Shown here in pieces: positions 1 through 32,000 of a stretch of DNA of 32,000 nucleotides (positions are counted from its first letter, which is position 1; every line of letters starts with the position of its first letter). The stretch comes from Mycolicibacterium smegmatis. Lineage in GTDB: Bacteria > Actinomycetota > Actinomycetes > Mycobacteriales > Mycobacteriaceae. The stretch spans positions 4,650,001 to 4,682,000 of the forward strand of contig NZ_LN831039.1 in the NCBI RefSeq assembly GCF_001457595.1, in the 5' to 3' direction. The translations under genes were made by a program, and so were the position numbers. The notes under the pieces were generated by a model. It was not told the DNA's origin and ran no database searches. It saw only the letters and a list, made by a program, of their open reading frames with translations.

Positions 1-880
1 TCGGACTCGGCGTCGATGATGGGAATCGGGTTGCCCGCATCATCGCCGTTGACATAGGATCCGGCTTCGCATCGAGCACCGGCCGCTCGGCGAACACGTA
101 CACCATGGTGTTGGCCGCTCGCGGATCCGTCCCGGCGGCCGGGCAGTCGGGACTGGCGCACAGGCACGCCAGCCGATCCCCACCGACGGCAATCACGCCC
201 ATCGCATCCGAACGTCGCTGCCCCGCTGTCCGCGGATCATCGACGCAGACCCCGGCCACCAATTGCGCGATCCTCTTCAGGTACGCCTCTCTGTCGGTGA
301 CGAGCACTCGCCCGTATATCGATGCCGTCCCCGTCTCGTCATCCGGCTTACCGAACCGGACGTCACGATCCCGCGCCGCCTGCCTGGTGCGCCGCACCGC
401 GGCCGGATCGTACTTCTCCAACAGGCTGTCGACACTGCGCTCCAACGCGACCACCGACATCGGCCCGAACTCATGAACGCGCGACGCCAGCTCTGCATCC
501 ACGACCGCCCACACCCGCGCATCGGTCACCAGCTGCGTCCGCCACGTCAACGTCTCCACCACCCGCGTACTCACCGCGCCCCGGGCGAACAACGCCGCCA
601 CCCGCGGCAATCGCTCACGCAACGCCTCGGCGATCCGCATCTCCTTGGACGCCGCCCGGTGCCCGATGTTCATCGCTGCGCCCACCTCAGCAGCCGTAGC
701 GTCCCAGTCATCACAGGCCCACGACACCACCGCGTCCTCCGAGGGCGCCGCTCGACGCGATGCCAGTTCAGCGATGAACGCCAACCGCCGCGCCGCAGCC
801 GCCGACTCCGCGCGCGACTCAACCTCGATACCGGCAACCAGTGCCTGATCGTCGAGGTCTTCGAACATACGTTCGATCAT
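1..880 (-). CDS. DUF222 / REP13E12-type HNH-endonuclease family protein, N-terminal part (3' end runs off the window)
   Basis: Absent from the ORF track because it has no in-window stop. My reverse-strand translation from the ATG (complement of 878..880) reads [43 protein letters not shown]...[48 protein letters not shown]...[25 protein letters not shown]...[10 protein letters not shown], with no stop down to position 1. This is the typical N-terminal DUF222 architecture of mycobacterial 13E12-repeat proteins. The overlapping plus-strand ORFs are Arg/Pro-rich shadows. Confidence 0.75.
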
Positions 881-977
881 GCCAGAGGCCACCGACAAGC
901 AGCGTGCCCGCCAAAGAGCCTGCCCGACTCGTCGGTTTCCGGCGTGTCCGATGGCCCGAATTGGTACCAAGGACAGC

Positions 978-1838
978 ATGATCGAGGTCACCCTGCTGGG
1001 AACCGGAAGTCCCATCCCCGATCCCGACCGGGCCGGACCGTCGACGATGGTCCGCGCAGGCGGGCAGACGTTCCTCGTCGACTGCGGCCGTGGTGTACTG
1101 CAGCGACTGGCGGCCGCCGGGTCGTCAGCCTCGCAGCTCAGCGCGCTGCTCCTGACACACCTACACAGCGACCACATCGCCGATCTGGGCGACGTGATCA
1201 TCACGCGCTGGGTGAGCACGTTCACCCCCGACGCCCCACCATTGCCGATCATCGGCCCGCCGGGAACCGCGGAGGTCGTCGAAGCCACGCTCAAGGCATT
1301 CGGACACGACATCGGCTACCGCATCGCCCACCACGACGACCTCACCGCGCCCCCACCGGTGGAGGTCCACGAACACACCGAGGGCGTGGTGTGGGATCGC
1401 GACGGTGTGGTGATCCGCGTGGGCCCCACCGACCACCGGCCCGTGACGCCGACGATCGCCTTCCGTGTCGAGCACGCGGACGCATCGGTGGTGGCGGCCG
1501 GTGACAGCGTGCCGTGCGCGACACTCGACGCCCTGGCCACCGGAGCGGGGGCCCTCATCCACACCGTGATTCGCAAAGACATCATCGAAACGCTTCCGCA
1601 GCAACGCATCCGCGACATCTGCGACTACCACTCGTCGGTGCAGGAGGCCGCGGCCACCGCGGCGCGGGCCGGGGTCGGCATCCTGATCCTCACCCACTAC
1701 GTCCCGGCCATCGCCCCAGGCACCGAGGACCAGTGGCGAGAACTGGCGGCCACCGAGTTCGACCGGCAGATCGAGGTCGGCGCGGATCTGCACCGCGTGG
1801 AAGTGCACCCGGGCGTGTGCGTCAAGCCGGTCGGGTGA
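978..1838 (+). CDS. MBL-fold metallo-hydrolase, ribonuclease Z-like (resembles M. tuberculosis Rv2407)
   Basis: Internal ATG at 978, preceded by AAGGA, gives [22 protein letters not shown]...FLVDCGRG. The HxHxDH metal motif is present (LTHLHSDH). The upstream 33 codons of the 879 ORF overlap the DUF222 gene start and look non-coding. Confidence 0.8.
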
Positions 1839-3338
1839 TCAGGCCGGAGAGAGCATCTTGTGCACCGTGAGCGCAACGGTGATCGGCAGCAGGTGTTGCG
1901 GATCCCCGAGGTCCGCGCCGGTAAGGCGCTCGATCCGCTCAAGGCGGTAGTACAGCGACTGCCGTCGCAGGTGGAGCCGTTTGGCGGCCTCCGCCTTGCT
2001 GCCGTTGCAGGAGATCAGCACCTCAAGTGTGTGAATGAGATGCCCGCCCTTGTCACTGTCCGCCTCGAGCAGCACCCCGATCTGGTCATCGACGAACTGC
2101 CGCAACACCTCCCGGTCTCCGAAACCGTTGAGCAGACGCTGCAGTGACAGCTCCTGCACGCCGATCACCGGCTCGAAGAGATGCAGATCCTGCCCCAACG
2201 AGAGAGTTCCGTAAGTATCCGTCATCGCCCGCGGCAGATCGGCGACGTCCCGCACGACACGGCCGACCGCAACGCAGGCCTGGCGCTGACCGCGCAATGC
2301 CCCGTCGACCGCTCGGCGCACATCTTCCGCAAGATTCCGGGAACTCTCATCTCGGGGACGAGTGACCAACGCACACAACCGACCTGCCACCACACCGAAG
2401 ATTCCGTGCCCGCACTGACGGATGGCGGCATCGACCATGCCCTCGGCGCTACGGACGCGATGCGTATCCACGGCGATGCAGACATATTCGTGGCCGGCAA
2501 CCGGCAGACCGGCTGCCTGCATCCTGGCCTGGAGCACCCCCCTGGCGACCGATCGGTTTCCGACGAGTTGCTCGAGCAGGATCTGCTGAGTGCGCAGCGC
2601 ACCCGCGAGATCTTTGTGTTCACGGATCAGACAGAGTCCGAGCACCGTCGGCGCCCGATCGAGCACAGCTTCACCGAGAAGCTCTGGGGCACCAGCGGTT
2701 CCGATAACCAGCCGCCCCCACGCGACCCCGTCCACCAACACCGGCGCATCAGCGCTCGGACCGTCACCCGGATGCATCCGGCCCGCCTCCGCGACCGTGC
2801 GCCCGGCGCGATCGAGCAACTGCGCCCAGGTGCCGAGCGAGGCGGCGACCTGTGCCAGAAGTTCCGCCAGCGACGCCCCCTTCGCCAACGCCACCGACAA
2901 CGCGCGCGACGTCTCGTCGGCGTGCCGCAAGCGAACCACCGAACGGTCGATCAGTTCACTGTTCACGGTTTCGGCGACCTCCGTGAACCTCAGGGCCGGT
3001 TTCAACTCGACAATGGTCAGACCCGTATCGCAGGCCTCGTCGACCATTTCCTCAGGCACACTGGGAAAAGTCCGCCCGACTTCGAAAAGCAATGCGGCAA
3101 TGCCGATCTCAGCGAGGCTGCGCACATATCGCCGACGCCCGGCGGCGTCGACGCTGACCAACCCGACACCGTTGGTCAACAACGCTTCACCACCTCGCAG
3201 CAGTGGGGCGATGTCGACAAGGTCCGCTGAATGCACCCAGCGCACCGGTACGTCGAGGGCGCCTGCCCCGCTGCGCACTACGGGCTCGGCGGGCCGCAGC
3301 AACGGGTGGTCGAGTACCTCTCGCACACTCAAGCTCAT
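1839..3338 (-). CDS. PucR family transcriptional regulator
   Basis: 499 aa. N-terminus MSLSVREVLDHPLL...VRWVHSADL is PucR/PurC-like. The C-terminal HTH is GSKAEAAKRLHLRRQSLYYRLERIERLTGADLGDP. It is divergent from the plus-strand operon that starts at 3442. Confidence 0.85.
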   Translation of the reverse strand: MSLSVREVLDHPLLRPAEPVVRSGAGALDVPVRWVHSADLVDIAPLLRGGEALLTNGVGLVSVDAAGRRRYVRSLAEIGIAALLFEVGRTFPSVPEEMVDEACDTGLTIVELKPALRFTEVAETVNSELIDRSVVRLRHADETSRALSVALAKGASLAELLAQVAASLGTWAQLLDRAGRTVAEAGRMHPGDGPSADAPVLVDGVAWGRLVIGTAGAPELLGEAVLDRAPTVLGLCLIREHKDLAGALRTQQILLEQLVGNRSVARGVLQARMQAAGLPVAGHEYVCIAVDTHRVRSAEGMVDAAIRQCGHGIFGVVAGRLCALVTRPRDESSRNLAEDVRRAVDGALRGQRQACVAVGRVVRDVADLPRAMTDTYGTLSLGQDLHLFEPVIGVQELSLQRLLNGFGDREVLRQFVDDQIGVLLEADSDKGGHLIHTLEVLISCNGSKAEAAKRLHLRRQSLYYRLERIERLTGADLGDPQHLLPITVALTVHKMLSPA

Positions 3339-3371
3339 GGACAGAATGTCTCACAAATCAGCGCGGTTTTT

Positions 3372-3393
3372 CTGACAAAGCGTCCGTTGTCAG
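3372..3393. promoter_or_regulatory. Perfect 7-bp inverted repeat CTGACAA-N8-TTGTCAG in the divergent PucR/deacetylase intergenic region (candidate operator)
   Basis: Read directly: ctgacaa (3372-3378), agcgtccg, ttgtcag (3387-3393). Each arm reads TTGTCA (a -35-like hexamer) on its own strand. On the plus strand, TTGTCA (3387-3392) is followed 18 nt later by CATTCT (3411-3416), a possible weak -10. Confidence 0.3.
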
Positions 3394-3441
3394 CAGGGTG
3401 CTGCGCACACCATTCTTGCCTCCACGACTTCGAACAGGAGA

Positions 3442-4359
3442 GTGATGGCTCCCGAGCAATCCCCCGAACAACCGACATCGGAATACGCCGGTGCCAACAG
3501 TTGGCGTGGCGACGCCGCCGCGGTCGCCATGCTGACCTTTGCCGTGGATGGCGTCACGCCCGTCCTTGCAGCGGGCCGCAGGCACGCCGACAATGCGATG
3601 GCGATAACGCACCAACAGTTCGACGCCAGGCGCGGCGTGCCGAGACTGTTGAGCATCCTCGACGAATTCGGCATCAAGGCAACCTTCTTCGTCCCCGGTC
3701 TGTCCGCAGAACTCTGGCCCGGCGTGGTCACGGCCATCACCGAACATGGCCACGACATCGCGCACCACAGCTATTCGCACCGCCCCGCGACCGGTCTCTC
3801 GGCGATCGAGGAGCGCATCGAATTCGAGCGCGGCTGCGAGGCTTTGGCCGCCCTGGGCATCAGTGCCAGTGGATACCGGTCACCGATGTGGGCCGCGACC
3901 TGGAACAGTGCGGAACTGGCAGTGGAGCACGGCCTCACCTACGACACGAGCCTCATGGACGACGACCGTCCCTACATCATCGAGACCGATCGCGGGCCCC
4001 TCGTGGAGCTGCCGCCGCACTGGTCGCTGGACGACTGGGAGCAGTATGCATACCTGCCCGAACCACACCTCGGCTACGTGATCGAACCACCGGAGAAGGC
4101 GCTGTCCTTGTGGACCGCCGAACTCGACGGCCTGCGCGAATTCGGAGGGCTGTTCCAGTTGACCGCGCACTCGTTCCTGTCCGGCCGGGCCGGGCGGGCC
4201 CGCAACCTCCGACGAATGATCGAAATCATCTGTGAGCGTGGCGATGTCGCGTTCATGACTGGAACTCAACTCCGCGACGCCGTACTGGCCGACCCGACAG
4301 TCGAACGCCGCAAGCTGGATCGTCTCACCGTCGACCCAGCCGTATATCCGAACTGGTGA
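3442..4359 (+). CDS. Polysaccharide deacetylase (NodB-homology) family hydrolase, possibly PuuE-like
   Basis: NodB motifs are present: TFAVDG, HHSYSH, YRSPMW. The GTG at 3442 or ATG at 3445 is preceded by CAGGAGAG. Confidence 0.85.
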   Translation: MMAPEQSPEQPTSEYAGANSWRGDAAAVAMLTFAVDGVTPVLAAGRRHADNAMAITHQQFDARRGVPRLLSILDEFGIKATFFVPGLSAELWPGVVTAITEHGHDIAHHSYSHRPATGLSAIEERIEFERGCEALAALGISASGYRSPMWAATWNSAELAVEHGLTYDTSLMDDDRPYIIETDRGPLVELPPHWSLDDWEQYAYLPEPHLGYVIEPPEKALSLWTAELDGLREFGGLFQLTAHSFLSGRAGRARNLRRMIEIICERGDVAFMTGTQLRDAVLADPTVERRKLDRLTVDPAVYPNW

Positions 4360-4372
4360 TTGGAGCGAACAC

Positions 4373-5287
4373 GTGACCACACTCGTGACAGGCGGGCGAG
4401 GCTTCGTCGGCCGCCACCTCGTCAACCAAATGCTCGACGCCGGCGAGACCGTCGTCAGTTACAACCGCGACTACGCCGTCGACGACCGACCCGGGCTGAC
4501 CGTGGTCCAGGGTGAATTGTTCGACATCCCCCGACTGGTCGACACACTGCAGCGGCACCGCGTCGAACGCATCATCCACACGGCAGGACAAAGTCACCCG
4601 GGCGTGTCCGTGGAACTGCCGGTCACCACGTTCGCGGCCAATGCCGAAGGCACACTGTCGGTTTACGAATGCGCACGCATGGCAGGTATCGCCAGGGTGG
4701 TCAACTTCTCATCCGAATGCGCACTGGGCAATCTCCGGCCCGACGGACTGCTCACAGAAGACGTCCGACCACAGCCGACAACGGTGTACGGGGTCACCAA
4801 GGTCACCGGTGAACTTCTCGGCACGGTCTACAACGACCTCTACGACATGCAGATCGTCTCGCTGCGGGTCACCGAGGTCTACGGCCCCGGCCTGTGGATG
4901 CCCAGCCTTCTCGGCGACATGATCCGCGCGGGACTGACCGGCCGAGAGTTCCGCCTGGAGTCCGGCGCCGACCATCCGTTCCAATTCGTGCACGTCGAGG
5001 ACGTCGCGACCGCCGCTCGCCTTGCCGCCGCGGCGTCCCCCCTGACGCAACAGGCGTACAACATCTCCGGAGGGAGCCAGGTCACTGTCGCCGACACCGC
5101 CGCACTGGTGCAGAAATACCTGCCGGAAGCCAAGTTCGACATCGGGCCGGGATTTCTTCCGCAGTGGGACCGGACCGCCGAGTTCGACCTGACGGCGGCG
5201 TCACGAGATCTCGGCTACCGACCGGCCTGGGAGCTCGACCGCGGCGTCGAGGCACTCATCGAGTGGATTGCGGGAGGCGAGCGATGA
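4373..5287 (+). CDS. NAD-dependent epimerase/dehydratase (extended SDR)
   Basis: Rossmann motif VTGGRGFVGRHL, catalytic YGVTK (YxxxK), GTG start preceded by GGAG. Confidence 0.85.
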   Translation: MTTLVTGGRGFVGRHLVNQMLDAGETVVSYNRDYAVDDRPGLTVVQGELFDIPRLVDTLQRHRVERIIHTAGQSHPGVSVELPVTTFAANAEGTLSVYECARMAGIARVVNFSSECALGNLRPDGLLTEDVRPQPTTVYGVTKVTGELLGTVYNDLYDMQIVSLRVTEVYGPGLWMPSLLGDMIRAGLTGREFRLESGADHPFQFVHVEDVATAARLAAAASPLTQQAYNISGGSQVTVADTAALVQKYLPEAKFDIGPGFLPQWDRTAEFDLTAASRDLGYRPAWELDRGVEALIEWIAGGER

Positions 5288-6096
5288 GCGGCAGGCGCCG
5301 CGTCGCGGTGGTCACGGGCGCGGCGTCGGGCATCGGCCTCGCGACTGCTTCTGTCCTGGCCCGTGACGGCGCCGATGTGGCGTTGTTCTCACGCCCGCAG
5401 GACGATTTCGGCCCCGCCGAGCGCCTCGTCGCACAGAACGGCGGTCGCGCTCTCCCCCTGGGCCTGGACATCGGTGACCGAGAGGCCGTCACAGAGGCGT
5501 TCGACAAGGTCGAAGCCGACCTTGGGCCGATCGACCTGGTGCACAACAACGCGGGCATCTCGATCGTGGCACCCCTTGTCGAGACCACCGACGACATGTT
5601 CGATCAGCTGATCCGGACCAACCTTGCCGGATCCTTCTACACACTGCGCGAGGCGGCGCGCGTCATGCAGCCACGCCGGCGCGGCGCAATCGTCAACACC
5701 GCTTCCGAACTGGCCATCATCGGCCAGGCCGGCTACGTGGCCTATACCGCCACCAAGGGCGCAATCCTCGCGATGACGCGTAGTGCGGCGGCCGAACTGT
5801 CCTCGTGGGGGATCCGGGTCAACGCGGTGTGTCCCGGCACCACAAGGACGCCGATGTTCCTGGCCGAGTTCGACGGTGCCACCGACCCCGCGGCCGAGCT
5901 CGCCGACAACGAGGCGAGCGTGGCCATGGGCCGGATCGCCGAACCGCGGGAAATCGCCGAAGCCGTCGCGTTCCTGCTTTCCGATCGTGCCGGATACATC
6001 ACCGGCACCCACGTGGTTGCCGATGGCGGCCGCACCACCTGCATCCCAGTCGGCACCATCGGCGTTGCTGCGCAACAACACTCATCGAAACGGTAG
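5284..6096 (+). CDS. SDR family oxidoreductase (classical short-chain dehydrogenase)
   Basis: Internal ATG at 5284 forms an ATGA overlap with the upstream stop. Motifs: VVTGAASGIGLA, HNNAGI, YTATK. The N-terminal 130 codons of the 4894 ORF are an Arg-rich shadow inside the epimerase gene. Confidence 0.9.
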   Translation: MSGRRRVAVVTGAASGIGLATASVLARDGADVALFSRPQDDFGPAERLVAQNGGRALPLGLDIGDREAVTEAFDKVEADLGPIDLVHNNAGISIVAPLVETTDDMFDQLIRTNLAGSFYTLREAARVMQPRRRGAIVNTASELAIIGQAGYVAYTATKGAILAMTRSAAAELSSWGIRVNAVCPGTTRTPMFLAEFDGATDPAAELADNEASVAMGRIAEPREIAEAVAFLLSDRAGYITGTHVVADGGRTTCIPVGTIGVAAQQHSSKR

Positions 6097-6108
6097 AGAG
6101 GCACCGAT

Positions 6109-7524
6109 ATGACCAAACCCGACGCACCGCCCGTCGAGCGCGACACCCGGACTCGGCTCGAACAGCTGGGCTACAAACAGTCCCTCAAACGCCGCCTCAA
6201 CGTCGCCGAGGTTGTGGGATTGGCGATGGCGGACGTCTCGCCCACGATGGCCGTACTGTTCCTGTCCGCAGGCGTGTTCTTCGTCGGTGGCACCTTCTCG
6301 ATCGGCGCGGGCTTGATCTTGTCGGCCGTCGTCGTGCTCATAGCCCTGTGTCTGGCTGAACTTGCCGCGATGTTCCCGATCGCAGGCGGCATGTACTCAC
6401 TGGTGCAGAAGATCCTGCCGGGCCCGTTCGCCTGGGTCACGATGTTCAACTACCTGATTCAGGGAATCGTCATCCCGGCCAGCATCGCGCTGGGCATGGT
6501 CGCATTCTTGAAGGATCTGTTCCCCGCGCTCACGATGCCCGACCCTGTCCTGGCTGTCATCCTGCTGGCGGTCGCCACCGCCGTCGCACTCACCACGGTC
6601 GAGGTCGGTGCATGGGTGACCGCGATCATGGTCGTCGTCGAGTTGGCCGTCCTCGGCATCATCACGGTCGCCGCGTTTGCGCAGCCCCATCAGTCGATCG
6701 CCGAGGTGACCTTCCACCCGACGGTGCTCAGCAATGGCGAACTCATCGGCGTCGGCTTCGGGGTGATGCTCGCGACGCTGGCACCTGCCTTCAATGTGAT
6801 CAACGGTTACGACGCGTCATTGGGCTTCGCCGAAGAACTCAAGGGCGGCGAGCGCAAGATCGGTAAGGCAGTTGTCATCTCTGCGGTCCTGGCCTGTGTG
6901 TTCATCATGGTTCCGCTGACCGCCGCGGTGATCGCCGCCCCCGACCTCAAAGAGTTCTTCGAAGCCCCCTCTCCGGTGGTGTATTCGGTGGAGGCGTCCC
7001 TCGGCTCGAAAGCGGGCGCCATCGTCGACATAGGCGCCACCATCGCTTTGTTCAACGGAATGCTGGCGCTGCTCATGTATTTCGCGCGCGGTGTCTACAC
7101 CACTGGACGCGACCAGGCCTGGCCGCCTGCCGTCAACAGGTTGGTCGGCAAACTCAACCGCTTCCGCGCACCCGGCGCCGGGGTCATGGTGCTGGCTGTC
7201 CCCGCCGCGGTCCTGGTGTTCACCTCCGCGCTGAACTTCCTGATCCTCTTCGCCGGCACGGTGATCGCCGCGGTGTACTTCTGCATCGGACTGGCCGCGC
7301 TCTGGAGTCGCCGCAGCATGCCCGATGAGCCCCGGCCCTTCAAGATGCCGTTGTGGCCGGTGCCACCACTGATCGTCGTCATCTTCACCGGAGTCGCACT
7401 CGGCATGCAAGAGACCGACTATCTCATCGCCGAACTCATCTTGATCTGCCTGGCACTGGCGTGCTGGGCCGGATCGAAGCGATGGTCGCGCCCCGCCGCA
7501 CGTGATCATGACGTCGACGCCTGA
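6109..7524 (+). CDS. APC superfamily amino acid / polyamine-type permease
   Basis: 471 aa and strongly hydrophobic, with about 12 predicted helices by eye. Typical APC N-terminus (LKRRLNVAEVVGLAMADVSPT). GAGAGG RBS before the ATG. Confidence 0.85.
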   Translation: MTKPDAPPVERDTRTRLEQLGYKQSLKRRLNVAEVVGLAMADVSPTMAVLFLSAGVFFVGGTFSIGAGLILSAVVVLIALCLAELAAMFPIAGGMYSLVQKILPGPFAWVTMFNYLIQGIVIPASIALGMVAFLKDLFPALTMPDPVLAVILLAVATAVALTTVEVGAWVTAIMVVVELAVLGIITVAAFAQPHQSIAEVTFHPTVLSNGELIGVGFGVMLATLAPAFNVINGYDASLGFAEELKGGERKIGKAVVISAVLACVFIMVPLTAAVIAAPDLKEFFEAPSPVVYSVEASLGSKAGAIVDIGATIALFNGMLALLMYFARGVYTTGRDQAWPPAVNRLVGKLNRFRAPGAGVMVLAVPAAVLVFTSALNFLILFAGTVIAAVYFCIGLAALWSRRSMPDEPRPFKMPLWPVPPLIVVIFTGVALGMQETDYLIAELILICLALACWAGSKRWSRPAARDHDVDA

Positions 7525-7561
7525 ACGCGACACACCAGGAGAAATCGGGAAGGAGCCCCCC

Positions 7562-8350
7562 GTGGTCACCGAAACCAGGACCACCCTCTACCAGAACCTG
7601 ACCTGGCCAGAGATTTCCGAGGCTGCGCACGACGGAACACCTGTCGTCATTCCCATCGGGGCCACCGAACAGCACGGGCATCACCTTCCGGTGTGCACAG
7701 ACTGGGTGCTGCCCGAACGCATCCTGCTGGAGGCCAGCAGGCACCGGCACTTCCTGGTCGGCCCGTTCATCCCGTTCGGGTACCGGAGCAGACCGGGAAG
7801 TGGTGGCGGGCAGCATATCCCGGGTACGGTATCGCTGCGGGCGACCACCTTCATGTCCATGTTGGAAGATGTTCTCGGCGAACTGATCCGCACCGGGTTC
7901 ACCAAGATCGTGTTGTACAACTGGCATTTCGAGAACAGCGGCTTCGTCTACGAGCCGGCGTTCATGGTCAGTGATCGGCACCCGGACGTGAAGATCGTCG
8001 TCATCGAGGATGTCAATCCGGAGTACACCCCTGAGCGGGTGGGACAGATCTGGCCGGACGAGTTCCCAGGTCTGGCATTGGAACACGCCGCGGTGATCGA
8101 GACCTCCTTGTGGATGCATCACTGTCCGGATCTGGTGCGCATCGGCGGCATCGCACCTGATCGCCCGCAACGTGTGGTCAACCACGATGTCCTCCCGATC
8201 GACCACAGGCTGTCCACCGCAAGCGGCGCGCTGTCCTCGCCGGTGCCCGCATCCGCCGACAAAGGCAAGCTGCTGACACAGTGGTTCGTCGAGCGGATCC
8301 TGAATGTGTTGGCGGACGAGTTTCCCACCACTGCCGGCGCAACAGGATGA
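7562..8350 (+). CDS. Creatininase (creatinine amidohydrolase) family protein
   Basis: Family signature VVIPIGATEQHGHHLPVCTDW. I prefer the GTG at 7562 because GGAAGGAG lies 7-8 nt upstream. The ATG at 7502, overlapping the permease by 23 nt, is the alternative. Confidence 0.85.
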   Translation: MVTETRTTLYQNLTWPEISEAAHDGTPVVIPIGATEQHGHHLPVCTDWVLPERILLEASRHRHFLVGPFIPFGYRSRPGSGGGQHIPGTVSLRATTFMSMLEDVLGELIRTGFTKIVLYNWHFENSGFVYEPAFMVSDRHPDVKIVVIEDVNPEYTPERVGQIWPDEFPGLALEHAAVIETSLWMHHCPDLVRIGGIAPDRPQRVVNHDVLPIDHRLSTASGALSSPVPASADKGKLLTQWFVERILNVLADEFPTTAGATG

Positions 8351-9300
8351 CCGCGGGCCCGATCGGGGCGGTGCCTGCCACCGAGGTCCCCAGATACGCA
8401 GGAAAAGCGACCTTCGCCAGGATCGCCGACATCCACGAAGTCGCCGACTATGACATCGCGATCCTCGGAGTGCCGTTCGATGGCGGAACGTCCTACCGAC
8501 CGGGTGCCCGATTCGGGCCGATGGCCGTACGGCAGGCCGCCAGAACACTCCGCCCGGACTTCCACGTCGAGTTAGGTGTCGCACCACTGCGGACCGTGCA
8601 GGTCGTCGACGCCGGGGACGTGACGGTCACGCCATATGACATCGAGACCGCGTGCACGCAGATCCAGGCACACGCCACCGAGATCCTCGGCGGCGCCGAC
8701 CGCAGGATCATCTCCATCGGCGGTGACCACACCATCGCACTGCCGAACCTACGAGCGTTGCACGCGGGTCACGGTCCGGTCGCCCTCGTACACTTCGACG
8801 CCCACCTGGACACCTGGGACACCTACTTCGCCGCGCCCGTCACCCACGGCACCATTTTCCGCAGAGCCTTCGAAGAGGGCCTCCTGGTCGAGGACCACTC
8901 GATCCACATCGGTATCCGAGGCCCGATCTATGACCGCGCGGACCTCGACGACGACGCCAGAATGGGGTTCCGGATCATCCGGGCGGGCGACCTGGACGTC
9001 GTCGGCATCGACGCCGCGGTCGACGCCGTGAAGCGTCGTGTCGGTGACACGCCGGTCTACCTGTCGGTGGACATCGACGTCCTCGACCCGGCGTTCGCCC
9101 CCGGGACGGGAACCCCCGAGTCCGGTGGACTGAGCGCTCGCGAATTGCTCGGCATGCTTCGGCGACTCAACGGCCTGAACCTGGTGGGCGCCGATGTTGT
9201 CGAGGTGGCTCCGGCCTACGACCACGCAGAGATCACGTCTGTCGCCGCCGCAACAGTGGTGTTCGATCTCGTTTCCCTGATGGTGAGAGGGTCCGGGTGA
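8347..9300 (+). CDS. Ureohydrolase (arginase/agmatinase/guanidino-acid hydrolase) family protein
   Basis: Mn-binding motifs GGDHTIALP, HFDAHLDTWD and SVDIDVLDPAFAPGTGTPESGGLS. The ATG at 8347 forms an ATGA overlap with the creatininase stop. Confidence 0.9.
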   Translation: MTAGPIGAVPATEVPRYAGKATFARIADIHEVADYDIAILGVPFDGGTSYRPGARFGPMAVRQAARTLRPDFHVELGVAPLRTVQVVDAGDVTVTPYDIETACTQIQAHATEILGGADRRIISIGGDHTIALPNLRALHAGHGPVALVHFDAHLDTWDTYFAAPVTHGTIFRRAFEEGLLVEDHSIHIGIRGPIYDRADLDDDARMGFRIIRAGDLDVVGIDAAVDAVKRRVGDTPVYLSVDIDVLDPAFAPGTGTPESGGLSARELLGMLRRLNGLNLVGADVVEVAPAYDHAEITSVAAATVVFDLVSLMVRGSG

Positions 9301-9347
9301 GCCGGGTGATCACGTCCGCCGTGAGTGCGGATCACGCGATGTGACAT

Positions 9348-9375
9348 TGTCTTGCGTATCGCGTCTTCCTAATGT
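9348..9375 (+). promoter_or_regulatory. Putative sigma-70-type promoter for the 9400-15650 operon
   Basis: TTGTCT (9348-9353), a 16-nt spacer, then TAATGT (9370-9375, fits TANNNT). GGAG at 9387-9390 lies before the ATG at 9400. This is a hexamer match only. Confidence 0.25.
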
Positions 9376-9399
9376 CGGGCGTATGCGGAGATTCGAAGG

Positions 9400-10416
9400 A
9401 TGAGCCGGGCCCGGCGCAGTGACGGTCCGGTGATCGACATCCACTGTCATCGCGAATGCGGGCCGGCCGCCGAGTTCATGGCCGACGCCGCGCGGGCAGC
9501 GGGAAAAGTGGCGCTGGGACACGGCAATCCGACCACCCAGGCGGTGAACCGGCGCCAACTCGCATTGATCCGGCCCAAGATGGACTTCCTCGACGTCCGG
9601 CTCGCCGACATGGACCGCATGGGCGTGGACATCCAGGCGGTCGCGGTCTCGGTGTACCAGTACTACTACTGGGCCGACGCCGAACTCGGTGCCAAGGTCG
9701 CACGGATCGTCAACGAGGAACTCGTCGAGTCGACATCGGCACACCCCGGCCGGTTCCTTCCACTGGGCACCGTGCCGCTTCAGGACACCGAAGCAGCGAT
9801 CGCCGAATTACGCTATCTGGCATCAGAACTCGGCATGCGCGGCATCGAAATCGGCACGCACGTCGAGGGTGAGGAGATCTCGAGCCCGCGGCTGGAACCG
9901 TTCTGGGCCGAGGTCGAGGCGCTCGGTCTCGTCGTCGTCATCCACACGCAGGGAGCCACGCACCCCCAGCGACTGGCAGACCACAATTTCGTGAACATCA
10001 TCGGCCACGCGTTCGAGGCCACGCTGGCCACCGCGCATCTCATCTTCGACGGTGTCGTGGCGCGCCACCCCGATCTGAAGATCGTCGTCGTGCACGGCGG
10101 CGGCTACCTGCCCGCGTATGCCGGACGCATCGACCACGGCTGGAATGCGCGCGACGACGTCCGCGAAGGGGTTCCCGAACTCCCAAGCCACTATCTGCGC
10201 AAGTTCTACTTCGACACCATGGTGTTCGAACCCGACCAACTCGAATACCTCATCGGCAAGTACGGCGCCGACCACGTCGTCCTCGGCACCGACTACCCGT
10301 ACGACATGGGTGACGACGATCCACTCGGGCTGCTCGGAGAAGTCCCCGGACTGGATCAGGCCAAGGTCGATCTCATCGCAGGCGGAAACGCCGCACGACT
10401 TCTGGGGTTGTTATGA
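9400..10416 (+). CDS. Amidohydrolase_2 (ACMSD/LigJ-like, COG2159-type) family protein
   Basis: N-terminal metal motif VIDIHCH. VVHGGGYLPAYAGRIDHGW and LGTDYPYDMG are typical of the family. Confidence 0.85.
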   Translation: MSRARRSDGPVIDIHCHRECGPAAEFMADAARAAGKVALGHGNPTTQAVNRRQLALIRPKMDFLDVRLADMDRMGVDIQAVAVSVYQYYYWADAELGAKVARIVNEELVESTSAHPGRFLPLGTVPLQDTEAAIAELRYLASELGMRGIEIGTHVEGEEISSPRLEPFWAEVEALGLVVVIHTQGATHPQRLADHNFVNIIGHAFEATLATAHLIFDGVVARHPDLKIVVVHGGGYLPAYAGRIDHGWNARDDVREGVPELPSHYLRKFYFDTMVFEPDQLEYLIGKYGADHVVLGTDYPYDMGDDDPLGLLGEVPGLDQAKVDLIAGGNAARLLGLL

Positions 10417-11555
10417 GCACACCACTACCTGCGCACGGCTCCGTCGGGCTCGCGGTCATCGGATGCGGCACGGTCGGCAGGATCCGCGCGATGCTGGCAC
10501 GGGAGTATCCCGGCATCGAATGGCTCGGTCTGTGCGACGTCGACGAGCAGGTCCTCAAGGACCTGACCGCCGACACCGATGCCGACTTCGCCACCACGGA
10601 CATCACCGAACTGCTGGCACGGCCCGAGGTGGGCGCGGTCATCATCGCGACCGATGAACGCGAGCACGTCGATCCGATCCTGCGTTCGGTGGAACTGGGT
10701 GTCCCGCTGTTCATCGAGAAGCCACTGGCCACCGATCCGGCGGACTCCGCTCGCGTGCTCGCGGCGATCACCGATGCCGGCGTCGACGCCGTCGTCGGCT
10801 ACACCCAGCGGTTCCGGCGACGATTCCAGACCGTCAAGCAACGCCTACGCGACGGCCAGATCGGTGATGTCACAACGGTCGTCACCCGGGCGTTCATGAA
10901 TCGCATGGTCCCGGAGGCCACCCTGCGGAAGGTGACGGACACGACCAACCTCACCCCCATGGTGGTATCGGGCACCCACAGCCTCGACATGTGCATGTGG
11001 CTGCTGGAGGGCCGAAAGCCGGTCGAGGTGTATGCGCGCTCCACCGACCGCACCCTGGGCCCGATCGGCACCAAGGACGGTACGTCGGGGATCTTCACGA
11101 TGGACGACGGCGTGGTGTTCAGCATGAACATCAACTGGGCGCTGCCGACGGTCTGGCCGGGCGCGGTGTACGGACTGGAGATCGGCATCGTCGGGACCCG
11201 CGGCGTGATCGACATCGAGGACACCCACCGCGACGTCATCCTCGCCTCCGAGATCGGGCAGCCTGCGGGATACAACAGCCGTGGATTCGAGCCACCCGCA
11301 CCCCGGCACGTGGATTTCGTGGGCAGCTATCCCCCGGGCGACGTATCGGACGGCATGTTGTGGGGCCCGATGCGCGAGGAGACCACCACCTGGTTCGCCC
11401 GGATCTGCCGCGGTATCAACACACCACACGCCACCGCGGCAGACGGCCACGCCAACCTGATCCACACCATGGCAATGGATTTGTCCTCGCGGACCGGCCG
11501 CCCCGTTCCCCTGCCGATAGACCCCGGTGAACTCCTCGCCGGACTCAAACCCTGA
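10413..11555 (+). CDS. Gfo/Idh/MocA family oxidoreductase
   Basis: N-terminal Rossmann fold LAVIGCGTVG and the EKP motif (LFIEKPLATD). ATGA overlap with the upstream gene. Confidence 0.85.
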   Translation: MSTPLPAHGSVGLAVIGCGTVGRIRAMLAREYPGIEWLGLCDVDEQVLKDLTADTDADFATTDITELLARPEVGAVIIATDEREHVDPILRSVELGVPLFIEKPLATDPADSARVLAAITDAGVDAVVGYTQRFRRRFQTVKQRLRDGQIGDVTTVVTRAFMNRMVPEATLRKVTDTTNLTPMVVSGTHSLDMCMWLLEGRKPVEVYARSTDRTLGPIGTKDGTSGIFTMDDGVVFSMNINWALPTVWPGAVYGLEIGIVGTRGVIDIEDTHRDVILASEIGQPAGYNSRGFEPPAPRHVDFVGSYPPGDVSDGMLWGPMREETTTWFARICRGINTPHATAADGHANLIHTMAMDLSSRTGRPVPLPIDPGELLAGLKP

Positions 11556-11572
11556 TTCGAAAGGACCCGGGC

Positions 11573-12652
11573 ATGCGCCAGATCAATCTCGGAATCATCG
11601 GAACCGGTTGGTGCGGCGGCATCCGCGCCGTCACGGCGTCGCGAAGCCCACTCGTCGCCGATCTGCATCTCGCCGAGATCAACCCGGCGCGGAGGGCCGA
11701 GATCACCGGACTGACCGATCCGACGTACGTCACCGAGCATTGGCAGGAACTCGTCGAGAATCCGGGCCTCGACGCGATCGTCGTCTCCGCCACACCCGAG
11801 GACCTGCACTACCCGATGACGAAAGCTGCTCTGGAAGCGGGCAAGCACGTGCTTCTCGAGAAGCCCGTGGCCGTGACCCTGGCCGAGGCCGACGAACTCA
11901 TCGCGCTGGCCGAGAGCGCCAACCTCAAGTTCACGATCGGTTACTCGCAGCGGTTCAACGACAAACAGGCCATGATCAAACGGGCCATCAACGACGGTAC
12001 ATTGGGGAACGTCACCAGCATCCTGCTGAGCCGCCACATCACACGATCGCTGGGCGCCAAGATCTCCTCGCGCACAAAGCTGTCCCCCGCTGCCATGGAA
12101 GCCACTCACGATCTCGATTTCGCGTTCTGGTGCCTTGAGCCACGCCGGCCCGTGCGGGTGTACTCGCAGAACGCCTGGGGCGTAAGGGCATCCACCCTCG
12201 GCTCACCCGACACCCAGTACCTGGTGGTGACCATGGACGACGGTGTGGTGGTGACGGTCGGCGCCGGCATGTCCCTGCCGCCGGGCTATCCGAACGCGTC
12301 GACGACCTGGATGGAGGTGATCGGCACCGAGGGCGCGGTGCTCGCCGACGCCAGCCACCGTGACATCGTGCTGAACACCGTGAGCAACGGCGTGCAATTC
12401 CCGTTGTCCACCATGCCCGGCGAATTCGTCGACCACGTGTACTCGGGGCCCATGGAACGCGAGACCACGCACTTCATCGAAGCCGTCGCCTGTGACCGCC
12501 CGGTCCTGGTGGAGGCACGACTCGCGCGCGTCACCATGGAGGTCTACCTGGCCGCCGATCTCTCCGCGCAGCGCAACGAAGTGGTGCACCTGCCGTTGTC
12601 CGAGGAGGACATCCTCCAGACGCAAGCCGAGACGGCCCTGAGCCGCGCATGA
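11573..12652 (+). CDS. Gfo/Idh/MocA family oxidoreductase (paralogue of the preceding gene)
   Basis: LGIIGTGWCGG, VLLEKPVAVT, AAAGGA RBS. Confidence 0.85.
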   Translation: MRQINLGIIGTGWCGGIRAVTASRSPLVADLHLAEINPARRAEITGLTDPTYVTEHWQELVENPGLDAIVVSATPEDLHYPMTKAALEAGKHVLLEKPVAVTLAEADELIALAESANLKFTIGYSQRFNDKQAMIKRAINDGTLGNVTSILLSRHITRSLGAKISSRTKLSPAAMEATHDLDFAFWCLEPRRPVRVYSQNAWGVRASTLGSPDTQYLVVTMDDGVVVTVGAGMSLPPGYPNASTTWMEVIGTEGAVLADASHRDIVLNTVSNGVQFPLSTMPGEFVDHVYSGPMERETTHFIEAVACDRPVLVEARLARVTMEVYLAADLSAQRNEVVHLPLSEEDILQTQAETALSRA

Positions 12653-13725
12653 CCGATGCGGCCGAGTGGTGGCCGGAACTGGCGCCGCGCATCGAGACGT
12701 CGCGCGCACCCAAACCGCCCGGCACCTGCGTGGACGCCCACACCCACCTGTCGGTGAAACCCGCTGCGGCACTCGCGAAACCATACTTCCGCCCCGAATA
12801 CGAACCGCGGTCGCTGTACTCGTCGGAGGAGACCACGCGCTACAACGCCGAATACCGCGCGAGCCCACTCAACACCGCACAGTTCGAGGAGGCCGAGCAA
12901 CGCCTGGCCGACATGGACGCCCAGGGCGTCGACATCCAACTGCTCGCGGTGCCACCGACCGAGTACTTCTATTGGCTTCCCGAAGATGAGGCGTTACAGG
13001 CCAACCGGATTCAACACGAACGCATCGCCGAGGTGGTGACGACATGGCCGACCCGGTTCGCCGGGGTGGCCAACGTCCCGATGAACTACCCCAAGCTGGC
13101 GGTGGAGACCCTGCGGGAAGCGCAGCGTGAGTTCGGCTTCCACGGCGTCGAGATCAGCGCCGACGTGCTGGGCCTGGATCTCGACGACCGGCGGTTCGAT
13201 CCGTTCTGGGAGGCTGTCGTCGAACTGGACATGACGGTGATCCTGCATCCCCAGGGATTCACGCACGGCCAGCGGTTCACCGACTACTACCTGGTGAACG
13301 TCATGTGCATGCCGTTGGCCTCCACGCTGGCCGTGACGCGGATGATCCTCGGCGGTGTATGGAGGCGTCACCCGCACCTGCGCGTGCTGGTGGTGCACGG
13401 CGGCGGGTACCTGCCGTTCTACATCGCACGTACCGACCACGCCTGGCGGGTGCGGCCCGAACTGCGCCATCATCTCGACATCCCGCCGAGCGAGGTGCTG
13501 CGCTCGATCTATGTGGACACCAACGTGTTCGATGCGCGGATGGTCGAGCAACTCGTACGCGACCTGGGTGCCGATCACGTGGTGATGGGCACCGACTACC
13601 CGTTCGACATGAGCACGGTCGACCCGGTCGCGTTCCTCTCCGGAACACGAATGTCCGAGGATGACCGGGCACAGGTGCTGGGCGGCAACGCGATCCGCCT
13701 GTTCAAGATCGACGCGGCACCATGA
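12649..13725 (+). CDS. Amidohydrolase_2 family protein (paralogue of 9400-10416)
   Basis: CVDAHTHLS, VVHGGGYLPFYIARTDHAW, MGTDYPFDM. ATGA overlap with the upstream gene. Confidence 0.85.
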   Translation: MTDAAEWWPELAPRIETSRAPKPPGTCVDAHTHLSVKPAAALAKPYFRPEYEPRSLYSSEETTRYNAEYRASPLNTAQFEEAEQRLADMDAQGVDIQLLAVPPTEYFYWLPEDEALQANRIQHERIAEVVTTWPTRFAGVANVPMNYPKLAVETLREAQREFGFHGVEISADVLGLDLDDRRFDPFWEAVVELDMTVILHPQGFTHGQRFTDYYLVNVMCMPLASTLAVTRMILGGVWRRHPHLRVLVVHGGGYLPFYIARTDHAWRVRPELRHHLDIPPSEVLRSIYVDTNVFDARMVEQLVRDLGADHVVMGTDYPFDMSTVDPVAFLSGTRMSEDDRAQVLGGNAIRLFKIDAAP

Positions 13726-14762
13726 TGCGTGTTCCCGCCGCGACGCTCGAGCGTTTCGCCGCCGACGCCCTGCGCACGAGCGGCGTCGCGAGCGACCATG
13801 CCGACATCACCGCGCGCCGCCTCGTCGAGGCCGACATGCGTGGACGCACCGGGCACGGCCTGATCCGGCTGCCCTCCTACCTGTCGCGTATCCGGGCGGG
13901 CGGGGTGAACGTGCGTCCCGAGATCGCGGTGCTCCACGAGACACCGGTGTCCGCGCTGATCGACGGCGACAACGCACTCGGACAGGTGGTGATGACCAGG
14001 GCCACCGAGTTGGCCATCGAGAAGGCGCGACAATCGGGGCTGGCGTGGGTGGGCACCGTGCACTCGAATCATGCGGGCGCGGCCGGTCTGTACGCGCACA
14101 TGGCCGCCGACGCTGGATGCGTCGGGATCTACCTCGCCGTGGCCAACGCCAACGGGATGCCGCCCTGGGGCGGGACGAACCCGCTGCTCGGCACCAACCC
14201 GCTGGCGATCGCGATCCCCACCACCTCGACCCCGTTCGTGCTCGACATCGCCACCACCACGGCATCACACGGCACCATCAAAGTGGCTGCCCGCGAGGGT
14301 CGCCCGATGCCCCAGGGGTGGGTCATCGACACGGCGGGCCGACCGATCACCGACCCGTCGAAAGCCCACGAGGGTTTCCTGGTGCCGATCGGCGGCTACA
14401 AGGGTGCCGGCCTCACCATCGCGATCGGCCTGCTCGCCGGCGTGCTCAACGGGGCCGCGTTCGGCGCCGACGTGATCGACCATCGCGTCGACGGGAGCAC
14501 CCCGACCAACACCGGGCAGGCCGTCCTGGTGCTGCGCACCGACCTGTTCCGCCCAAAGCCCGTAGTCCTCGCGGAGCTCACACGTCATCTGGACGCGCTG
14601 CGCGACTCGGGCGCGATCGACGGTGGCCGCGTGAGGCTTCCCGGGGACGAGGCGGCCCGAATGCAAGCCGACGCCCAACGATTCGGCGTGCCGGTGCCGG
14701 ACAAACTCGCCGCGCAACTGCGCGACGTGGCACGTGACACCGGAGTCGAGTCCCCCTTCTAG
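13722..14762 (+). CDS. Ldh_2 (malate/L-lactate/ureidoglycolate dehydrogenase type 2) family oxidoreductase
   Basis: RRLVEADMRGRTGHGLIRLPSYLSRIRAG and SNHAGAAG are typical of the family. ATGA overlap with the upstream gene. Confidence 0.85.
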   Translation: MMRVPAATLERFAADALRTSGVASDHADITARRLVEADMRGRTGHGLIRLPSYLSRIRAGGVNVRPEIAVLHETPVSALIDGDNALGQVVMTRATELAIEKARQSGLAWVGTVHSNHAGAAGLYAHMAADAGCVGIYLAVANANGMPPWGGTNPLLGTNPLAIAIPTTSTPFVLDIATTTASHGTIKVAAREGRPMPQGWVIDTAGRPITDPSKAHEGFLVPIGGYKGAGLTIAIGLLAGVLNGAAFGADVIDHRVDGSTPTNTGQAVLVLRTDLFRPKPVVLAELTRHLDALRDSGAIDGGRVRLPGDEAARMQADAQRFGVPVPDKLAAQLRDVARDTGVESPF

Positions 14763-14774
14763 AGAGGACGACAC

Positions 14775-15650
14775 ATGAAACTCGCCACCTATCGGCGGCC
14801 AGGGGGCGCCCCCGAGATCGGTGTGGTCGACGGAGACAAACTGGTGCCGCTCACCGCCGAGGACGGCTTCCCGCCCACCATGGTGGAGTTCGTCGCACTT
14901 GGCGCCGAAGGTCTGCGTCGTGCGGCGAAGGTGGCGGCCACCGCGCCCCGTATCGCGGCCGGCACCGTCCGGTTACTGGCACCGATCCGTCCGCACAACA
15001 ACGTGATGTGCGTGGGCAAGAACTACCATGACCACGCCGAGGAGTTCGCGGGCAGCGGTTTCGACGCCAGCCAGAAACAGGTGGTTCCCGACATCCCGGT
15101 GATCTTCACCAAGGCGCTGTCGTCGATCGTCGGTCCGGGTGACGAGGTCCGCGTGAGCGATGACCCCACGCACACGAGCGATTACGAGGGCGAACTCGCG
15201 GTGGTGATCGGCGAGGGCGGGCATCGGATCGCCGCGGCGGATGCGTTCGCACACGTCTACGGCTACACCATCGTCAACGACGTCACGATCCGCGATCTGC
15301 AGAAGCGCCATGTGCAGTTCTTCATCGGCAAGAGCGCCGCCACCTACGGTCCGATGGGTCCGGTGCTGGTGACCGCCGACGAGATCGGCGACGTGAACGC
15401 CTTGCGGGTGCAGACCCGGATCAACGGGGAGTTGCGTCAGGACGCACCGCTGGCCGACCTGATCTTCGACATCCCCACGGTGATCGAGGCGATCTCGGCG
15501 GCGGTGCTGCTGCAACCCGGCGACGTGATCGCCACCGGCACACCGGCCGGTGTGGGCATCGGGTTCACCCCGCCGCGTTTCCTGTCGCCGGGCGACCTCA
15601 TGGAGGTCACCGTCGACGGCATCGGCACGCTGTCCAATCCTGCTGTGTAG
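14775..15650 (+). CDS. Fumarylacetoacetate hydrolase (FAH) family protein
   Basis: VMCVGKNYHDHAEE, IFTKALSS, DYEGELAVVIG, YTIVNDVTIRDLQ, ATGTPAGVG. Confidence 0.9.
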   Translation: MKLATYRRPGGAPEIGVVDGDKLVPLTAEDGFPPTMVEFVALGAEGLRRAAKVAATAPRIAAGTVRLLAPIRPHNNVMCVGKNYHDHAEEFAGSGFDASQKQVVPDIPVIFTKALSSIVGPGDEVRVSDDPTHTSDYEGELAVVIGEGGHRIAAADAFAHVYGYTIVNDVTIRDLQKRHVQFFIGKSAATYGPMGPVLVTADEIGDVNALRVQTRINGELRQDAPLADLIFDIPTVIEAISAAVLLQPGDVIATGTPAGVGIGFTPPRFLSPGDLMEVTVDGIGTLSNPAV

Positions 15651-15668
15651 CAGGCAAAACAGCGTGCC
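15624..15668. terminator. Nested stem-loop at the convergent FAH / ABC-ATPase junction (candidate factor-independent, U-tract-less terminator)
   Basis: The outer arm ggcacgctgt (15624-15633) pairs with acagcgtgcc (15659-15668). The inner hairpin pairs cctgct (15639-15644) with agcagg (15649-15654) around loop gtgt. That gives 16 bp in total, and the structure encloses the FAH stop TAG (15648-15650). Confidence 0.45.
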
Positions 15669-15687
15669 GTGCGCCACCCGGTGCGGA

Positions 15688-16431
15688 TCAGGAGACGGCC
15701 AACGCCCCGATGTCTTCGAAGGTCTTGAACACCTCGGCCTTGGTGACGGCCACGTCGGCATCGGCCGGATCACGCGGGAACGGCAGCGTGAGCTTGATGT
15801 CGTCGGCAAGGCGACCGCCCTTGGCGAACACCAGGATCCGGTTCGACAGCTCGACGGCCTCGCCGACGTCGTGCGTCACGAAGACCACGGTCTTGCCGGT
15901 CTCGGCCCAGATGGTGTGCAGTTCGCGCCGCAGCGTGCGCGCCGTGATCGCATCGAGGTGGCTGAACGGTTCGTCCATGAACAGCACATCGGGTTCGGTC
16001 GCGAAAGCGCGCGCGATGCCCACGCGCTGCTGCATGCCGCCCGACAGTTCCCCTGGGTACTTGTCCCCTTTGTCGCCGAGTTGCACCATCTCCAGGTAAT
16101 GCCGGCACCGCGCACGTGTATCGGGCGAGCGGTCCTTCTGGACGAACAGCATGTTGTCCATCACGCTGCGCCACGGCAGCAGCCGGGCGGCCTGGAACAC
16201 GTAGCCCGCGCGTGCCGGCCTGCCGTTCTCCGTGATGCTCACCCGGCCGCTGGTGGGCGTCTCGATGCCGCTGAGGATGTTCAGCAGCGTCGACTTTCCG
16301 CACCCGGACGCCCCGACGATCGATACGAAGGCGTGCCCGCTGATGCTCAGGTTCACGTTCTCCAGCGCGATGACCTTGTCGGCGCCGAGTCCGAATTCCT
16401 TGTGCAGGTTGGTGACAGAGATTTCAGCCAC
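15688..16431 (-). CDS. ABC transporter ATP-binding protein (NitT/TauT, SsuB/TauB-like)
   Basis: Walker A GASGCGKSTLL, signature LSGGMQQRVGIARA, Walker B LFMDEPFSHLD. The GTG start has an AGGAGA RBS embedded in the upstream permease gene. Confidence 0.9.
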   Translation of the reverse strand: MAEISVTNLHKEFGLGADKVIALENVNLSISGHAFVSIVGASGCGKSTLLNILSGIETPTSGRVSITENGRPARAGYVFQAARLLPWRSVMDNMLFVQKDRSPDTRARCRHYLEMVQLGDKGDKYPGELSGGMQQRVGIARAFATEPDVLFMDEPFSHLDAITARTLRRELHTIWAETGKTVVFVTHDVGEAVELSNRILVFAKGGRLADDIKLTLPFPRDPADADVAVTKAEVFKTFEDIGALAVS

Positions 16432-17473
16432 GGTCGTTTCTCCTGTCGTTGTCGGGCGCGCCCGGCGCCGTGGATGGGGGTTGGTCGTCGTTGGGGCCCT
16501 GGGTCACCAGGGTGATGCTGCCCAGCGCCGCGCTGGTGGTGGTGGCGCCGGTCTCGGCCGCCGCGACGGCGGCCTGGGCGGGAGCGTCGAAACGCTCCTC
16601 GACCACGTCGACCGCATCGATCGCCGGGCGCCACTTGAACAGGCGCTTCGACAACTGGTCGAACATGAACTTCTCGAAGATCAGCGCGAAGATGACGAAC
16701 AGCAGTGCATATCCGATGACGCCGTAGGCACGGTGCGCGTCGTACCAGAACTTGATGGTCCAGCCGGCCCCGTCCTGACCACCGAACACCTCGGCGACCA
16801 CCAGGCCCTTCCATCCGAGGGCGAAACAATACCGTGCGGCGGCGAACAGGAACGGCAACAACGACGGGATCAGCACGTGGCGGATCACGCGGTCGCGCGG
16901 CACGCCGAACGCGCGCGCCATGTCGTACAGATCCGTCGGCGTGTTCCGTACGCCCTCACGGACGTTGATGATCACGAACGGAACACCCGTCAGCACCACG
17001 GTGACGATCGGTCCGACGTCACCGAATCCGAAAGCCAGGCTGCAGAACAACGCCCACGCCAGGTTCGGCATCGCCAGGATCGCGACCACCCAGTCGTTGA
17101 AGAACGCGTCGACCGCTTTGGACAGGCCCATCGCGATGCCGATGACGGTTCCGATCACCATCGCGATCAGCATGCCGATGCCCAGCCGCTGCAAGGAGAT
17201 CCCGAACGTCACGTACATGTTGTGCGGCGCCAGGGTGTCACCCCGCAGCTCGTCGGCCATGAAACCGAACACCTGCCACGGTGTGGGCAGGACGTCCACC
17301 GCGAACGGCCAGATGGTGGTGACCGCCTTGATCGCGGCCAGCCAGAACAGCAGGCACACAACCGGGAACAGCAACCGACCTGCCCACGAACTGCGCATCA
17401 ACCACTGCCAGCCCGTGGTGAGGGCCGAGGGGCGCTCGTGGGCACCCACTTCGGAACGCGTCAGAACGCTCAT
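16424..17473 (-). CDS. ABC transporter permease (NitT/TauT family) with a low-complexity C-terminal tail of about 65 aa
   Basis: The internal ATG at 17473 (MSVLTRSE...) forms an ATGA overlap with the upstream permease stop. The product is a multi-span hydrophobic protein. The N-terminal 67 codons of the 17674 ORF are an Arg-rich shadow. Confidence 0.85.
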   Translation of the reverse strand: MSVLTRSEVGAHERPSALTTGWQWLMRSSWAGRLLFPVVCLLFWLAAIKAVTTIWPFAVDVLPTPWQVFGFMADELRGDTLAPHNMYVTFGISLQRLGIGMLIAMVIGTVIGIAMGLSKAVDAFFNDWVVAILAMPNLAWALFCSLAFGFGDVGPIVTVVLTGVPFVIINVREGVRNTPTDLYDMARAFGVPRDRVIRHVLIPSLLPFLFAAARYCFALGWKGLVVAEVFGGQDGAGWTIKFWYDAHRAYGVIGYALLFVIFALIFEKFMFDQLSKRLFKWRPAIDAVDVVEERFDAPAQAAVAAAETGATTTSAALGSITLVTQGPNDDQPPSTAPGAPDNDRRNDRG

Positions 17474-18309
17474 GACTTCAACTCCCCTCGCCAGGCGAAG
17501 AACCGGCGTTCGAGGGATTCCAGCACCACCTTGTCGAGGAACAGCGCGAGGACGTAGAACGCGAGGATCCAGGTGAGGAACTCGTCGAGCCGGAACAGCT
17601 GTGTGGCGGTGCGCATCTCGAACCCGATGCCCTGGGAGGCCGCGAACACCTCGGTCAGCACCGTCACCTTCCACGCGATCGAGAATCCGAACCGCACTCC
17701 GGTGAAGATGAACGGCGCGAGGTGCGGTACGACGATGTGGCGGTTGCGTTTCACCACCCCGACGTCGAACGACCTGCCCATGTCGATGAGATCCTTGGGC
17801 AGCGATTTGATGCCTTCGGCGATGTTCACGGTGATGAGCGCGAACGTGGTCAACACGATCGCGATGATCGGTCCCGCGGTGCGGTTTCCGAAGATTATCG
17901 CGGTGATCAGGGCCCAGATGAGCCCAGGTGTCGTGACACCGATGGTGACCGCGTCGCGGAAGAAGCCGTTGAGAAACCGGTTCTGCATGAGGATGCCGAT
18001 GGCCACCCCCACCACGAACGCGATCGCGAAACCGACCGCGATCCGCGACAGCGTCGTGGCGAACGCCCCGGGCACCTCACCGCTGGCCCAGAGTCGGCCG
18101 AACGTCTCGAACACCGTCGACGGCCCGGGCAGTAACCTCTCGTCCATCAGGTTGCCCGACGCGAGCTCCCAGATGCCGAGGAAGAACACGTAACCGGCGA
18201 TCCGCCAGCCCCACGTCGTGATGCGGTCTCTTCGCTTCGCCGCGCGGACGATGTCCTCTTCGCTCGTCCGCGCGGGGACGTTCGGGGGTGACTCCAAGGT
18301 GGTTGACAC
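17470..18309 (-). CDS. ABC transporter permease (NitT/TauT family)
   Basis: Hydrophobic multi-span protein (WRIAGYVFFLGIWELAS...). I prefer the GTG at 18309 because GAGAGG lies 6 nt upstream. The ATG at 18372, overlapping the SBP gene by 23 nt, is the alternative. Confidence 0.8.
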   Translation of the reverse strand: MSTTLESPPNVPARTSEEDIVRAAKRRDRITTWGWRIAGYVFFLGIWELASGNLMDERLLPGPSTVFETFGRLWASGEVPGAFATTLSRIAVGFAIAFVVGVAIGILMQNRFLNGFFRDAVTIGVTTPGLIWALITAIIFGNRTAGPIIAIVLTTFALITVNIAEGIKSLPKDLIDMGRSFDVGVVKRNRHIVVPHLAPFIFTGVRFGFSIAWKVTVLTEVFAASQGIGFEMRTATQLFRLDEFLTWILAFYVLALFLDKVVLESLERRFFAWRGELKS

Positions 18310-18349
18310 AAGTCGCCTCTCGTCTATCGATGAACTCGTCGTGTACGGG

Positions 18350-19414
18350 TCACGAGGTCTTCGCCGCCTCATAGCGCGGGGTCGGGGCGTCGGGGGCCAG
18401 ATAGTTCGCGTTCGCGGGGTTGAGCTGCTTCATCAGGTTCCAGATCTCGGTTTCCGCCGGGATCCAGGCCGGGTCGAGCGCAACCTTGTCGACGAACCAG
18501 TTGTTGTCGCCGGACATGAATTGGATGAGCCAGTCGATGTCCTCGGAGCTCTCCACCGAGAAGTGTTGCGGGTACTTGCGAATCACGTCCGCTTTCTGCT
18601 CCTGGAACATGTCGACGCCCTGCTGCCAGAGGTCGAGGAACTTGATCGCGAGGTCGGGGTGCGCGTCGTACCACTCCTCGGTCGCGGTGAAGGTGTTGCC
18701 CACGACGTGCAGCTGGTCGTCGCTGTTGGGTGCGAACTCCTTGTACAGCTGGAACGGCAGCTCACCGCCGTACATGATCTCGAGCTCACCCTTGCGCAGC
18801 TGCGGCACGGCTGCCTCGGGAATGACAGCCGCGGCTTCGCAGTCACCGCGCAGCAGGTTGGTCGGGTTCACGAAGTGGTCGTTGACGAGAAGATCGAAAT
18901 CGCCGCCGCCGACGCGGTAGTCGAGGCCGTGCATCTGCTGGGCCAGCACGGTCCAGAACGCGGTGTTGGAGGTGGGGCCGGACACGCAGATCTTCGAGCC
19001 CTTCGGGATGTCCTCCAGCGTCTCGTACGGATCGCCTGCCCGTTTCAGCATCGGGACCCGCTGGTAGTTGTATTTGCCGAAGGTGACGGTCTTGATTCCG
19101 GTCTGTTGTTCGAGAACCGGGACTTCCTGCGTGGACATCGAGACGATGTCTCCGTGCCCGCCGGCGAAGTAGGTGAACTCGTCCCACGTCGAGCTGGTCT
19201 CGATCCGGATGTTGTTCTCCTGCTCCCACTTGGCCCTGGTTCCCGAATCGGTCAACAGATCCCATACCGGATCCGGTGCGAACGCGAACCTGATGACCTG
19301 CGGTCCGCCGGACTCCTGCTCGCCGGATTTCCCGCATCCCACGAGCGCCGTCAGCGCGAGTGCCGCGGCCCCAGCCACACACGCCGCTTTCCTGGCCGCT
19401 TTCTTGACCTTCAC
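18350..19414 (-). CDS. ABC transporter substrate-binding lipoprotein (NitT/TauT / SsuA-NMT1-like)
   Basis: Signal peptide plus lipobox MKVKKAARKAACVAGAAALALTALVGC. GTG start at 19414. Confidence 0.85.
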   Translation of the reverse strand: MKVKKAARKAACVAGAAALALTALVGCGKSGEQESGGPQVIRFAFAPDPVWDLLTDSGTRAKWEQENNIRIETSSTWDEFTYFAGGHGDIVSMSTQEVPVLEQQTGIKTVTFGKYNYQRVPMLKRAGDPYETLEDIPKGSKICVSGPTSNTAFWTVLAQQMHGLDYRVGGGDFDLLVNDHFVNPTNLLRGDCEAAAVIPEAAVPQLRKGELEIMYGGELPFQLYKEFAPNSDDQLHVVGNTFTATEEWYDAHPDLAIKFLDLWQQGVDMFQEQKADVIRKYPQHFSVESSEDIDWLIQFMSGDNNWFVDKVALDPAWIPAETEIWNLMKQLNPANANYLAPDAPTPRYEAAKTS

Positions 19415-19420
19415 GGTGGT

Positions 19421-19427
19421 CCTCCTT
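19421..19427 (-). promoter_or_regulatory. Shine-Dalgarno AAGGAGG for the substrate-binding protein gene
   Basis: Plus-strand cctcctt is AAGGAGG on the minus strand, 6 nt upstream of the GTG at 19414. Confidence 0.7.
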
Positions 19428-19669
19428 CATGCACGACAGATTGTGACGCGTGCCACTCAGTACAGTGCCAGCTTTCGGATTGACCTATGTCGGCGTCCGT
19501 GAATTTCGCCAGCGGTGGGTGTCGCGGCCTGTGACGTGCACCGAATCCGTCCGGCCACGGTGACGAAAGCCGTGATGTCGGCCCGAGAAATTCGATCTGA
19601 CCGCCACTGATCCGGGGCGCCCACTCACCTTGACTGGACGTGCCTGTCCCTCGCGACCCGGAGGATCCA

Positions 19670-20758
19670 ATGCGACTCGGCTACTTCGCAATGCCCCTGC
19701 ACCCAGTCGGCCGACCCTGGTCGGAAACCCTGCGTGAGGACCGGGAGGCGGTGATCCTGGCCGACCGGCTGGGATTCCACGACGCGTTCATCGGCGAGCA
19801 CCTGACGGACCGCCACGAGAACATCACCAACAGCCTGGTGTTCCTCGCGACGCTGATCTCCGACACCCGGCAGATCCGTCTGGGCACCGGGACCACGAAC
19901 CTGTCGCAGCAGCACCCCGTGCTGGTCGCCGCCAACTCTGCGATGTTCGACCACCTCGCCGACGGCCGGTTCATCCTCGGCATCAGCGCCGGCGCGCTGC
20001 CCTCGGATGCCGAGGCACTCGGCATCCTCGACCAGGACCGCAACGCGATCTTCGCCGAGGCCATCGATGTGATCACCGCGATCTGGGAATCCGAGCCGCC
20101 CTACTCCCTGGTCCGCGACGGCGGCCGGTTCTCCGTGACGACCGAGAAGACCTACGACCCCGATCTGGGGGTGGGAATCCTGCCCAAGACCCTGCAACAG
20201 CCGCGACCGGAGATCGTGGGCACCGTGGTGGCCCCGTTCTCCAAGGGCGTGATCACCATGGGGGCCCGGGACTTCCACCCTCTGTCGGCCAACTTCCTGC
20301 TGCCGCAGTGGGTTTCCACGCACTGGCCAAATTACGTGCAGGGCAGGGAATCGGTAGGGGCGCAGGCCGACACCGCTGACTGGCGGGTGGCCAGGACGGT
20401 GTTCGTCGCCGACGATGCCGCGGTGGCCGAGAGCTACGGCCGCGACGATCCCCGTAGCCCGTACCGCTACTACTACTCCAAGATGCTGACCAAGATGCGC
20501 AAGATCGGTCGCCTCGAGCTGTTCAAGACGCACCGCGAACAACCCGACGACGAGGTCACCCTCGATGGCGTGCTCGACCAACTGGTCATCACCGGAACCC
20601 CGGAGGCGGTGGCCGACCAGTTGCGGCGGTTCCAGGAAGAGGTCGGCGAGTTCGGTGAGCTCGTGTACGCGGGACTGGACTGGGTGGATCCCGATCTGGC
20701 GCGACGGTCCATGGAACTCATGGCCGAAAAGGTCATGCCGATGGTGAACGCGGGCTGA
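19670..20758 (+). CDS. LLM-class (luciferase-like) flavin- or F420-dependent monooxygenase/oxidoreductase
   Basis: The ATG at 19670 is preceded by GGAGGA. MRLGYFAMPLHP...ADRLGFHDAFIGEH is a typical LLM N-terminus. Confidence 0.85.
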   Translation: MRLGYFAMPLHPVGRPWSETLREDREAVILADRLGFHDAFIGEHLTDRHENITNSLVFLATLISDTRQIRLGTGTTNLSQQHPVLVAANSAMFDHLADGRFILGISAGALPSDAEALGILDQDRNAIFAEAIDVITAIWESEPPYSLVRDGGRFSVTTEKTYDPDLGVGILPKTLQQPRPEIVGTVVAPFSKGVITMGARDFHPLSANFLLPQWVSTHWPNYVQGRESVGAQADTADWRVARTVFVADDAAVAESYGRDDPRSPYRYYYSKMLTKMRKIGRLELFKTHREQPDDEVTLDGVLDQLVITGTPEAVADQLRRFQEEVGEFGELVYAGLDWVDPDLARRSMELMAEKVMPMVNAG

Positions 20759-20759
20759 C

Positions 20760-21314
20760 ATGGTCGAACAGGCATCCGCCGACCGGCTGCCCATGCCTGA
20801 ATCGCTCGACCCGGAGCAGCGACGTGCGGTGGAGCGGATTACGTCCGGACCGCGCGGCGGGCTGTTCGGCCCGTTCGTCCCGCTGCTACGGGCACCTGAA
20901 CTGATGACCCGTGTGCAACTCGTCGGCGAATACCTGCGATTCGAGTCCGAACTGCCGGATCACCTGCGCGAGTTGCTCATTCTGCTCGTCGCGCGTGACT
21001 GGGACCAGGACTTCGAATGGGGCCACCACGTGCCGCTGGCACGCGCCAGCGGGCTGGGCGAGGACGTCATCGCGACGATCGCTGCCGGCGGCGCACCCGT
21101 CGGCCCGACCGACGTGCGCGCGTTCTGGCGGCTGGCCGCCGAACTCGTGCGCGGCCATGCCGTCGGCGACGCCACGTTCGCCGACGCGGTGGCGGCCGCC
21201 GGTGAGGTCGCGGTCGTGGAGGCGATCGTCACGATCGGTTACTACACGACGCTGGCGATGACCATGAACGCCGCGCGCACACCGATTCCCGACGACTACG
21301 AGAGGCTGCCGTGA
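20760..21314 (+). CDS. Carboxymuconolactone decarboxylase (CMD/AhpD-like) family protein
   Basis: RELLILLVARDWDQDFEWGHHVPLARASG matches the CMD-family core. It starts 1 nt after the LLM stop. Confidence 0.8.
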   Translation: MVEQASADRLPMPESLDPEQRRAVERITSGPRGGLFGPFVPLLRAPELMTRVQLVGEYLRFESELPDHLRELLILLVARDWDQDFEWGHHVPLARASGLGEDVIATIAAGGAPVGPTDVRAFWRLAAELVRGHAVGDATFADAVAAAGEVAVVEAIVTIGYYTTLAMTMNAARTPIPDDYERLP

Positions 21315-22039
21315 GCACACCACTGGTTTTCCTGCACCCCTTGGGAGCCGACCGCAGCTTCTGGACGGTGGTCACCGCGGAGCTGGGCGGTCGTGACCAT
21401 GTCGCGCTCGACCTGCCCGGTCACGGTTCGGCCGCTGTGCTGCCGCGCGGCGCCGGCATCGCCGCGTTCGCCGACGCGGTGACCGGGCAACTCGATCCCG
21501 GCACTCGGATGCACCTGGTCGGTATGTCGCTGGGCGGCATCGTGGCTCAGCAGATCGCCTTGGACCGGCCGGACCTCGTCGCGTCGGTCGTGCTGGTGGA
21601 CACGATGCCGGTCTACCCGGAGCCCATGCGCCAGATGTGGCGTGACCGGGCCGCCGTCGCCCGCCGCGGCGAATTGGCGAGCCTGGTCGAACCAATGGTC
21701 GAGATGTGGTTCACGCCTGAACTTTCGGCCGCCGGCGACGCGCGGGTGAGGCATGCGCGTGAGGTATTCGCGCGCACCGACCCCGAGGGTTACGCGCGCT
21801 CGTGCGATCTGCTCGCCGAGGTGGATCTCAGCGAACGTCTTGCCGCGCTGCGGGTTCCCGCCGTGGTGGTGTGCGGCCGCGACGACGCGCAGCCCTTCCG
21901 CGACGCGGCGGTTTCGATGGCCAGGAGCACCGGTGCGGCCGCTGTGCACTGGCTGCCCGGCAAGCACGCGTGCGCCGTCGAATCGCCGCGCCTGTTCGCC
22001 GAACTGCTCGACGACCGGCTGGTCACGCCTGGCCGATAG
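21311..22039 (+). CDS. Alpha/beta hydrolase (3-oxoadipate enol-lactonase-like)
   Basis: Nucleophile elbow VGMSLGG. LVFLHPLGADRSFW is a typical N-terminus. GTGA overlap with the CMD gene. Confidence 0.85.
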   Translation: MSTPLVFLHPLGADRSFWTVVTAELGGRDHVALDLPGHGSAAVLPRGAGIAAFADAVTGQLDPGTRMHLVGMSLGGIVAQQIALDRPDLVASVVLVDTMPVYPEPMRQMWRDRAAVARRGELASLVEPMVEMWFTPELSAAGDARVRHAREVFARTDPEGYARSCDLLAEVDLSERLAALRVPAVVVCGRDDAQPFRDAAVSMARSTGAAAVHWLPGKHACAVESPRLFAELLDDRLVTPGR

Positions 22040-23327
22040 CGGGCAGCAGCCGCACGAGCCGGGCGGCCACCTGCAACTCGGTGCGACGCTCGGCCAACGG
22101 GCGCCCGATCAGTTCCTCGACCTTGTGCAGGCGATTACGCACGGTGTGCTCGTGCAGTTGCAGGTGCTCGGCTGCCGCGACGTGGGAGCCGAACCGGAAC
22201 GACGCCTCCAGCGTCTCACGTAGTCGCGCGGCCTCGACCGTATCCCGCGCGAGCGGCCCGAGTTCGCGTTCGACGAACTGTCGGGCCCGGTCGGGATCAC
22301 GCATGAGCAGGATCTCCAGACCGACGTCGTCGTGGCGCACCACCGCGGGAGCACCCGAGTCCCCCCACGCCGCCCGGATCCGTTCGGCGTCCATGGCCTC
22401 CTCCAGGCTCTCGCGGAATCCGTCGATACCCACGCTTGGTCCGCCGAGCGTCGCAACCACCCCAGCCTCTCTCAACACACCATCGAGAGCTTCCAGGATG
22501 GCCGGCTTCCACTCGCCGATACGCCCGAGCCACACGACCGTCGAGCTCAGCGTGAGCGGGTAGACCAGCGAATGCTGACAGCTGACGGCGGCACGCATGC
22601 CGACCGAAAGTTGTGTCGCGGCACCCTCGGCCAGCGTCGGCAGCAGTACCGCGATGTGGCGGCAGCTCAGGTCGTAGGACAGGATCGCGGTGTCCGACAC
22701 CGCGAGTGTGTTGCCCTCACCCCTCAGGATCTCCTTCACGAGATTGCGTCGCATGTGCGCGCGCGAGCGGTTGAGGGCCTCGTAGTCGCGCGTGTAGGTC
22801 TCCGCAACCTGTGAGGCGACGAAATCCTGATAGCCCAGGATCGTCTGCGTCAGCAGTTGCATCGCGAGCGCCGCCTCGTCGCGGTCGATGTCGCGCTCGA
22901 CGATCACCTGGCGCAGGAAAGCGGTCCAGGCCTCCCACATCGTGAAAAAGCTGACGCGGTAGGACCTCTGCATCGACTTCTGCGGTATCCGCAGCTGGGC
23001 CTGCACCGTCGCGAACGACAGCACCTGCTCGAGATAGACGTCCTCCAGGGCGATGTCGCCCGCGATGACCGATCGCAGGCAGTGCGCGTTGGCCCGGGTA
23101 CTCGCTGTCAGGTGGGCGCGGAACTCGTCATCGCCGATGTGGTTGGGAAACGCGATGCCCAGGCAGCGCCCGATGATGACGTCGACAAGCCCGTCCACGT
23201 CGAACCCGCGCGCGACGTCCTGCACCCAGGACGGCACAGGCCGCTCGTCACGCCACAGGTTCAACGGCGCCGGCATCGCATCGGCGGGCGAGTTGGTGTC
23301 AGCAGTCCGGTGAGCAGTCGTCGACAT
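22023..23327 (-). CDS. PucR-type (PucR C-terminal HTH) transcriptional regulator
   Basis: C-terminal HTH AAAEHLQLHEHTVRNRLHKVEELIGRPL. I prefer the ATG at 23327 (GAGG 9 nt upstream); the GTG at 23372 is the alternative. Its 3' end overlaps the convergent hydrolase gene by 17 nt. Confidence 0.8.
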   Translation of the reverse strand: MSTTAHRTADTNSPADAMPAPLNLWRDERPVPSWVQDVARGFDVDGLVDVIIGRCLGIAFPNHIGDDEFRAHLTASTRANAHCLRSVIAGDIALEDVYLEQVLSFATVQAQLRIPQKSMQRSYRVSFFTMWEAWTAFLRQVIVERDIDRDEAALAMQLLTQTILGYQDFVASQVAETYTRDYEALNRSRAHMRRNLVKEILRGEGNTLAVSDTAILSYDLSCRHIAVLLPTLAEGAATQLSVGMRAAVSCQHSLVYPLTLSSTVVWLGRIGEWKPAILEALDGVLREAGVVATLGGPSVGIDGFRESLEEAMDAERIRAAWGDSGAPAVVRHDDVGLEILLMRDPDRARQFVERELGPLARDTVEAARLRETLEASFRFGSHVAAAEHLQLHEHTVRNRLHKVEELIGRPLAERRTELQVAARLVRLLPAIGQA

Positions 23328-23418
23328 CCAGATGCACCTCGGTGGGTTGTTCAATGGTGCGACCTGCGTCACACCTTGCCGCGATGGTAGCCGGAAATGG
23401 ATGCATCGTGGGCGCGCC

Positions 23419-24411
23419 TCATCGCACCGTTTCGACCGCGCCGGTGTGCGCCGAGCGGGTGATCGCCTCGAACGTGCACGCGTTGGCGACCATCTCGTCG
23501 AGCGGGACCGGGTAAGGCGCCTTCCCGGCTACCGCCTTGGCGAAGGTTTCGATGTTCTCACGCACCGATGCATGCGGCGGATAGAACTGTGACGTGGCCG
23601 GTCTGCCACGCAGTTGGCGGGTGACGTCCCAGCCCTGGGGCGCCTCGGGATGTGTGCGGTCCCGGATCTCCACCCAGCCCTCCGAGCCGAGCACGGTCAC
23701 GCGGCCGACGAACGGCGTTGTGAGAACCGCGGTGATCAGCGCGGTCTGGCCCTTCTCGAAGGCCAGCGTGATCGCGAGGGTGTCGCCGTTGGCGAATGTG
23801 GTTGCCTGCGTCGACAATCGCGCCCACACCTCGGTGGGTCTGCCGAGGATGCTGATCGCCAGGTCGACCAGATGGATGCCGGTCGCCGACAGCGGGCCGA
23901 CCGGCGCCTCGACCGCCGAGAGCCGCCAGTTCTCGGCGGGCAGGTCGAGGAACTTGTCCTGGCTGAAGTTGCCCTCGAAGATCAGGGGCACCCCGAGTTC
24001 GCCGTCGGCGATCGCCCGTCGCATGTCGGCCACGGCAGGTTCGAAGCGACGCTCGTGCCCGATCCCGAGTTGCAGGCCCGCGTCCTTGACCGCCGCGACC
24101 GCCCGCCGGGCGTCCTCCCCCGAACCGCTCAGCGGCTTCTCACAGAAGACGTGCTTTCCGTGCGCGGCGGCCGCGATGATCTGCTCGACGTGAAATTTGT
24201 GTGGGGTGCACAGGATCACCGCGTCGACGGAGTCGTCGCGCAGGACCTCGTCGAAACTGTCGTGGACGTCCGCGACGAACGGACGCGCCGCGGCGCGGGC
24301 GTCGGCACTGATGTCCACCCCGGTCACCACCTGGACGTCATCGCTGCCAGACAGGTCGCGGACGACCTTGCCACCCCACCATCCGAGTCCCACAACGGCT
24401 GCATTGATCAC
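23419..24411 (-). CDS. Gfo/Idh/MocA family oxidoreductase
   Basis: MINAAVVGLGWWGG Rossmann N-terminus, VFCEKPLSGS, GTG start. Confidence 0.85.
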   Translation of the reverse strand: MINAAVVGLGWWGGKVVRDLSGSDDVQVVTGVDISADARAAARPFVADVHDSFDEVLRDDSVDAVILCTPHKFHVEQIIAAAAHGKHVFCEKPLSGSGEDARRAVAAVKDAGLQLGIGHERRFEPAVADMRRAIADGELGVPLIFEGNFSQDKFLDLPAENWRLSAVEAPVGPLSATGIHLVDLAISILGRPTEVWARLSTQATTFANGDTLAITLAFEKGQTALITAVLTTPFVGRVTVLGSEGWVEIRDRTHPEAPQGWDVTRQLRGRPATSQFYPPHASVRENIETFAKAVAGKAPYPVPLDEMVANACTFEAITRSAHTGAVETVR

Positions 24412-24611
24412 ATCGAACAGTCAAGGGCCCGGCCGAACCTCGTGCATTGTCGTCGAACGTGAACTTCGCGGCCCGACGTGTCGGAATCCGTCACCGGTCA
24501 AGCGGGCCGTGTCCCCATGCGCCATCGATCCCCGCCCAGATTCACGAAGTCCGTGAGTGATTGCCGGGCGCCGCGCCCGTTCAATTGAGGGCGACAGTGC
24601 TACGACAGGAG

Positions 24612-25766
24612 ATGCTCGTGACCCAGGACTATGTGACCACCGGGGGTGGGGTCGACACGGACCTGTTCCGGCATGTCGCCGGCCACCTGGCAAGTGGCGT
24701 GACCGTCGTGACGACCCGCGCCGACGACCGTGACTACGGTATGACCGCCAGCTCGGTCACCTCCCTGTCGATGGAGCCGCCGATGATGCTGGCCTGCATC
24801 AACAACGCGGTGCCCACGGCGGCCGCCATCGAGCGCAGTGGCCGCTACACCGTCAACGTGCTGGGTCAGTCACACGCAGATCTCGCGCATCAGTTCGCCG
24901 CCCCGCGACCGGACAAGTTCGCCGGGGTGTCGGTCGAACGCGGGATCGCCGACGTGGTCATCCTGACCGACGCGATAGCCGCACTCGAATGCGAGGTGAC
25001 CGAACAGGTGATCGGGGGAACGCATTCGGTGTTCTTCGGATTCGTGGTGTCGGCGACCGCTCGCGACGGTGCTCCGCTGACCTACTTCCGTGGCGGCTTC
25101 GGCAGATTCGAGTTCGAGTGCAACGACAACGCCTACGCGCGGGCCCGGGACATGGTGCTCAGCCGGGTGTTCACCGCCGAGCAGGTGGTCACGGTCGACG
25201 AACTCGCCGACCGTCTCGAAGGTGACCGGGCGCAGGCGTTCTACGCGCTCACCCGGCTCGCGGCCGACGGTTTGGTGTTGCGAGACCCACAGCGGGGCTA
25301 CGTCATCGCACCGTTCGACATCAAGACATCCGACTACACCTTCGAGGCGCGGCTCGCGATCGAGCTCGGTGTCATCGACTGCGTCGGGGACCATGCCGAC
25401 CCCGCCCAGCTCGCGATCGCCCGCCACCACCTCGAGACGATGTCGCGGCACCTCGTGGGTGACCGGTTCGAGGACTTTCATGCCTACCTCGACGCGAACT
25501 ACGCATTCCACGAAGCGATCGTCGCATTGACCGGGAACCCGTTGCTGATCGCGGCGTTCGGCTCGCTGAGCATCAAGAACGTCATGATGCGCAGCTTCGG
25601 GAACACGGCCCAGTCGTCCACCGCATTCCTCGCAGCCCAGCGCGACCTCCTCGAGGCACTCGAACGTGGCGACACCGTGGGCGCCCGTGAAGCCGCACGG
25701 AGTTACTGTGCGCTCGCCAAAGCCCGCACGCGCCAGCTTCTCTCGCTCACCGGCGGCCTGTTCTAG
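24612..25766 (+). CDS. Fusion protein: flavin reductase-like (HpaC/NmoB-type FMN-binding) domain + GntR-family wHTH + FCD ligand-binding domain
   Basis: Reductase-like part: FRHVAGHLASGVTVVTT...GMTASSVTSLSMEPPMMLACI...THSVFFGFVV (about nt 24657-25109). wHTH: VTVDELADRLEGDRAQAFYALTRLAADGLVLR (about 25131-25310). FCD: FEARLAIELG...YAFHEAIVALTGNPLL (about 25332-25730). The start is ATG 24612 or GTG 24618 (AGGAG at 24607-24611); the TTG at 24561 is unlikely. Confidence 0.75.
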   Translation: MLVTQDYVTTGGGVDTDLFRHVAGHLASGVTVVTTRADDRDYGMTASSVTSLSMEPPMMLACINNAVPTAAAIERSGRYTVNVLGQSHADLAHQFAAPRPDKFAGVSVERGIADVVILTDAIAALECEVTEQVIGGTHSVFFGFVVSATARDGAPLTYFRGGFGRFEFECNDNAYARARDMVLSRVFTAEQVVTVDELADRLEGDRAQAFYALTRLAADGLVLRDPQRGYVIAPFDIKTSDYTFEARLAIELGVIDCVGDHADPAQLAIARHHLETMSRHLVGDRFEDFHAYLDANYAFHEAIVALTGNPLLIAAFGSLSIKNVMMRSFGNTAQSSTAFLAAQRDLLEALERGDTVGAREAARSYCALAKARTRQLLSLTGGLF

Positions 25767-26602
25767 GCCAGCCGGGTGATCTCCACGACGACGTCGAGGT
25801 CAGTGGAGCCCTCGCCCGAGTAGATTCCCTTGAGCGGCGCCACATCCGAGTAGTTGCGGCCCACACCGACGCTGACGTACTGCTCGTTGATCTCGGAGTC
25901 GTTGGTGGGGTCGTAATCCCACCAGCCGCCGGTCCACGCCTGCACCCACGCATGGCTCTGGCCGTCGATGGTGTCGCCGACGGCCGCCTCGCGTGTGGGA
26001 TGCAAATAGCCCGAGACGTAACGTGCAGGAATTCCCATGCCACGCAACATGATCAACGACAGATGCGCGAAATCCTGGCATACGCCTTTGCCCTCGCGCA
26101 GCGCGTCGAGCCCCGACGAGTGCACGCCCGTGGTGCCGGGCACGTAGTCCAGTTCACTGCGCACCCATTGCGCGGCCGCGATCACCGCCTCATACGGGTC
26201 GTGCTCCTTGGCAATACTCCGGCCGACGCGTTCGATGCGCTTGCTGCACGGTGTGTAGTGCGTGGGGGCGAGCACCTCGTCGAACCGGTCGATGACCGCC
26301 TCGGTCCGCAGATCGTCCCAACTGACCGGCTCTTCGGGTTTCTCACCGACCTCGGTCTCGACCACCGACGACGACGTCACCTCGAGTTCGGCGTGTGGCG
26401 CATGCAGGTCGAACGCCGTGACCGCGGTCCCCCAGTAGTCCACATACCGGTAGGACCGGGTGGCGGGAACCGTCTCGACGCGGTTGAGGATCACGTTCTG
26501 CCGCGAGTCCGAACGCGGCGTCAGCCGAACCTCGTTGAACGACGCGGTCACCGGCGACTTGTAGGCATAGCCCGTCGAGTGCACCACGCGCAAACGCCAC
26601 AT
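25763..26602 (-). CDS. Transglutaminase-like family protein (Bact_transglu_N + transglutaminase core; Rv2409c-like)
   Basis: N-terminus MWRLRVVHSTGYAYKSPVTASFNEVRLTP. Apparent Cys/His/Asp triad in GVCQDFAH, SHAWVQAW, WDYDPTN. Confidence 0.9.
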   Translation of the reverse strand: MWRLRVVHSTGYAYKSPVTASFNEVRLTPRSDSRQNVILNRVETVPATRSYRYVDYWGTAVTAFDLHAPHAELEVTSSSVVETEVGEKPEEPVSWDDLRTEAVIDRFDEVLAPTHYTPCSKRIERVGRSIAKEHDPYEAVIAAAQWVRSELDYVPGTTGVHSSGLDALREGKGVCQDFAHLSLIMLRGMGIPARYVSGYLHPTREAAVGDTIDGQSHAWVQAWTGGWWDYDPTNDSEINEQYVSVGVGRNYSDVAPLKGIYSGEGSTDLDVVVEITRLA

Positions 26603-27580
26603 CTAGATCTCACCTTCCTCGATGACCAGTGCGTCCCCGCGCCCCGCGTCGGTCCACGCGACCCAGGGTGCCGAGTGGAAGTACTGCTGCGCCAACGCTT
26701 CTCCGACGTCACGGCAAGTCTTCTGCAGACCGGCCAGGCGCGTCTCCAACGATTCCAGCAGCGCGCCCGGCTGCAGGAACTCCAGCTCACTGCGGGCCCG
26801 GCCCAGCAGTCGCTGCGCCTCGTCGGTGGCACCGAGACGGTTGTGCGGCCGGTTGAGCAACTCGTCGAGGTTGTGTTCGGCCAGCCGCAGCGAGTGGAAA
26901 ATCGACCGAGGGAACAACCGGTCGAGCATCATGAACTCGACGACTCGCCCGGCGTCGAGCACGCCACGGTAGGTGCGCAGGTAGGTGTCGTGCGCGCCGG
27001 CCGAGCGCAGCAGCGTCACCCATGCGGGTGACGACGCGCTGTCGCCCACCCGCGAGAGCAGCAACCGCACGGTCATGTCGACACGCTCGATCGCGCGGCC
27101 GAGCACCATGAACCGGTAGCCGTCGTCACGGCTCAAGGTCGAGTCGGCGAGCCCGGCGAACATCGCGGCCCGGCCTTCGACGTACGACAGGAACTCGTGG
27201 GGGCCAAGGCGTTTCGCGGCCCGCTCGCGCTCGGCGAGCGCGTTGTAGGTGGTGTTGAGGCATTCCCAGATCTCGGTCGAGGTCACCTCGCGGGCGCCGC
27301 GGGCGTTCTCGCGGGCGGCGGAGATGGCGTCGACGATCGAAGCGCCGCCATACGTGCCGCGGCTGAACGCGACGATGTCGGTCAGCGACCACACGTCGAG
27401 CCGCTCGCGGGGCGGGTCGATCCCCAGCACTCGCAGCAGCGTCCGCGACGCCTGGTCCGGGTCGACGCTGGAGTCCTCCAGCAGTTGGTGCACCGTCACG
27501 TCGAGGATGCGTGCGGTGTCGTCGGCCCGCTCCACGTAGCGGCCGATCCAGTACAACGATTCGGCATTGCGCGCCAGCAT
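26603..27580 (-). CDS. Alpha-E domain protein (DUF403; Rv2410c-like)
   Basis: MLARNAESLYWIGRYVERADDTARILDV is the hallmark N-terminus. Its stop TAG directly abuts the transglutaminase ATG. Confidence 0.9.
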   Translation of the reverse strand: MLARNAESLYWIGRYVERADDTARILDVTVHQLLEDSSVDPDQASRTLLRVLGIDPPRERLDVWSLTDIVAFSRGTYGGASIVDAISAARENARGAREVTSTEIWECLNTTYNALAERERAAKRLGPHEFLSYVEGRAAMFAGLADSTLSRDDGYRFMVLGRAIERVDMTVRLLLSRVGDSASSPAWVTLLRSAGAHDTYLRTYRGVLDAGRVVEFMMLDRLFPRSIFHSLRLAEHNLDELLNRPHNRLGATDEAQRLLGRARSELEFLQPGALLESLETRLAGLQKTCRDVGEALAQQYFHSAPWVAWTDAGRGDALVIEEGEI

Positions 27581-27589
27581 CGGATTTCC

Positions 27590-29263
27590 TTACTGCTGCT
27601 GCTGTTGCTGCTGGGACGAGTTGTCTGCGGCGCTGTCGGCCTTGGGGCCTCTGCCCGACTTGGGCAGTGCCCGCACCACTTCGGCGGCCGCGAGCTCGCG
27701 GTCGGCGACCGAGGCCCGCGAGGCCAACACCCAGGTGTCTTTGGAACCGCCGCCCTGGCTGGAGTTCACCACCAGGGAGTTCTCAGGCAGCGCCACGCGG
27801 GTCAGCCCACCCGGCAGCACCCACACGTCGTTGCCGTCGTTGACCGCGAACGGGCGCAGGTCGACGTGGCGCGGAACCAGCTTGTTGTCGATCTGCGTCG
27901 GCACGGTCGACAACTGCATCACCGGTTGGGCGATCCAGGCGCGGGGATCGTTGCGGATCTTCTTGGCGATCGTGGTGAGTTCCTTGGGCGTCGCGTCCGG
28001 GCCGAACACGATGCCGTAACCGCCGGAGCCCTCCACGGGTTTGATGACGAGCTCCTCGATGCGGTCGAGAACCTCCTCGCGCTCGTCGTCGAGCCAGCAG
28101 CGGTAGGTGTCGACGTTGGCCAGCACGGGTTTCTCACCGAGGTAGTACTCGATGATGGTCGGCACGTAGGTGTAGACGAGCTTGTCGTCGCCGACACCGT
28201 TGCCGACCGCGCTGGAGATCACCACGTTGCCTGCGCGCGCGGCGTTGAGCAGACCCGCGACGCCGAGCACCGAATCCGGGCGGAACTGCATCGGGTCGAG
28301 GAACGCGTCATCGATGCGGCGGTAGATGACGTCGACCTGGCGCTCCCCCTCGGTGGTGCGCATGTAGACGACGTTGTCGCGGCAGAACAGGTCGCGGCCC
28401 TCGACGAGTTCGACGCCCATCTGCCGCGCCAGCAGCGAGTGCTCGAAGTACGCAGAGTTGTAGACGCCGGGGGTGAGCACGACGACCGTGGGATCGGCCA
28501 CGTTGGTGGGGGCCGCGTTGCGCAGCGCCCTCAGCAGGTGCGACGCATAGTCGCCGACGGCGCGCACCCGGTGCGTGGCGAACAGGTTCGGGAAGACCCG
28601 GGCCATGGTGCGCCGGTTCTCCATCACGTAGGACACTCCCGACGGAGACCGCAGGTTGTCCTCCAGCACCCGGAAGTCGCCCTTGTCGTCGCGGATCAGG
28701 TCGATGCCCGCGACGTGGATGCGCACCCCGTTGGGCGGGACGATGCCCGCGGCCTCACGGTGGAAGTGTTCACACGACGTCACCAGCCGGCGCGGGATCA
28801 CGCCGTCCCGCAGGATCTCCTGCTCGCCGTAGATGTCGTCGAGATACATCTCGAGGGCTTTGACGCGTTGCCGGATGCCGCGCTCAAGACGCGACCATTC
28901 GGCCGCCGAGATCACCCGCGGAACGAGGTCGAGCGGGAAGGGGCGCTCCTGGCCGGACAGCGAGAACGTGATGCCTTGGTCGGTGAAGGCGCGGCCGAGC
29001 GCGTCGGCGCGAGCCTGCAACTCCGACGCGTCGGTGGGAGCGAGCTCGGCGAAGATGCCCTTGTACGGTCCGCGGACGTTGCCGGACGCGTCGAACATCT
29101 CGTCGAACGCCTTCGCGTAGTGACCCAGTTTGTTGTAGCCGTCGAACACGCCCCGCTGTTTGACGCGCGCGCTGCTCCCGGTGGCGTTGCGCGATGACCG
29201 CGCCGTCTCGGTCGGCAAGACTTTCTCGGCTCCTCGTGCTCGGGTGCGGGTTGGGGCGTCCAT
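27590..29263 (-). CDS. Circularly permuted type-2 ATP-grasp protein (Rv2411c-like amidoligase) ending in seven glutamines
   Basis: Family-typical sequence throughout (FDGYN...AFDEMFD..., ...VIYRRIDDAFLDP..., ...VGNGVGDDKLVY...). I prefer the ATG at 29263 over the TTG at 29329, but neither has a strong RBS. Confidence 0.85.
   Translation of the reverse strand: MDAPTRTRARGAEKVLPTETARSSRNATGSSARVKQRGVFDGYNKLGHYAKAFDEMFDASGNVRGPYKGIFAELAPTDASELQARADALGRAFTDQGITFSLSGQERPFPLDLVPRVISAAEWSRLERGIRQRVKALEMYLDDIYGEQEILRDGVIPRRLVTSCEHFHREAAGIVPPNGVRIHVAGIDLIRDDKGDFRVLEDNLRSPSGVSYVMENRRTMARVFPNLFATHRVRAVGDYASHLLRALRNAAPTNVADPTVVVLTPGVYNSAYFEHSLLARQMGVELVEGRDLFCRDNVVYMRTTEGERQVDVIYRRIDDAFLDPMQFRPDSVLGVAGLLNAARAGNVVISSAVGNGVGDDKLVYTYVPTIIEYYLGEKPVLANVDTYRCWLDDEREEVLDRIEELVIKPVEGSGGYGIVFGPDATPKELTTIAKKIRNDPRAWIAQPVMQLSTVPTQIDNKLVPRHVDLRPFAVNDGNDVWVLPGGLTRVALPENSLVVNSSQGGGSKDTWVLASRASVADRELAAAEVVRALPKSGRGPKADSAADNSSQQQQQQQ
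27593..27613 (-). repeat. Trinucleotide (CAG/CAA)7 tract encoding the C-terminal QQQQQQQ of the ATP-grasp protein
   Basis: The plus strand reads ctgctgctgctgttgctgctg immediately before the stop (tta at 27590-27592). Confidence 0.9.
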
Positions 29264-29503
29264 CCACACATGCTGCACCACCCGTGACGTTTTTGCCCGG
29301 CCAACGCAAACCGCGTTTCGGCAGGCCAACGCGGGGTTGCGGTGGTACTACAGTCAGGCGTAGGTATGCCCACTTGCGGCCTCGGCAATCGCTCTTTTGG
29401 GGGTTCGGGGCCCTCACTGGTACCCTGAACAGTCGCTGCCCACAGTGCGGGCGGACCCACAGACTTCGGTAACCCCAGCTAGAGATTCAGAAGGAACTTC
29501 TTC

Positions 29504-29764
29504 GTGGCCAACATCAAGTCGCAGATCAAGCGCATCCGCACCAACGAGCGTCGTCGCCTGCGTAACCAGTCGGTGAAGTCGTCGCTGCGTACGGCGATCC
29601 GTGGCTTCCGCGAGGCCGTCGACGCCGGCGACAAGGACAAGGCATCCGAGTTGCTACACGCCACCAGCCGCAAGCTGGACAAGGCCGCCAGCAAGGGTGT
29701 CATCCACCCGAACCAGGCCGCCAACAAGAAGTCGGCGCTGGCCCTGGCCCTCAACAAGCTCTGA
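29504..29764 (+). CDS. rpsT: 30S ribosomal protein S20
   Basis: [33 protein letters not shown]... is unmistakably S20. The GTG start has AGAAGGA 9 nt upstream. Confidence 0.97.
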
Positions 29765-29779
29765 TCAGTCTCTGATCAA

Positions 29780-29809
29780 CCCACCGCTCGTCGCGAGCGG
29801 TGGGTTTTT
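29780..29809 (+). terminator. Rho-independent terminator of rpsT
   Basis: cccaccgctcg (29780-29790) pairs perfectly with cgagcggtggg (29794-29804), loop tcg, followed by TTTTT (29805-29809). Confidence 0.8.
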
Positions 29810-29832
29810 CTGACCCTCCAGCTCTTCGGGTT

Positions 29833-30792
29833 CTAACCGGCAGCGAGCTGCGCCACCCGGCGCACCGCCGCCTCCAGGGCGTAGTCCGCGTCAGCGGCTA
29901 CGCCCTTCACGTCTGCGTTGAGCGCCGCCACCACTTTCATGGCCTCCGCGACGGATTCCCGCGACCAGCGCCGCGACTGCTTCTGCGCCTTCTGCACGCG
30001 CCACGGCGGCATTCCCAGCTCACCGGCCAGCCGGTACGGATCACCCGACAGCGGCCCGACCCGCGCGATCGTGTGCACGGCCTCGGCCAGCGCATCGGCC
30101 AGCACCACGTGCGGCTCCCCCGCCAGCATCGCCCAGCGCAGCGCCTCGGCCGCCCCGGCCACATCCCCCACCACCGCCTTGTCGGCGATGTCGAAGCCCT
30201 TCACCTCGGCCTTTCCGCTGTGATAGCGGCGCACCGCCGCGGCGTCGACCTCACCCGCGGTGTCGGCGACCAGTTGGGAACACACCGCGGCCAGTTCGCG
30301 GATGTTGGAGCCGACCGCGTCGAGCACTGCCGAGACCGTGTCCTCGGATACCTTGGCGCGCAGTCTGCGGAACTCGGAGCGGACGAAGTCCGCACGCTCG
30401 GCCGGCTTGGTGATGCGGGCGCACGGATGGACCTCGGCGCCCAGCTTCTTGAGCTGATCAGCCAGCGCCTTGGCGCGGCCACCCCCGGAGTGGATGACCA
30501 CCAGCACGGTCCCGGGCGGCAGATCGGCAGCCGCCGACGCGATGAGGGCGACGGCGTCCTTGCCCGCCTCGGCGGCGGCCTCGAGCACGACCAGACGCTC
30601 CTCGGCGAACAGCGACGGGCTGAGCAGTTCGGCGAGCTCACTGGTGCTCACCTCACCCGCGCGCAGGCGGTCCACCGGCACGTCGTCGGAACCGGCACGC
30701 TTGCGGATGTCGCGCAGGATGGCGCCCACGGCGCGCTCCACCAACAGTTCCTCGTCGCCAAGCACCAAGTGCAGCCCGTCGGTCACGCCCAT
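29833..30792 (-). CDS. holA: DNA polymerase III subunit delta
   Basis: [16 protein letters not shown]... N-terminus, about 320 aa, located between rpsT and comEC as in M. tuberculosis (Rv2413c). I prefer the ATG at 30792; the TTG at 30825 in the ORF track would overlap comEC by 26 nt. Confidence 0.8.
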
Positions 30793-30799
30793 GATGGTG

Positions 30800-32000
30800 T
30801 CATGTCGGCCCGACAGCGCCGACAACCTGGCCCGCCACCGTCCAGGCCAGCATCACGACGGCCGCGCCCGCGACCGCCCGGCGCACCCAGCGGCTGCGCC
30901 ACAGCACCGTCAGAGTGACGCCCGAGATCGCGACGAGCAGTACGCCGGCCCATCCGGACGGCGTCGGAACGGTCGCCGCGGGCATCCCCGACGCCCACCG
31001 CGCAACCGACAACAACCACCACACCTCGGGACCGGTGAACCGGATCAGCAGCCCCGCGCCGGCCGGCCACACCGCCGCCAGGGCCGCGGCCGCGGTCCCC
31101 AGCACGGTGATCGGCGGAATCACTCCCACCACCGCCAGATTGGCCGCGACGGCCACGACACTGAAGCGCCCGGAGATCCCCGCGACGAGCGGTGCGGTGA
31201 CCAACTGCGCCGCGGCCGCGACGCTGACGGCCGCGGCCAGTGTGCTGGGCCAGCCGCGGGCCTCCAGGCGGCGCGCCCACACCGGTGCGATGACGACGAT
31301 GGCTGCCGTGGCGCACACCGACAACGCGAAGCCGACGTCGACAGCGAGTTCGGGGGCGGCGGCCATCAGCACCAGCACACTGGCGGCCAGCGCCGGAATG
31401 GCCTGGCGCCGCCGGTGCGTCACGATCGCGAGCAGCGTCACCGCACCCATGACCGCGGAGCGGAGCACGCTGGCCGACGGCTGTACCACGATGACGAACG
31501 CGACAAGGCCCACCAGGGCCAGGCCGACCGCGATGCGCGGACCCACCAACGCCGCGGACAGCAACAGGGCTCCGCACACGATGGTCACGTTGGCGCCGGA
31601 CACCGCGGTCAGATGGGTCAAACCGCTCGAGCGGAACTCGGCCGTGGTCTGGGTGCTGACCGTGCTGGTGTCCCCGAGGACCAGGCCCGGCAGGATCGCG
31701 GCCTGATCGGCGGGCAGGACCAGACGAGCCGTCTCGGCGAACGACGTCCGGATGCGTTGTGCGCCACGCTGAATTGCCGGTGCCTCACCGATCGTCGGAT
31801 CACCGCGCGCCGAGAGGGCCGCGACCGTCAGATCGGCCCTGGTCGGCCGCGACAGCGTGGCGCGGAACCCGACCGGGCTGCCGGGTGTGAGTGCACCGAA
31901 ACGGCTCGACGCGAACACCATCACGCGTCCGGAGACCGGGGCGCCGTCGAGTTCGGTGAGTGCGGCCCGGAACATCAGGCGGTTGCCGCGGGTCGGCCGT
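30800..32000 (-). CDS. comEC: ComEC/Rec2 family competence-like membrane protein, C-terminal part (5' end beyond the window)
   Basis: Polytopic hydrophobic protein carrying the Competence-domain motif [18 protein letters not shown]. The reading frame stays open to the window edge. Synteny with holA/rpsT supports the call. Confidence 0.8.

Follow-up and report, generated by a model that had tools for sequence, protein, structure and literature searches.

The window analysed here is a 32,000-nucleotide stretch of the Mycolicibacterium smegmatis genome in which six co-directional genes lie on the plus strand between positions 3442 and 9300, divergent from a gene for a PucR-family transcriptional regulator (1839–3338, minus strand), itself recognised by Pfam scan and conserved position. 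Gene families were assigned by Pfam and NCBIfam scans, which bore out each family named in an earlier note on this DNA. Reading away from the regulator, the genes encode a NodB-fold hydrolase (3442–4359), an extended SDR of the NAD-dependent epimerase/dehydratase family (4373–5287), a classical SDR dehydrogenase (5284–6096), an APC-superfamily permease that is the presumed substrate importer (6109–7524), a creatininase-family binuclear metallo-amidohydrolase (7562–8350) and an arginase-fold ureohydrolase (8347–9300). The divergence from the regulator and the position of the permease directly upstream of the creatininase-family gene are thus as first described. The 103 bp between regulator and operon (3339–3441), the presumed promoter/operator, contained neither a match to the sigma-70 consensus nor any Rfam family, riboswitches included.

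The junctions are tight, with a 13-nt gap between the NodB-fold gene and the extended SDR, a 12-nt gap between the classical SDR and the permease, and ATGA overlaps at 5284 (between the two SDR genes) and 8347 (between the creatininase-family and ureohydrolase genes). The earlier description of very short gaps or overlaps holds for these four junctions, including both ATGA overlaps. The creatininase-family gene, for which 7502 is an alternative start, probably begins at the GTG at 7562, judging from the length of homologues (approximately 260 aa) and the ribosome-binding site GGAAGGAG ahead of this codon; the permease gene would therefore be followed by a 37-nt gap instead of an overlap. The full six-gene order together with the PucR gene is kept in about nine other Mycolicibacterium and Mycobacterium genomes at 69–89% protein identity, and the arrangement therefore exceeds chance.

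Regulator, permease and oxidoreductases

The regulator combines an N-terminal PucR domain (90.9 bits) with a C-terminal HTH_30 domain (70 bits), and also matched GGDEF_2 in the Pfam scan. It is 60–72% identical and identically placed across the mycobacterial loci (L001–L010), in which the permease (AA_permease_2, 108 bits) is 74–84% identical. No NCBIfam model reached its cut-off for the permease.

The extended SDR (PF01370, 151 bits) contains GxxGxxG and YxxxK motifs, and no NCBIfam equivalog reached its cut-off for this protein. In the classical SDR (adh_short_C2, 207 bits) the TGxxxGIG motif, the serine and the YxxxK motif are intact; this protein is 35–40% identical to SDRs of related modules in Rhizobiales and in the second mycobacterial layout described below. 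The Rhizobiales SDRs have an Asp that is characteristic of oxidative, NAD-dependent enzymes, and the cofactor preference of the window SDR is ambiguous. As SDRs belong to the conserved core of the module, the suggestion in the earlier note that the substrate carries a hydroxylated carbon skeleton is compatible with the gene content.

The hydrolases and their active sites

The NodB-fold protein (Polysacc_deac_1, 58 bits) scored 230 bits against the uncharacterised structure PDB 3RXZ and 38.6 bits against PuuE allantoinase (PDB 3CL6). It falls in the NodB1.2, 3RXZ/PuuE-like subclass, an uncharacterised group that includes PuuE (PMC10967932). An identity as PuuE itself was rejected, as the TIGR03212 score of 44.9 bits falls far short of the 424.6 required. 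The comparison with the PucR-controlled ureide pathway nevertheless has its points of likeness, namely a NodB1.2-type fold whose target would be a small cyclic amide and not a polysaccharide, control by a PucR-family protein and the scavenging of nitrogen by way of urea; in contrast to that pathway, the operon contains no other ureide-pathway genes. Elsewhere in the same genome NodB-fold paralogues directly follow ureohydrolase paralogues, so this pairing recurs.

The creatininase-family protein scored 177 bits on PF02633 and 156 bits against the P. putida creatininase, and contains the EQHGHH motif reported earlier. It passed the creatininase equivalog model TIGR04448 barely (250.1 bits, cut-off 235), with scores of 311.8 bits for the Rhizobiales counterpart and 266 bits for the protein of the second mycobacterial layout (L093). 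An MftE-like identity, raised as a possible objection in the earlier note, was rejected at 70 bits on the MftE model against 250 on TIGR04448. In P. putida numbering, we take E34, H36, D45, H120 and E183 to be the metal ligands and E122 and H178 to be catalytic; all seven are kept. The substrate pocket is altered, with Trp174 replaced by Leu, no Trp aligned at position 154 and Gly119 replaced by Trp. We counted creatininases as canonical when an M24 creatinase gene is adjacent; all nine such homologues sampled kept Trp174, and the proteobacterial ones also kept Trp154. Every sampled homologue linked to a ureohydrolase and SDRs has Leu or Ile at position 174 with metal and catalytic residues intact. 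In trees the M24-linked and ureohydrolase-linked homologues formed separate, well-supported clades.

The ureohydrolase (PF00491, 313 bits) retains the Mn-ligand motifs GGDH, DAHxD and DxDxxDP, as first noted. Among solved structures its closest relatives are P. aeruginosa GpuA (3-guanidinopropionase, 248 bits), PAH (246 bits) and P. aeruginosa GbuA (4-guanidinobutyrase, 237 bits), with E. coli SpeB at 217 bits; the guanidino-acid hydrolases used for comparison were GpuA and GbuA (PDB 3NIP, 3NIO) and human AGMAT/GDAH. In GbuA the active site is capped by R72, an arginine contributed by the adjacent subunit (PMC9772407), and GpuA Y157 or GbuA M161 marks the specificity residue (PMC10833137). The window protein has the equivalent of R72 in a TLRP motif, the equivalent of Y157 in DTYF, and an FRRA motif, and thus by its residues carries guanidino-acid-hydrolase features, although it matches GpuA and GbuA at just about half of the aligned positions. 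These features do not fix the chain length of the substrate because paralogues in the same genome share both residues. The protein is not SpeB-like: SpeB has Ala at the R72 site and FYTA in place of FRRA, scores lower than GpuA, PAH and GbuA, and lies on a distant long branch, and phylogenetic placement, as proposed in the earlier note, grouped the window protein with actinobacterial paralogues rather than tightly with SpeB.

The protein also passed the agmatinase models NF002564 (320.6 bits, cut-off 302) and TIGR01230 (226 bits, cut-off 174), but these models take in guanidino-acid hydrolases as well, since a GpuA-like protein from another locus (L016) passes them. The idea that this is an ordinary polyamine agmatinase among unrelated neighbours draws on these models and is highly improbable given the start/stop overlaps, the synteny across many species, the presence of five arginase-family genes in the genome, and a ureohydrolase nearer to guanidino-acid hydrolases than to SpeB.

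Related gene sets in other genomes

The combination recurs in soil mycobacteria, in relatives of Nocardia and Streptomyces, in many soil metagenome proteins and in Rhizobiales. Root-associated bacteria are thus among the carriers of similar gene sets. Within the M. smegmatis genome two further paralogous loci bring together PucR, APC, SDR, ureohydrolase and NodB genes. A second layout in the same genus (L093/L094) again joins the ureohydrolase (80% identity) and creatininase-family protein (58%) to two SDRs, and L093 encodes a 2-hydroxyacid dehydrogenase and a class II aldolase as well; in the variant L096 an aldolase comes with a PLP enzyme. One MAG cluster (L012) brings a ureohydrolase and three creatininase paralogues together with a hydantoin racemase, an M20 hydrolase and an NCS1 permease.

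The core in Rhizobiales comprises a transporter, two SDRs, a creatininase-like gene and a ureohydrolase, in a conserved order in which a LysR gene diverges from an ABC importer, two SDR genes, the creatininase-like gene and the ureohydrolase gene. The binding protein of this core module is of SsuA/NMT1 type and not of amino-acid type, and a variant on a Rhizobium plasmid also encodes an ABC importer of the polar-amino-acid type, together with an HpcH-type aldolase and a class-V PLP enzyme. The Rhizobiales ureohydrolase is clearly GpuA-like (477 bits to GpuA), suggesting that the penultimate intermediate is a short guanidino acid. A single clade of mycobacterial and Rhizobiales creatininase-like proteins was rejected (AU p = 0.001), and in the tree the ureohydrolases of the two groups lie on different branches. 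The substrates of the two modules may therefore differ, in which case the lead from GpuA need not apply to the operon in the window. Pseudomonas gpuA and gbuA presumably have only a transporter and a LysR regulator as neighbours, with no creatininase-like or SDR genes.

A candidate route for a guanidino compound

The translational coupling of the creatininase-family and ureohydrolase genes, and their adjacency across two phyla, fit the sequence of reactions put forward in the earlier note, namely amide or ring hydrolysis followed by release of urea from a guanidino group. We put at roughly even chances the reading of these genes as an inducible operon under PucR control, serving the catabolism of an imported guanidino compound other than plain creatinine. 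In the best reading of the chemistry, the starting compound would carry a hydroxyl or aldehyde group beside its guanidino group and would be converted first to a cyclic acylguanidine, then to a guanidino acid and finally to urea. It builds on the gene content, coupling, synteny, intact catalytic sites, altered creatininase pocket and guanidino-acid-type ureohydrolase; from these we infer the substrate, the sequence of reactions and what each SDR does. The APC permease would bring the compound in, and one or both SDRs could oxidise a hydroxyl or the carbon of a cyclic hemiaminal, the form that guanidino aldehydes take spontaneously, to give a cyclic acylguanidine, a creatinine-like lactam. The creatininase-family enzyme would then hydrolyse the ring amide to a linear guanidino acid, which the ureohydrolase would split into urea and an amino acid, and the two ureases encoded in the genome could free nitrogen from the urea. 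The NodB-fold, PuuE-like enzyme may hydrolyse another amide bond, by removing an acyl group from a precursor or by opening a second ring or an alternative one. The substrate may be N-acylated, as suggested in the earlier note. In the variant clusters the aldolase, PLP enzyme and 2-hydroxyacid dehydrogenase could supply the guanidino aldehyde. Against this reading speak the pass of the creatininase homologue on TIGR04448 and the absence of the operon genes from a published list of M. smegmatis genes induced by nitrogen limitation, to which they were mapped approximately by coordinates.

A special case of this best reading would start from an arginine-family amino acid bearing a hydroxyl group (gamma-hydroxyarginine or gamma-hydroxyhomoarginine) or from a guanidino alcohol, the chain being shortened to a guanidino aldehyde ahead of the SDR, creatininase-like and ureohydrolase steps. 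The amino-acid type of the APC permease, the additional genes of the Rhizobium plasmid variant and of L093, and the GpuA-like ureohydrolases of the Rhizobiales modules are consistent with such a substrate. We consider it unlikely, however, as the window operon encodes no aldolase or aminotransferase, the binding protein of the core Rhizobiales module is of another type, and the proposal comes from chemical reasoning alone.

Somewhat less probable again is creatinine utilisation, in which the creatininase homologue would make creatine and an arginase-fold enzyme would replace the M24 creatinase to give sarcosine and urea. The canonical pathway combines CrnA (EC 3.5.2.10, P. putida, PDB 1J2T) with an M24 creatinase, and we found canonical creatininase/creatinase plasmid loci in Paracoccus, Azoarcus, Mesorhizobium terrae, Brucella anthropi, Paraburkholderia and Leisingera. 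The window operon resembles it in the metallo-amidohydrolase family with its conserved metal and catalytic residues, in ring opening followed by urea release and in the adjoining transporter and regulator. The TIGR04448 match, the similarity to the P. putida enzyme and the coupling of the two genes also agree with a replacement of this kind, as does a tblastn search that found no close creatinase in the genome. In contrast to the canonical pathway, scans found no M24 creatinase in the window, the urea-releasing enzyme is arginase-fold, Trp174 is replaced (as is Trp154 in mycobacteria) and the creatininase homologue belongs to a separate clade, and the two dehydrogenases and the NodB-fold hydrolase, all co-conserved, would be left without a role. 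Moreover, the window contains no sarcosine-oxidising genes, and creatine was not hydrolysed by human AGMAT, a relative of known activity (PMC9772407). On its sequence features the operon is probably not a creatinine route, and the replacement of creatinase considered in the earlier note is correspondingly unlikely.

A ureide-like, PucR-controlled pathway for the oxidised guanine products guanidinohydantoin and iminoallantoin appears improbable. Here opening of the hydantoin form would fall to the PuuE-like NodB enzyme and that of the 2-iminohydantoin form to the creatininase homologue, and the ureohydrolase would take urea off a guanidino-ureido acid, chemistry of a kind proposed in a review (PMC12623156). 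In its favour, the regulator belongs to the purine-catabolism family, the NodB enzyme to the subclass containing PuuE, and the L012 MAG cluster combines creatininase paralogues and a ureohydrolase with a racemase, M20 hydrolase and NCS1 permease. PucR-family regulators control many non-purine pathways, however, and the PuuE model score is far below its cut-off, the window permease is of APC rather than NCS1/allantoin type, no uricase-like or purine genes lie nearby, and the SDRs are left unexplained. Hydantoin-utilisation clusters (hydantoinase, racemase, N-carbamoylase and NCS1 permease) share with the proposed route the import of a cyclic amide, ring opening and removal of an N-terminal C1-N unit. 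They differ in that the ring in our case would be the 2-imino (guanidine) analogue, with urea freed by an arginase-fold enzyme in place of CO2 and NH3 by a carbamoylase.

The enzyme families of the module are known ones, but we found no paper or pathway in the literature for their combination. Guanidino compounds (arginine derivatives, phosphagens, plant guanidines, creatinine and guanidine) form a large and poorly mapped nitrogen pool, and to our knowledge just a few bacterial ureohydrolase specificities have been established. The automatic names "creatininase" and "agmatinase/speB" are probably wrong for a whole clade. Knock-outs, reporters and growth tests are routine in M. smegmatis, making genetic testing feasible, and the two further paralogous loci suggest a family of related nutrient routes in this host. 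More tentatively, and on balance doubtfully, there may be a general, hitherto undescribed bacterial route for guanidino alcohols and aldehydes, in which the aldehyde would be trapped as a cyclic hemiaminal and an SDR would convert this oxidatively into a cyclic acylguanidine, whose ring a creatininase-derived "acylguanidine lactamase" without the creatinine-specific Trp174 would open before a guanidino-acid hydrolase completes the breakdown. Such a route would parallel the hemiacetal, lactone and lactonase of sugar oxidation, and would have been assembled independently in Actinobacteria and Proteobacteria from different branches of both enzyme families.

Layout of the operon and its flanks

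Scans against Pfam and NCBIfam recovered in the window every gene family named in the earlier note: a PucR-family regulator on the minus strand (1839-3338) and, divergent from it, plus-strand genes for a Polysacc_deac_1 (NodB-fold) hydrolase (3442-4359), an extended SDR of the epimerase/dehydratase family (4373-5287), a classical SDR (5284-6096), an APC permease (6109-7524), a creatininase-family protein and an arginase-family ureohydrolase (8347-9300). The junctions comprise, in order, a 13-nt gap, an ATGA overlap at 5284, a 12-nt gap and an ATGA overlap at 8347; both overlaps had been noted before, as had the EQHGHH motif of the creatininase-family protein and the Mn-ligand motifs of the ureohydrolase, all of which are present. 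The creatininase gene probably starts at 7562 rather than at 7502, because creatininase-like homologues are ~260 aa long and a GGAAGGAG site lies upstream of the GTG at 7562; with this start the gene begins 37 nt past the permease stop. The sole terminator-like hairpin in 3200-9600 (7546-7562, minus strand) overlaps the creatininase ribosome-binding site and start. Although probably a chance match, it might form in the mRNA and influence how the creatininase gene is translated. The G+C content of the window is ~66%; a sigma-70 and terminator scan gave nothing meaningful in this high-GC host, and no tRNA or Rfam family, guanidine riboswitch included, was found in 1-10000.

On the regulator side, a DUF222 protein gene (13E12-repeat/HNH type) occupies 2-1312 on the minus strand. 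RNA-seq reads from a related species match 1500-1840 with 95-99% identity and all end at 1840, one base beyond the PucR stop, where a repeated mobile element looks to finish, abutting the PucR regulator of the operon. Essentially no reads from three RNA-seq runs labelled as the same or related species fell within 1840-16000, and these runs are uninformative on expression. On the other side, a second row of plus-strand genes at 9400-15650 begins 99 nt past the operon and encodes Amidohydro_2, two GFO/IDH/MocA oxidoreductases, a further Amidohydro_2, Ldh_2 and a FAH-family hydrolase, which looks like a sugar-acid or cyclitol-type route. These genes were rejected as operon members and handled as separate because they do not adjoin the operon in nine other mycobacterial loci (L001-L009). 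We also rejected the region as a strain-specific island absent from mc2155, given that the offsets of marker genes on the two sides of the window agree to ~250 bp.

Operon genes were mapped to MSMEG genes by coordinates against the supplementary tables of PMC4617892, an approximate procedure in which the coordinates of agmatinase, dicarboxylate symporter and ammonium transporter fit this genome within 0.1-1.2 kb. With this approximate mapping, none of the six operon genes is in the list of genes changed under nitrogen limitation, which is compatible with, though no proof of, substrate-specific induction through PucR. One gene of the 9400-15650 row may by coordinates be MSMEG_4567, 2-fold up under nitrogen limitation (PMC4617892).

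Conservation, variant layouts and paralogous loci

The operon is real and conserved. Species-representative genomes were scanned and the window proteins then searched by tblastn on fetched loci, and the whole order, from the divergent PucR gene through NodB-fold hydrolase, extended SDR, classical SDR, permease and creatininase-like protein to ureohydrolase, was found in ~9 Mycolicibacterium/Mycobacterium genomes with per-protein identities of 69-89%. The gene set has a patchy distribution: of 401 genomes sampled from the class, only 4 had a close creatininase homologue; many creatininase-like proteins of 55-80% identity occur in Nocardia, Streptomyces and soil metagenomes. A second layout in two genomes of the same genus (L093 and L094) runs ureohydrolase paralogue, ureohydrolase, class II aldolase, 2-hydroxyacid dehydrogenase, creatininase-like protein, SDR, SDR and TetR, with 80% identity to the window ureohydrolase and 58% to the creatininase-like protein. 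Among Rhizobiales (Mesorhizobium, Ciceribacter, Shinella, Pinisolibacter and others), ~20 loci share a LysR gene divergent from a SsuA/NMT1-type ABC importer, two SDRs, a creatininase-like protein and a ureohydrolase. Plasmid pRheCIAT894b of Rhizobium sp. CIAT894 (L096:4956-10722) carries creatininase-speB divergent from a cysteine-desulfurase-like class-V PLP enzyme, two SDRs and an HpcH-type aldolase, and genes close by encode an aldehyde dehydrogenase and a polar-amino-acid ABC importer. This locus may represent a feeder branch that starts from an arginine-like amino acid. Our literature search found no paper describing a creatininase/ureohydrolase/SDR module. Separately, three divergent creatininase paralogues occur in a hydantoin-utilisation-like cluster of an uncultured Actinomycetota MAG (L012:2219-11407, with L013 alike). 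The other genes of this cluster encode an M20 hydrolase, an NCS1-like permease, an Asp/Glu/hydantoin racemase, a luciferase-like monooxygenase and a distant ureohydrolase, and the combination suggests that 5-substituted iminohydantoins are used.

The M. smegmatis genome itself has two further loci designed like the window's operon. At ~1.11-1.12 Mb (L103, G000:C1:1111621-1118860) a PucR gene is divergent from an APC permease gene, followed further on by SDR, ureohydrolase and NodB-fold hydrolase; at ~4.457-4.465 Mb (L104, G000:C1:4457181-4465271) the order is APC permease, SDR, SDR, ureohydrolase, NodB-fold hydrolase, Rieske oxygenase and reductase, with PucR further on. Identity to the operon proteins is 57-60% for the ureohydrolases and 42-43% for the NodB-fold hydrolases, and another genome of the genus has two copies of the SDR, ureohydrolase and NodB-fold triplet. 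The NodB-fold enzyme is a regular partner of these ureohydrolases, because the two are paired in both loci and in the triplets of the other genome; the additions specific to the window's operon are the creatininase-like gene and the extended SDR. L104 additionally encodes a formamidase. At a further locus (L106, G000:C1:4537914-4540423), the end of an NCS1 (cytosine/allantoin-type) permease gene overlaps with the beginning of a fourth ureohydrolase paralogue, by coordinates MSMEG_4459 and reportedly 3.2-fold up under nitrogen limitation.

Enzyme families and substrate pockets

The 'creatininase' gene of known creatinine loci, found on plasmids of Paracoccus, Azoarcus, Mesorhizobium terrae, Brucella anthropi, Paraburkholderia and Leisingera, instead adjoins an M24 metallopeptidase (creatinase). 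Its further neighbours are regulators of the GlxA or LysR type and either an ABC importer of the polyamine type or a cytosine-type permease. In both a quick and a careful tree of creatininase homologues the M24-linked proteins formed their own clades, and those linked to ureohydrolase and SDR genes formed two separate, fully supported clades, mycobacterial and Rhizobiales. These two fall in different halves of the tree, where each is accompanied by M24-linked proteins from its own phylum. An AU test rejected uniting these two clades (p = 0.001), and with it a single origin of the two modules as judged from one creatininase clade, a result to be read with care as the grouping was chosen once the tree was known. 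Residues transferred by alignment to the P. putida creatininase (E34, H36, D45, H120, E122, H178 and E183) are invariant in all homologues, and on this basis the proteins are predicted to be working hydrolases. Trp174, which together with Trp154 lines the creatinine pocket, is kept in all nine M24-linked proteins; the proteins linked to ureohydrolase and SDR genes have Leu here in every mycobacterial case and Ile in every Rhizobiales one, and the mycobacterial clade is without Trp154 and has Trp replacing Gly119. Both tryptophans are the targets of the mutant structures 3A6E-3A6H.

A creatinine route in which the creatinase has been replaced is therefore a reading that we consider unlikely: the window protein clears the TIGR04448 creatininase threshold by a narrow margin (250 vs 235 bits), and its pocket is changed. 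No close M24 creatinase was found in the genome, where Creatinase_N hits are generic Xaa-Pro peptidase domains; a search for the SoxD (sarcosine oxidase) family gave no match, but control genomes were likewise unmatched. MSMEG_1425, the creatininase mentioned for M. smegmatis and a member of the mycofactocin locus (MftE), lies ~3 Mb away from the operon.

Among solved structures the ureohydrolase scores highest to GpuA (248 bits), followed by proclavaminate amidinohydrolase (246) and GbuA (237); scores were lower for SpeB of E. coli (217) and for 7ESR, a guanidine hydrolase entry (179). By alignment it has Arg at the position of GbuA R72, the proposed binder of the substrate carboxylate (PMC9772407), Tyr at that of GpuA Y157 / GbuA M161, a substrate-recognition residue (PMC10833137), and the motif FRRA; SpeB is without these features and has Ala and FYTA at matching places. 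In a quick tree the window enzyme and its orthologues were sister to three paralogues of the same genome, with the Rhizobiales enzymes in another clade and SpeB distant, so the grouping with SpeB that would have spoken against a guanidino-acid role was not seen. The penultimate intermediate of the Rhizobiales modules is probably 3-guanidinopropionate or something very like it, because their ureohydrolase matches GpuA with 477 bits and near-identical specificity loops. This clue may be carried to the window's operon only by analogy, because in both enzyme families the proteins of the two modules fail to form one clade.

Cofactor and catalytic motifs are kept in both window SDRs and in the four SDRs compared, and the Rhizobiales SDRs carry the acidic residue typical of NAD-dependent dehydrogenases. 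The NodB-fold protein matches PDB 3RXZ (230 bits), an uncharacterised member of the NodB1.2 subclass, which includes PuuE allantoinase and whose members are suspected of acting on non-carbohydrate substrates (PMC10967932). A ureide-like route for oxidised guanine products, which would recall the allantoinase of this subclass, appears quite improbable; the NodB-fold protein was rejected as PuuE itself (45 bits vs a cut-off of 425).

A candidate route for a guanidino compound

We give about an even chance to inducible, PucR-controlled catabolism of an imported guanidino compound other than plain creatinine. This proposal is the simplest explanation because an enzyme set is common across lineages: dehydrogenase(s), a creatininase-like amidohydrolase whose pocket is changed, and a ureohydrolase of the guanidino-acid type. 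That the operon genes are unrelated neighbours is very improbable beside this conserved set. Within the guanidino-compound proposal, the particular order of oxidation, ring opening and urea release is a tentative and rather doubtful suggestion. The imported compound would have both an oxidisable carbon and a guanidino group. Guanidino aldehydes form hemiaminals by cyclisation, and oxidation of the hemiaminal ring would give a cyclic acylguanidine, in parallel to the conversion of a sugar hemiacetal to a lactone. Creatinine is the N-methyl five-ring example of a cyclic acylguanidine. The creatininase-like enzyme would open the ring to a guanidino acid, from which the ureohydrolase would release urea (the genome has two ureases). 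Aldolases of the variant clusters, with the PLP enzyme in L096 and the 2-hydroxyacid dehydrogenase in L093, could start from a hydroxylated amino acid of the arginine type and yield the guanidino aldehyde, and the NodB-fold enzyme might remove an acyl group from a precursor or else cleave an alternative ring. Of the pathway put forward in the earlier note, the core, in which a ring or amide is opened and de-amidination comes next, is thus supported, but its creatinine reading is not. The operon represents known catabolic logic in a new form, with component families that are already known, and the pathway idea is directly testable in a model mycobacterium.

Follow-up and report, generated by a model that had tools for sequence, protein, structure and literature searches.

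In ACMSD-family decarboxylases, an ortho-hydroxy-aryl substrate is the enol form of a beta-keto acid, and to our knowledge every characterised decarboxylase of this family takes an aromatic, heteroaromatic or muconate-type carboxylate. FAH enzymes are a typical component of ring-fission pathways, and among monooxygenases of the luciferase-like (LLM) type there are ring-opening members that act on pyridine, pyrazine and uracil. YisK, the closest solved relative of one of the proteins described below, decarboxylates oxaloacetate, and its active site contained bound 4-hydroxy-2-oxoglutarate, which arises by decarboxylation of oxalomalate (bioRxiv 10.1101/2023.06.26.546597).

We have analysed a window of 32,000 nucleotides from Mycolicibacterium smegmatis in which such proteins are encoded side by side. 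A program-made list of open reading frames places exactly six plus-strand genes between positions 9400 and 15650: A1 (9400-10416, 338 aa), G1 (10413-11555, 380 aa), G2 (11573-12652, 359 aa), A2 (12649-13725, 358 aa), L (13722-14762, 346 aa) and F (14775-15650, 291 aa), with the Pfam order Amidohydro_2, GFO, GFO, Amidohydro_2, Ldh_2 and FAH. This list and our reading of the junctions confirmed the gene count, the three ATGA start/stop overlaps (10413, 12649 and 13722) and the two short gaps described in a sequence-only reading of this DNA, namely 17 nt between G1 and G2 (11556-11572, carrying an AAGGA ribosome-binding site) and 12 nt between L and F (14763-14774, carrying GAGGA). Scanning of the block revealed neither a promoter-like site, on either strand, nor a terminator-like site on the plus strand. 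The gap from the agmatinase-family stop codon to the A1 start is 99 nt, and a plus-strand promoter-like element lies upstream of A1 at 9345-9375 (CATTGT at 9345-9350, TA at 9370-9371 and GT at 9374-9375, the latter two readable as a -10 hexamer TAATGT). The CATTGT...TAnnGT positions do not vary among the aligned A1 upstream regions of nine actinomycete genera, and the six genes would form one transcription unit under their own conserved promoter. The view that no known pathway fits these genes has stood: none of the six proteins reached the cutoff of an NCBIfam equivalog model, a literature search returned nothing on the six-gene set, and marker genes of the precedent routes are absent. A substrate assignment was likewise obtained from neither curated family models, solved structures nor papers. 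The locus encodes an orphan pathway assembled from known enzyme families.

We compared 83 loci in all, 15 from actinomycetes of other genera, 41 acidimicrobial or acidobacterial and 27 proteobacterial. All six genes were present in the same positional order in each of the 15 actinomycete loci (61-89% amino acid identity), and the six genes are grouped far more often than by chance. The earlier proposal of a tightly coupled unit, for which a neighbourhood comparison across actinomycetes had been suggested, is supported by this result as well as by the overlaps and short gaps. Two other proposals fared less well. The mirrored order of amidohydrolases around the two dehydrogenases is not a fixed feature, since A2, although found in all 15 actinomycete loci, has the opposite orientation, at an unchanged position, in 8 of them. 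Also, the six-gene boundaries were too narrow: an importer, an LLM-CMD-ABH gene unit, a third dehydrogenase (G3) and a flavin reductase adjoin, and several of these parts travel with G1 in other phyla, Proteobacteria included. The window's upstream genes (creatininase, agmatinase-family, permease and others) accompanied the set in none of the 83 loci. By these sequence comparisons, the six genes appear to be the enzymatic core of a larger catabolic island, roughly 9345-25766, whose conservation extends over several bacterial phyla. Within M. smegmatis the island appears to vary between strains, and its unusually strong cross-phylum conservation may reflect horizontal transfer.

The products of A1 and A2 (Pfam Amidohydro_2, PF04909; E = 1.8e-42 and 3.2e-35, respectively) are paralogues, as had been recognised by eye, with 38% identity over 340 aa (E = 5e-77). 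Both C-terminal motifs noted earlier are present, HGGGYLP.Y..R.DH.W at residue 232 of A1 and 250 of A2, and GTDYP.DM at 296 and 314, but the estimate that about half of the last 85 residues are identical was too high, the count being 34/85 (40%). The top solved relative was human ACMSD for A1 (E = 4.9e-51) and ACMSD for A2 (E = 1.3e-48), followed by LigW, gamma-resorcylate decarboxylase and IDCase, with dihydroxybenzoate decarboxylases also close; the hydratase LigJ and the hydrolase LigY were among the weaker matches (E = 1e-8 to 1e-12, against 1e-51 for the decarboxylases). No lactonase-named chain, of the LigI, fuconolactonase or rhamnonolactonase type, was found among the solved relatives at E = 1e-3 or better. 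Residues His182, His232, Arg243 and Asp298 of A1 align with His174, His224, Arg235 and Asp291 of ACMSD, and the N-terminal H-x-H pair His15/His17 is present outside the ACMSD alignment; A1 homologues across Actinobacteria are 75-89% identical. We place A1 and A2 in the ACMSD-type metal-dependent decarboxylase/hydratase branch, whose metal and catalytic residues both proteins retain. Because both are closest to ACMSD and no lactonase-named chain is among their solved relatives at this threshold, decarboxylation or hydration should take the place of the "lactone or ring hydrolysis" proposed earlier. A COG3618-type lactonase identity was considered for the pair and rejected, the top solved relatives all being decarboxylases.

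G1 and G2 match Pfam GFO_IDH_MocA (E = 9.7e-16 and 6.7e-20) and are likewise the paralogues they had been taken for (28% identity, E = 7e-45); the GxGxxG and EKP motifs are kept in G1. In fold, G1 resembles inositol, L-glucose, levoglucosan and glucuronide 3-dehydrogenases, that is, enzymes of the sugar/cyclitol type, whereas the LigC-type PmdC matched G1 only at E = 6.6e-10. G1 is the most conserved gene of the system (66-89% identity in Actinomycetota, Acidimicrobiia, Acidobacteriota and Proteobacteria). Its proteobacterial relatives, 66-70% identical to the window protein, directly follow TctCBA or an NMT1-type ABC transporter, and the transporter adjoins G1 even where G1 is the sole relative of the set in the flanks examined. 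Because of this cross-phylum identity, and because it adjoins a transporter even when alone, G1 is probably the entry enzyme, an NAD-dependent dehydrogenase. G2 accompanies G1 in 15/15 actinomycete, 39/41 acidimicrobial or acidobacterial and 11/27 proteobacterial loci. None of the 27 proteobacterial loci contains a relative of A1, A2 or F with at least 45% identity, and therefore the coupling of G and A genes is not universal. One proteobacterial locus contains G1, an Ldh_2 gene (51% identical), G2 (56% identical) and two ACMSD-like amidohydrolases, which suggests that the same enzyme classes were brought together independently.

L matches Pfam Ldh_2, a 2-hydroxyacid dehydrogenase family (E = 4.2e-108); its top solved relatives are L-sulfolactate dehydrogenase (2x06, E = 1.4e-61) and type-2 malate dehydrogenase (1v9n), and it reached the cutoff of no NCBIfam equivalog model. 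F matches Pfam FAA_hydrolase (E = 2.4e-65). An FAH-family diketo-acid hydrolase had been cited as a precedent, but F is closest to YisK (8sky; E = 2e-75, 257 bits), compared with 144 bits for the L-2,4-diketo-3-deoxyrhamnonate hydrolase 8gsr, and scored 178.5 bits against the 500-bit cutoff of the diketo-deoxy-rhamnonate hydrolase model (2,4-didehydro-3-deoxy-L-rhamnonate hydrolase). F is likely to be a beta-keto-acid decarboxylase or an acylpyruvase. L and F adjoin each other in every actinomycete locus and in several acidimicrobial loci.

The adjoining genes were assigned with Pfam and, where indicated, NCBIfam. A NitT/TauT-type ABC importer (Pfam and NCBIfam) occupies the minus strand from 15688 to 19414, with ATPase (15688-16431), permease (16424-17473, the likely ATG at 17473 being read from the sequence), second permease (17470-18372) and substrate-binding protein (18350-19414); it stands beside the six genes in 13/15 actinomycete loci (63-90% identity). 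On the plus strand, the unit at 19640-22039 encodes an LLM monooxygenase (likely ATG at 19670, ending at 20758), a CMD-family, PcaC-like protein (20760-21314) and ABH, a PcaD-like alpha/beta hydrolase (21311-22039), with junctions coupled by a 1-nt gap and then a GTGA overlap. An oxygenase is thus encoded next door to the six genes. LLM+ABH and LLM+CMD pairs occur with G1 again in other phyla. From its position, a minus-strand gene at 22023-23372 for a regulator with a PucR C-terminal helix-turn-helix (HTH_30) and GGDEF_2 may be part of the system. G3, a third Gfo/Idh/MocA protein (23419-24411, minus strand, 330 aa), is followed by a plus-strand gene (24561-25766) for a fusion of Flavin_Reduct (residues 41-182), GntR (190-249) and FCD (261-381) domains, which matches reductase components of two-component monooxygenases (NCBIfam) and is the probable reductase partner of LLM. 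The exact 11-mer CGTGAANTTCG occurs within the window only at 24458 and 19498, the latter copy lying between the binding-protein and LLM genes. In acidimicrobial, acidobacterial and proteobacterial loci, GFO genes nearer to G3 than to G1 or G2 (27-46% identity) lie in the vicinity of G1, often adjoining a flavin reductase.

Most likely, the island degrades an imported organic acid by repeated dehydrogenation and decarboxylation. More specifically, and with a probability of roughly 0.35, three dehydrogenase/decarboxylase couples, A1-G1, G2-A2 and L-F, which the gene order would reflect, convert a hydroxylated acid of the polycarboxylic or sugar type to products at the level of pyruvate. The substrate would enter through the adjacent ABC importer, or in Proteobacteria through a tripartite tricarboxylate transporter instead. 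G1 and then G2 would use NAD+ to oxidise secondary hydroxyl or hemiacetal groups, giving beta-keto or enolisable acid functions, and the activated carboxyls would be removed by A1 and A2, in which the metal site, catalytic histidine and carboxylate-binding arginine of ACMSD are kept; alternatively, the intermediates would be hydrated. The remaining 2-hydroxy acid would be oxidised by L to a 2-oxo acid, which the YisK-like F would decarboxylate or cleave to pyruvate-level compounds. Since the ortho-hydroxy-aryl substrates of the ACMSD family are themselves enols of beta-keto acids, dehydrogenation followed by decarboxylation is chemically consistent.

LLM, the flavin reductase, the PcaC-like and PcaD-like proteins and G3 probably constitute an oxygen-dependent, lactone-forming branch for the same or a related substrate. 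The scheme of three couples accommodates LLM, CMD and ABH only loosely; their nearest relatives (diketocamphane monooxygenase and PcaC/PcaD), and some neighbours in other phyla, suggest ring-fission or lactone chemistry instead.

It is possible, but in our judgement unlikely, that the island degrades an aromatic or N-heteroaromatic carboxylate. Candidates would include carboxylates of hydroxypyridine or pyrimidine, compounds of the vitamin-B6 or PQQ type, and derivatives of pyrone or muconate. In that case A1 and A2 would be classical non-oxidative aryl-carboxylate decarboxylases, as their nearest solved relatives suggest, hemiacetals or semialdehydes from ring fission would be oxidised by the GFO enzymes, as by LigC, LLM with the flavin reductase would open the ring, and the PcaC-like, PcaD-like and FAH proteins would process the fission products. 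The precedents given above for FAH and LLM enzymes agree with these roles, and ABH, which adjoins the PcaC-family CMD protein, is closest to models of 3-oxoadipate enol-lactonase PcaD and fused PcaDC. Neighbours in other phyla include muconate-cycloisomerase-like and 4-sulfomuconolactone-hydrolase-like proteins, a PRK07236-type FAD monooxygenase (NCBIfam) and succinate-semialdehyde dehydrogenase; however, the FAD monooxygenase and cupin neighbours occur only in acidimicrobial or acidobacterial loci and on the opposite strand, and the set is not accompanied by any conserved ring-cleaving dioxygenase or ring-hydroxylating oxygenase. The binding-protein model has an NMT1/SsuA fold whose best matches bind PQQ, PLP, FAMP (a thiamin-pyrimidine derivative) or thiamin, but at only 12-15% identity and with sulfonate binders scoring nearly as well, and the fold as modelled offers no clue to the ligand. 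The sugar/cyclitol neighbours of G1 and its weak match to PmdC also argue against an aromatic substrate, as does the absence of RutA from the solved relatives of LLM at E = 1e-5 or better, the nearest being a Baeyer-Villiger enzyme.

That enzyme, 3,6-diketocamphane 1,6-monooxygenase, aligned with LLM over its full length (E = 1.4e-20) and would fit a Baeyer-Villiger route by which a carbocyclic hydroxy acid or a cyclitol is degraded, in which GFO enzymes would yield a cyclic ketone and LLM with the flavin reductase a lactone, CMD and ABH would carry out decarboxylation and lactone hydrolysis, A1 and A2 would act on the opened chain as LigJ/LigY-like hydratases or C-C hydrolases, and L and F would finish the pathway. 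Such a route is consistent with the translational coupling of LLM, CMD and ABH, with the inositol dehydrogenases among the fold neighbours of G1, with the inclusion of LigJ and LigY in the ACMSD family, and with proteobacterial locus L089, where genes for LLM, hydrolase and flavin reductase are grouped with two or three GFO genes (LLM relatives are near G1 also in L057, L075 and L079). Yet the LLM match is weak (77 bits) in a family of many activities, A1 and A2 are far nearer to the decarboxylases than to LigJ or LigY, and A1-G1-G2 occurs in many loci with no LLM gene within 10 kb, so that we regard this route as quite improbable.

Very unlikely is the route of the sequence-only reading, with two oxidations to lactones, amidohydrolase-type lactonases and a final FAH C-C hydrolysis, which was modelled on non-phosphorylative deoxy-sugar routes or LigC/LigI steps: although the Pfam composition agrees with those precedents, F has its sub-threshold rhamnonate-hydrolase match and a lactonase-like Amidohydro_2 protein (family f11, about 296 aa, nearest 4-sulfomuconolactone hydrolase) accompanies the set in other phyla, that paralogue, where present, is an extra gene and not A1 or A2, whose solved relatives are as described above, F is nearer to YisK than to 8gsr, and the window contains no sugar-acid dehydratase.

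It counts against the reading of repeated dehydrogenation and decarboxylation that ACMSD-family decarboxylases would have to accept aliphatic beta-keto sugar acids, a class of substrate that would be new to them.

The coupled arrangement that had been proposed from sequence alone for the block between 9400 and 15650 was confirmed by the ORF list and by direct reading of the junctions: six plus-strand genes encode, by Pfam assignment, an Amidohydro_2 protein (A1, 9400-10416), a GFO (Gfo/Idh/MocA) dehydrogenase (G1, 10413-11555), a second GFO dehydrogenase (G2, 11573-12652), a second Amidohydro_2 protein (A2, 12649-13725), an Ldh_2 protein (L, 13722-14762) and an FAA_hydrolase, or FAH, protein (F, 14775-15650). 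Three of the junctions are ATGA overlaps (10413, 12649 and 13722), and the other two are gaps of 17 and 12 nt, each of which contains a ribosome-binding site. Each of the six products is identical to an NCBI protein of Mycolicibacterium smegmatis. A search of 9400-15650 for internal signals found neither a promoter-like site, on either strand, nor a terminator-like site on the plus strand. Upstream of A1, a CATTGT...TAnnGT promoter-like element is invariant in nine genera, and the transcription unit therefore starts at A1. The GC content of the window gave no sign of foreign origin, and no tRNA gene was found within it.

The two amidohydrolases proved to be paralogues (38% identical, E 5e-77), as the sequence-only reading had held, and both motifs quoted in favor of that relationship are present; identity over the last 85 residues, however, is 40% rather than the approximately one-half estimated by eye. 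PF04909 scores were 146.5 bits for A1 and 122.7 bits for A2, against a cutoff of 26.4. For both proteins the best solved relative was ACMSD (E 4.9e-51 for A1 and 1.3e-48 for A2), followed by LigW, the gamma-resorcylate and 2,3-dihydroxybenzoate decarboxylases and IDCase, with LigJ and LigY as far weaker matches (LigJ, E 1e-8 to 1e-12). Residues His182, His232, Arg243 and Asp298 of A1 align with His174, His224, Arg235 and Asp291 of human ACMSD, and the N-terminal H-x-H of A1 (His15/His17), which lies outside that alignment, was read from the sequence; the A2 equivalents, by alignment to A1, are His31/33, His200, His250, Arg261 and Asp316. The residues so matched comprise the metal ligands, the inter-subunit Arg and the HGGG-motif His that is catalytic; for ACMSD Arg47, no reliable alignment to an equivalent was obtained. 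By their solved relatives, both amidohydrolases thus fall on the decarboxylase (COG2159) side of the division from COG3618, and we predict that they belong to the ACMSD-like decarboxylase branch of Amidohydro_2. The suggestion that they act as lactonases was not borne out, their closest similarity being to ACMSD-type decarboxylases, with no lactonase-named chain among the 49 PDB matches of A1 and the 47 of A2 (E 1e-3 or better). NCBIfam likewise gave no match to either protein at E 1e-3 or better, so neither is an orthologue of a named member of the family. A separate, lactonase-like Amidohydro_2 paralogue (neighbor family f11), closest to 4-sulfomuconolactone hydrolase, occurs in other phyla.

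G1 and G2 are 28% identical (E 7e-45), and both of them, together with the product of a third GFO gene (G3, 23419-24411, minus strand), contain the Pfam N- and C-terminal GFO domains. The GxGxxG and EKP motifs appear in alignment as IGCGTVG and FIEKP in G1 and as IGTGWCG and LLEKP in G2, and the 2 proteins are distant from all solved members of the family (E about 1e-19). An AlphaFold model of G1 (pLDDT 77.5) had its best fold matches among inositol, scyllo-inositol/L-glucose, levoglucosan and glucuronide-3 dehydrogenases, which at 16-21% identity are generic sugar/cyclitol neighbors, and gave TM-scores of 0.7-0.8 on the inositol and levoglucosan enzymes. Judged from this model, G1 looks like a sugar or cyclitol dehydrogenase. 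Identity with IolG (inositol 2-dehydrogenase, TIGR04380) was rejected, as G1, G2 and G3 scored 113.6, 123 and 137.9, respectively, against a cutoff of 355.

L matched PF02615 over its full length (361.8 bits), and its closest solved relatives are L-sulfolactate dehydrogenase and type-2 malate dehydrogenase. It scored 248 with the sulfolactate dehydrogenase model (cutoff 500) and 206 with the ureidoglycolate dehydrogenase model (cutoff 356), and is accordingly assigned by similarity to the Ldh_2 family, with no named equivalog reached. F scored 220.6 bits with Pfam FAA_hydrolase; its closest solved relative over the catalytic domain was YisK (E 2e-75), with further matches to Cg1458 (4dbf/4dbh, E 6.7e-34) and FAHD1 (about 1e-25), and like YisK it carries a small N-terminal Rv2993c-like domain. 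By domain and closest similarity, F is a putative member of the FAH oxaloacetate-decarboxylase/acylpyruvase group. YisK, an FAH protein of B. subtilis, decarboxylates oxaloacetate, and its structure holds an oxalomalate-decarboxylation product in the active site (bioRxiv 10.1101/2023.06.26.546597). The diketo-deoxy-acid hydrolase model NF053535 gave F only 178.5 bits, against a cutoff of 500. We also considered an apparent Ldh_2-FAH fusion in Nonomuraea purpurea (locus L001, 14364-16111, called as 527 aa with Ldh_2 and FAA_hydrolase domains); by tblastn its N-terminus is frameshifted and its Ldh_2 part C-terminally truncated, and it is probably a pseudogene or assembly error, not a true fusion.

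The six genes are followed by a NitT/TauT-type ABC importer (15688-19414, minus strand), which is convergent with F. A model (pLDDT 87) of its binding protein, which is encoded at 18350-19414 and carries a lipoprotein signal, had as best fold matches PqqT, Thi5, SsuA, ThiY and TauA, each at 12-15% identity and with nearly equal scores; these matches would place the protein in the NMT1/SsuA fold and are uninformative as to its ligand. Next are three translationally coupled plus-strand genes (19640-22039) for a luciferase-like monooxygenase (LLM), a PcaC-like CMD-family protein and a PcaD-like alpha/beta hydrolase. The LLM protein matched 3,6-diketocamphane 1,6-monooxygenase best among solved structures, over its full length and weakly (E 1.4e-20, 77 bits); the CMD-family match was at E 3e-6; and the hydrolase was closest to the enol-lactonase PcaD and fused PcaDC models, with 149 bits against the PcaD cutoff of 256. 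Between the hydrolase gene and G3, a minus-strand gene (22023-23372) encodes a regulator with the Pfam domains PucR-type HTH_30 and GGDEF_2, and divergent from G3 is a plus-strand ORF (24561-25766) whose flavin reductase domain is a candidate partner for the LLM protein. In this ORF the flavin reductase domain (41-182) is fused to a GntR/FCD module (190-381), an unusual combination of enzyme and regulator.

The exact 11-mer CGTGAANTTCG occurs in the window only at 19498-19508 and 24458-24468, both in divergent intergenic regions, the first between the binding-protein and LLM genes and the second between G3 and the flavin reductase-GntR gene. With one mismatch allowed, 8 matches were observed and 2.5 expected, and the 19498 site is also kept in Mycolicibacterium loci. 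These observations hint that the LLM-side and G3/flavin-reductase-side units share a regulator, with the 11-mer as a putative shared operator; no link of the 11-mer to the A1 promoter was found. A palindromic GTGAC-N6-GTCAC operator was also considered and set aside, its frequency in the window being not above chance.

On the same strand upstream of A1 lies a separate cluster (3442-9300), with genes for a polysaccharide-deacetylase/PuuE-like protein, an NAD epimerase, an SDR, an APC permease, a creatininase and an agmatinase-family ureohydrolase; the creatininase scores above its equivalog cutoff. The cluster is preceded by a divergent PucR-family regulator gene (1839-3338, minus strand) and, at the left flank of the island formed by the six genes and their downstream partners (roughly 9345-25766), by the RNase Z gene (879-1838). 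The segment from 1839 to 9300 has the look of a module that scavenges nitrogen from compounds of the guanidino or creatinine type. Membership of its creatininase, agmatinase-family and permease genes in the six-gene system was rejected because they accompany the set in 0 of 83 loci and because A1 has its own conserved promoter-like element. To the right of the island is a conserved block (25763-31975) with transglutaminase-like, Alpha-E and circularly permuted ATP-grasp genes, which ends in a ComEC-type competence gene (30800-31975). We take its architecture to be that of the M. tuberculosis Rv2409c-Rv2411c set, from which rpsT and holA would presumably lie between the ATP-grasp gene and ComEC. 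Published locus tags of strain mc2155 give MSMEG_4556 as lepA, MSMEG_4557-4561 as siderophore-type ABC genes and MSMEG_4571 as rpsT. Since other genes lie at or near this site in mc2155, that strain seems to be without the island here, and the island is probably a strain-variable accessory trait of M. smegmatis.

Relatives of G1 are widespread. When the G1 alignment was scanned against one genome per GTDB species, at least 506 loci were confirmed; the best 80 of these at least 506 loci are 66-89% identical and span Actinomycetota, Acidimicrobiia, Acidobacteriota, Alpha-, Gamma- and Deltaproteobacteria, SAR324 and Chloroflexota. G1-like protein clusters numbered 5,093 (E 1e-60 or better) and A1-like clusters 3,779 (E 1e-30 or better), from soil Actinobacteria, Acidimicrobiia, Acidobacteriota and marine and sponge-associated Proteobacteria. 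A1 homologues 75-89% identical were seen in Mycolicibacterium, Saccharomonospora, Nonomuraea, Acrocarpospora, Nocardioides, Plantactinospora and Micromonospora. The six-gene positional order, at 61-89% identity, was the same in all 15 actinomycete loci compared, and the importer followed in 13 and LLM in 7 of these, some of which end at contig ends. The slot of A2 was always between G2 and L, and the gene was inverted in place in 8 of the 15 loci (L001, L002, L008, L010, L011, L012, L015 and L021), its orientation in L004-L007, L009, L014 and L016 being as in the window. Among 41 acidimicrobial and acidobacterial loci, relatives were present of A1 in 38, G1 in 41, G2 in 39, A2 in 27, F in 26 and L in 7.

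In the 27 proteobacterial loci, where G1 is still 66-70% identical, no relative of A1, A2 or F reaches 45% identity. Here TctCBA immediately precedes G1, and the locus often also has a CMD-family gene and a DctP-like gene, with relatives of G2, L and LLM and G3-like GFO, flavin reductase and hydrolase genes often nearby. Some loci hold a transporter and G1 alone, as with the NMT1-type ABC system of L087 and with TctC and TctA on a Parasedimentitalea plasmid, the single match in a search of a plasmid collection and one that contained only TctC, TctA and G1. Two loci of one proteobacterial lineage (L085/L090) combine G1, an Ldh_2 protein (51% identical), G2 (56%) and TctCBA with two ACMSD-like amidohydrolases, two beta-hydroxyacid dehydrogenases and an MR_MLE protein; these amidohydrolases are only 36-38% identical, and so are paralogous recruitments. 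Across these loci, then, one finds the same enzyme classes assembled time and again around G1. The parts that recur in several phyla are G1, G2, a G3-like GFO protein, L, LLM, flavin reductase, hydrolase and CMD, and A1, A2 and F are additions seen in Actinobacteria, Acidimicrobiia and Acidobacteriota. G1 is probably the entry enzyme, since it always adjoins an importer and no other protein of the set is nearly so constrained.

Three further observations were made in these loci. The proteobacterial DctP-family (TRAP solute-binding) gene begins on or close to the stop codon of G1 (in L088, 11131-12060; family f17 in L057-L081), and its product of about 309 aa, which begins MKLKLAGYQG, apparently has no signal peptide and often no adjacent DctQM; it could be a partner of G1 that resembles a binding protein and acts in the cytoplasm. 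On a 3.8-kb contig of a Bathyarchaeota MAG (L083) there is a homologue with 66% identity to G1 of the window; either contamination during binning or transfer between domains may account for it. In the L085/L090 segment 14528-21128, ykoF-ykoEDC-type genes adjoin the G2-like gene and are preceded by a TPP riboswitch on the minus strand (18144-18255), which scored 56.9 bits where the gathering score is 54.3; a ThiB/ThiP-like transporter comes next. The NMT1-type transporter, together with these ykoFEDC and ThiB/ThiP-like genes, had prompted the idea of thiamin or thiamin-pyrimidine (HMP) salvage, which was not supported: the sole TPP riboswitch is the one that precedes ykoF in L085, and none was found in the window or in four other loci scanned.

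Comparison with characterized systems supports the earlier contention that no known pathway fits. None of the six proteins, nor any other island protein examined, reached an NCBIfam equivalog cutoff; in searches with the six and most of their neighbors, cutoffs were passed only by the upstream creatininase, the agmatinase-family protein and the flanking RNase Z. ACMSD-family decarboxylases (PF04909, COG2159) share with A1 and A2 their fold and aligned catalytic and metal residues, but the window is without the 3-hydroxyanthranilate dioxygenase or aminomuconate pathway of the ACMSD context and has instead two paralogues, each adjoining a GFO dehydrogenase. Protocatechuate 4,5-cleavage (LigC/PmdC, LigI, LigJ, LigK) likewise employs Amidohydro_2 enzymes alongside a GFO dehydrogenase and yields products at the level of pyruvate and oxaloacetate, yet G1 matched PmdC only at E 6.6e-10, there was no LigI-named match, and LigAB dioxygenase, LigI, LigU and LigK were not found among the annotated ORFs of the window. 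Non-phosphorylative oxidation of L-rhamnose and L-fucose also joins a dehydrogenase, an Amidohydro_2 protein and an FAH protein in one cluster and ends at pyruvate and an acid; here, however, the amidohydrolases are not of the lactonase subfamily, F is nearer to YisK than to the hydrolase model of that route, and no sugar-acid dehydratase was found in the window. F resembles YisK in both domains, and is encoded right after Ldh_2 in a catabolic operon. Diketocamphane two-component systems and the PcaC/PcaD steps parallel the LLM, flavin reductase, CMD and PcaD-like hydrolase genes at low similarity, and the window contained no catechol or protocatechuate dioxygenase or cycloisomerase gene. The likeness to the LigC/I/J/K, deoxy-sugar, ACMSD, PcaC/PcaD and diketocamphane systems appears to lie at the level of enzyme family only; orthology or marker-gene tests fail for all but the last of these, to which the match is weak. 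We found no literature on this gene set, for which the slashed spelling of Gfo/Idh/MocA limits phrase matching. Nor did we find a substrate assigned to it in any paper, solved structure or curated model, so it is an orphan catabolic pathway assembled from known enzyme families.

By closest characterized relatives, the operon comprises three dehydrogenases (G1, G2 and L) and three decarboxylase-related proteins (A1, A2 and F), which adjoin in gene order as the couples A1-G1, G2-A2 and L-F. From gene content and relatives we infer a scheme, including its substrate and every step, in which a hydroxy-carboxylic substrate would be imported and oxidized with NAD to give beta-keto or enolizable acid functions, and metal-dependent decarboxylation would follow, with oxidation and decarboxylation in two rounds. 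L would then oxidize a malate-type 2-hydroxy acid, and F would decarboxylate or cleave the product to pyruvate-level compounds. The LLM, flavin reductase, CMD, alpha/beta hydrolase and G3 proteins would, by appearance, form an oxygen-dependent, lactone-forming branch. Ortho-hydroxybenzoates and similar substrates of the ACMSD family are enol forms of beta-keto acids, which makes decarboxylation of a beta-keto acid by A1 and A2 plausible; such acids would be a new class of substrate for the family.

A serious rival to this scheme is a route for degradation of a (hetero)aromatic acid. ACMSD, LigW and IDCase, the relatives of A1 and A2, would suit such a route, as would the PcaC/PcaD-like pair of the island and the neighbors seen in other phyla, which include muconate-cycloisomerase-like and sulfomuconolactone-hydrolase-like proteins, a PRK07236-type FAD monooxygenase and succinate-semialdehyde dehydrogenase. 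The best folds for the importer's binding protein are binders of PQQ, PLP and thiamin-pyrimidine, although at 12-15% identity and with sulfonate binders nearly equal. Yet the set is not accompanied by any conserved ring-cleaving dioxygenase, and the resemblance of G1 to a sugar or cyclitol dehydrogenase also argues against an aromatic substrate. A carbocyclic hydroxy acid might instead be degraded by a Baeyer-Villiger route. Least supported is the original reading of the operon as lactonase-based, with two oxidations followed by lactone or ring hydrolysis and C-C hydrolysis.

A broader reading, to which we give only about one chance in seven, is that G1 and its partners constitute a widespread and possibly horizontally spread pathway with new chemistry for an abundant environmental compound. 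In one form of it, G1, A1 and G2 would act as an oxygen-independent, "split" sequence of oxidase, decarboxylase and reductase that shortens sugar-type or tricarboxylic acids, and if this is true, ACMSD-type decarboxylases extend to non-aromatic beta-keto acids. In the alternative form, the set would be the first degradation route for a heteroaromatic cofactor-type acid (PQQ-, B6- or thiamin-pyrimidine-derived).

The breadth of the system, with a G1 relative in at least 506 GTDB species genomes of soil, marine and sponge-associated lineages, thousands of metagenomic homologues and an unusual cross-phylum conservation of G1, gives its substrate a wider bearing. Identification of that substrate would test whether ACMSD-type amidohydrolases decarboxylate non-aromatic compounds, and would give a worked example of the pairing of dehydrogenase and decarboxylase genes. 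It could also supply a function for several thousand unannotated genes and reveal a carbon source that is relevant in soil, marine and sponge habitats.

Follow-up and report, generated by a model that had tools for sequence, protein, structure and literature searches.

The window analyzed here, a 32,000-nucleotide stretch of Mycolicibacterium smegmatis DNA, contains three tightly packed minus-strand genes that encode an ATP-grasp protein, an alpha-E protein, and a transglutaminase-like protein (Table 1). They correspond to MSMEG_4570, MSMEG_4569, and the gene that follows. A profile search bore out the three families named in a sequence-only reading of this DNA: the first product matched CP_ATPgrasp_1 (E 7.6e-167) and CP_ATPgrasp_2 (E 2.8e-165), the second Alpha-E, and the third Bact_transglu_N plus Transglut_core. 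That reading's description of the junctions also holds in full, namely, an ATP-grasp stop codon within a TAAGGA motif and an alpha-E stop codon abutting the next ATG. A spacer of 6 nt separates the AAGGA from the alpha-E start (ATG 27580-27578), and the two ORFs share a reading frame. The tight coupling proposed earlier recurs well beyond M. smegmatis. In most of 80 genome loci, the ATP-grasp/alpha-E gap is -8 to ca. +16 nt (in other actinobacteria, an overlap of 1, 4, or 8 nt) and the alpha-E/transglutaminase gap is mostly -4 to ca. +50 nt, a recurrence that rules out chance. The gene order is kept in nearly every sufficiently long locus, across at least five phyla.

Table 1. Features of the operon and its surroundings (window coordinates)
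Feature	Coordinates	Strand	Basis or remarks
ATP-grasp amidoligase gene, circularly permuted (MSMEG_4570 orthologue)	27590..29263	-	Probable start ATG 29263, 557 aa
CP_ATPgrasp catalytic core	27791..28921	-	Pfam envelope, aa 137-513 of 579-aa ORF
ATP-grasp C-terminal tail, 45 residues, low complexity	27593..27727	-	LASRASVADRELAAAEVVRALPKSGRGPKADSAADNSSQQQQQQQ
Seven Gln codons (cag cag caa cag cag cag cag)	27593..27613	-	Extreme ATP-grasp C terminus, read from sequence
Conserved upstream block	29264..29300	-	Alignment of 9 mycobacterial upstream regions
ATP-grasp/alpha-E junction	27581..27592	-	TAA 27592-27590 within TAAGGA 27592-27587
Alpha-E gene (MSMEG_4569 orthologue, 325 aa)	26603..27580	-	Pfam Alpha-E, E 9.7e-79, full length
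Alpha-E/transglutaminase junction, TAGATG	26600..26605	-	TAG 26605-26603 abuts ATG 26602-26600
Transglutaminase-like protein gene (279 aa)	25763..26602	-	Pfam
Bact_transglu_N	26357-26593	-	aa 4-82, E 1.5e-21
Transglut_core	25907-26221	-	aa 128-232, E 5.4e-26
Cys175 (GVCQDF) codon	26078-26080	-	Alignment to 3ISR, 6G49
His217 (SHAWV) codon	25952-25954	-	Alignment to 3ISR, 6G49
Asp231 (YDPTN) codon	25910-25912	-	Alignment to 3ISR, 6G49
rpsT	29504-29764	+	Divergent from operon; holA and comEC-like gene further out

The longest possible ATP-grasp ORF begins at TTG 29329 and encodes 579 aa, and it was here that the end of the operon had first been placed. While that coordinate is correct for the longest ORF, the ATG at 29263 is favored as the start by the homologues and by the upstream alignment. 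Both the M. goodii homologue and the NCBI 557-aa annotation begin at the equivalent ATG; across database annotations, the product varies in length between 519 and 579 aa. Among the nine mycobacterial upstream regions aligned, G..GCA.CAT is invariant and sits 6 to 7 nt before an ATG or GTG start, and in the window a -10-like CAGCAT (29275-29270) lies 6 nt 5′ of ATG 29263. Such proximity suggests, as far as the nucleotide sequence goes, that the ATP-grasp transcript may be leaderless. A sigma-70 consensus scan of the ATP-grasp upstream region gave no match, and the region contains no GlnR box; no GlnR ChIP peak has been reported there.

The triad (COG2308-COG2307-COG1305) is known from comparative genomics of 2008-2009 (Valas & Bourne 2008; Iyer et al. 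2009), with the name “Anbu operon” applied where the proteasome-like Anbu is present, and a posttranslational modification or small-peptide system was already proposed for it in 2009. The literature thus confirms the earlier description of a recognized triad that is sometimes accompanied by Anbu. The window shares with the known triad the three Pfam families, their order, the tight coupling, and the Cys-His-Asp residues; it differs in having no Anbu, in the 45-aa, seven-Gln tail of its ATP-grasp protein, and in its lineage-specific position beside rpsT. The literature searched in full text gave no substrate, product, or biochemical function, in line with the earlier statement that none had been defined. 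What it yielded was a basal ATPase activity for the Yersinia orthologue, a negative GABA-trehalose assay for Rv2411c, and expression and Tn-seq data. Pulldowns with the Yersinia proteins detected no complex. Anbu itself belongs to the Ntn-hydrolases; peptidase activity could not be detected for it, nor was a complex with the operon proteins seen.

Published expression data link the operon to nitrogen status. In M. smegmatis, nitrogen starvation induces MSMEG_4570 4.0-fold and MSMEG_4569 3.3-fold, and their expression in the wild type exceeds that of a glnR mutant 2.9- and 3.7-fold, respectively. The triad is likewise induced by nitrogen limitation in Pseudomonas and Burkholderia; the orthologous operon comprises the most nitrogen-induced genes of P. 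putida and is an NtrC/sigma-54 target in Burkholderia. In marine metagenomes, moreover, the triad domains covary with urea-metabolism domains.

The ATP-grasp protein matches PDB 3N6X over aa 72-535 (E 4e-155). This structure, of a close orthologue, was deposited as a “putative glutathionylspermidine synthase.” When a homologous natural fusion was modeled with AF2, the model superposed on 3N6X with a TM score of 0.90; its next structural neighbors by Foldseek were the glutathione and homoglutathione synthetases of eukaryotic type, the E-64 ligase Cp1B, and the E. coli glutathionylspermidine synthetase/amidase (GspSA), all of which join the carboxylate of small γ-glutamyl peptides or acids to an amine. 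Eukaryotic-type glutathione synthetase and GspSA have the circularly permuted ATP-grasp fold in common with the window protein (Foldseek E 6e-10 to 1e-5), but only 12 to 17% identity. The Alpha-E protein is modeled as all helices (AF2 pLDDT 87.9, pTM 0.87), and neither a sequence search nor Foldseek returned a relative of solved structure. Its invariant residues include M1, L2, R4, W11, R14, Y15, E17, R18, and R24, as well as W105, N109, G143, G161, and E165. ATP-grasp and Alpha-E occur as natural fusions in 23 independent clusters (P0156-P0178), with linkers of ca. 25 aa, and one such fusion gave an AF2 model with a pTM of 0.80. We propose that Alpha-E is an obligate partner subunit of the ATP-grasp ligase.

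In the transglutaminase-like protein, Cys175, His217, and Asp231 align with the GVC, HA, and D motif positions of 3ISR and of P. aeruginosa TgpA (6G49). Among 33 orthologues, His217 and Asp231 are invariant and Cys175 is present in 32, so that the catalytic triad apparent to the sequence-only reading is complete in 32 of 33. The Transglut_core fold and the aligned Cys/His/Asp are common to TgpA, the putative cysteine protease 3ISR, and protein-glutaminase; unlike these microbial transglutaminases and related enzymes, however, the window protein is cytoplasmic, carries Bact_transglu_N, and is encoded alongside a ligase. Transglutaminases and protein-glutaminases canonically act on the side chains of glutamine. 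A single Francisella protein (locus L067) combines a class II glutamine amidotransferase domain (GATase_4) with Bact_transglu_N and Transglut_core, which may be a further pointer to glutamine-amide chemistry.

Past its catalytic core, the ATP-grasp protein continues into a tail that ends in the Gln run. In actinobacterial loci, such tails are 18 to 108 aa long; among non-actinobacterial orthologues, most stop 2 to 6 aa past the core, and 3N6X ends at the core. Two actinobacterial queries were used to collect loci by similarity. Of the 116 complete loci in this sample, 103 (89%), across phyla, have a run of at least four Gln in a flexible C-terminal tail of exactly one triad protein (ATP-grasp in 79, transglutaminase in 20, and Alpha-E in 4), and two carriers were never found together. 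The carrier in actinomycetes is ATP-grasp. Runs of at least five Gln lie within triad proteins in 58 of 58 cases among the 1253 ORFs (504,000 aa) of the loci, and in other loci the run is frequently internal, away from the extreme C terminus. Since the runs mix CAA and CAG codons and the tail is also seen on the last gene of the operon, selection appears to act on the protein and not on the RNA. This distribution is new here, the operon itself being already known; to our knowledge, the polyGln tail is missing as a recurring fourth element from the published description of the triad.

The tail also covaries with the catalytic residues of the transglutaminase-like protein. Cys-His-Asp is intact in all 103 polyGln-tailed loci; 3 of the 13 untailed loci have S-H-D, T-H-D, or V-Y-D instead (Fisher p = 0.0011, with no correction for phylogeny). 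In untailed Aeromicrobium loci, the transglutaminase gene is mutated (L024 and L037), frameshifted (L064), or deleted (L060). A short Gln run survives in the nested loci L026 and L043; the triad of L043 is intact, and L026 stops before the transglutaminase gene. This pattern points to two to three independent co-losses of tail and transglutaminase, all within one genus and with the L064 frameshifts being possible long-read errors. Locus L060 retains the ligase and Alpha-E, and thus the ligase has a function independent of the transglutaminase. Nor is the tail universally required, since the genes are kept in tailless proteobacterial-type loci (L144, L146, L159, L069, L070, and L067) and in Arthrobacter L020. 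Because a few Gln residues per protein are negligible as a nitrogen source, the role of the tail would have to be regulatory or structural.

Our best explanation, to which we give a probability of roughly 40%, is that the operon specifies a machine of three proteins, responsive to nitrogen limitation, that makes and breaks amide bonds on glutamine or γ-glutamyl groups. The ATP-grasp protein, in complex with Alpha-E, would be a carboxylate-amine ligase resembling glutathione synthetase and glutathionylspermidine synthetase, activating a carboxylate as an acyl-phosphate before joining it to an amine. The Cys175/His217/Asp231 enzyme would attack a glutamine side-chain amide to form a thioester and then either free ammonia (converting Gln to Glu) or move the γ-glutamyl group to an amine. 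Presumably, the three products form a ternary complex in which the flexible polyGln tail of one subunit serves the transglutaminase-like enzyme as a tethered substrate or pseudosubstrate. If so, the complex would act on its own tail (self-modification, priming, or switching) and not only on free substrates. The tail is thereby a concrete candidate substrate for a widespread operon.

An unlikely but serious alternative is that ATP-grasp/Alpha-E produces a free peptide or amide of the γ-glutamyl type, comparable to glutathione, glutathionylspermidine, or the precursors of E-64, with the transglutaminase-like enzyme as its amidase and the polyGln tail merely a docking or regulatory appendage. The system would then be a split version of GspSA, whose ligase and cysteine amidase work on the same amide bond, although the GspSA hydrolase is a fused CHAP domain and the window's is a separate transglutaminase-fold protein; the window ligase, unlike GspSA, also has a proposed Alpha-E partner. 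The nearest structural relatives are all small-molecule ligases, and the ATP-grasp protein is 51 to 54% identical to its non-actinobacterial orthologues, versus 24 to 37% for its two partners, which fits a universal metabolite substrate. The persistence of ligase and Alpha-E in L060 and, in Burkholderia, nitrogen regulation alongside amino-acid and polyamine transport genes point the same way. However, the confinement of the Gln run to one subunit and its co-loss with transglutaminase catalysis are left unexplained, and GABA-trehalose, the single product tested, was not made by Rv2411c lysate.

Quite improbable, in our view, is a glutamine-dependent amidotransferase in which the transglutaminase-fold protein is a glutaminase supplying the ATP-grasp synthetase with ammonia, on the pattern of carbamoyl-phosphate synthetase, with Alpha-E coupling the two, the polyGln tail plugging or regulating the glutaminase site, and Anbu or a GATase-II Ntn-hydrolase substituting in some lineages. 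The Francisella fusion and the lack of detectable peptidase activity in Anbu, an Ntn-hydrolase, are consistent with such a role; the Cys-His-Asp thioester mechanism is chemically that of a glutaminase, and the genes are regulated by nitrogen status. It would be counterintuitive, however, to induce a glutamine-consuming enzyme when glutamine is scarce, and a tethered Gln run is not a necessary part of this model.

Distinctly improbable is a ubiquitin- or Pup-like system of tagging or turnover, in which the ligase would mark target proteins with an amino acid, a peptide, or its own subunit tail, the transglutaminase-like enzyme would strip the mark, and Anbu or the 20S proteasome would degrade the targets. 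The proposal is attributed to Iyer et al. (2009), and Anbu adjoins the triad in five loci (L144, L145, L151, L155, and L159) and lies upstream in three (L071, L130, and L152). Against this, a separate gene for a small tag is lacking, Anbu was not found in the window or in the actinobacterial loci, its lack of peptidase activity and of a complex with the operon proteins is unfavorable, and the Gln run is frequently not at the extreme C terminus. A disordered C-terminal tail ending in Gln does recall Pup, with its GGQ C terminus, and actinobacterial pupylation (Pup, Dop, and PafA) shares with our proposal a possible conversion of Gln to Glu by deamidation and the ATP-dependent ligation of a carboxylate to an amine. 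The analogy is one of logic only, as PafA and Dop have the carboxylate-amine ligase fold and not ATP-grasp, and Pup is a free tag protein whereas the Gln tail belongs to a subunit of an enzyme.

The operon and rpsT are divergent, with ca. 240 nt between the start codons of rpsT and the ATP-grasp gene, and the synteny is kept across Mycobacteriales, including the slow grower M. gordonae (L006) and, presumably, M. tuberculosis, where Rv2409c-Rv2412 would have the same arrangement; in addition, the L060 ligase and Alpha-E genes lie immediately upstream of rpsF-ssb-rplI. The operon was described earlier as fixed beside rpsT, but beyond Mycobacteriales the rpsT-holA-comEC neighborhood occurs in only a few actinobacterial loci (L027, L051, L058, L059, and L061) and was not found in Kribbella, Amycolatopsis, Pseudonocardia, Arthrobacter, Microbacterium, Actinoplanes, one Nocardia, or any non-actinobacterial locus sampled. 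A housekeeping, translation-linked function, drawn from that position, is hardly tenable and already largely refuted, since the linkage is lineage limited, the genes are inducible by nitrogen starvation, disruption of Rv2411c by transposons confers a growth advantage on M. tuberculosis, and the orthologous Pseudomonas operon is reportedly nonessential.

The three-protein amide-bond machine that we favor also bears some likeness to RimK, in that an ATP-grasp ligase is associated with a homopolymeric acidic or amide tail at a protein C terminus. RimK extends the C terminus of ribosomal protein S6 with glutamates; however, it is a classical, nonpermuted ATP-grasp enzyme without an Alpha-E or transglutaminase partner, and its tail is added posttranslationally, whereas the Gln run described here is genome encoded.

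The ATP-grasp/Alpha-E/transglutaminase triad is a known, still uncharacterised system, and the locus is not itself new. What is new relative to earlier work is a polyglutamine tail carried by one subunit of the triad, the loss of this tail together with transglutaminase catalysis, and the existence of natural fusions between the ligase and Alpha-E. The COG2308/COG2307/COG1305 cluster beside Anbu (a proteasome-like Ntn-hydrolase that accompanies the triad genes in some genomes) was pointed out by Valas & Bourne, and Iyer et al. (2009), as quoted by later papers, read the triad as a peptide-synthesis or tagging system. The Yersinia ATP-grasp protein showed basal phosphate release from ATP, and the Yersinia study detected neither complexes nor Anbu peptidase activity. 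In Pseudomonas the operon is reported to be dispensable, and lysate work on Rv2411c was negative for GABA-trehalose synthesis. The sequence-only reading had held that the triad has no established substrate, product or phenotype; in agreement with this, our full-text literature search found none defined.

The window locus comprises a circularly permuted (CP) type-2 ATP-grasp gene, an Alpha-E gene immediately downstream of it and a transglutaminase gene in third position, in the conserved order and packing. Reading of the ORFs confirmed that the three minus-strand genes are packed head to tail, and both junctions are as the sequence-only reading described them: the ATP-grasp stop TAA (27592-27590) lies within TAAGGA, such that AAGGA is followed by a 6-nt spacer and the Alpha-E ATG at 27580, and the Alpha-E TAG (26605-26603) abuts the transglutaminase ATG (26602-26600). 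The family assignments also survived a profile-HMM check against Pfam. The ATP-grasp protein matched PF04174 (CP_ATPgrasp_1; E 7.6e-167) and PF14403 (CP_ATPgrasp_2; E 2.8e-165), as well as the closely related structural-genomics entry PDB 3N6X (E 4e-155); the Alpha-E protein matched PF04168 over its whole length (E 9.7e-79); and the third protein matched Bact_transglu_N (E 1e-21) and Transglut_core (E 5e-26). NCBIfam holds no model for any of the three. The proposed transglutaminase catalytic triad likewise held: when the protein is aligned to PDB 3ISR and TgpA (6G49), Cys175, His217 and Asp231 fall on the Cys/His/Asp motif positions. In a set of 33 orthologues covering five phyla, His217 and Asp231 never vary and Cys175 is present in 32. 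(As a distant paralogue, 3ISR was dropped as a guide to transglutaminase tails.) Exact-sequence matching found the same Alpha-E protein in strain mc2 155 and the same transglutaminase-like protein in strain MKD8. Because MSMEG_4572 is holA, adjacency gives the tags 4571 for rpsT, 4570 for ATP-grasp and 4569 for Alpha-E. Database annotations of the ATP-grasp start give proteins of 519 to 579 aa; the ATG at 29263 is favoured by comparison with homologues and by a conserved block upstream.

Features of the triad locus and its surroundings (positions in the window)
Feature	Position	Strand	Remarks
ATP-grasp ORF	27590-29329	-	579 aa at most
Seven-Gln end of the 45-residue ATP-grasp tail	27593-27613		
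Alpha-E ORF	26603-27580	-	325 aa
Alpha-E C-terminal extension, residues 304-325	26603-26668	-	low model confidence
Transglutaminase-like ORF	25763-26602	-	279 aa
Tandem duplication of block resembling GTTGGCC-N-(G/A)AAAC	about 29285-29345	-	
ASdes TB sRNA match, antisense within ATP-grasp gene	28551-28621	+	Rfam, 21.6 bits vs gathering score 40, E 0.18; most likely chance
Flavin-reductase + GntR/FCD regulator fusion gene	24561-25766	+	Pfam
Accessory catabolic island	1-24500		downstream of triad

In each of the 120 closest ATP-grasp homologues, the catalytic core is followed by a tail of variable, low-complexity sequence, which in nearly every case ends in or near a glutamine run, four frameshifted entries excepted. 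Such tails are typical of the actinomycete loci; ATP-grasp proteins from outside the actinobacteria mostly end 2 to 6 residues past the core. For background, we scanned the 1253 long ORFs (504,000 aa) of the window and of 160 loci drawn by similarity to two actinobacterial queries (80 of them genome loci fetched with the ATP-grasp protein as query; the metagenome loci carry no taxonomic assignment). All 58 runs of at least five glutamines fell in triad proteins and none elsewhere: 46 in ATP-grasp tails, 11 at the extreme C terminus of the transglutaminase (in Bacteroidota, Acidobacteriota and unclassified metagenome loci) and one near the end of Alpha-E. In a Chloroflexota locus (L078), the transglutaminase has a shorter run close to its C terminus, and a QQEEQQQQ stretch is found on Alpha-E in ten other loci. 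When runs of at least four glutamines are counted, exactly one subunit bears the run in 103 of the 116 loci with all three genes complete (ATP-grasp in 79, transglutaminase in 20, Alpha-E in 4), and in no locus do two subunits bear it. To our knowledge, this feature is unreported.

We considered whether the run might instead be an RNA-level (CAG-repeat) coupling signal. This was ruled out, given that CAA and CAG are mixed in the runs, even in high-GC genomes, and that in other phyla it is the last gene whose 3' end encodes the run; together, these properties argue that selection acts on the protein. Nor is the terminal Cys of many actinobacterial ATP-grasp tails likely to be a functional residue. 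In loci with a gap of -7 (e.g., L018, L033 and L048), the 8-nt ATP-grasp/Alpha-E overlap, ATGCTGA, forces the ATP-grasp protein to end in Cys-stop and Alpha-E to start with ML, and this constraint mimics residue conservation.

Presence of the tail goes together with transglutaminase catalysis. The Cys-His-Asp residues are kept in 103/103 tailed loci, and 3 of the 13 untailed loci have S-H-D, T-H-D or V-Y-D in their place (Fisher p = 0.0011, not corrected for phylogeny). Among untailed Aeromicrobium, the transglutaminase gene is mutated in L024 and L037, is split over three reading frames in L064 and is absent from L060. Two further loci, L026 and L043, are nested among these untailed Aeromicrobium in a well-supported tree, and both have a short Gln run; L043 has kept the catalytic triad, and the L026 contig stops short of the transglutaminase gene. 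This nesting implies two to three independent co-losses, all within one genus and one of them possibly a sequencing artefact. The exceptions to the association are Arthrobacter L020, which is untailed with an intact catalytic triad, and loci of proteobacterial type.

One possibility, to which we would give a probability of roughly 0.3, is that this ancient system has a fourth functional element in its C-terminal polyglutamine tail, a tethered arm that has moved between subunits during evolution and is worked on by the system's own enzymes. Deamidation or cross-linking of the Gln run would fall to the transglutaminase-like enzyme, and ATP-grasp/Alpha-E would re-amidate or extend the carboxylates, resulting in a reversible, ATP-driven Gln/Glu (or isopeptide) switch tied to nitrogen status. 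Our main and broader reading, which the data fit, is that the glutathione-synthetase-like ligase with Alpha-E and the glutamine-directed Cys-His-Asp enzyme would form a nitrogen-responsive complex for glutamine or gamma-glutamyl amide bonds, in which a flexible Gln-rich arm from any one subunit may serve as a tethered transglutaminase substrate or pseudosubstrate. On this reading the tail may be deamidated, cross-linked or extended, or may act as an inhibitor. The triad family is very large (Alpha-E alone matches 5114 clusters at 50% identity, in many phyla) and occurs twice in M. tuberculosis. It has been functionally unsolved since 2008-2009, and the polyglutamine tail makes the function of this "conserved hypothetical" directly testable in M. 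smegmatis. If the tail is a real substrate, the system would constitute a new bacterial protein-modification cycle, of a kind so far undescribed; it would also be a prokaryotic counterpart of the transglutaminase-polyglutamine chemistry known in eukaryotes.

The ATP-grasp protein is 51-54% identical to its non-actinobacterial orthologues, compared with 24-37% for its two partners. An AF2 model of a natural ATP-grasp::Alpha-E fusion homologue (pLDDT 85.5, pTM 0.80) superposes on 3N6X with a TM score of 0.90. After 3N6X, the closest structures are glutathione and homoglutathione synthetases of the eukaryotic type, the E-64 ligase Cp1B of fungi and the glutathionylspermidine synthetase/amidase of E. 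coli, all of which are carboxylate-amine ligases for small acids or gamma-glutamyl peptides. A pathway yielding a free small molecule is a rival explanation of lower but real probability, compared with the amide-bond complex. The window protein shares its fold with ligases of the glutathione synthetase/GspS type, but its own ligase activity is predicted from that fold.

ATP-grasp is fused to Alpha-E in 23 independent clusters (proteins of 808-918 aa, with a linker of ca. 25 aa), and by the Rosetta-stone argument the two proteins are expected to work as one unit. We excluded the apparent fusions of two Nanopore MAGs (L042 and L046) and of four ENA proteins (P0017, P0034, P0081 and P0095), which look like frameshift artefacts; a single doubtful fusion of Alpha-E to Bact_transglu_N (P0449) was also seen. 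Alpha-E has an invariant Arg, Glu, Trp block from residue 1 on, and R14-Y15-x-E17-R18 and E165-R166 are invariant or nearly so in sets of 34 and 144 sequences. The protein is confidently predicted to be all helical (pLDDT 87.9), and neither sequence search nor Foldseek returned a solved relative. The C-terminal extension of the Mycobacteriales Alpha-E ends in an acidic motif (VIEEGEI, EGEL or ESEL); other lineages lack the extension.

Untailed loci of proteobacterial type often have Anbu, or a transglutaminase fusion whose partner is DUF2126 or a class-II glutamine amidotransferase. That the system as a whole is a glutamine amidotransferase is another rival explanation of lower but real probability. 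In L067 (Francisella; 2824-4578), Bact_transglu_N and Transglut_core are joined to a domain of the class-II glutamine amidotransferase type, and in L069 (Burkholderiales; 10617-14030) a 1137-aa protein combines transglutaminase domains with the DUF2126 "putative amidoligase" and is followed by a second complete triad. The transglutaminase gene of L144 (ca. 6366-7190; proteobacterial type) encodes Ser in place of the Cys nucleophile (S-H-D), with Anbu adjacent and no polyglutamine tail. We rejected the idea that the tail and Anbu are alternatives that exclude each other, since both occur in L071, L130 and L152. These three loci are of Acidobacteriaceae type; their transglutaminase ends in polyglutamine, and their Anbu gene is upstream of ATP-grasp, not after the transglutaminase gene. 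Using tblastn with three Pfam-confirmed Anbu sequences, we found no Anbu in the window, and none in the actinobacterial loci.

A tagging system is likewise of lower but real probability. The operon resembles the Pup system in logic only. The Pup system has a separate small disordered tag protein and a ligase and deamidase of the PafA/Dop fold, whereas the window ligase has the ATP-grasp fold and the operon contains no Pup-like small disordered tag gene. The window transglutaminase-like protein shares the catalytic triad of true transglutaminases, but transamidation or deamidation of peptidyl glutamine is its predicted activity, and the family also includes proteases and amidases.

Where it has been examined, the triad is among the most strongly nitrogen-regulated operons. 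Nitrogen starvation induces MSMEG_4570 4.0-fold and MSMEG_4569 3.3-fold, and their expression is 2.9- and 3.7-fold higher, respectively, in the wild type than in a glnR mutant. The Burkholderia orthologues fall 6- to 9-fold in an ntrC mutant, and in P. putida the triad operon is the most induced under nitrogen limitation. In M. tuberculosis Tn-seq data, Rv2411c is a "growth-advantage" region. The nitrogen response and the Tn-seq data argue against the housekeeping role put forward in the sequence-only reading, whose description of the locus is accurate but whose housekeeping proposal fails. We rejected direct control by GlnR: ChIP-seq lists no GlnR peak between MSMEG_4501 and MSMEG_4635, and the intergenic region of 240 nt showed no canonical box (Gn2AC-n6-GnAACA, or AC-n9-AC). 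GlnR therefore probably acts on the operon indirectly. Scanning for sigma-70 promoters gave no hit, and terminator-like sites were no more frequent than expected by chance. A riboswitch or sRNA in the leader was also rejected, Rfam having returned only the subthreshold antisense ASdes match. The GTTGGCC-N-(G/A)AAAC block of the upstream region, which is not a canonical GlnR box, is present in two copies in M. smegmatis and in L004 and in one copy in other mycobacteria. In one array study, msmeg_4567 is nitrogen induced 3.1- to 3.2-fold and msmeg_4568 is missing from the list; the transglutaminase gene carries one or the other of these tags.

The order ATP-grasp, Alpha-E, transglutaminase, with overlapping or abutting junctions, is kept in nearly all of the 160 loci where the contig is long enough. 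The 80 genome loci cover Actinomycetota, Bacteroidota, Acidobacteriota, Proteobacteria and Chloroflexota; among them, the third gene is absent in L060 and displaced or undetected in L067 and L072. The sequence-only reading had described the operon as fixed beside rpsT. We found the divergent rpsT-holA-comEC neighbourhood only in Mycobacteriales and five other actinobacterial loci, and because this synteny is lineage restricted, we rejected the rpsT linkage as a clue to function. Clustering of neighbouring ORFs yielded no further conserved partner gene in actinobacteria. In an Aeromicrobium MAG (L060, 8001-12170), ATP-grasp and Alpha-E are followed directly by rpsF (ribosomal protein S6), ssb and rplI. 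Given the position of the catabolic island, the M. smegmatis triad has a conserved core block (comEC-holA-rpsT) on one side and variable DNA on the other. The island encodes two PucR-type regulators, an amino-acid permease, an amidohydrolase, several GFO/IDH/MocA oxidoreductases, an Ldh_2 dehydrogenase and an ABC permease, and the flavin-reductase/GntR-FCD gene is convergent with the transglutaminase gene, their stop codons overlapping by 4 nt (25763-25766).

Follow-up and report, generated by a model that had tools for sequence, protein, structure and literature searches.

In two-component flavin monooxygenases, a reductase that runs without substrate risks wasting NADH and releasing H2O2. 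Of the solutions to this problem, only the MarR-like gate found in C1 and NtaB has been studied well. Long reductases whose C-terminal effector domain derives from a regulator have already been characterised, namely A. baumannii HPAH C1, the P. putida HPAH reductase and the nitrilotriacetate monooxygenase component NtaB (PMC11618861), and the statement in an earlier note on this DNA that reductases of the HpaC/NmoB type normally stand alone was thus inaccurate. In C1, the oxygenase substrate binds to the C-terminal domain and frees the NADH site of an auto-inhibitory helix that resembles a recognition helix, while a loop that is equivalent to the linker of the protein described below relays the effector signal (PMC11618861). 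Flavin reduction by NtaB from Chelatobacter and by the P. putida HPAH reductase is likewise stimulated by the oxygenase substrate (PMC11618861).

Here we describe a fusion protein that is encoded in a window of 32,000 nucleotides from Mycolicibacterium smegmatis (the whole stretch of DNA that was analysed). The protein resembles C1 of A. baumannii in that an N-terminal reductase of the HpaC type is followed by a flexible linker and a C-terminal domain of transcription-factor origin, with the oxygenase as a separate protein. However, the extra domain of C1 is MarR/NadR-like and about 125 aa long, whereas that of the fusion protein consists of a GntR winged helix and a full FCD domain of together about 210 aa, and the oxygenase of C1, C2, is not of the LLM class, to which the predicted partner of the fusion protein belongs. 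The long form of the reductase, with an extra C-terminal domain, is shared with NtaB and the P. putida HPAH reductase. NtaA, the oxygenase of NtaB, and the predicted partner of the fusion protein are both members of the LLM superfamily. The C-terminal domains of NtaB and the P. putida enzyme have, however, been modelled as C1-like and not as GntR/FCD (PMC11618861).

The short reductases HpaC, PheA2, CtcQ, RutF and Fred have the same fold, sequence family and presumed job beside an oxygenase, but they are only about 150-200 aa long and have no protein-level regulation, whereas the fusion protein contains about 215 extra residues in the sensor module. The GntR regulators of the FadR subfamily (TM0439, 3fms; Atu1419, 6z74; LldR) likewise have an all-helical FCD domain after the winged helix, but in the fusion protein the winged helix is internal rather than N-terminal and its DNA-contact arginines are replaced. 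Unlike in TM0439, two of the residues aligned with the histidines of that protein are Q341 and Y363.

Domain architecture of the fusion protein

An uninterrupted open reading frame covers positions 24561..25766 on the + strand and contains the reductase, GntR and FCD domains, as the earlier note had described, along with all peptide motifs quoted there. The ATG at 24612 is an alternative start of the gene, which stops at 25766, but the GTG at 24618 is likelier to be the true start because an RBS-like AGGAGA is located 6-7 nt 5' of it and the orthologues are 382 aa long. The features of the gene are as follows, with residues counted from the GTG:

24618..25766, + strand, fusion gene of 382 aa, flavin reductase–linker–GntR-like winged helix–FCD (ORF, RBS, orthologue length)
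24681..25106, + strand, Flavin_Reduct (HpaC/NtaB-type) domain, aa 22-163 (Pfam, PDB sequence matches, Foldseek)
25086..25127, + strand, inter-domain linker, aa 157-170, YFRGGFGRFEF... (conservation, pLDDT)
25128..25307, + strand, non-canonical GntR-like winged helix-turn-helix, aa 171-230 (Pfam)
25341..25703, + strand, FCD effector-binding domain, aa 242-362 (Pfam, TM0439 alignment)

In the HMM scan that had been proposed, all three domains scored above the Pfam cutoffs (Flavin_Reduct aa 24-165, GntR aa 173-232 and FCD aa 244-364 when numbered from the ATG at 24612). The matches to Flavin_Reduct (PF01613; 142.4 bits, E=1.6e-41, cutoff 27) and FCD (60.9 bits, E=2.1e-16, cutoff 24.3) were accompanied by a marginal match to GntR (32.8-32.9 bits, E=5.3e-8, cutoff 27). 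Among the 75 members of the wider family, the Flavin_Reduct profile was matched by 75, the FCD profile by 74 and the GntR profile by 59 (E<=1e-3). Judged from sequence, no other part of the protein is as canonical as the reductase domain. MarR profiles gave sub-threshold matches alone (14-17 bits), and none of the NCBIfam equivalog cutoffs was reached. Older annotations label the M. smegmatis protein "nitrilotriacetate monooxygenase component B".

The reductase domain was modelled with confidence by AF2, and its closest PDB sequence matches were to CtcQ (8ct0, E=3.9e-24), NTA-MoB (3nfw) and C1 (5zc2). Foldseek gave a probability of 1.00 to C1, CtcQ, NTA-MoB, PheA2 and HpaC, with C1 as the top match (5zyr/5zc2, E=1e-13), aligned over 257-268 columns that include the winged helix. 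The winged helix and the FCD domain align end to end with TM0439 (3fms/3sxy, E=4e-6), and the FCD pocket residues R245, E249, D292, N294, H298, R325, Q341 and Y363 are kept across the family. Conservation is highest in the linker (majority fraction of 0.90 vs 0.73-0.77 for the domains), whose residues 157-168 were modelled with low confidence (pLDDT <50). Inter-domain contacts in the model were discarded as unusable because of this low linker pLDDT and the overall pTM of 0.54, and the placement of the domains is too uncertain to reveal whether the recognition helix blocks the NADH site as in C1.

Conservation and spread

We searched for the taxonomic spread of the architecture, as the earlier note had suggested, and found the same protein of about 382 aa in about 80 genomes of Actinomycetota. 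A 382-aa protein with 99% identity is recorded in several assemblies of M. smegmatis and M. goodii, and the fusion is encoded in 78 of the 80 genome loci retrieved. The fusion of a reductase to an FCD domain at about 382 aa is common to the best 120 homologues listed, with GntR scored in all but a few. The hidden stop, frameshift or fused-gene artefact that had been feared is refuted by these orthologues: a continuous protein of this size is present in independent assemblies of many genera, with the linker between the two halves as its best-conserved segment, and the chance that an assembly or sequencing error joined two genes is negligible.

Among the best 150 representatives at 50% identity, 93 have the three-domain architecture and 26 a complete reductase and FCD domain without the winged helix. 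The architecture is thus common. The earlier note had named an architecture both common and already characterised as a refutation; a characterised member was not encountered, as a literature search for a characterised Flavin_Reduct-GntR-FCD protein or for the M. smegmatis gene returned none. Nor is the fusion protein among the 62 GntR regulators in a census of M. smegmatis (PMC2018728).

Gene neighbourhood and the predicted oxygenase partner

The fusion gene is located in a cluster with the following other genes:

15688..19414, - strand, ABC transporter with a binding protein (18350-19414), two permeases and an ATPase (15688-16431) (Pfam; syntenic in 24/78 loci)
19640-20758, + strand, LLM monooxygenase (Pfam; 63/78 loci)
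20760-21314, + strand, CMD/AhpD-like protein (Pfam, NCBIfam; 63/78 loci)
21311-22039, + strand, PcaD-like alpha/beta hydrolase, ABH (Pfam, NCBIfam; 59/78 loci)
22023-23372, - strand, PucR-like regulator (Pfam; 55/78 loci)
23419-24411, - strand, GFO/IDH/MocA dehydrogenase (Pfam; 57/78 loci)

The genes for LLM, CMD and ABH (19640..22039) presumably form an oxygenase operon that is served by the reductase. The divergent GFO gene and the LLM gene are positioned as described in the earlier note, and its remark that the window contains no other reductase domain was confirmed by tblastn, with a single Flavin_Reduct domain found. The architecture and its conservation are directly observed, as is the genomic linkage to oxygenases: the LLM gene is located within 10 kb of the fusion gene in 63 of 78 loci. 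In the Mycobacteriaceae the gene order is LLM>CMD>ABH>PucR<GFO<FUS>, where FUS is the fusion gene. In the Geodermatophilaceae and Pseudonocardia the LLM gene adjoins the fusion gene in divergent orientation, while in Aeromicrobium and Microbacterium the fusion gene comes after LLM, CMD and ABH in the same orientation; the start of the Aeromicrobium gene overlaps with the stop of ABH. Of the more distant members, P0147 is part of an LLM operon and P0373 is divergent from an HpaB-type oxygenase. That the fusion protein serves as reductase to the LLM monooxygenase about 4 kb upstream, as had been suggested, is strongly supported by this synteny across rearrangements, and we predict such a partnership.

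The best PDB match to the LLM protein was the 3,6-diketocamphane monooxygenase (4uwm, E=1.4e-20, full length), which is FMN-dependent and needs a separate reductase, and we counted this match in favour of the fusion protein as the reductase of LLM. The LLM protein reached the cutoff of none of the NCBIfam models, the RutA and NtaA equivalogs included, and no model set its cofactor as FMN or F420. A cluster for a known pathway was rejected on the same grounds. Apparent resemblances of the cluster to the Rut and pyridine (Pyr) pathways found no confirmation in this analysis.

The fusion gene is divergent from the GFO gene in 38 of the 67 loci where it was called. This arrangement, taken with the complete GntR/FCD regulator that is formally contained in the protein, would be expected of a pure transcription factor, in which the reductase-like domain serves solely as a flavin or redox sensor that modulates DNA binding and LLM obtains its reduced flavin from a general cellular reductase. 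We consider this explanation improbable, since the reductase domain is more canonical than the rest of the protein, its partnership with two oxygenase classes is conserved, the conserved cluster is without any other reductase, and the versions without the winged helix cannot be transcription factors. Moreover, a separate regulator is usual in the loci examined, be it PucR-like (55/78 loci), IclR (L087) or a standalone GntR. The earlier interpretation of the divergent GFO gene as one half of a regulator-target pair is weakened by the co-encoded PucR-like regulator.

A non-canonical winged helix

We compared the winged helix of the fusion protein with those of bona fide GntR regulators. The GntR profile gave 71.6 bits for FadR and 56.5 bits for a standalone GntR from the cluster, as compared to 32.8 bits for the fusion protein. 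The DNA-contacting residues in the FadR-DNA structures, R35, R45 and R49, have a different fate each: 61 of 62 orthologues have E or D in place of R35, the equivalent of R45 is variable (R in 27, Q in 12 and P in 10), and that of R49 is F in 62 of 62 orthologues (an invariant F-Y) and Y, F or H in the wider family. By these alignments, the whole family has other residues in place of the canonical DNA-contact arginines. Conservation of R213 and R222 extends to the wider family. Net charge was rejected as a test of DNA binding, as the fusion winged helices have a mean of -3.3 and the four controls range from +2 to -2, an overlap too large to decide the matter.

The 26 representatives with a reductase and FCD domain alone indicate that the conserved coupling is that between the reductase and the ligand domain, and not DNA binding. 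At the level of sequence, the transcription-factor reading of the fusion protein is the weaker one, and the proposal of a GntR regulator that senses flavin or redox state appears doubtful, as the winged helix is less canonical than any other part of the protein and has been lost in these representatives.

Strong purifying selection acts on the winged helix and its wing, as a DNA-binding role would also predict, and the GntR match is above the Pfam cutoff. Both observations are consistent with a bifunctional trigger enzyme that is at the same time the LLM reductase and a true DNA-binding regulator. This is a possibility that we hold to be less probable than not by some distance, because of the replaced arginines, the loss of the winged helix and the position of the fusion gene as the last gene of the enzyme operon in some genomes.

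Palindromes in the promoters of the cluster

The intergenic regions of the cluster contain the following sites:

24479..24493, no strand, palindrome D1, TGTCGGAATCCGTCA, consensus TGACGG-N3-CCGTCA, 68 nt upstream of the GFO start
24445..24463, - strand, D2-type site TTCACGTTCGACGACAATG, GFO promoter-proximal, 30 bp from D1 (motif scan)
24541..24559, + strand, D2-type site TTCACGAAGTCCGTGAGTG, 20 nt upstream of the -10-like TTCAAT (24580-24585) of the fusion gene
19561-19575, D1-like site TGACGAAAGCCGTGA, 30 bp upstream of TTCGATCTGACCGCCACTG (by eye)
19591..19609, + strand, D2-type site TTCGATCTGACCGCCACTG, 20 nt upstream of TTGACT (19630-19635) and the LLM start (by eye)
19485..19503, - strand, D2-type site TTCACGGACGCCGACATAG, 20 nt upstream of TGTACT, facing the ABC-transporter operon (by eye)

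These motifs emerged from reading the sequences and from degenerate scans. Exact enumeration of gapped palindromes with arms of 5-6 nt in 44 intergenic regions was too strict and returned almost nothing, and a window scan for TCACG-N5-CCGTGAGT with 3 mismatches was not enriched over shuffles and failed to detect the sites in the window, for which its spacer was one base too long. The scan for GTGAANTTCAC was enriched, with 26 matches vs 8.8 expected; most were intragenic, and only those at 19499 and 24459 are located in the relevant intergenic DNA. TTCACGGACGCCGACATAG overlaps the GTGAATTTCGC match at 19499.

The 15-bp palindromes occur at fixed distances from the starts of the GFO, LLM and fusion genes in many genera, and a second site, which precedes -10-like hexamers by 20 nt, accompanies them at a distance of 30 bp. 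D1 has the same spacing to GFO (67-68 nt) in 9 loci, and in over 20 loci it precedes LLM by 93-135 nt. Sites equivalent to TTCGATCTGACCGCCACTG are present upstream of LLM in other loci, and the layout of the TTCACGAAGTCCGTGAGTG type is also seen upstream of orthologues in other genera. The palindromes are kept in loci of Paractinoplanes and Spirillospora without a PucR-like or standalone GntR gene within 10 kb, which argues against a simple assignment to PucR while leaving binding by the fusion protein unproven.

Such sites would suit a trigger enzyme that, in the absence of effector, sits on the TGACGG-N3-CCGTCA palindromes of the GFO/FUS and transporter/LLM intergenic regions, and that leaves the DNA and turns on its reductase when the FCD domain binds the effector. 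Their fixed spacing, their pairing and their persistence in Paractinoplanes and Spirillospora speak for this version, which is nevertheless unlikely to the same degree as bifunctionality in general, since the PucR-like or other regulators that are usually present could own the palindromes. In addition, the palindrome core AC...GT differs from the GT-N-AC pattern usual for GntR regulators. GntR operators for comparison with this core are listed in PMC2018728. Slightly less likely still is a full scenario in which the fusion protein represses the cluster at the palindromes, its FCD ligand switches transcription and catalysis together, and the versions without a winged helix are descendants that kept the enzymatic switch.

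A putative effector-gated reductase

The explanation that we favour, and consider reasonably probable, is that the fusion protein is the NAD(P)H:flavin reductase of LLM, gated by a GntR/FCD module that was recruited as a built-in effector sensor. It would thus be the reductase component of a two-component flavin monooxygenase with the LLM protein (19640-20758) as the oxygenase, and its GntR/FCD half would be a module of regulatory descent. A metabolite of the pathway may occupy the FCD pocket, and the conserved linker and the winged helix may relay the signal from the FCD domain to the reductase domain, which would then produce reduced flavin only while the oxygenase has substrate. Such gating would spare NADH and prevent the production of H2O2, as in the A. 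baumannii HPA hydroxylase C1. We infer that the protein has reductase activity, that its effector is a pathway metabolite and that the gating is allosteric; as the C-terminal module is of the GntR/FCD rather than the MarR type, the mechanism of C1 may not transfer.

Implications

While the principle of a gated reductase is already known, the GntR/FCD module is most likely a different and unstudied gate. The fusion protein would provide an unstudied, putatively allosteric reductase in a tractable model, M. smegmatis, and a handle on an uncharacterised catabolic cluster with a transporter, LLM, CMD, a lactonase-like hydrolase, a GFO dehydrogenase and a PucR-like regulator. A ligand-controlled reductase module could also serve in biocatalysis and biosensors. 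The family is widespread: the orthologous group has about 80 loci, clustering at 50% identity gives at least 93 clusters with three domains and 26 with two, and members are paired with LLM as well as HpaB oxygenases. It may represent an evolutionary series from regulator to enzyme gate. Our results suggest that a second answer to the same control problem has evolved, built on another sensor, the GntR/FCD module.

A reductase fused to a winged helix and a ligand domain

The window has a G+C content of 66.6%, and an uninterrupted ORF with coding-type third-position composition (GC3 0.85) spans 24561-25766 (+). Its translation contains each of the peptide motifs quoted in the earlier note, and a Pfam scan bore out the claim that one ORF carries three domains. 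Counted from the ATG at 24612, these are Flavin_Reduct (aa 24-165; E=1.6e-41, 142.4 bits), GntR (aa 173-232; E=5.3e-8, 32.9 bits, cutoff 27) and FCD (aa 244-364; E=2.1e-16, 60.9 bits). The gene likely starts at the GTG at 24618, since the sequence AGGAGA ends 6-7 bases before it, as compared to only one base before the ATG, and since database orthologs have 382 aa.

The fusion is genuine. A 382-aa protein of 99% identity, named "flavin reductase" or "nitrilotriacetate monooxygenase component B", has been deposited for several assemblies of Mycolicibacterium smegmatis and M. goodii. Flavin_Reduct and FCD are paired at about 382 aa in all of the best 120 homologs listed, and the GntR helix was scored in all but five of these. 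The fusion is encoded in 78 of 80 fetched genome loci, from the Mycobacteriaceae, Nocardioidaceae, Micromonosporaceae, Streptosporangiales, Pseudonocardiaceae, Geodermatophilaceae and Microbacterium, and the linker YFRGGFGRFEF is the most conserved segment of the whole protein. That an assembly or sequencing error joined two genes is unlikely in the extreme.

Genomic context

Genes surrounding the fusion gene, annotated with Pfam and NCBIfam
15688-19414 (-), ABC transporter
19640-20758 (+), luciferase-like monooxygenase (LLM)
20760-21314 (+), CMD/AhpD-like protein
21311-22039 (+), PcaD-like alpha/beta hydrolase (ABH)
22023-23372 (-), PucR-like regulator
23419-24411 (-), GFO/IDH/MocA dehydrogenase (GFO)
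24618-25766 (+), fusion gene (FUS)
25763-29329 (-), transglutaminase/Alpha-E/circularly permuted ATP-grasp triad, convergent with the fusion gene

Genes were called in the 80 loci and clustered, and presence was retested by tblastn to offset gene-calling losses.

Genes within 10 kb of the fusion gene (n=78 fusion loci; lower bounds, as several contigs are short)
LLM: at least 63
CMD: at least 63
alpha/beta hydrolase: at least 59
GFO: at least 57
PucR-like regulator: at least 55
transporter binding protein: at least 24

The LLMs of these loci are 53-88% identical to that of the window, and the linkage between fusion and LLM survives rearrangement. The order is LLM>CMD>ABH>PucR<GFO<FUS> in the Mycobacteriaceae and ABH<CMD<LLM<FUS> in the Geodermatophilaceae and Pseudonocardia, where fusion and LLM are adjacent and divergent. 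In Microbacterium and Aeromicrobium, LLM, CMD and ABH are followed by the fusion on one strand, and in Aeromicrobium its start overlaps the hydrolase stop by 4 nt.

No NCBIfam model reaches its cutoff for the window LLM. Its best solved relative is 3,6-diketocamphane 1,6-monooxygenase (4uwm; E=1.4e-20, full length), a type II Baeyer-Villiger enzyme that is FMN-dependent and needs a separate reductase; no second Flavin_Reduct domain was found in the window. The conserved catabolic module (19640-22039 and 23419-24411) comprises the LLM, the CMD/AhpD-like protein, the PcaD-like enol-lactonase and the GFO-type dehydrogenase. Together, the dehydrogenase, the LLM of Baeyer-Villiger type and the lactonase-like hydrolase would fit a route from alcohol via ketone and lactone to acid. 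Other genera add genes for aldehyde dehydrogenase, a 3-hydroxyisobutyrate-dehydrogenase-like protein, amidohydrolase, cyclase, asparaginase and FAD-monooxygenase, a set that may point to the degradation of a lactone or of a ring containing nitrogen.

The fusion gene stop overlaps that of the convergent triad, a conserved gene trio that is already known but has no assigned function, by 4 nt. Two ABC permease ORFs (16424-17674 and 17470-18372, both -) share about 200 nt if each is taken from its first possible start, and the true start of the downstream one is probably further in than this mechanical call. A stretch with all genes on the + strand (9400-15650) encodes two Amidohydro_2 proteins, two GFO/IDH/MocA proteins, an Ldh_2 dehydrogenase and a fumarylacetoacetate-hydrolase-family protein, the gene for which is found along with the transporter at 12 further loci. 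A second, full PucR-family regulator (PucR N-domain and HTH_30; 1839-3338, -), with amino-acid permease, creatininase-family and arginase-family genes nearby (6109-9300), looks like part of a separate nitrogen-compound catabolic unit.

The wider family

When 1.84 billion representatives were searched exhaustively with HMMER, 15,081 matches had E<=1e-3, of which 194 reached E<=1e-30. Of 75 full-length representatives with 29-47% identity, all have Flavin_Reduct, 74 have FCD and 59 have GntR. With local domain HMMs, 93 of the best 150 representatives have all three domains, and 26 are complete proteins of about 300-335 aa in a sister class (P0139, P0147, P0164 and 23 others) in which the reductase is joined directly to FCD; Pfam confirmed the absence of the winged helix for three of these. 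The winged helix is dispensable in these 26 representative clusters.

One such winged-helix-less member (P0147; L081, 8001-8963) lies inside an LLM operon with the order PucR-like, Amidohydro_2, LLM, acyl-CoA synthetase, ALDH, reductase-FCD, and the PucR-like regulator heading this operon contains GAF. P0342 is divergent from an LLM, and P0338 is preceded by a standalone GntR/FCD gene, with no LLM within 7 kb. The 376-aa P0373 (L087, 2271-4986), with an IclR regulator adjacent, is divergent from an HpaB-type oxygenase rather than an LLM, so LLMs are not the only oxygenase class that the fusion serves. The recurrent picture is that of a reductase with a ligand domain encoded next to a two-component oxygenase, mostly with another regulator in the vicinity.

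Similarity to an effector-gated reductase

An AF2 model from a 62-sequence alignment gave confident domains (mean pLDDT 81) with uncertain relative placement (pTM 0.54), and residues 157-168 fell under pLDDT 50. The top Foldseek match in the PDB was C1, the reductase component of A. baumannii p-hydroxyphenylacetate (HPA) 3-hydroxylase (5zyr/5zc2; E about 1e-13), aligned over 257-268 columns covering the reductase and the winged helix. In C1, the C-terminal domain is a homolog of NadR, a repressor of the MarR type, and the counterpart of the recognition helix keeps the NADH site blocked until HPA, the oxygenase substrate, binds this domain and the block is released via a flexible loop; NADH then binds 80-fold tighter and hydride transfer is 20-fold faster (PMC11618861). 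NtaB and the P. putida HPAH reductase are further substrate-stimulated long reductases (PMC11618861), and the earlier statement that HpaC/NmoB-type reductases normally stand alone is not accurate.

The fusion family resembles C1 in its ultra-conserved linker, in invariant aromatics on the "recognition" helix face and in a conserved R18 at the position of C1 Arg20, the last by alignment coordinates only. The family has a conserved FCD pocket, and two aligned positions that are histidines in TM0439 are Q341 and Y363 in the fusion, which suggests a specific, possibly metal-independent ligand site. The proposal that the protein is the reductase partner of the LLM is well supported, and the most likely reading, one that we consider probable, is that it serves the LLM system as a reductase gated by an effector.

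Winged helix and promoter elements

Several observations cast doubt on DNA binding. The winged helix has a Pfam score of 32.8, far below controls scanned alike (E. coli FadR, 71.6; a standalone GntR/FCD protein from the clusters compared, 56.5). The DNA-contact positions of FadR in FadR-DNA structures (R35, R45 and R49) correspond in orthologs to E or D, to a residue that varies, and to an F that is invariant, as is the Y after it; in the wider family they correspond to D/A/E, R/P and Y/F/H. The helix is missing in the 26 representatives, and no 382-aa entry was found in a census of 62 M. smegmatis GntR regulators (PMC2018728). A pure redox-sensing transcription factor is improbable.

A bifunctional reductase and repressor, which ranks second, is a less likely but possible alternative. 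Against these doubts, the winged helix with its wing shows the same degree of conservation as the enzyme domain, R213 and R222 are retained family-wide, and the cluster promoters carry conserved elements. D1 is a 15-bp palindrome, TGACGG-N3-CCGTCA. In nine loci, among them the window (24479-24493), it precedes the GFO start by 67-68 nt, and in over 20 loci it precedes the LLM start by 93-135 nt. Where both were scored, the related D2, TTCACG-N5-CG.(G/C)A.TG, follows D1 at a distance of exactly 30 bp, and a -10-like hexamer, T..A.T, lies 20 nt downstream of D2.

D2-type sites in the window
19485-19503, facing the transporter
19591-19609, facing the LLM
24445-24463, facing GFO
24541-24559, facing the fusion gene

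The sites are kept in Paractinoplanes and Spirillospora loci with no PucR-like or standalone GntR gene within 10 kb, so binding by the fusion remains conceivable; they could equally belong to a regulator encoded elsewhere. GFO is divergent from the fusion gene as described earlier; its reading as a regulatory target is unproven.

This layout of D1, D2 and hexamer is common to the four divergent cluster promoters (24412-24617 and 19415-19639) and recurs upstream of LLM, GFO and fusion genes in the loci compared (L001-L080). Ahead of LLM and GFO the hexamer, TTGACT, is separated from the GTG start by just 4-7 nt, a spacing that points to leaderless transcripts.

We found no paper describing the Flavin_Reduct-GntR-FCD architecture. 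The fusion is best classed as a widespread, uncharacterized new variant within a known class, the allosterically controlled two-component reductases.
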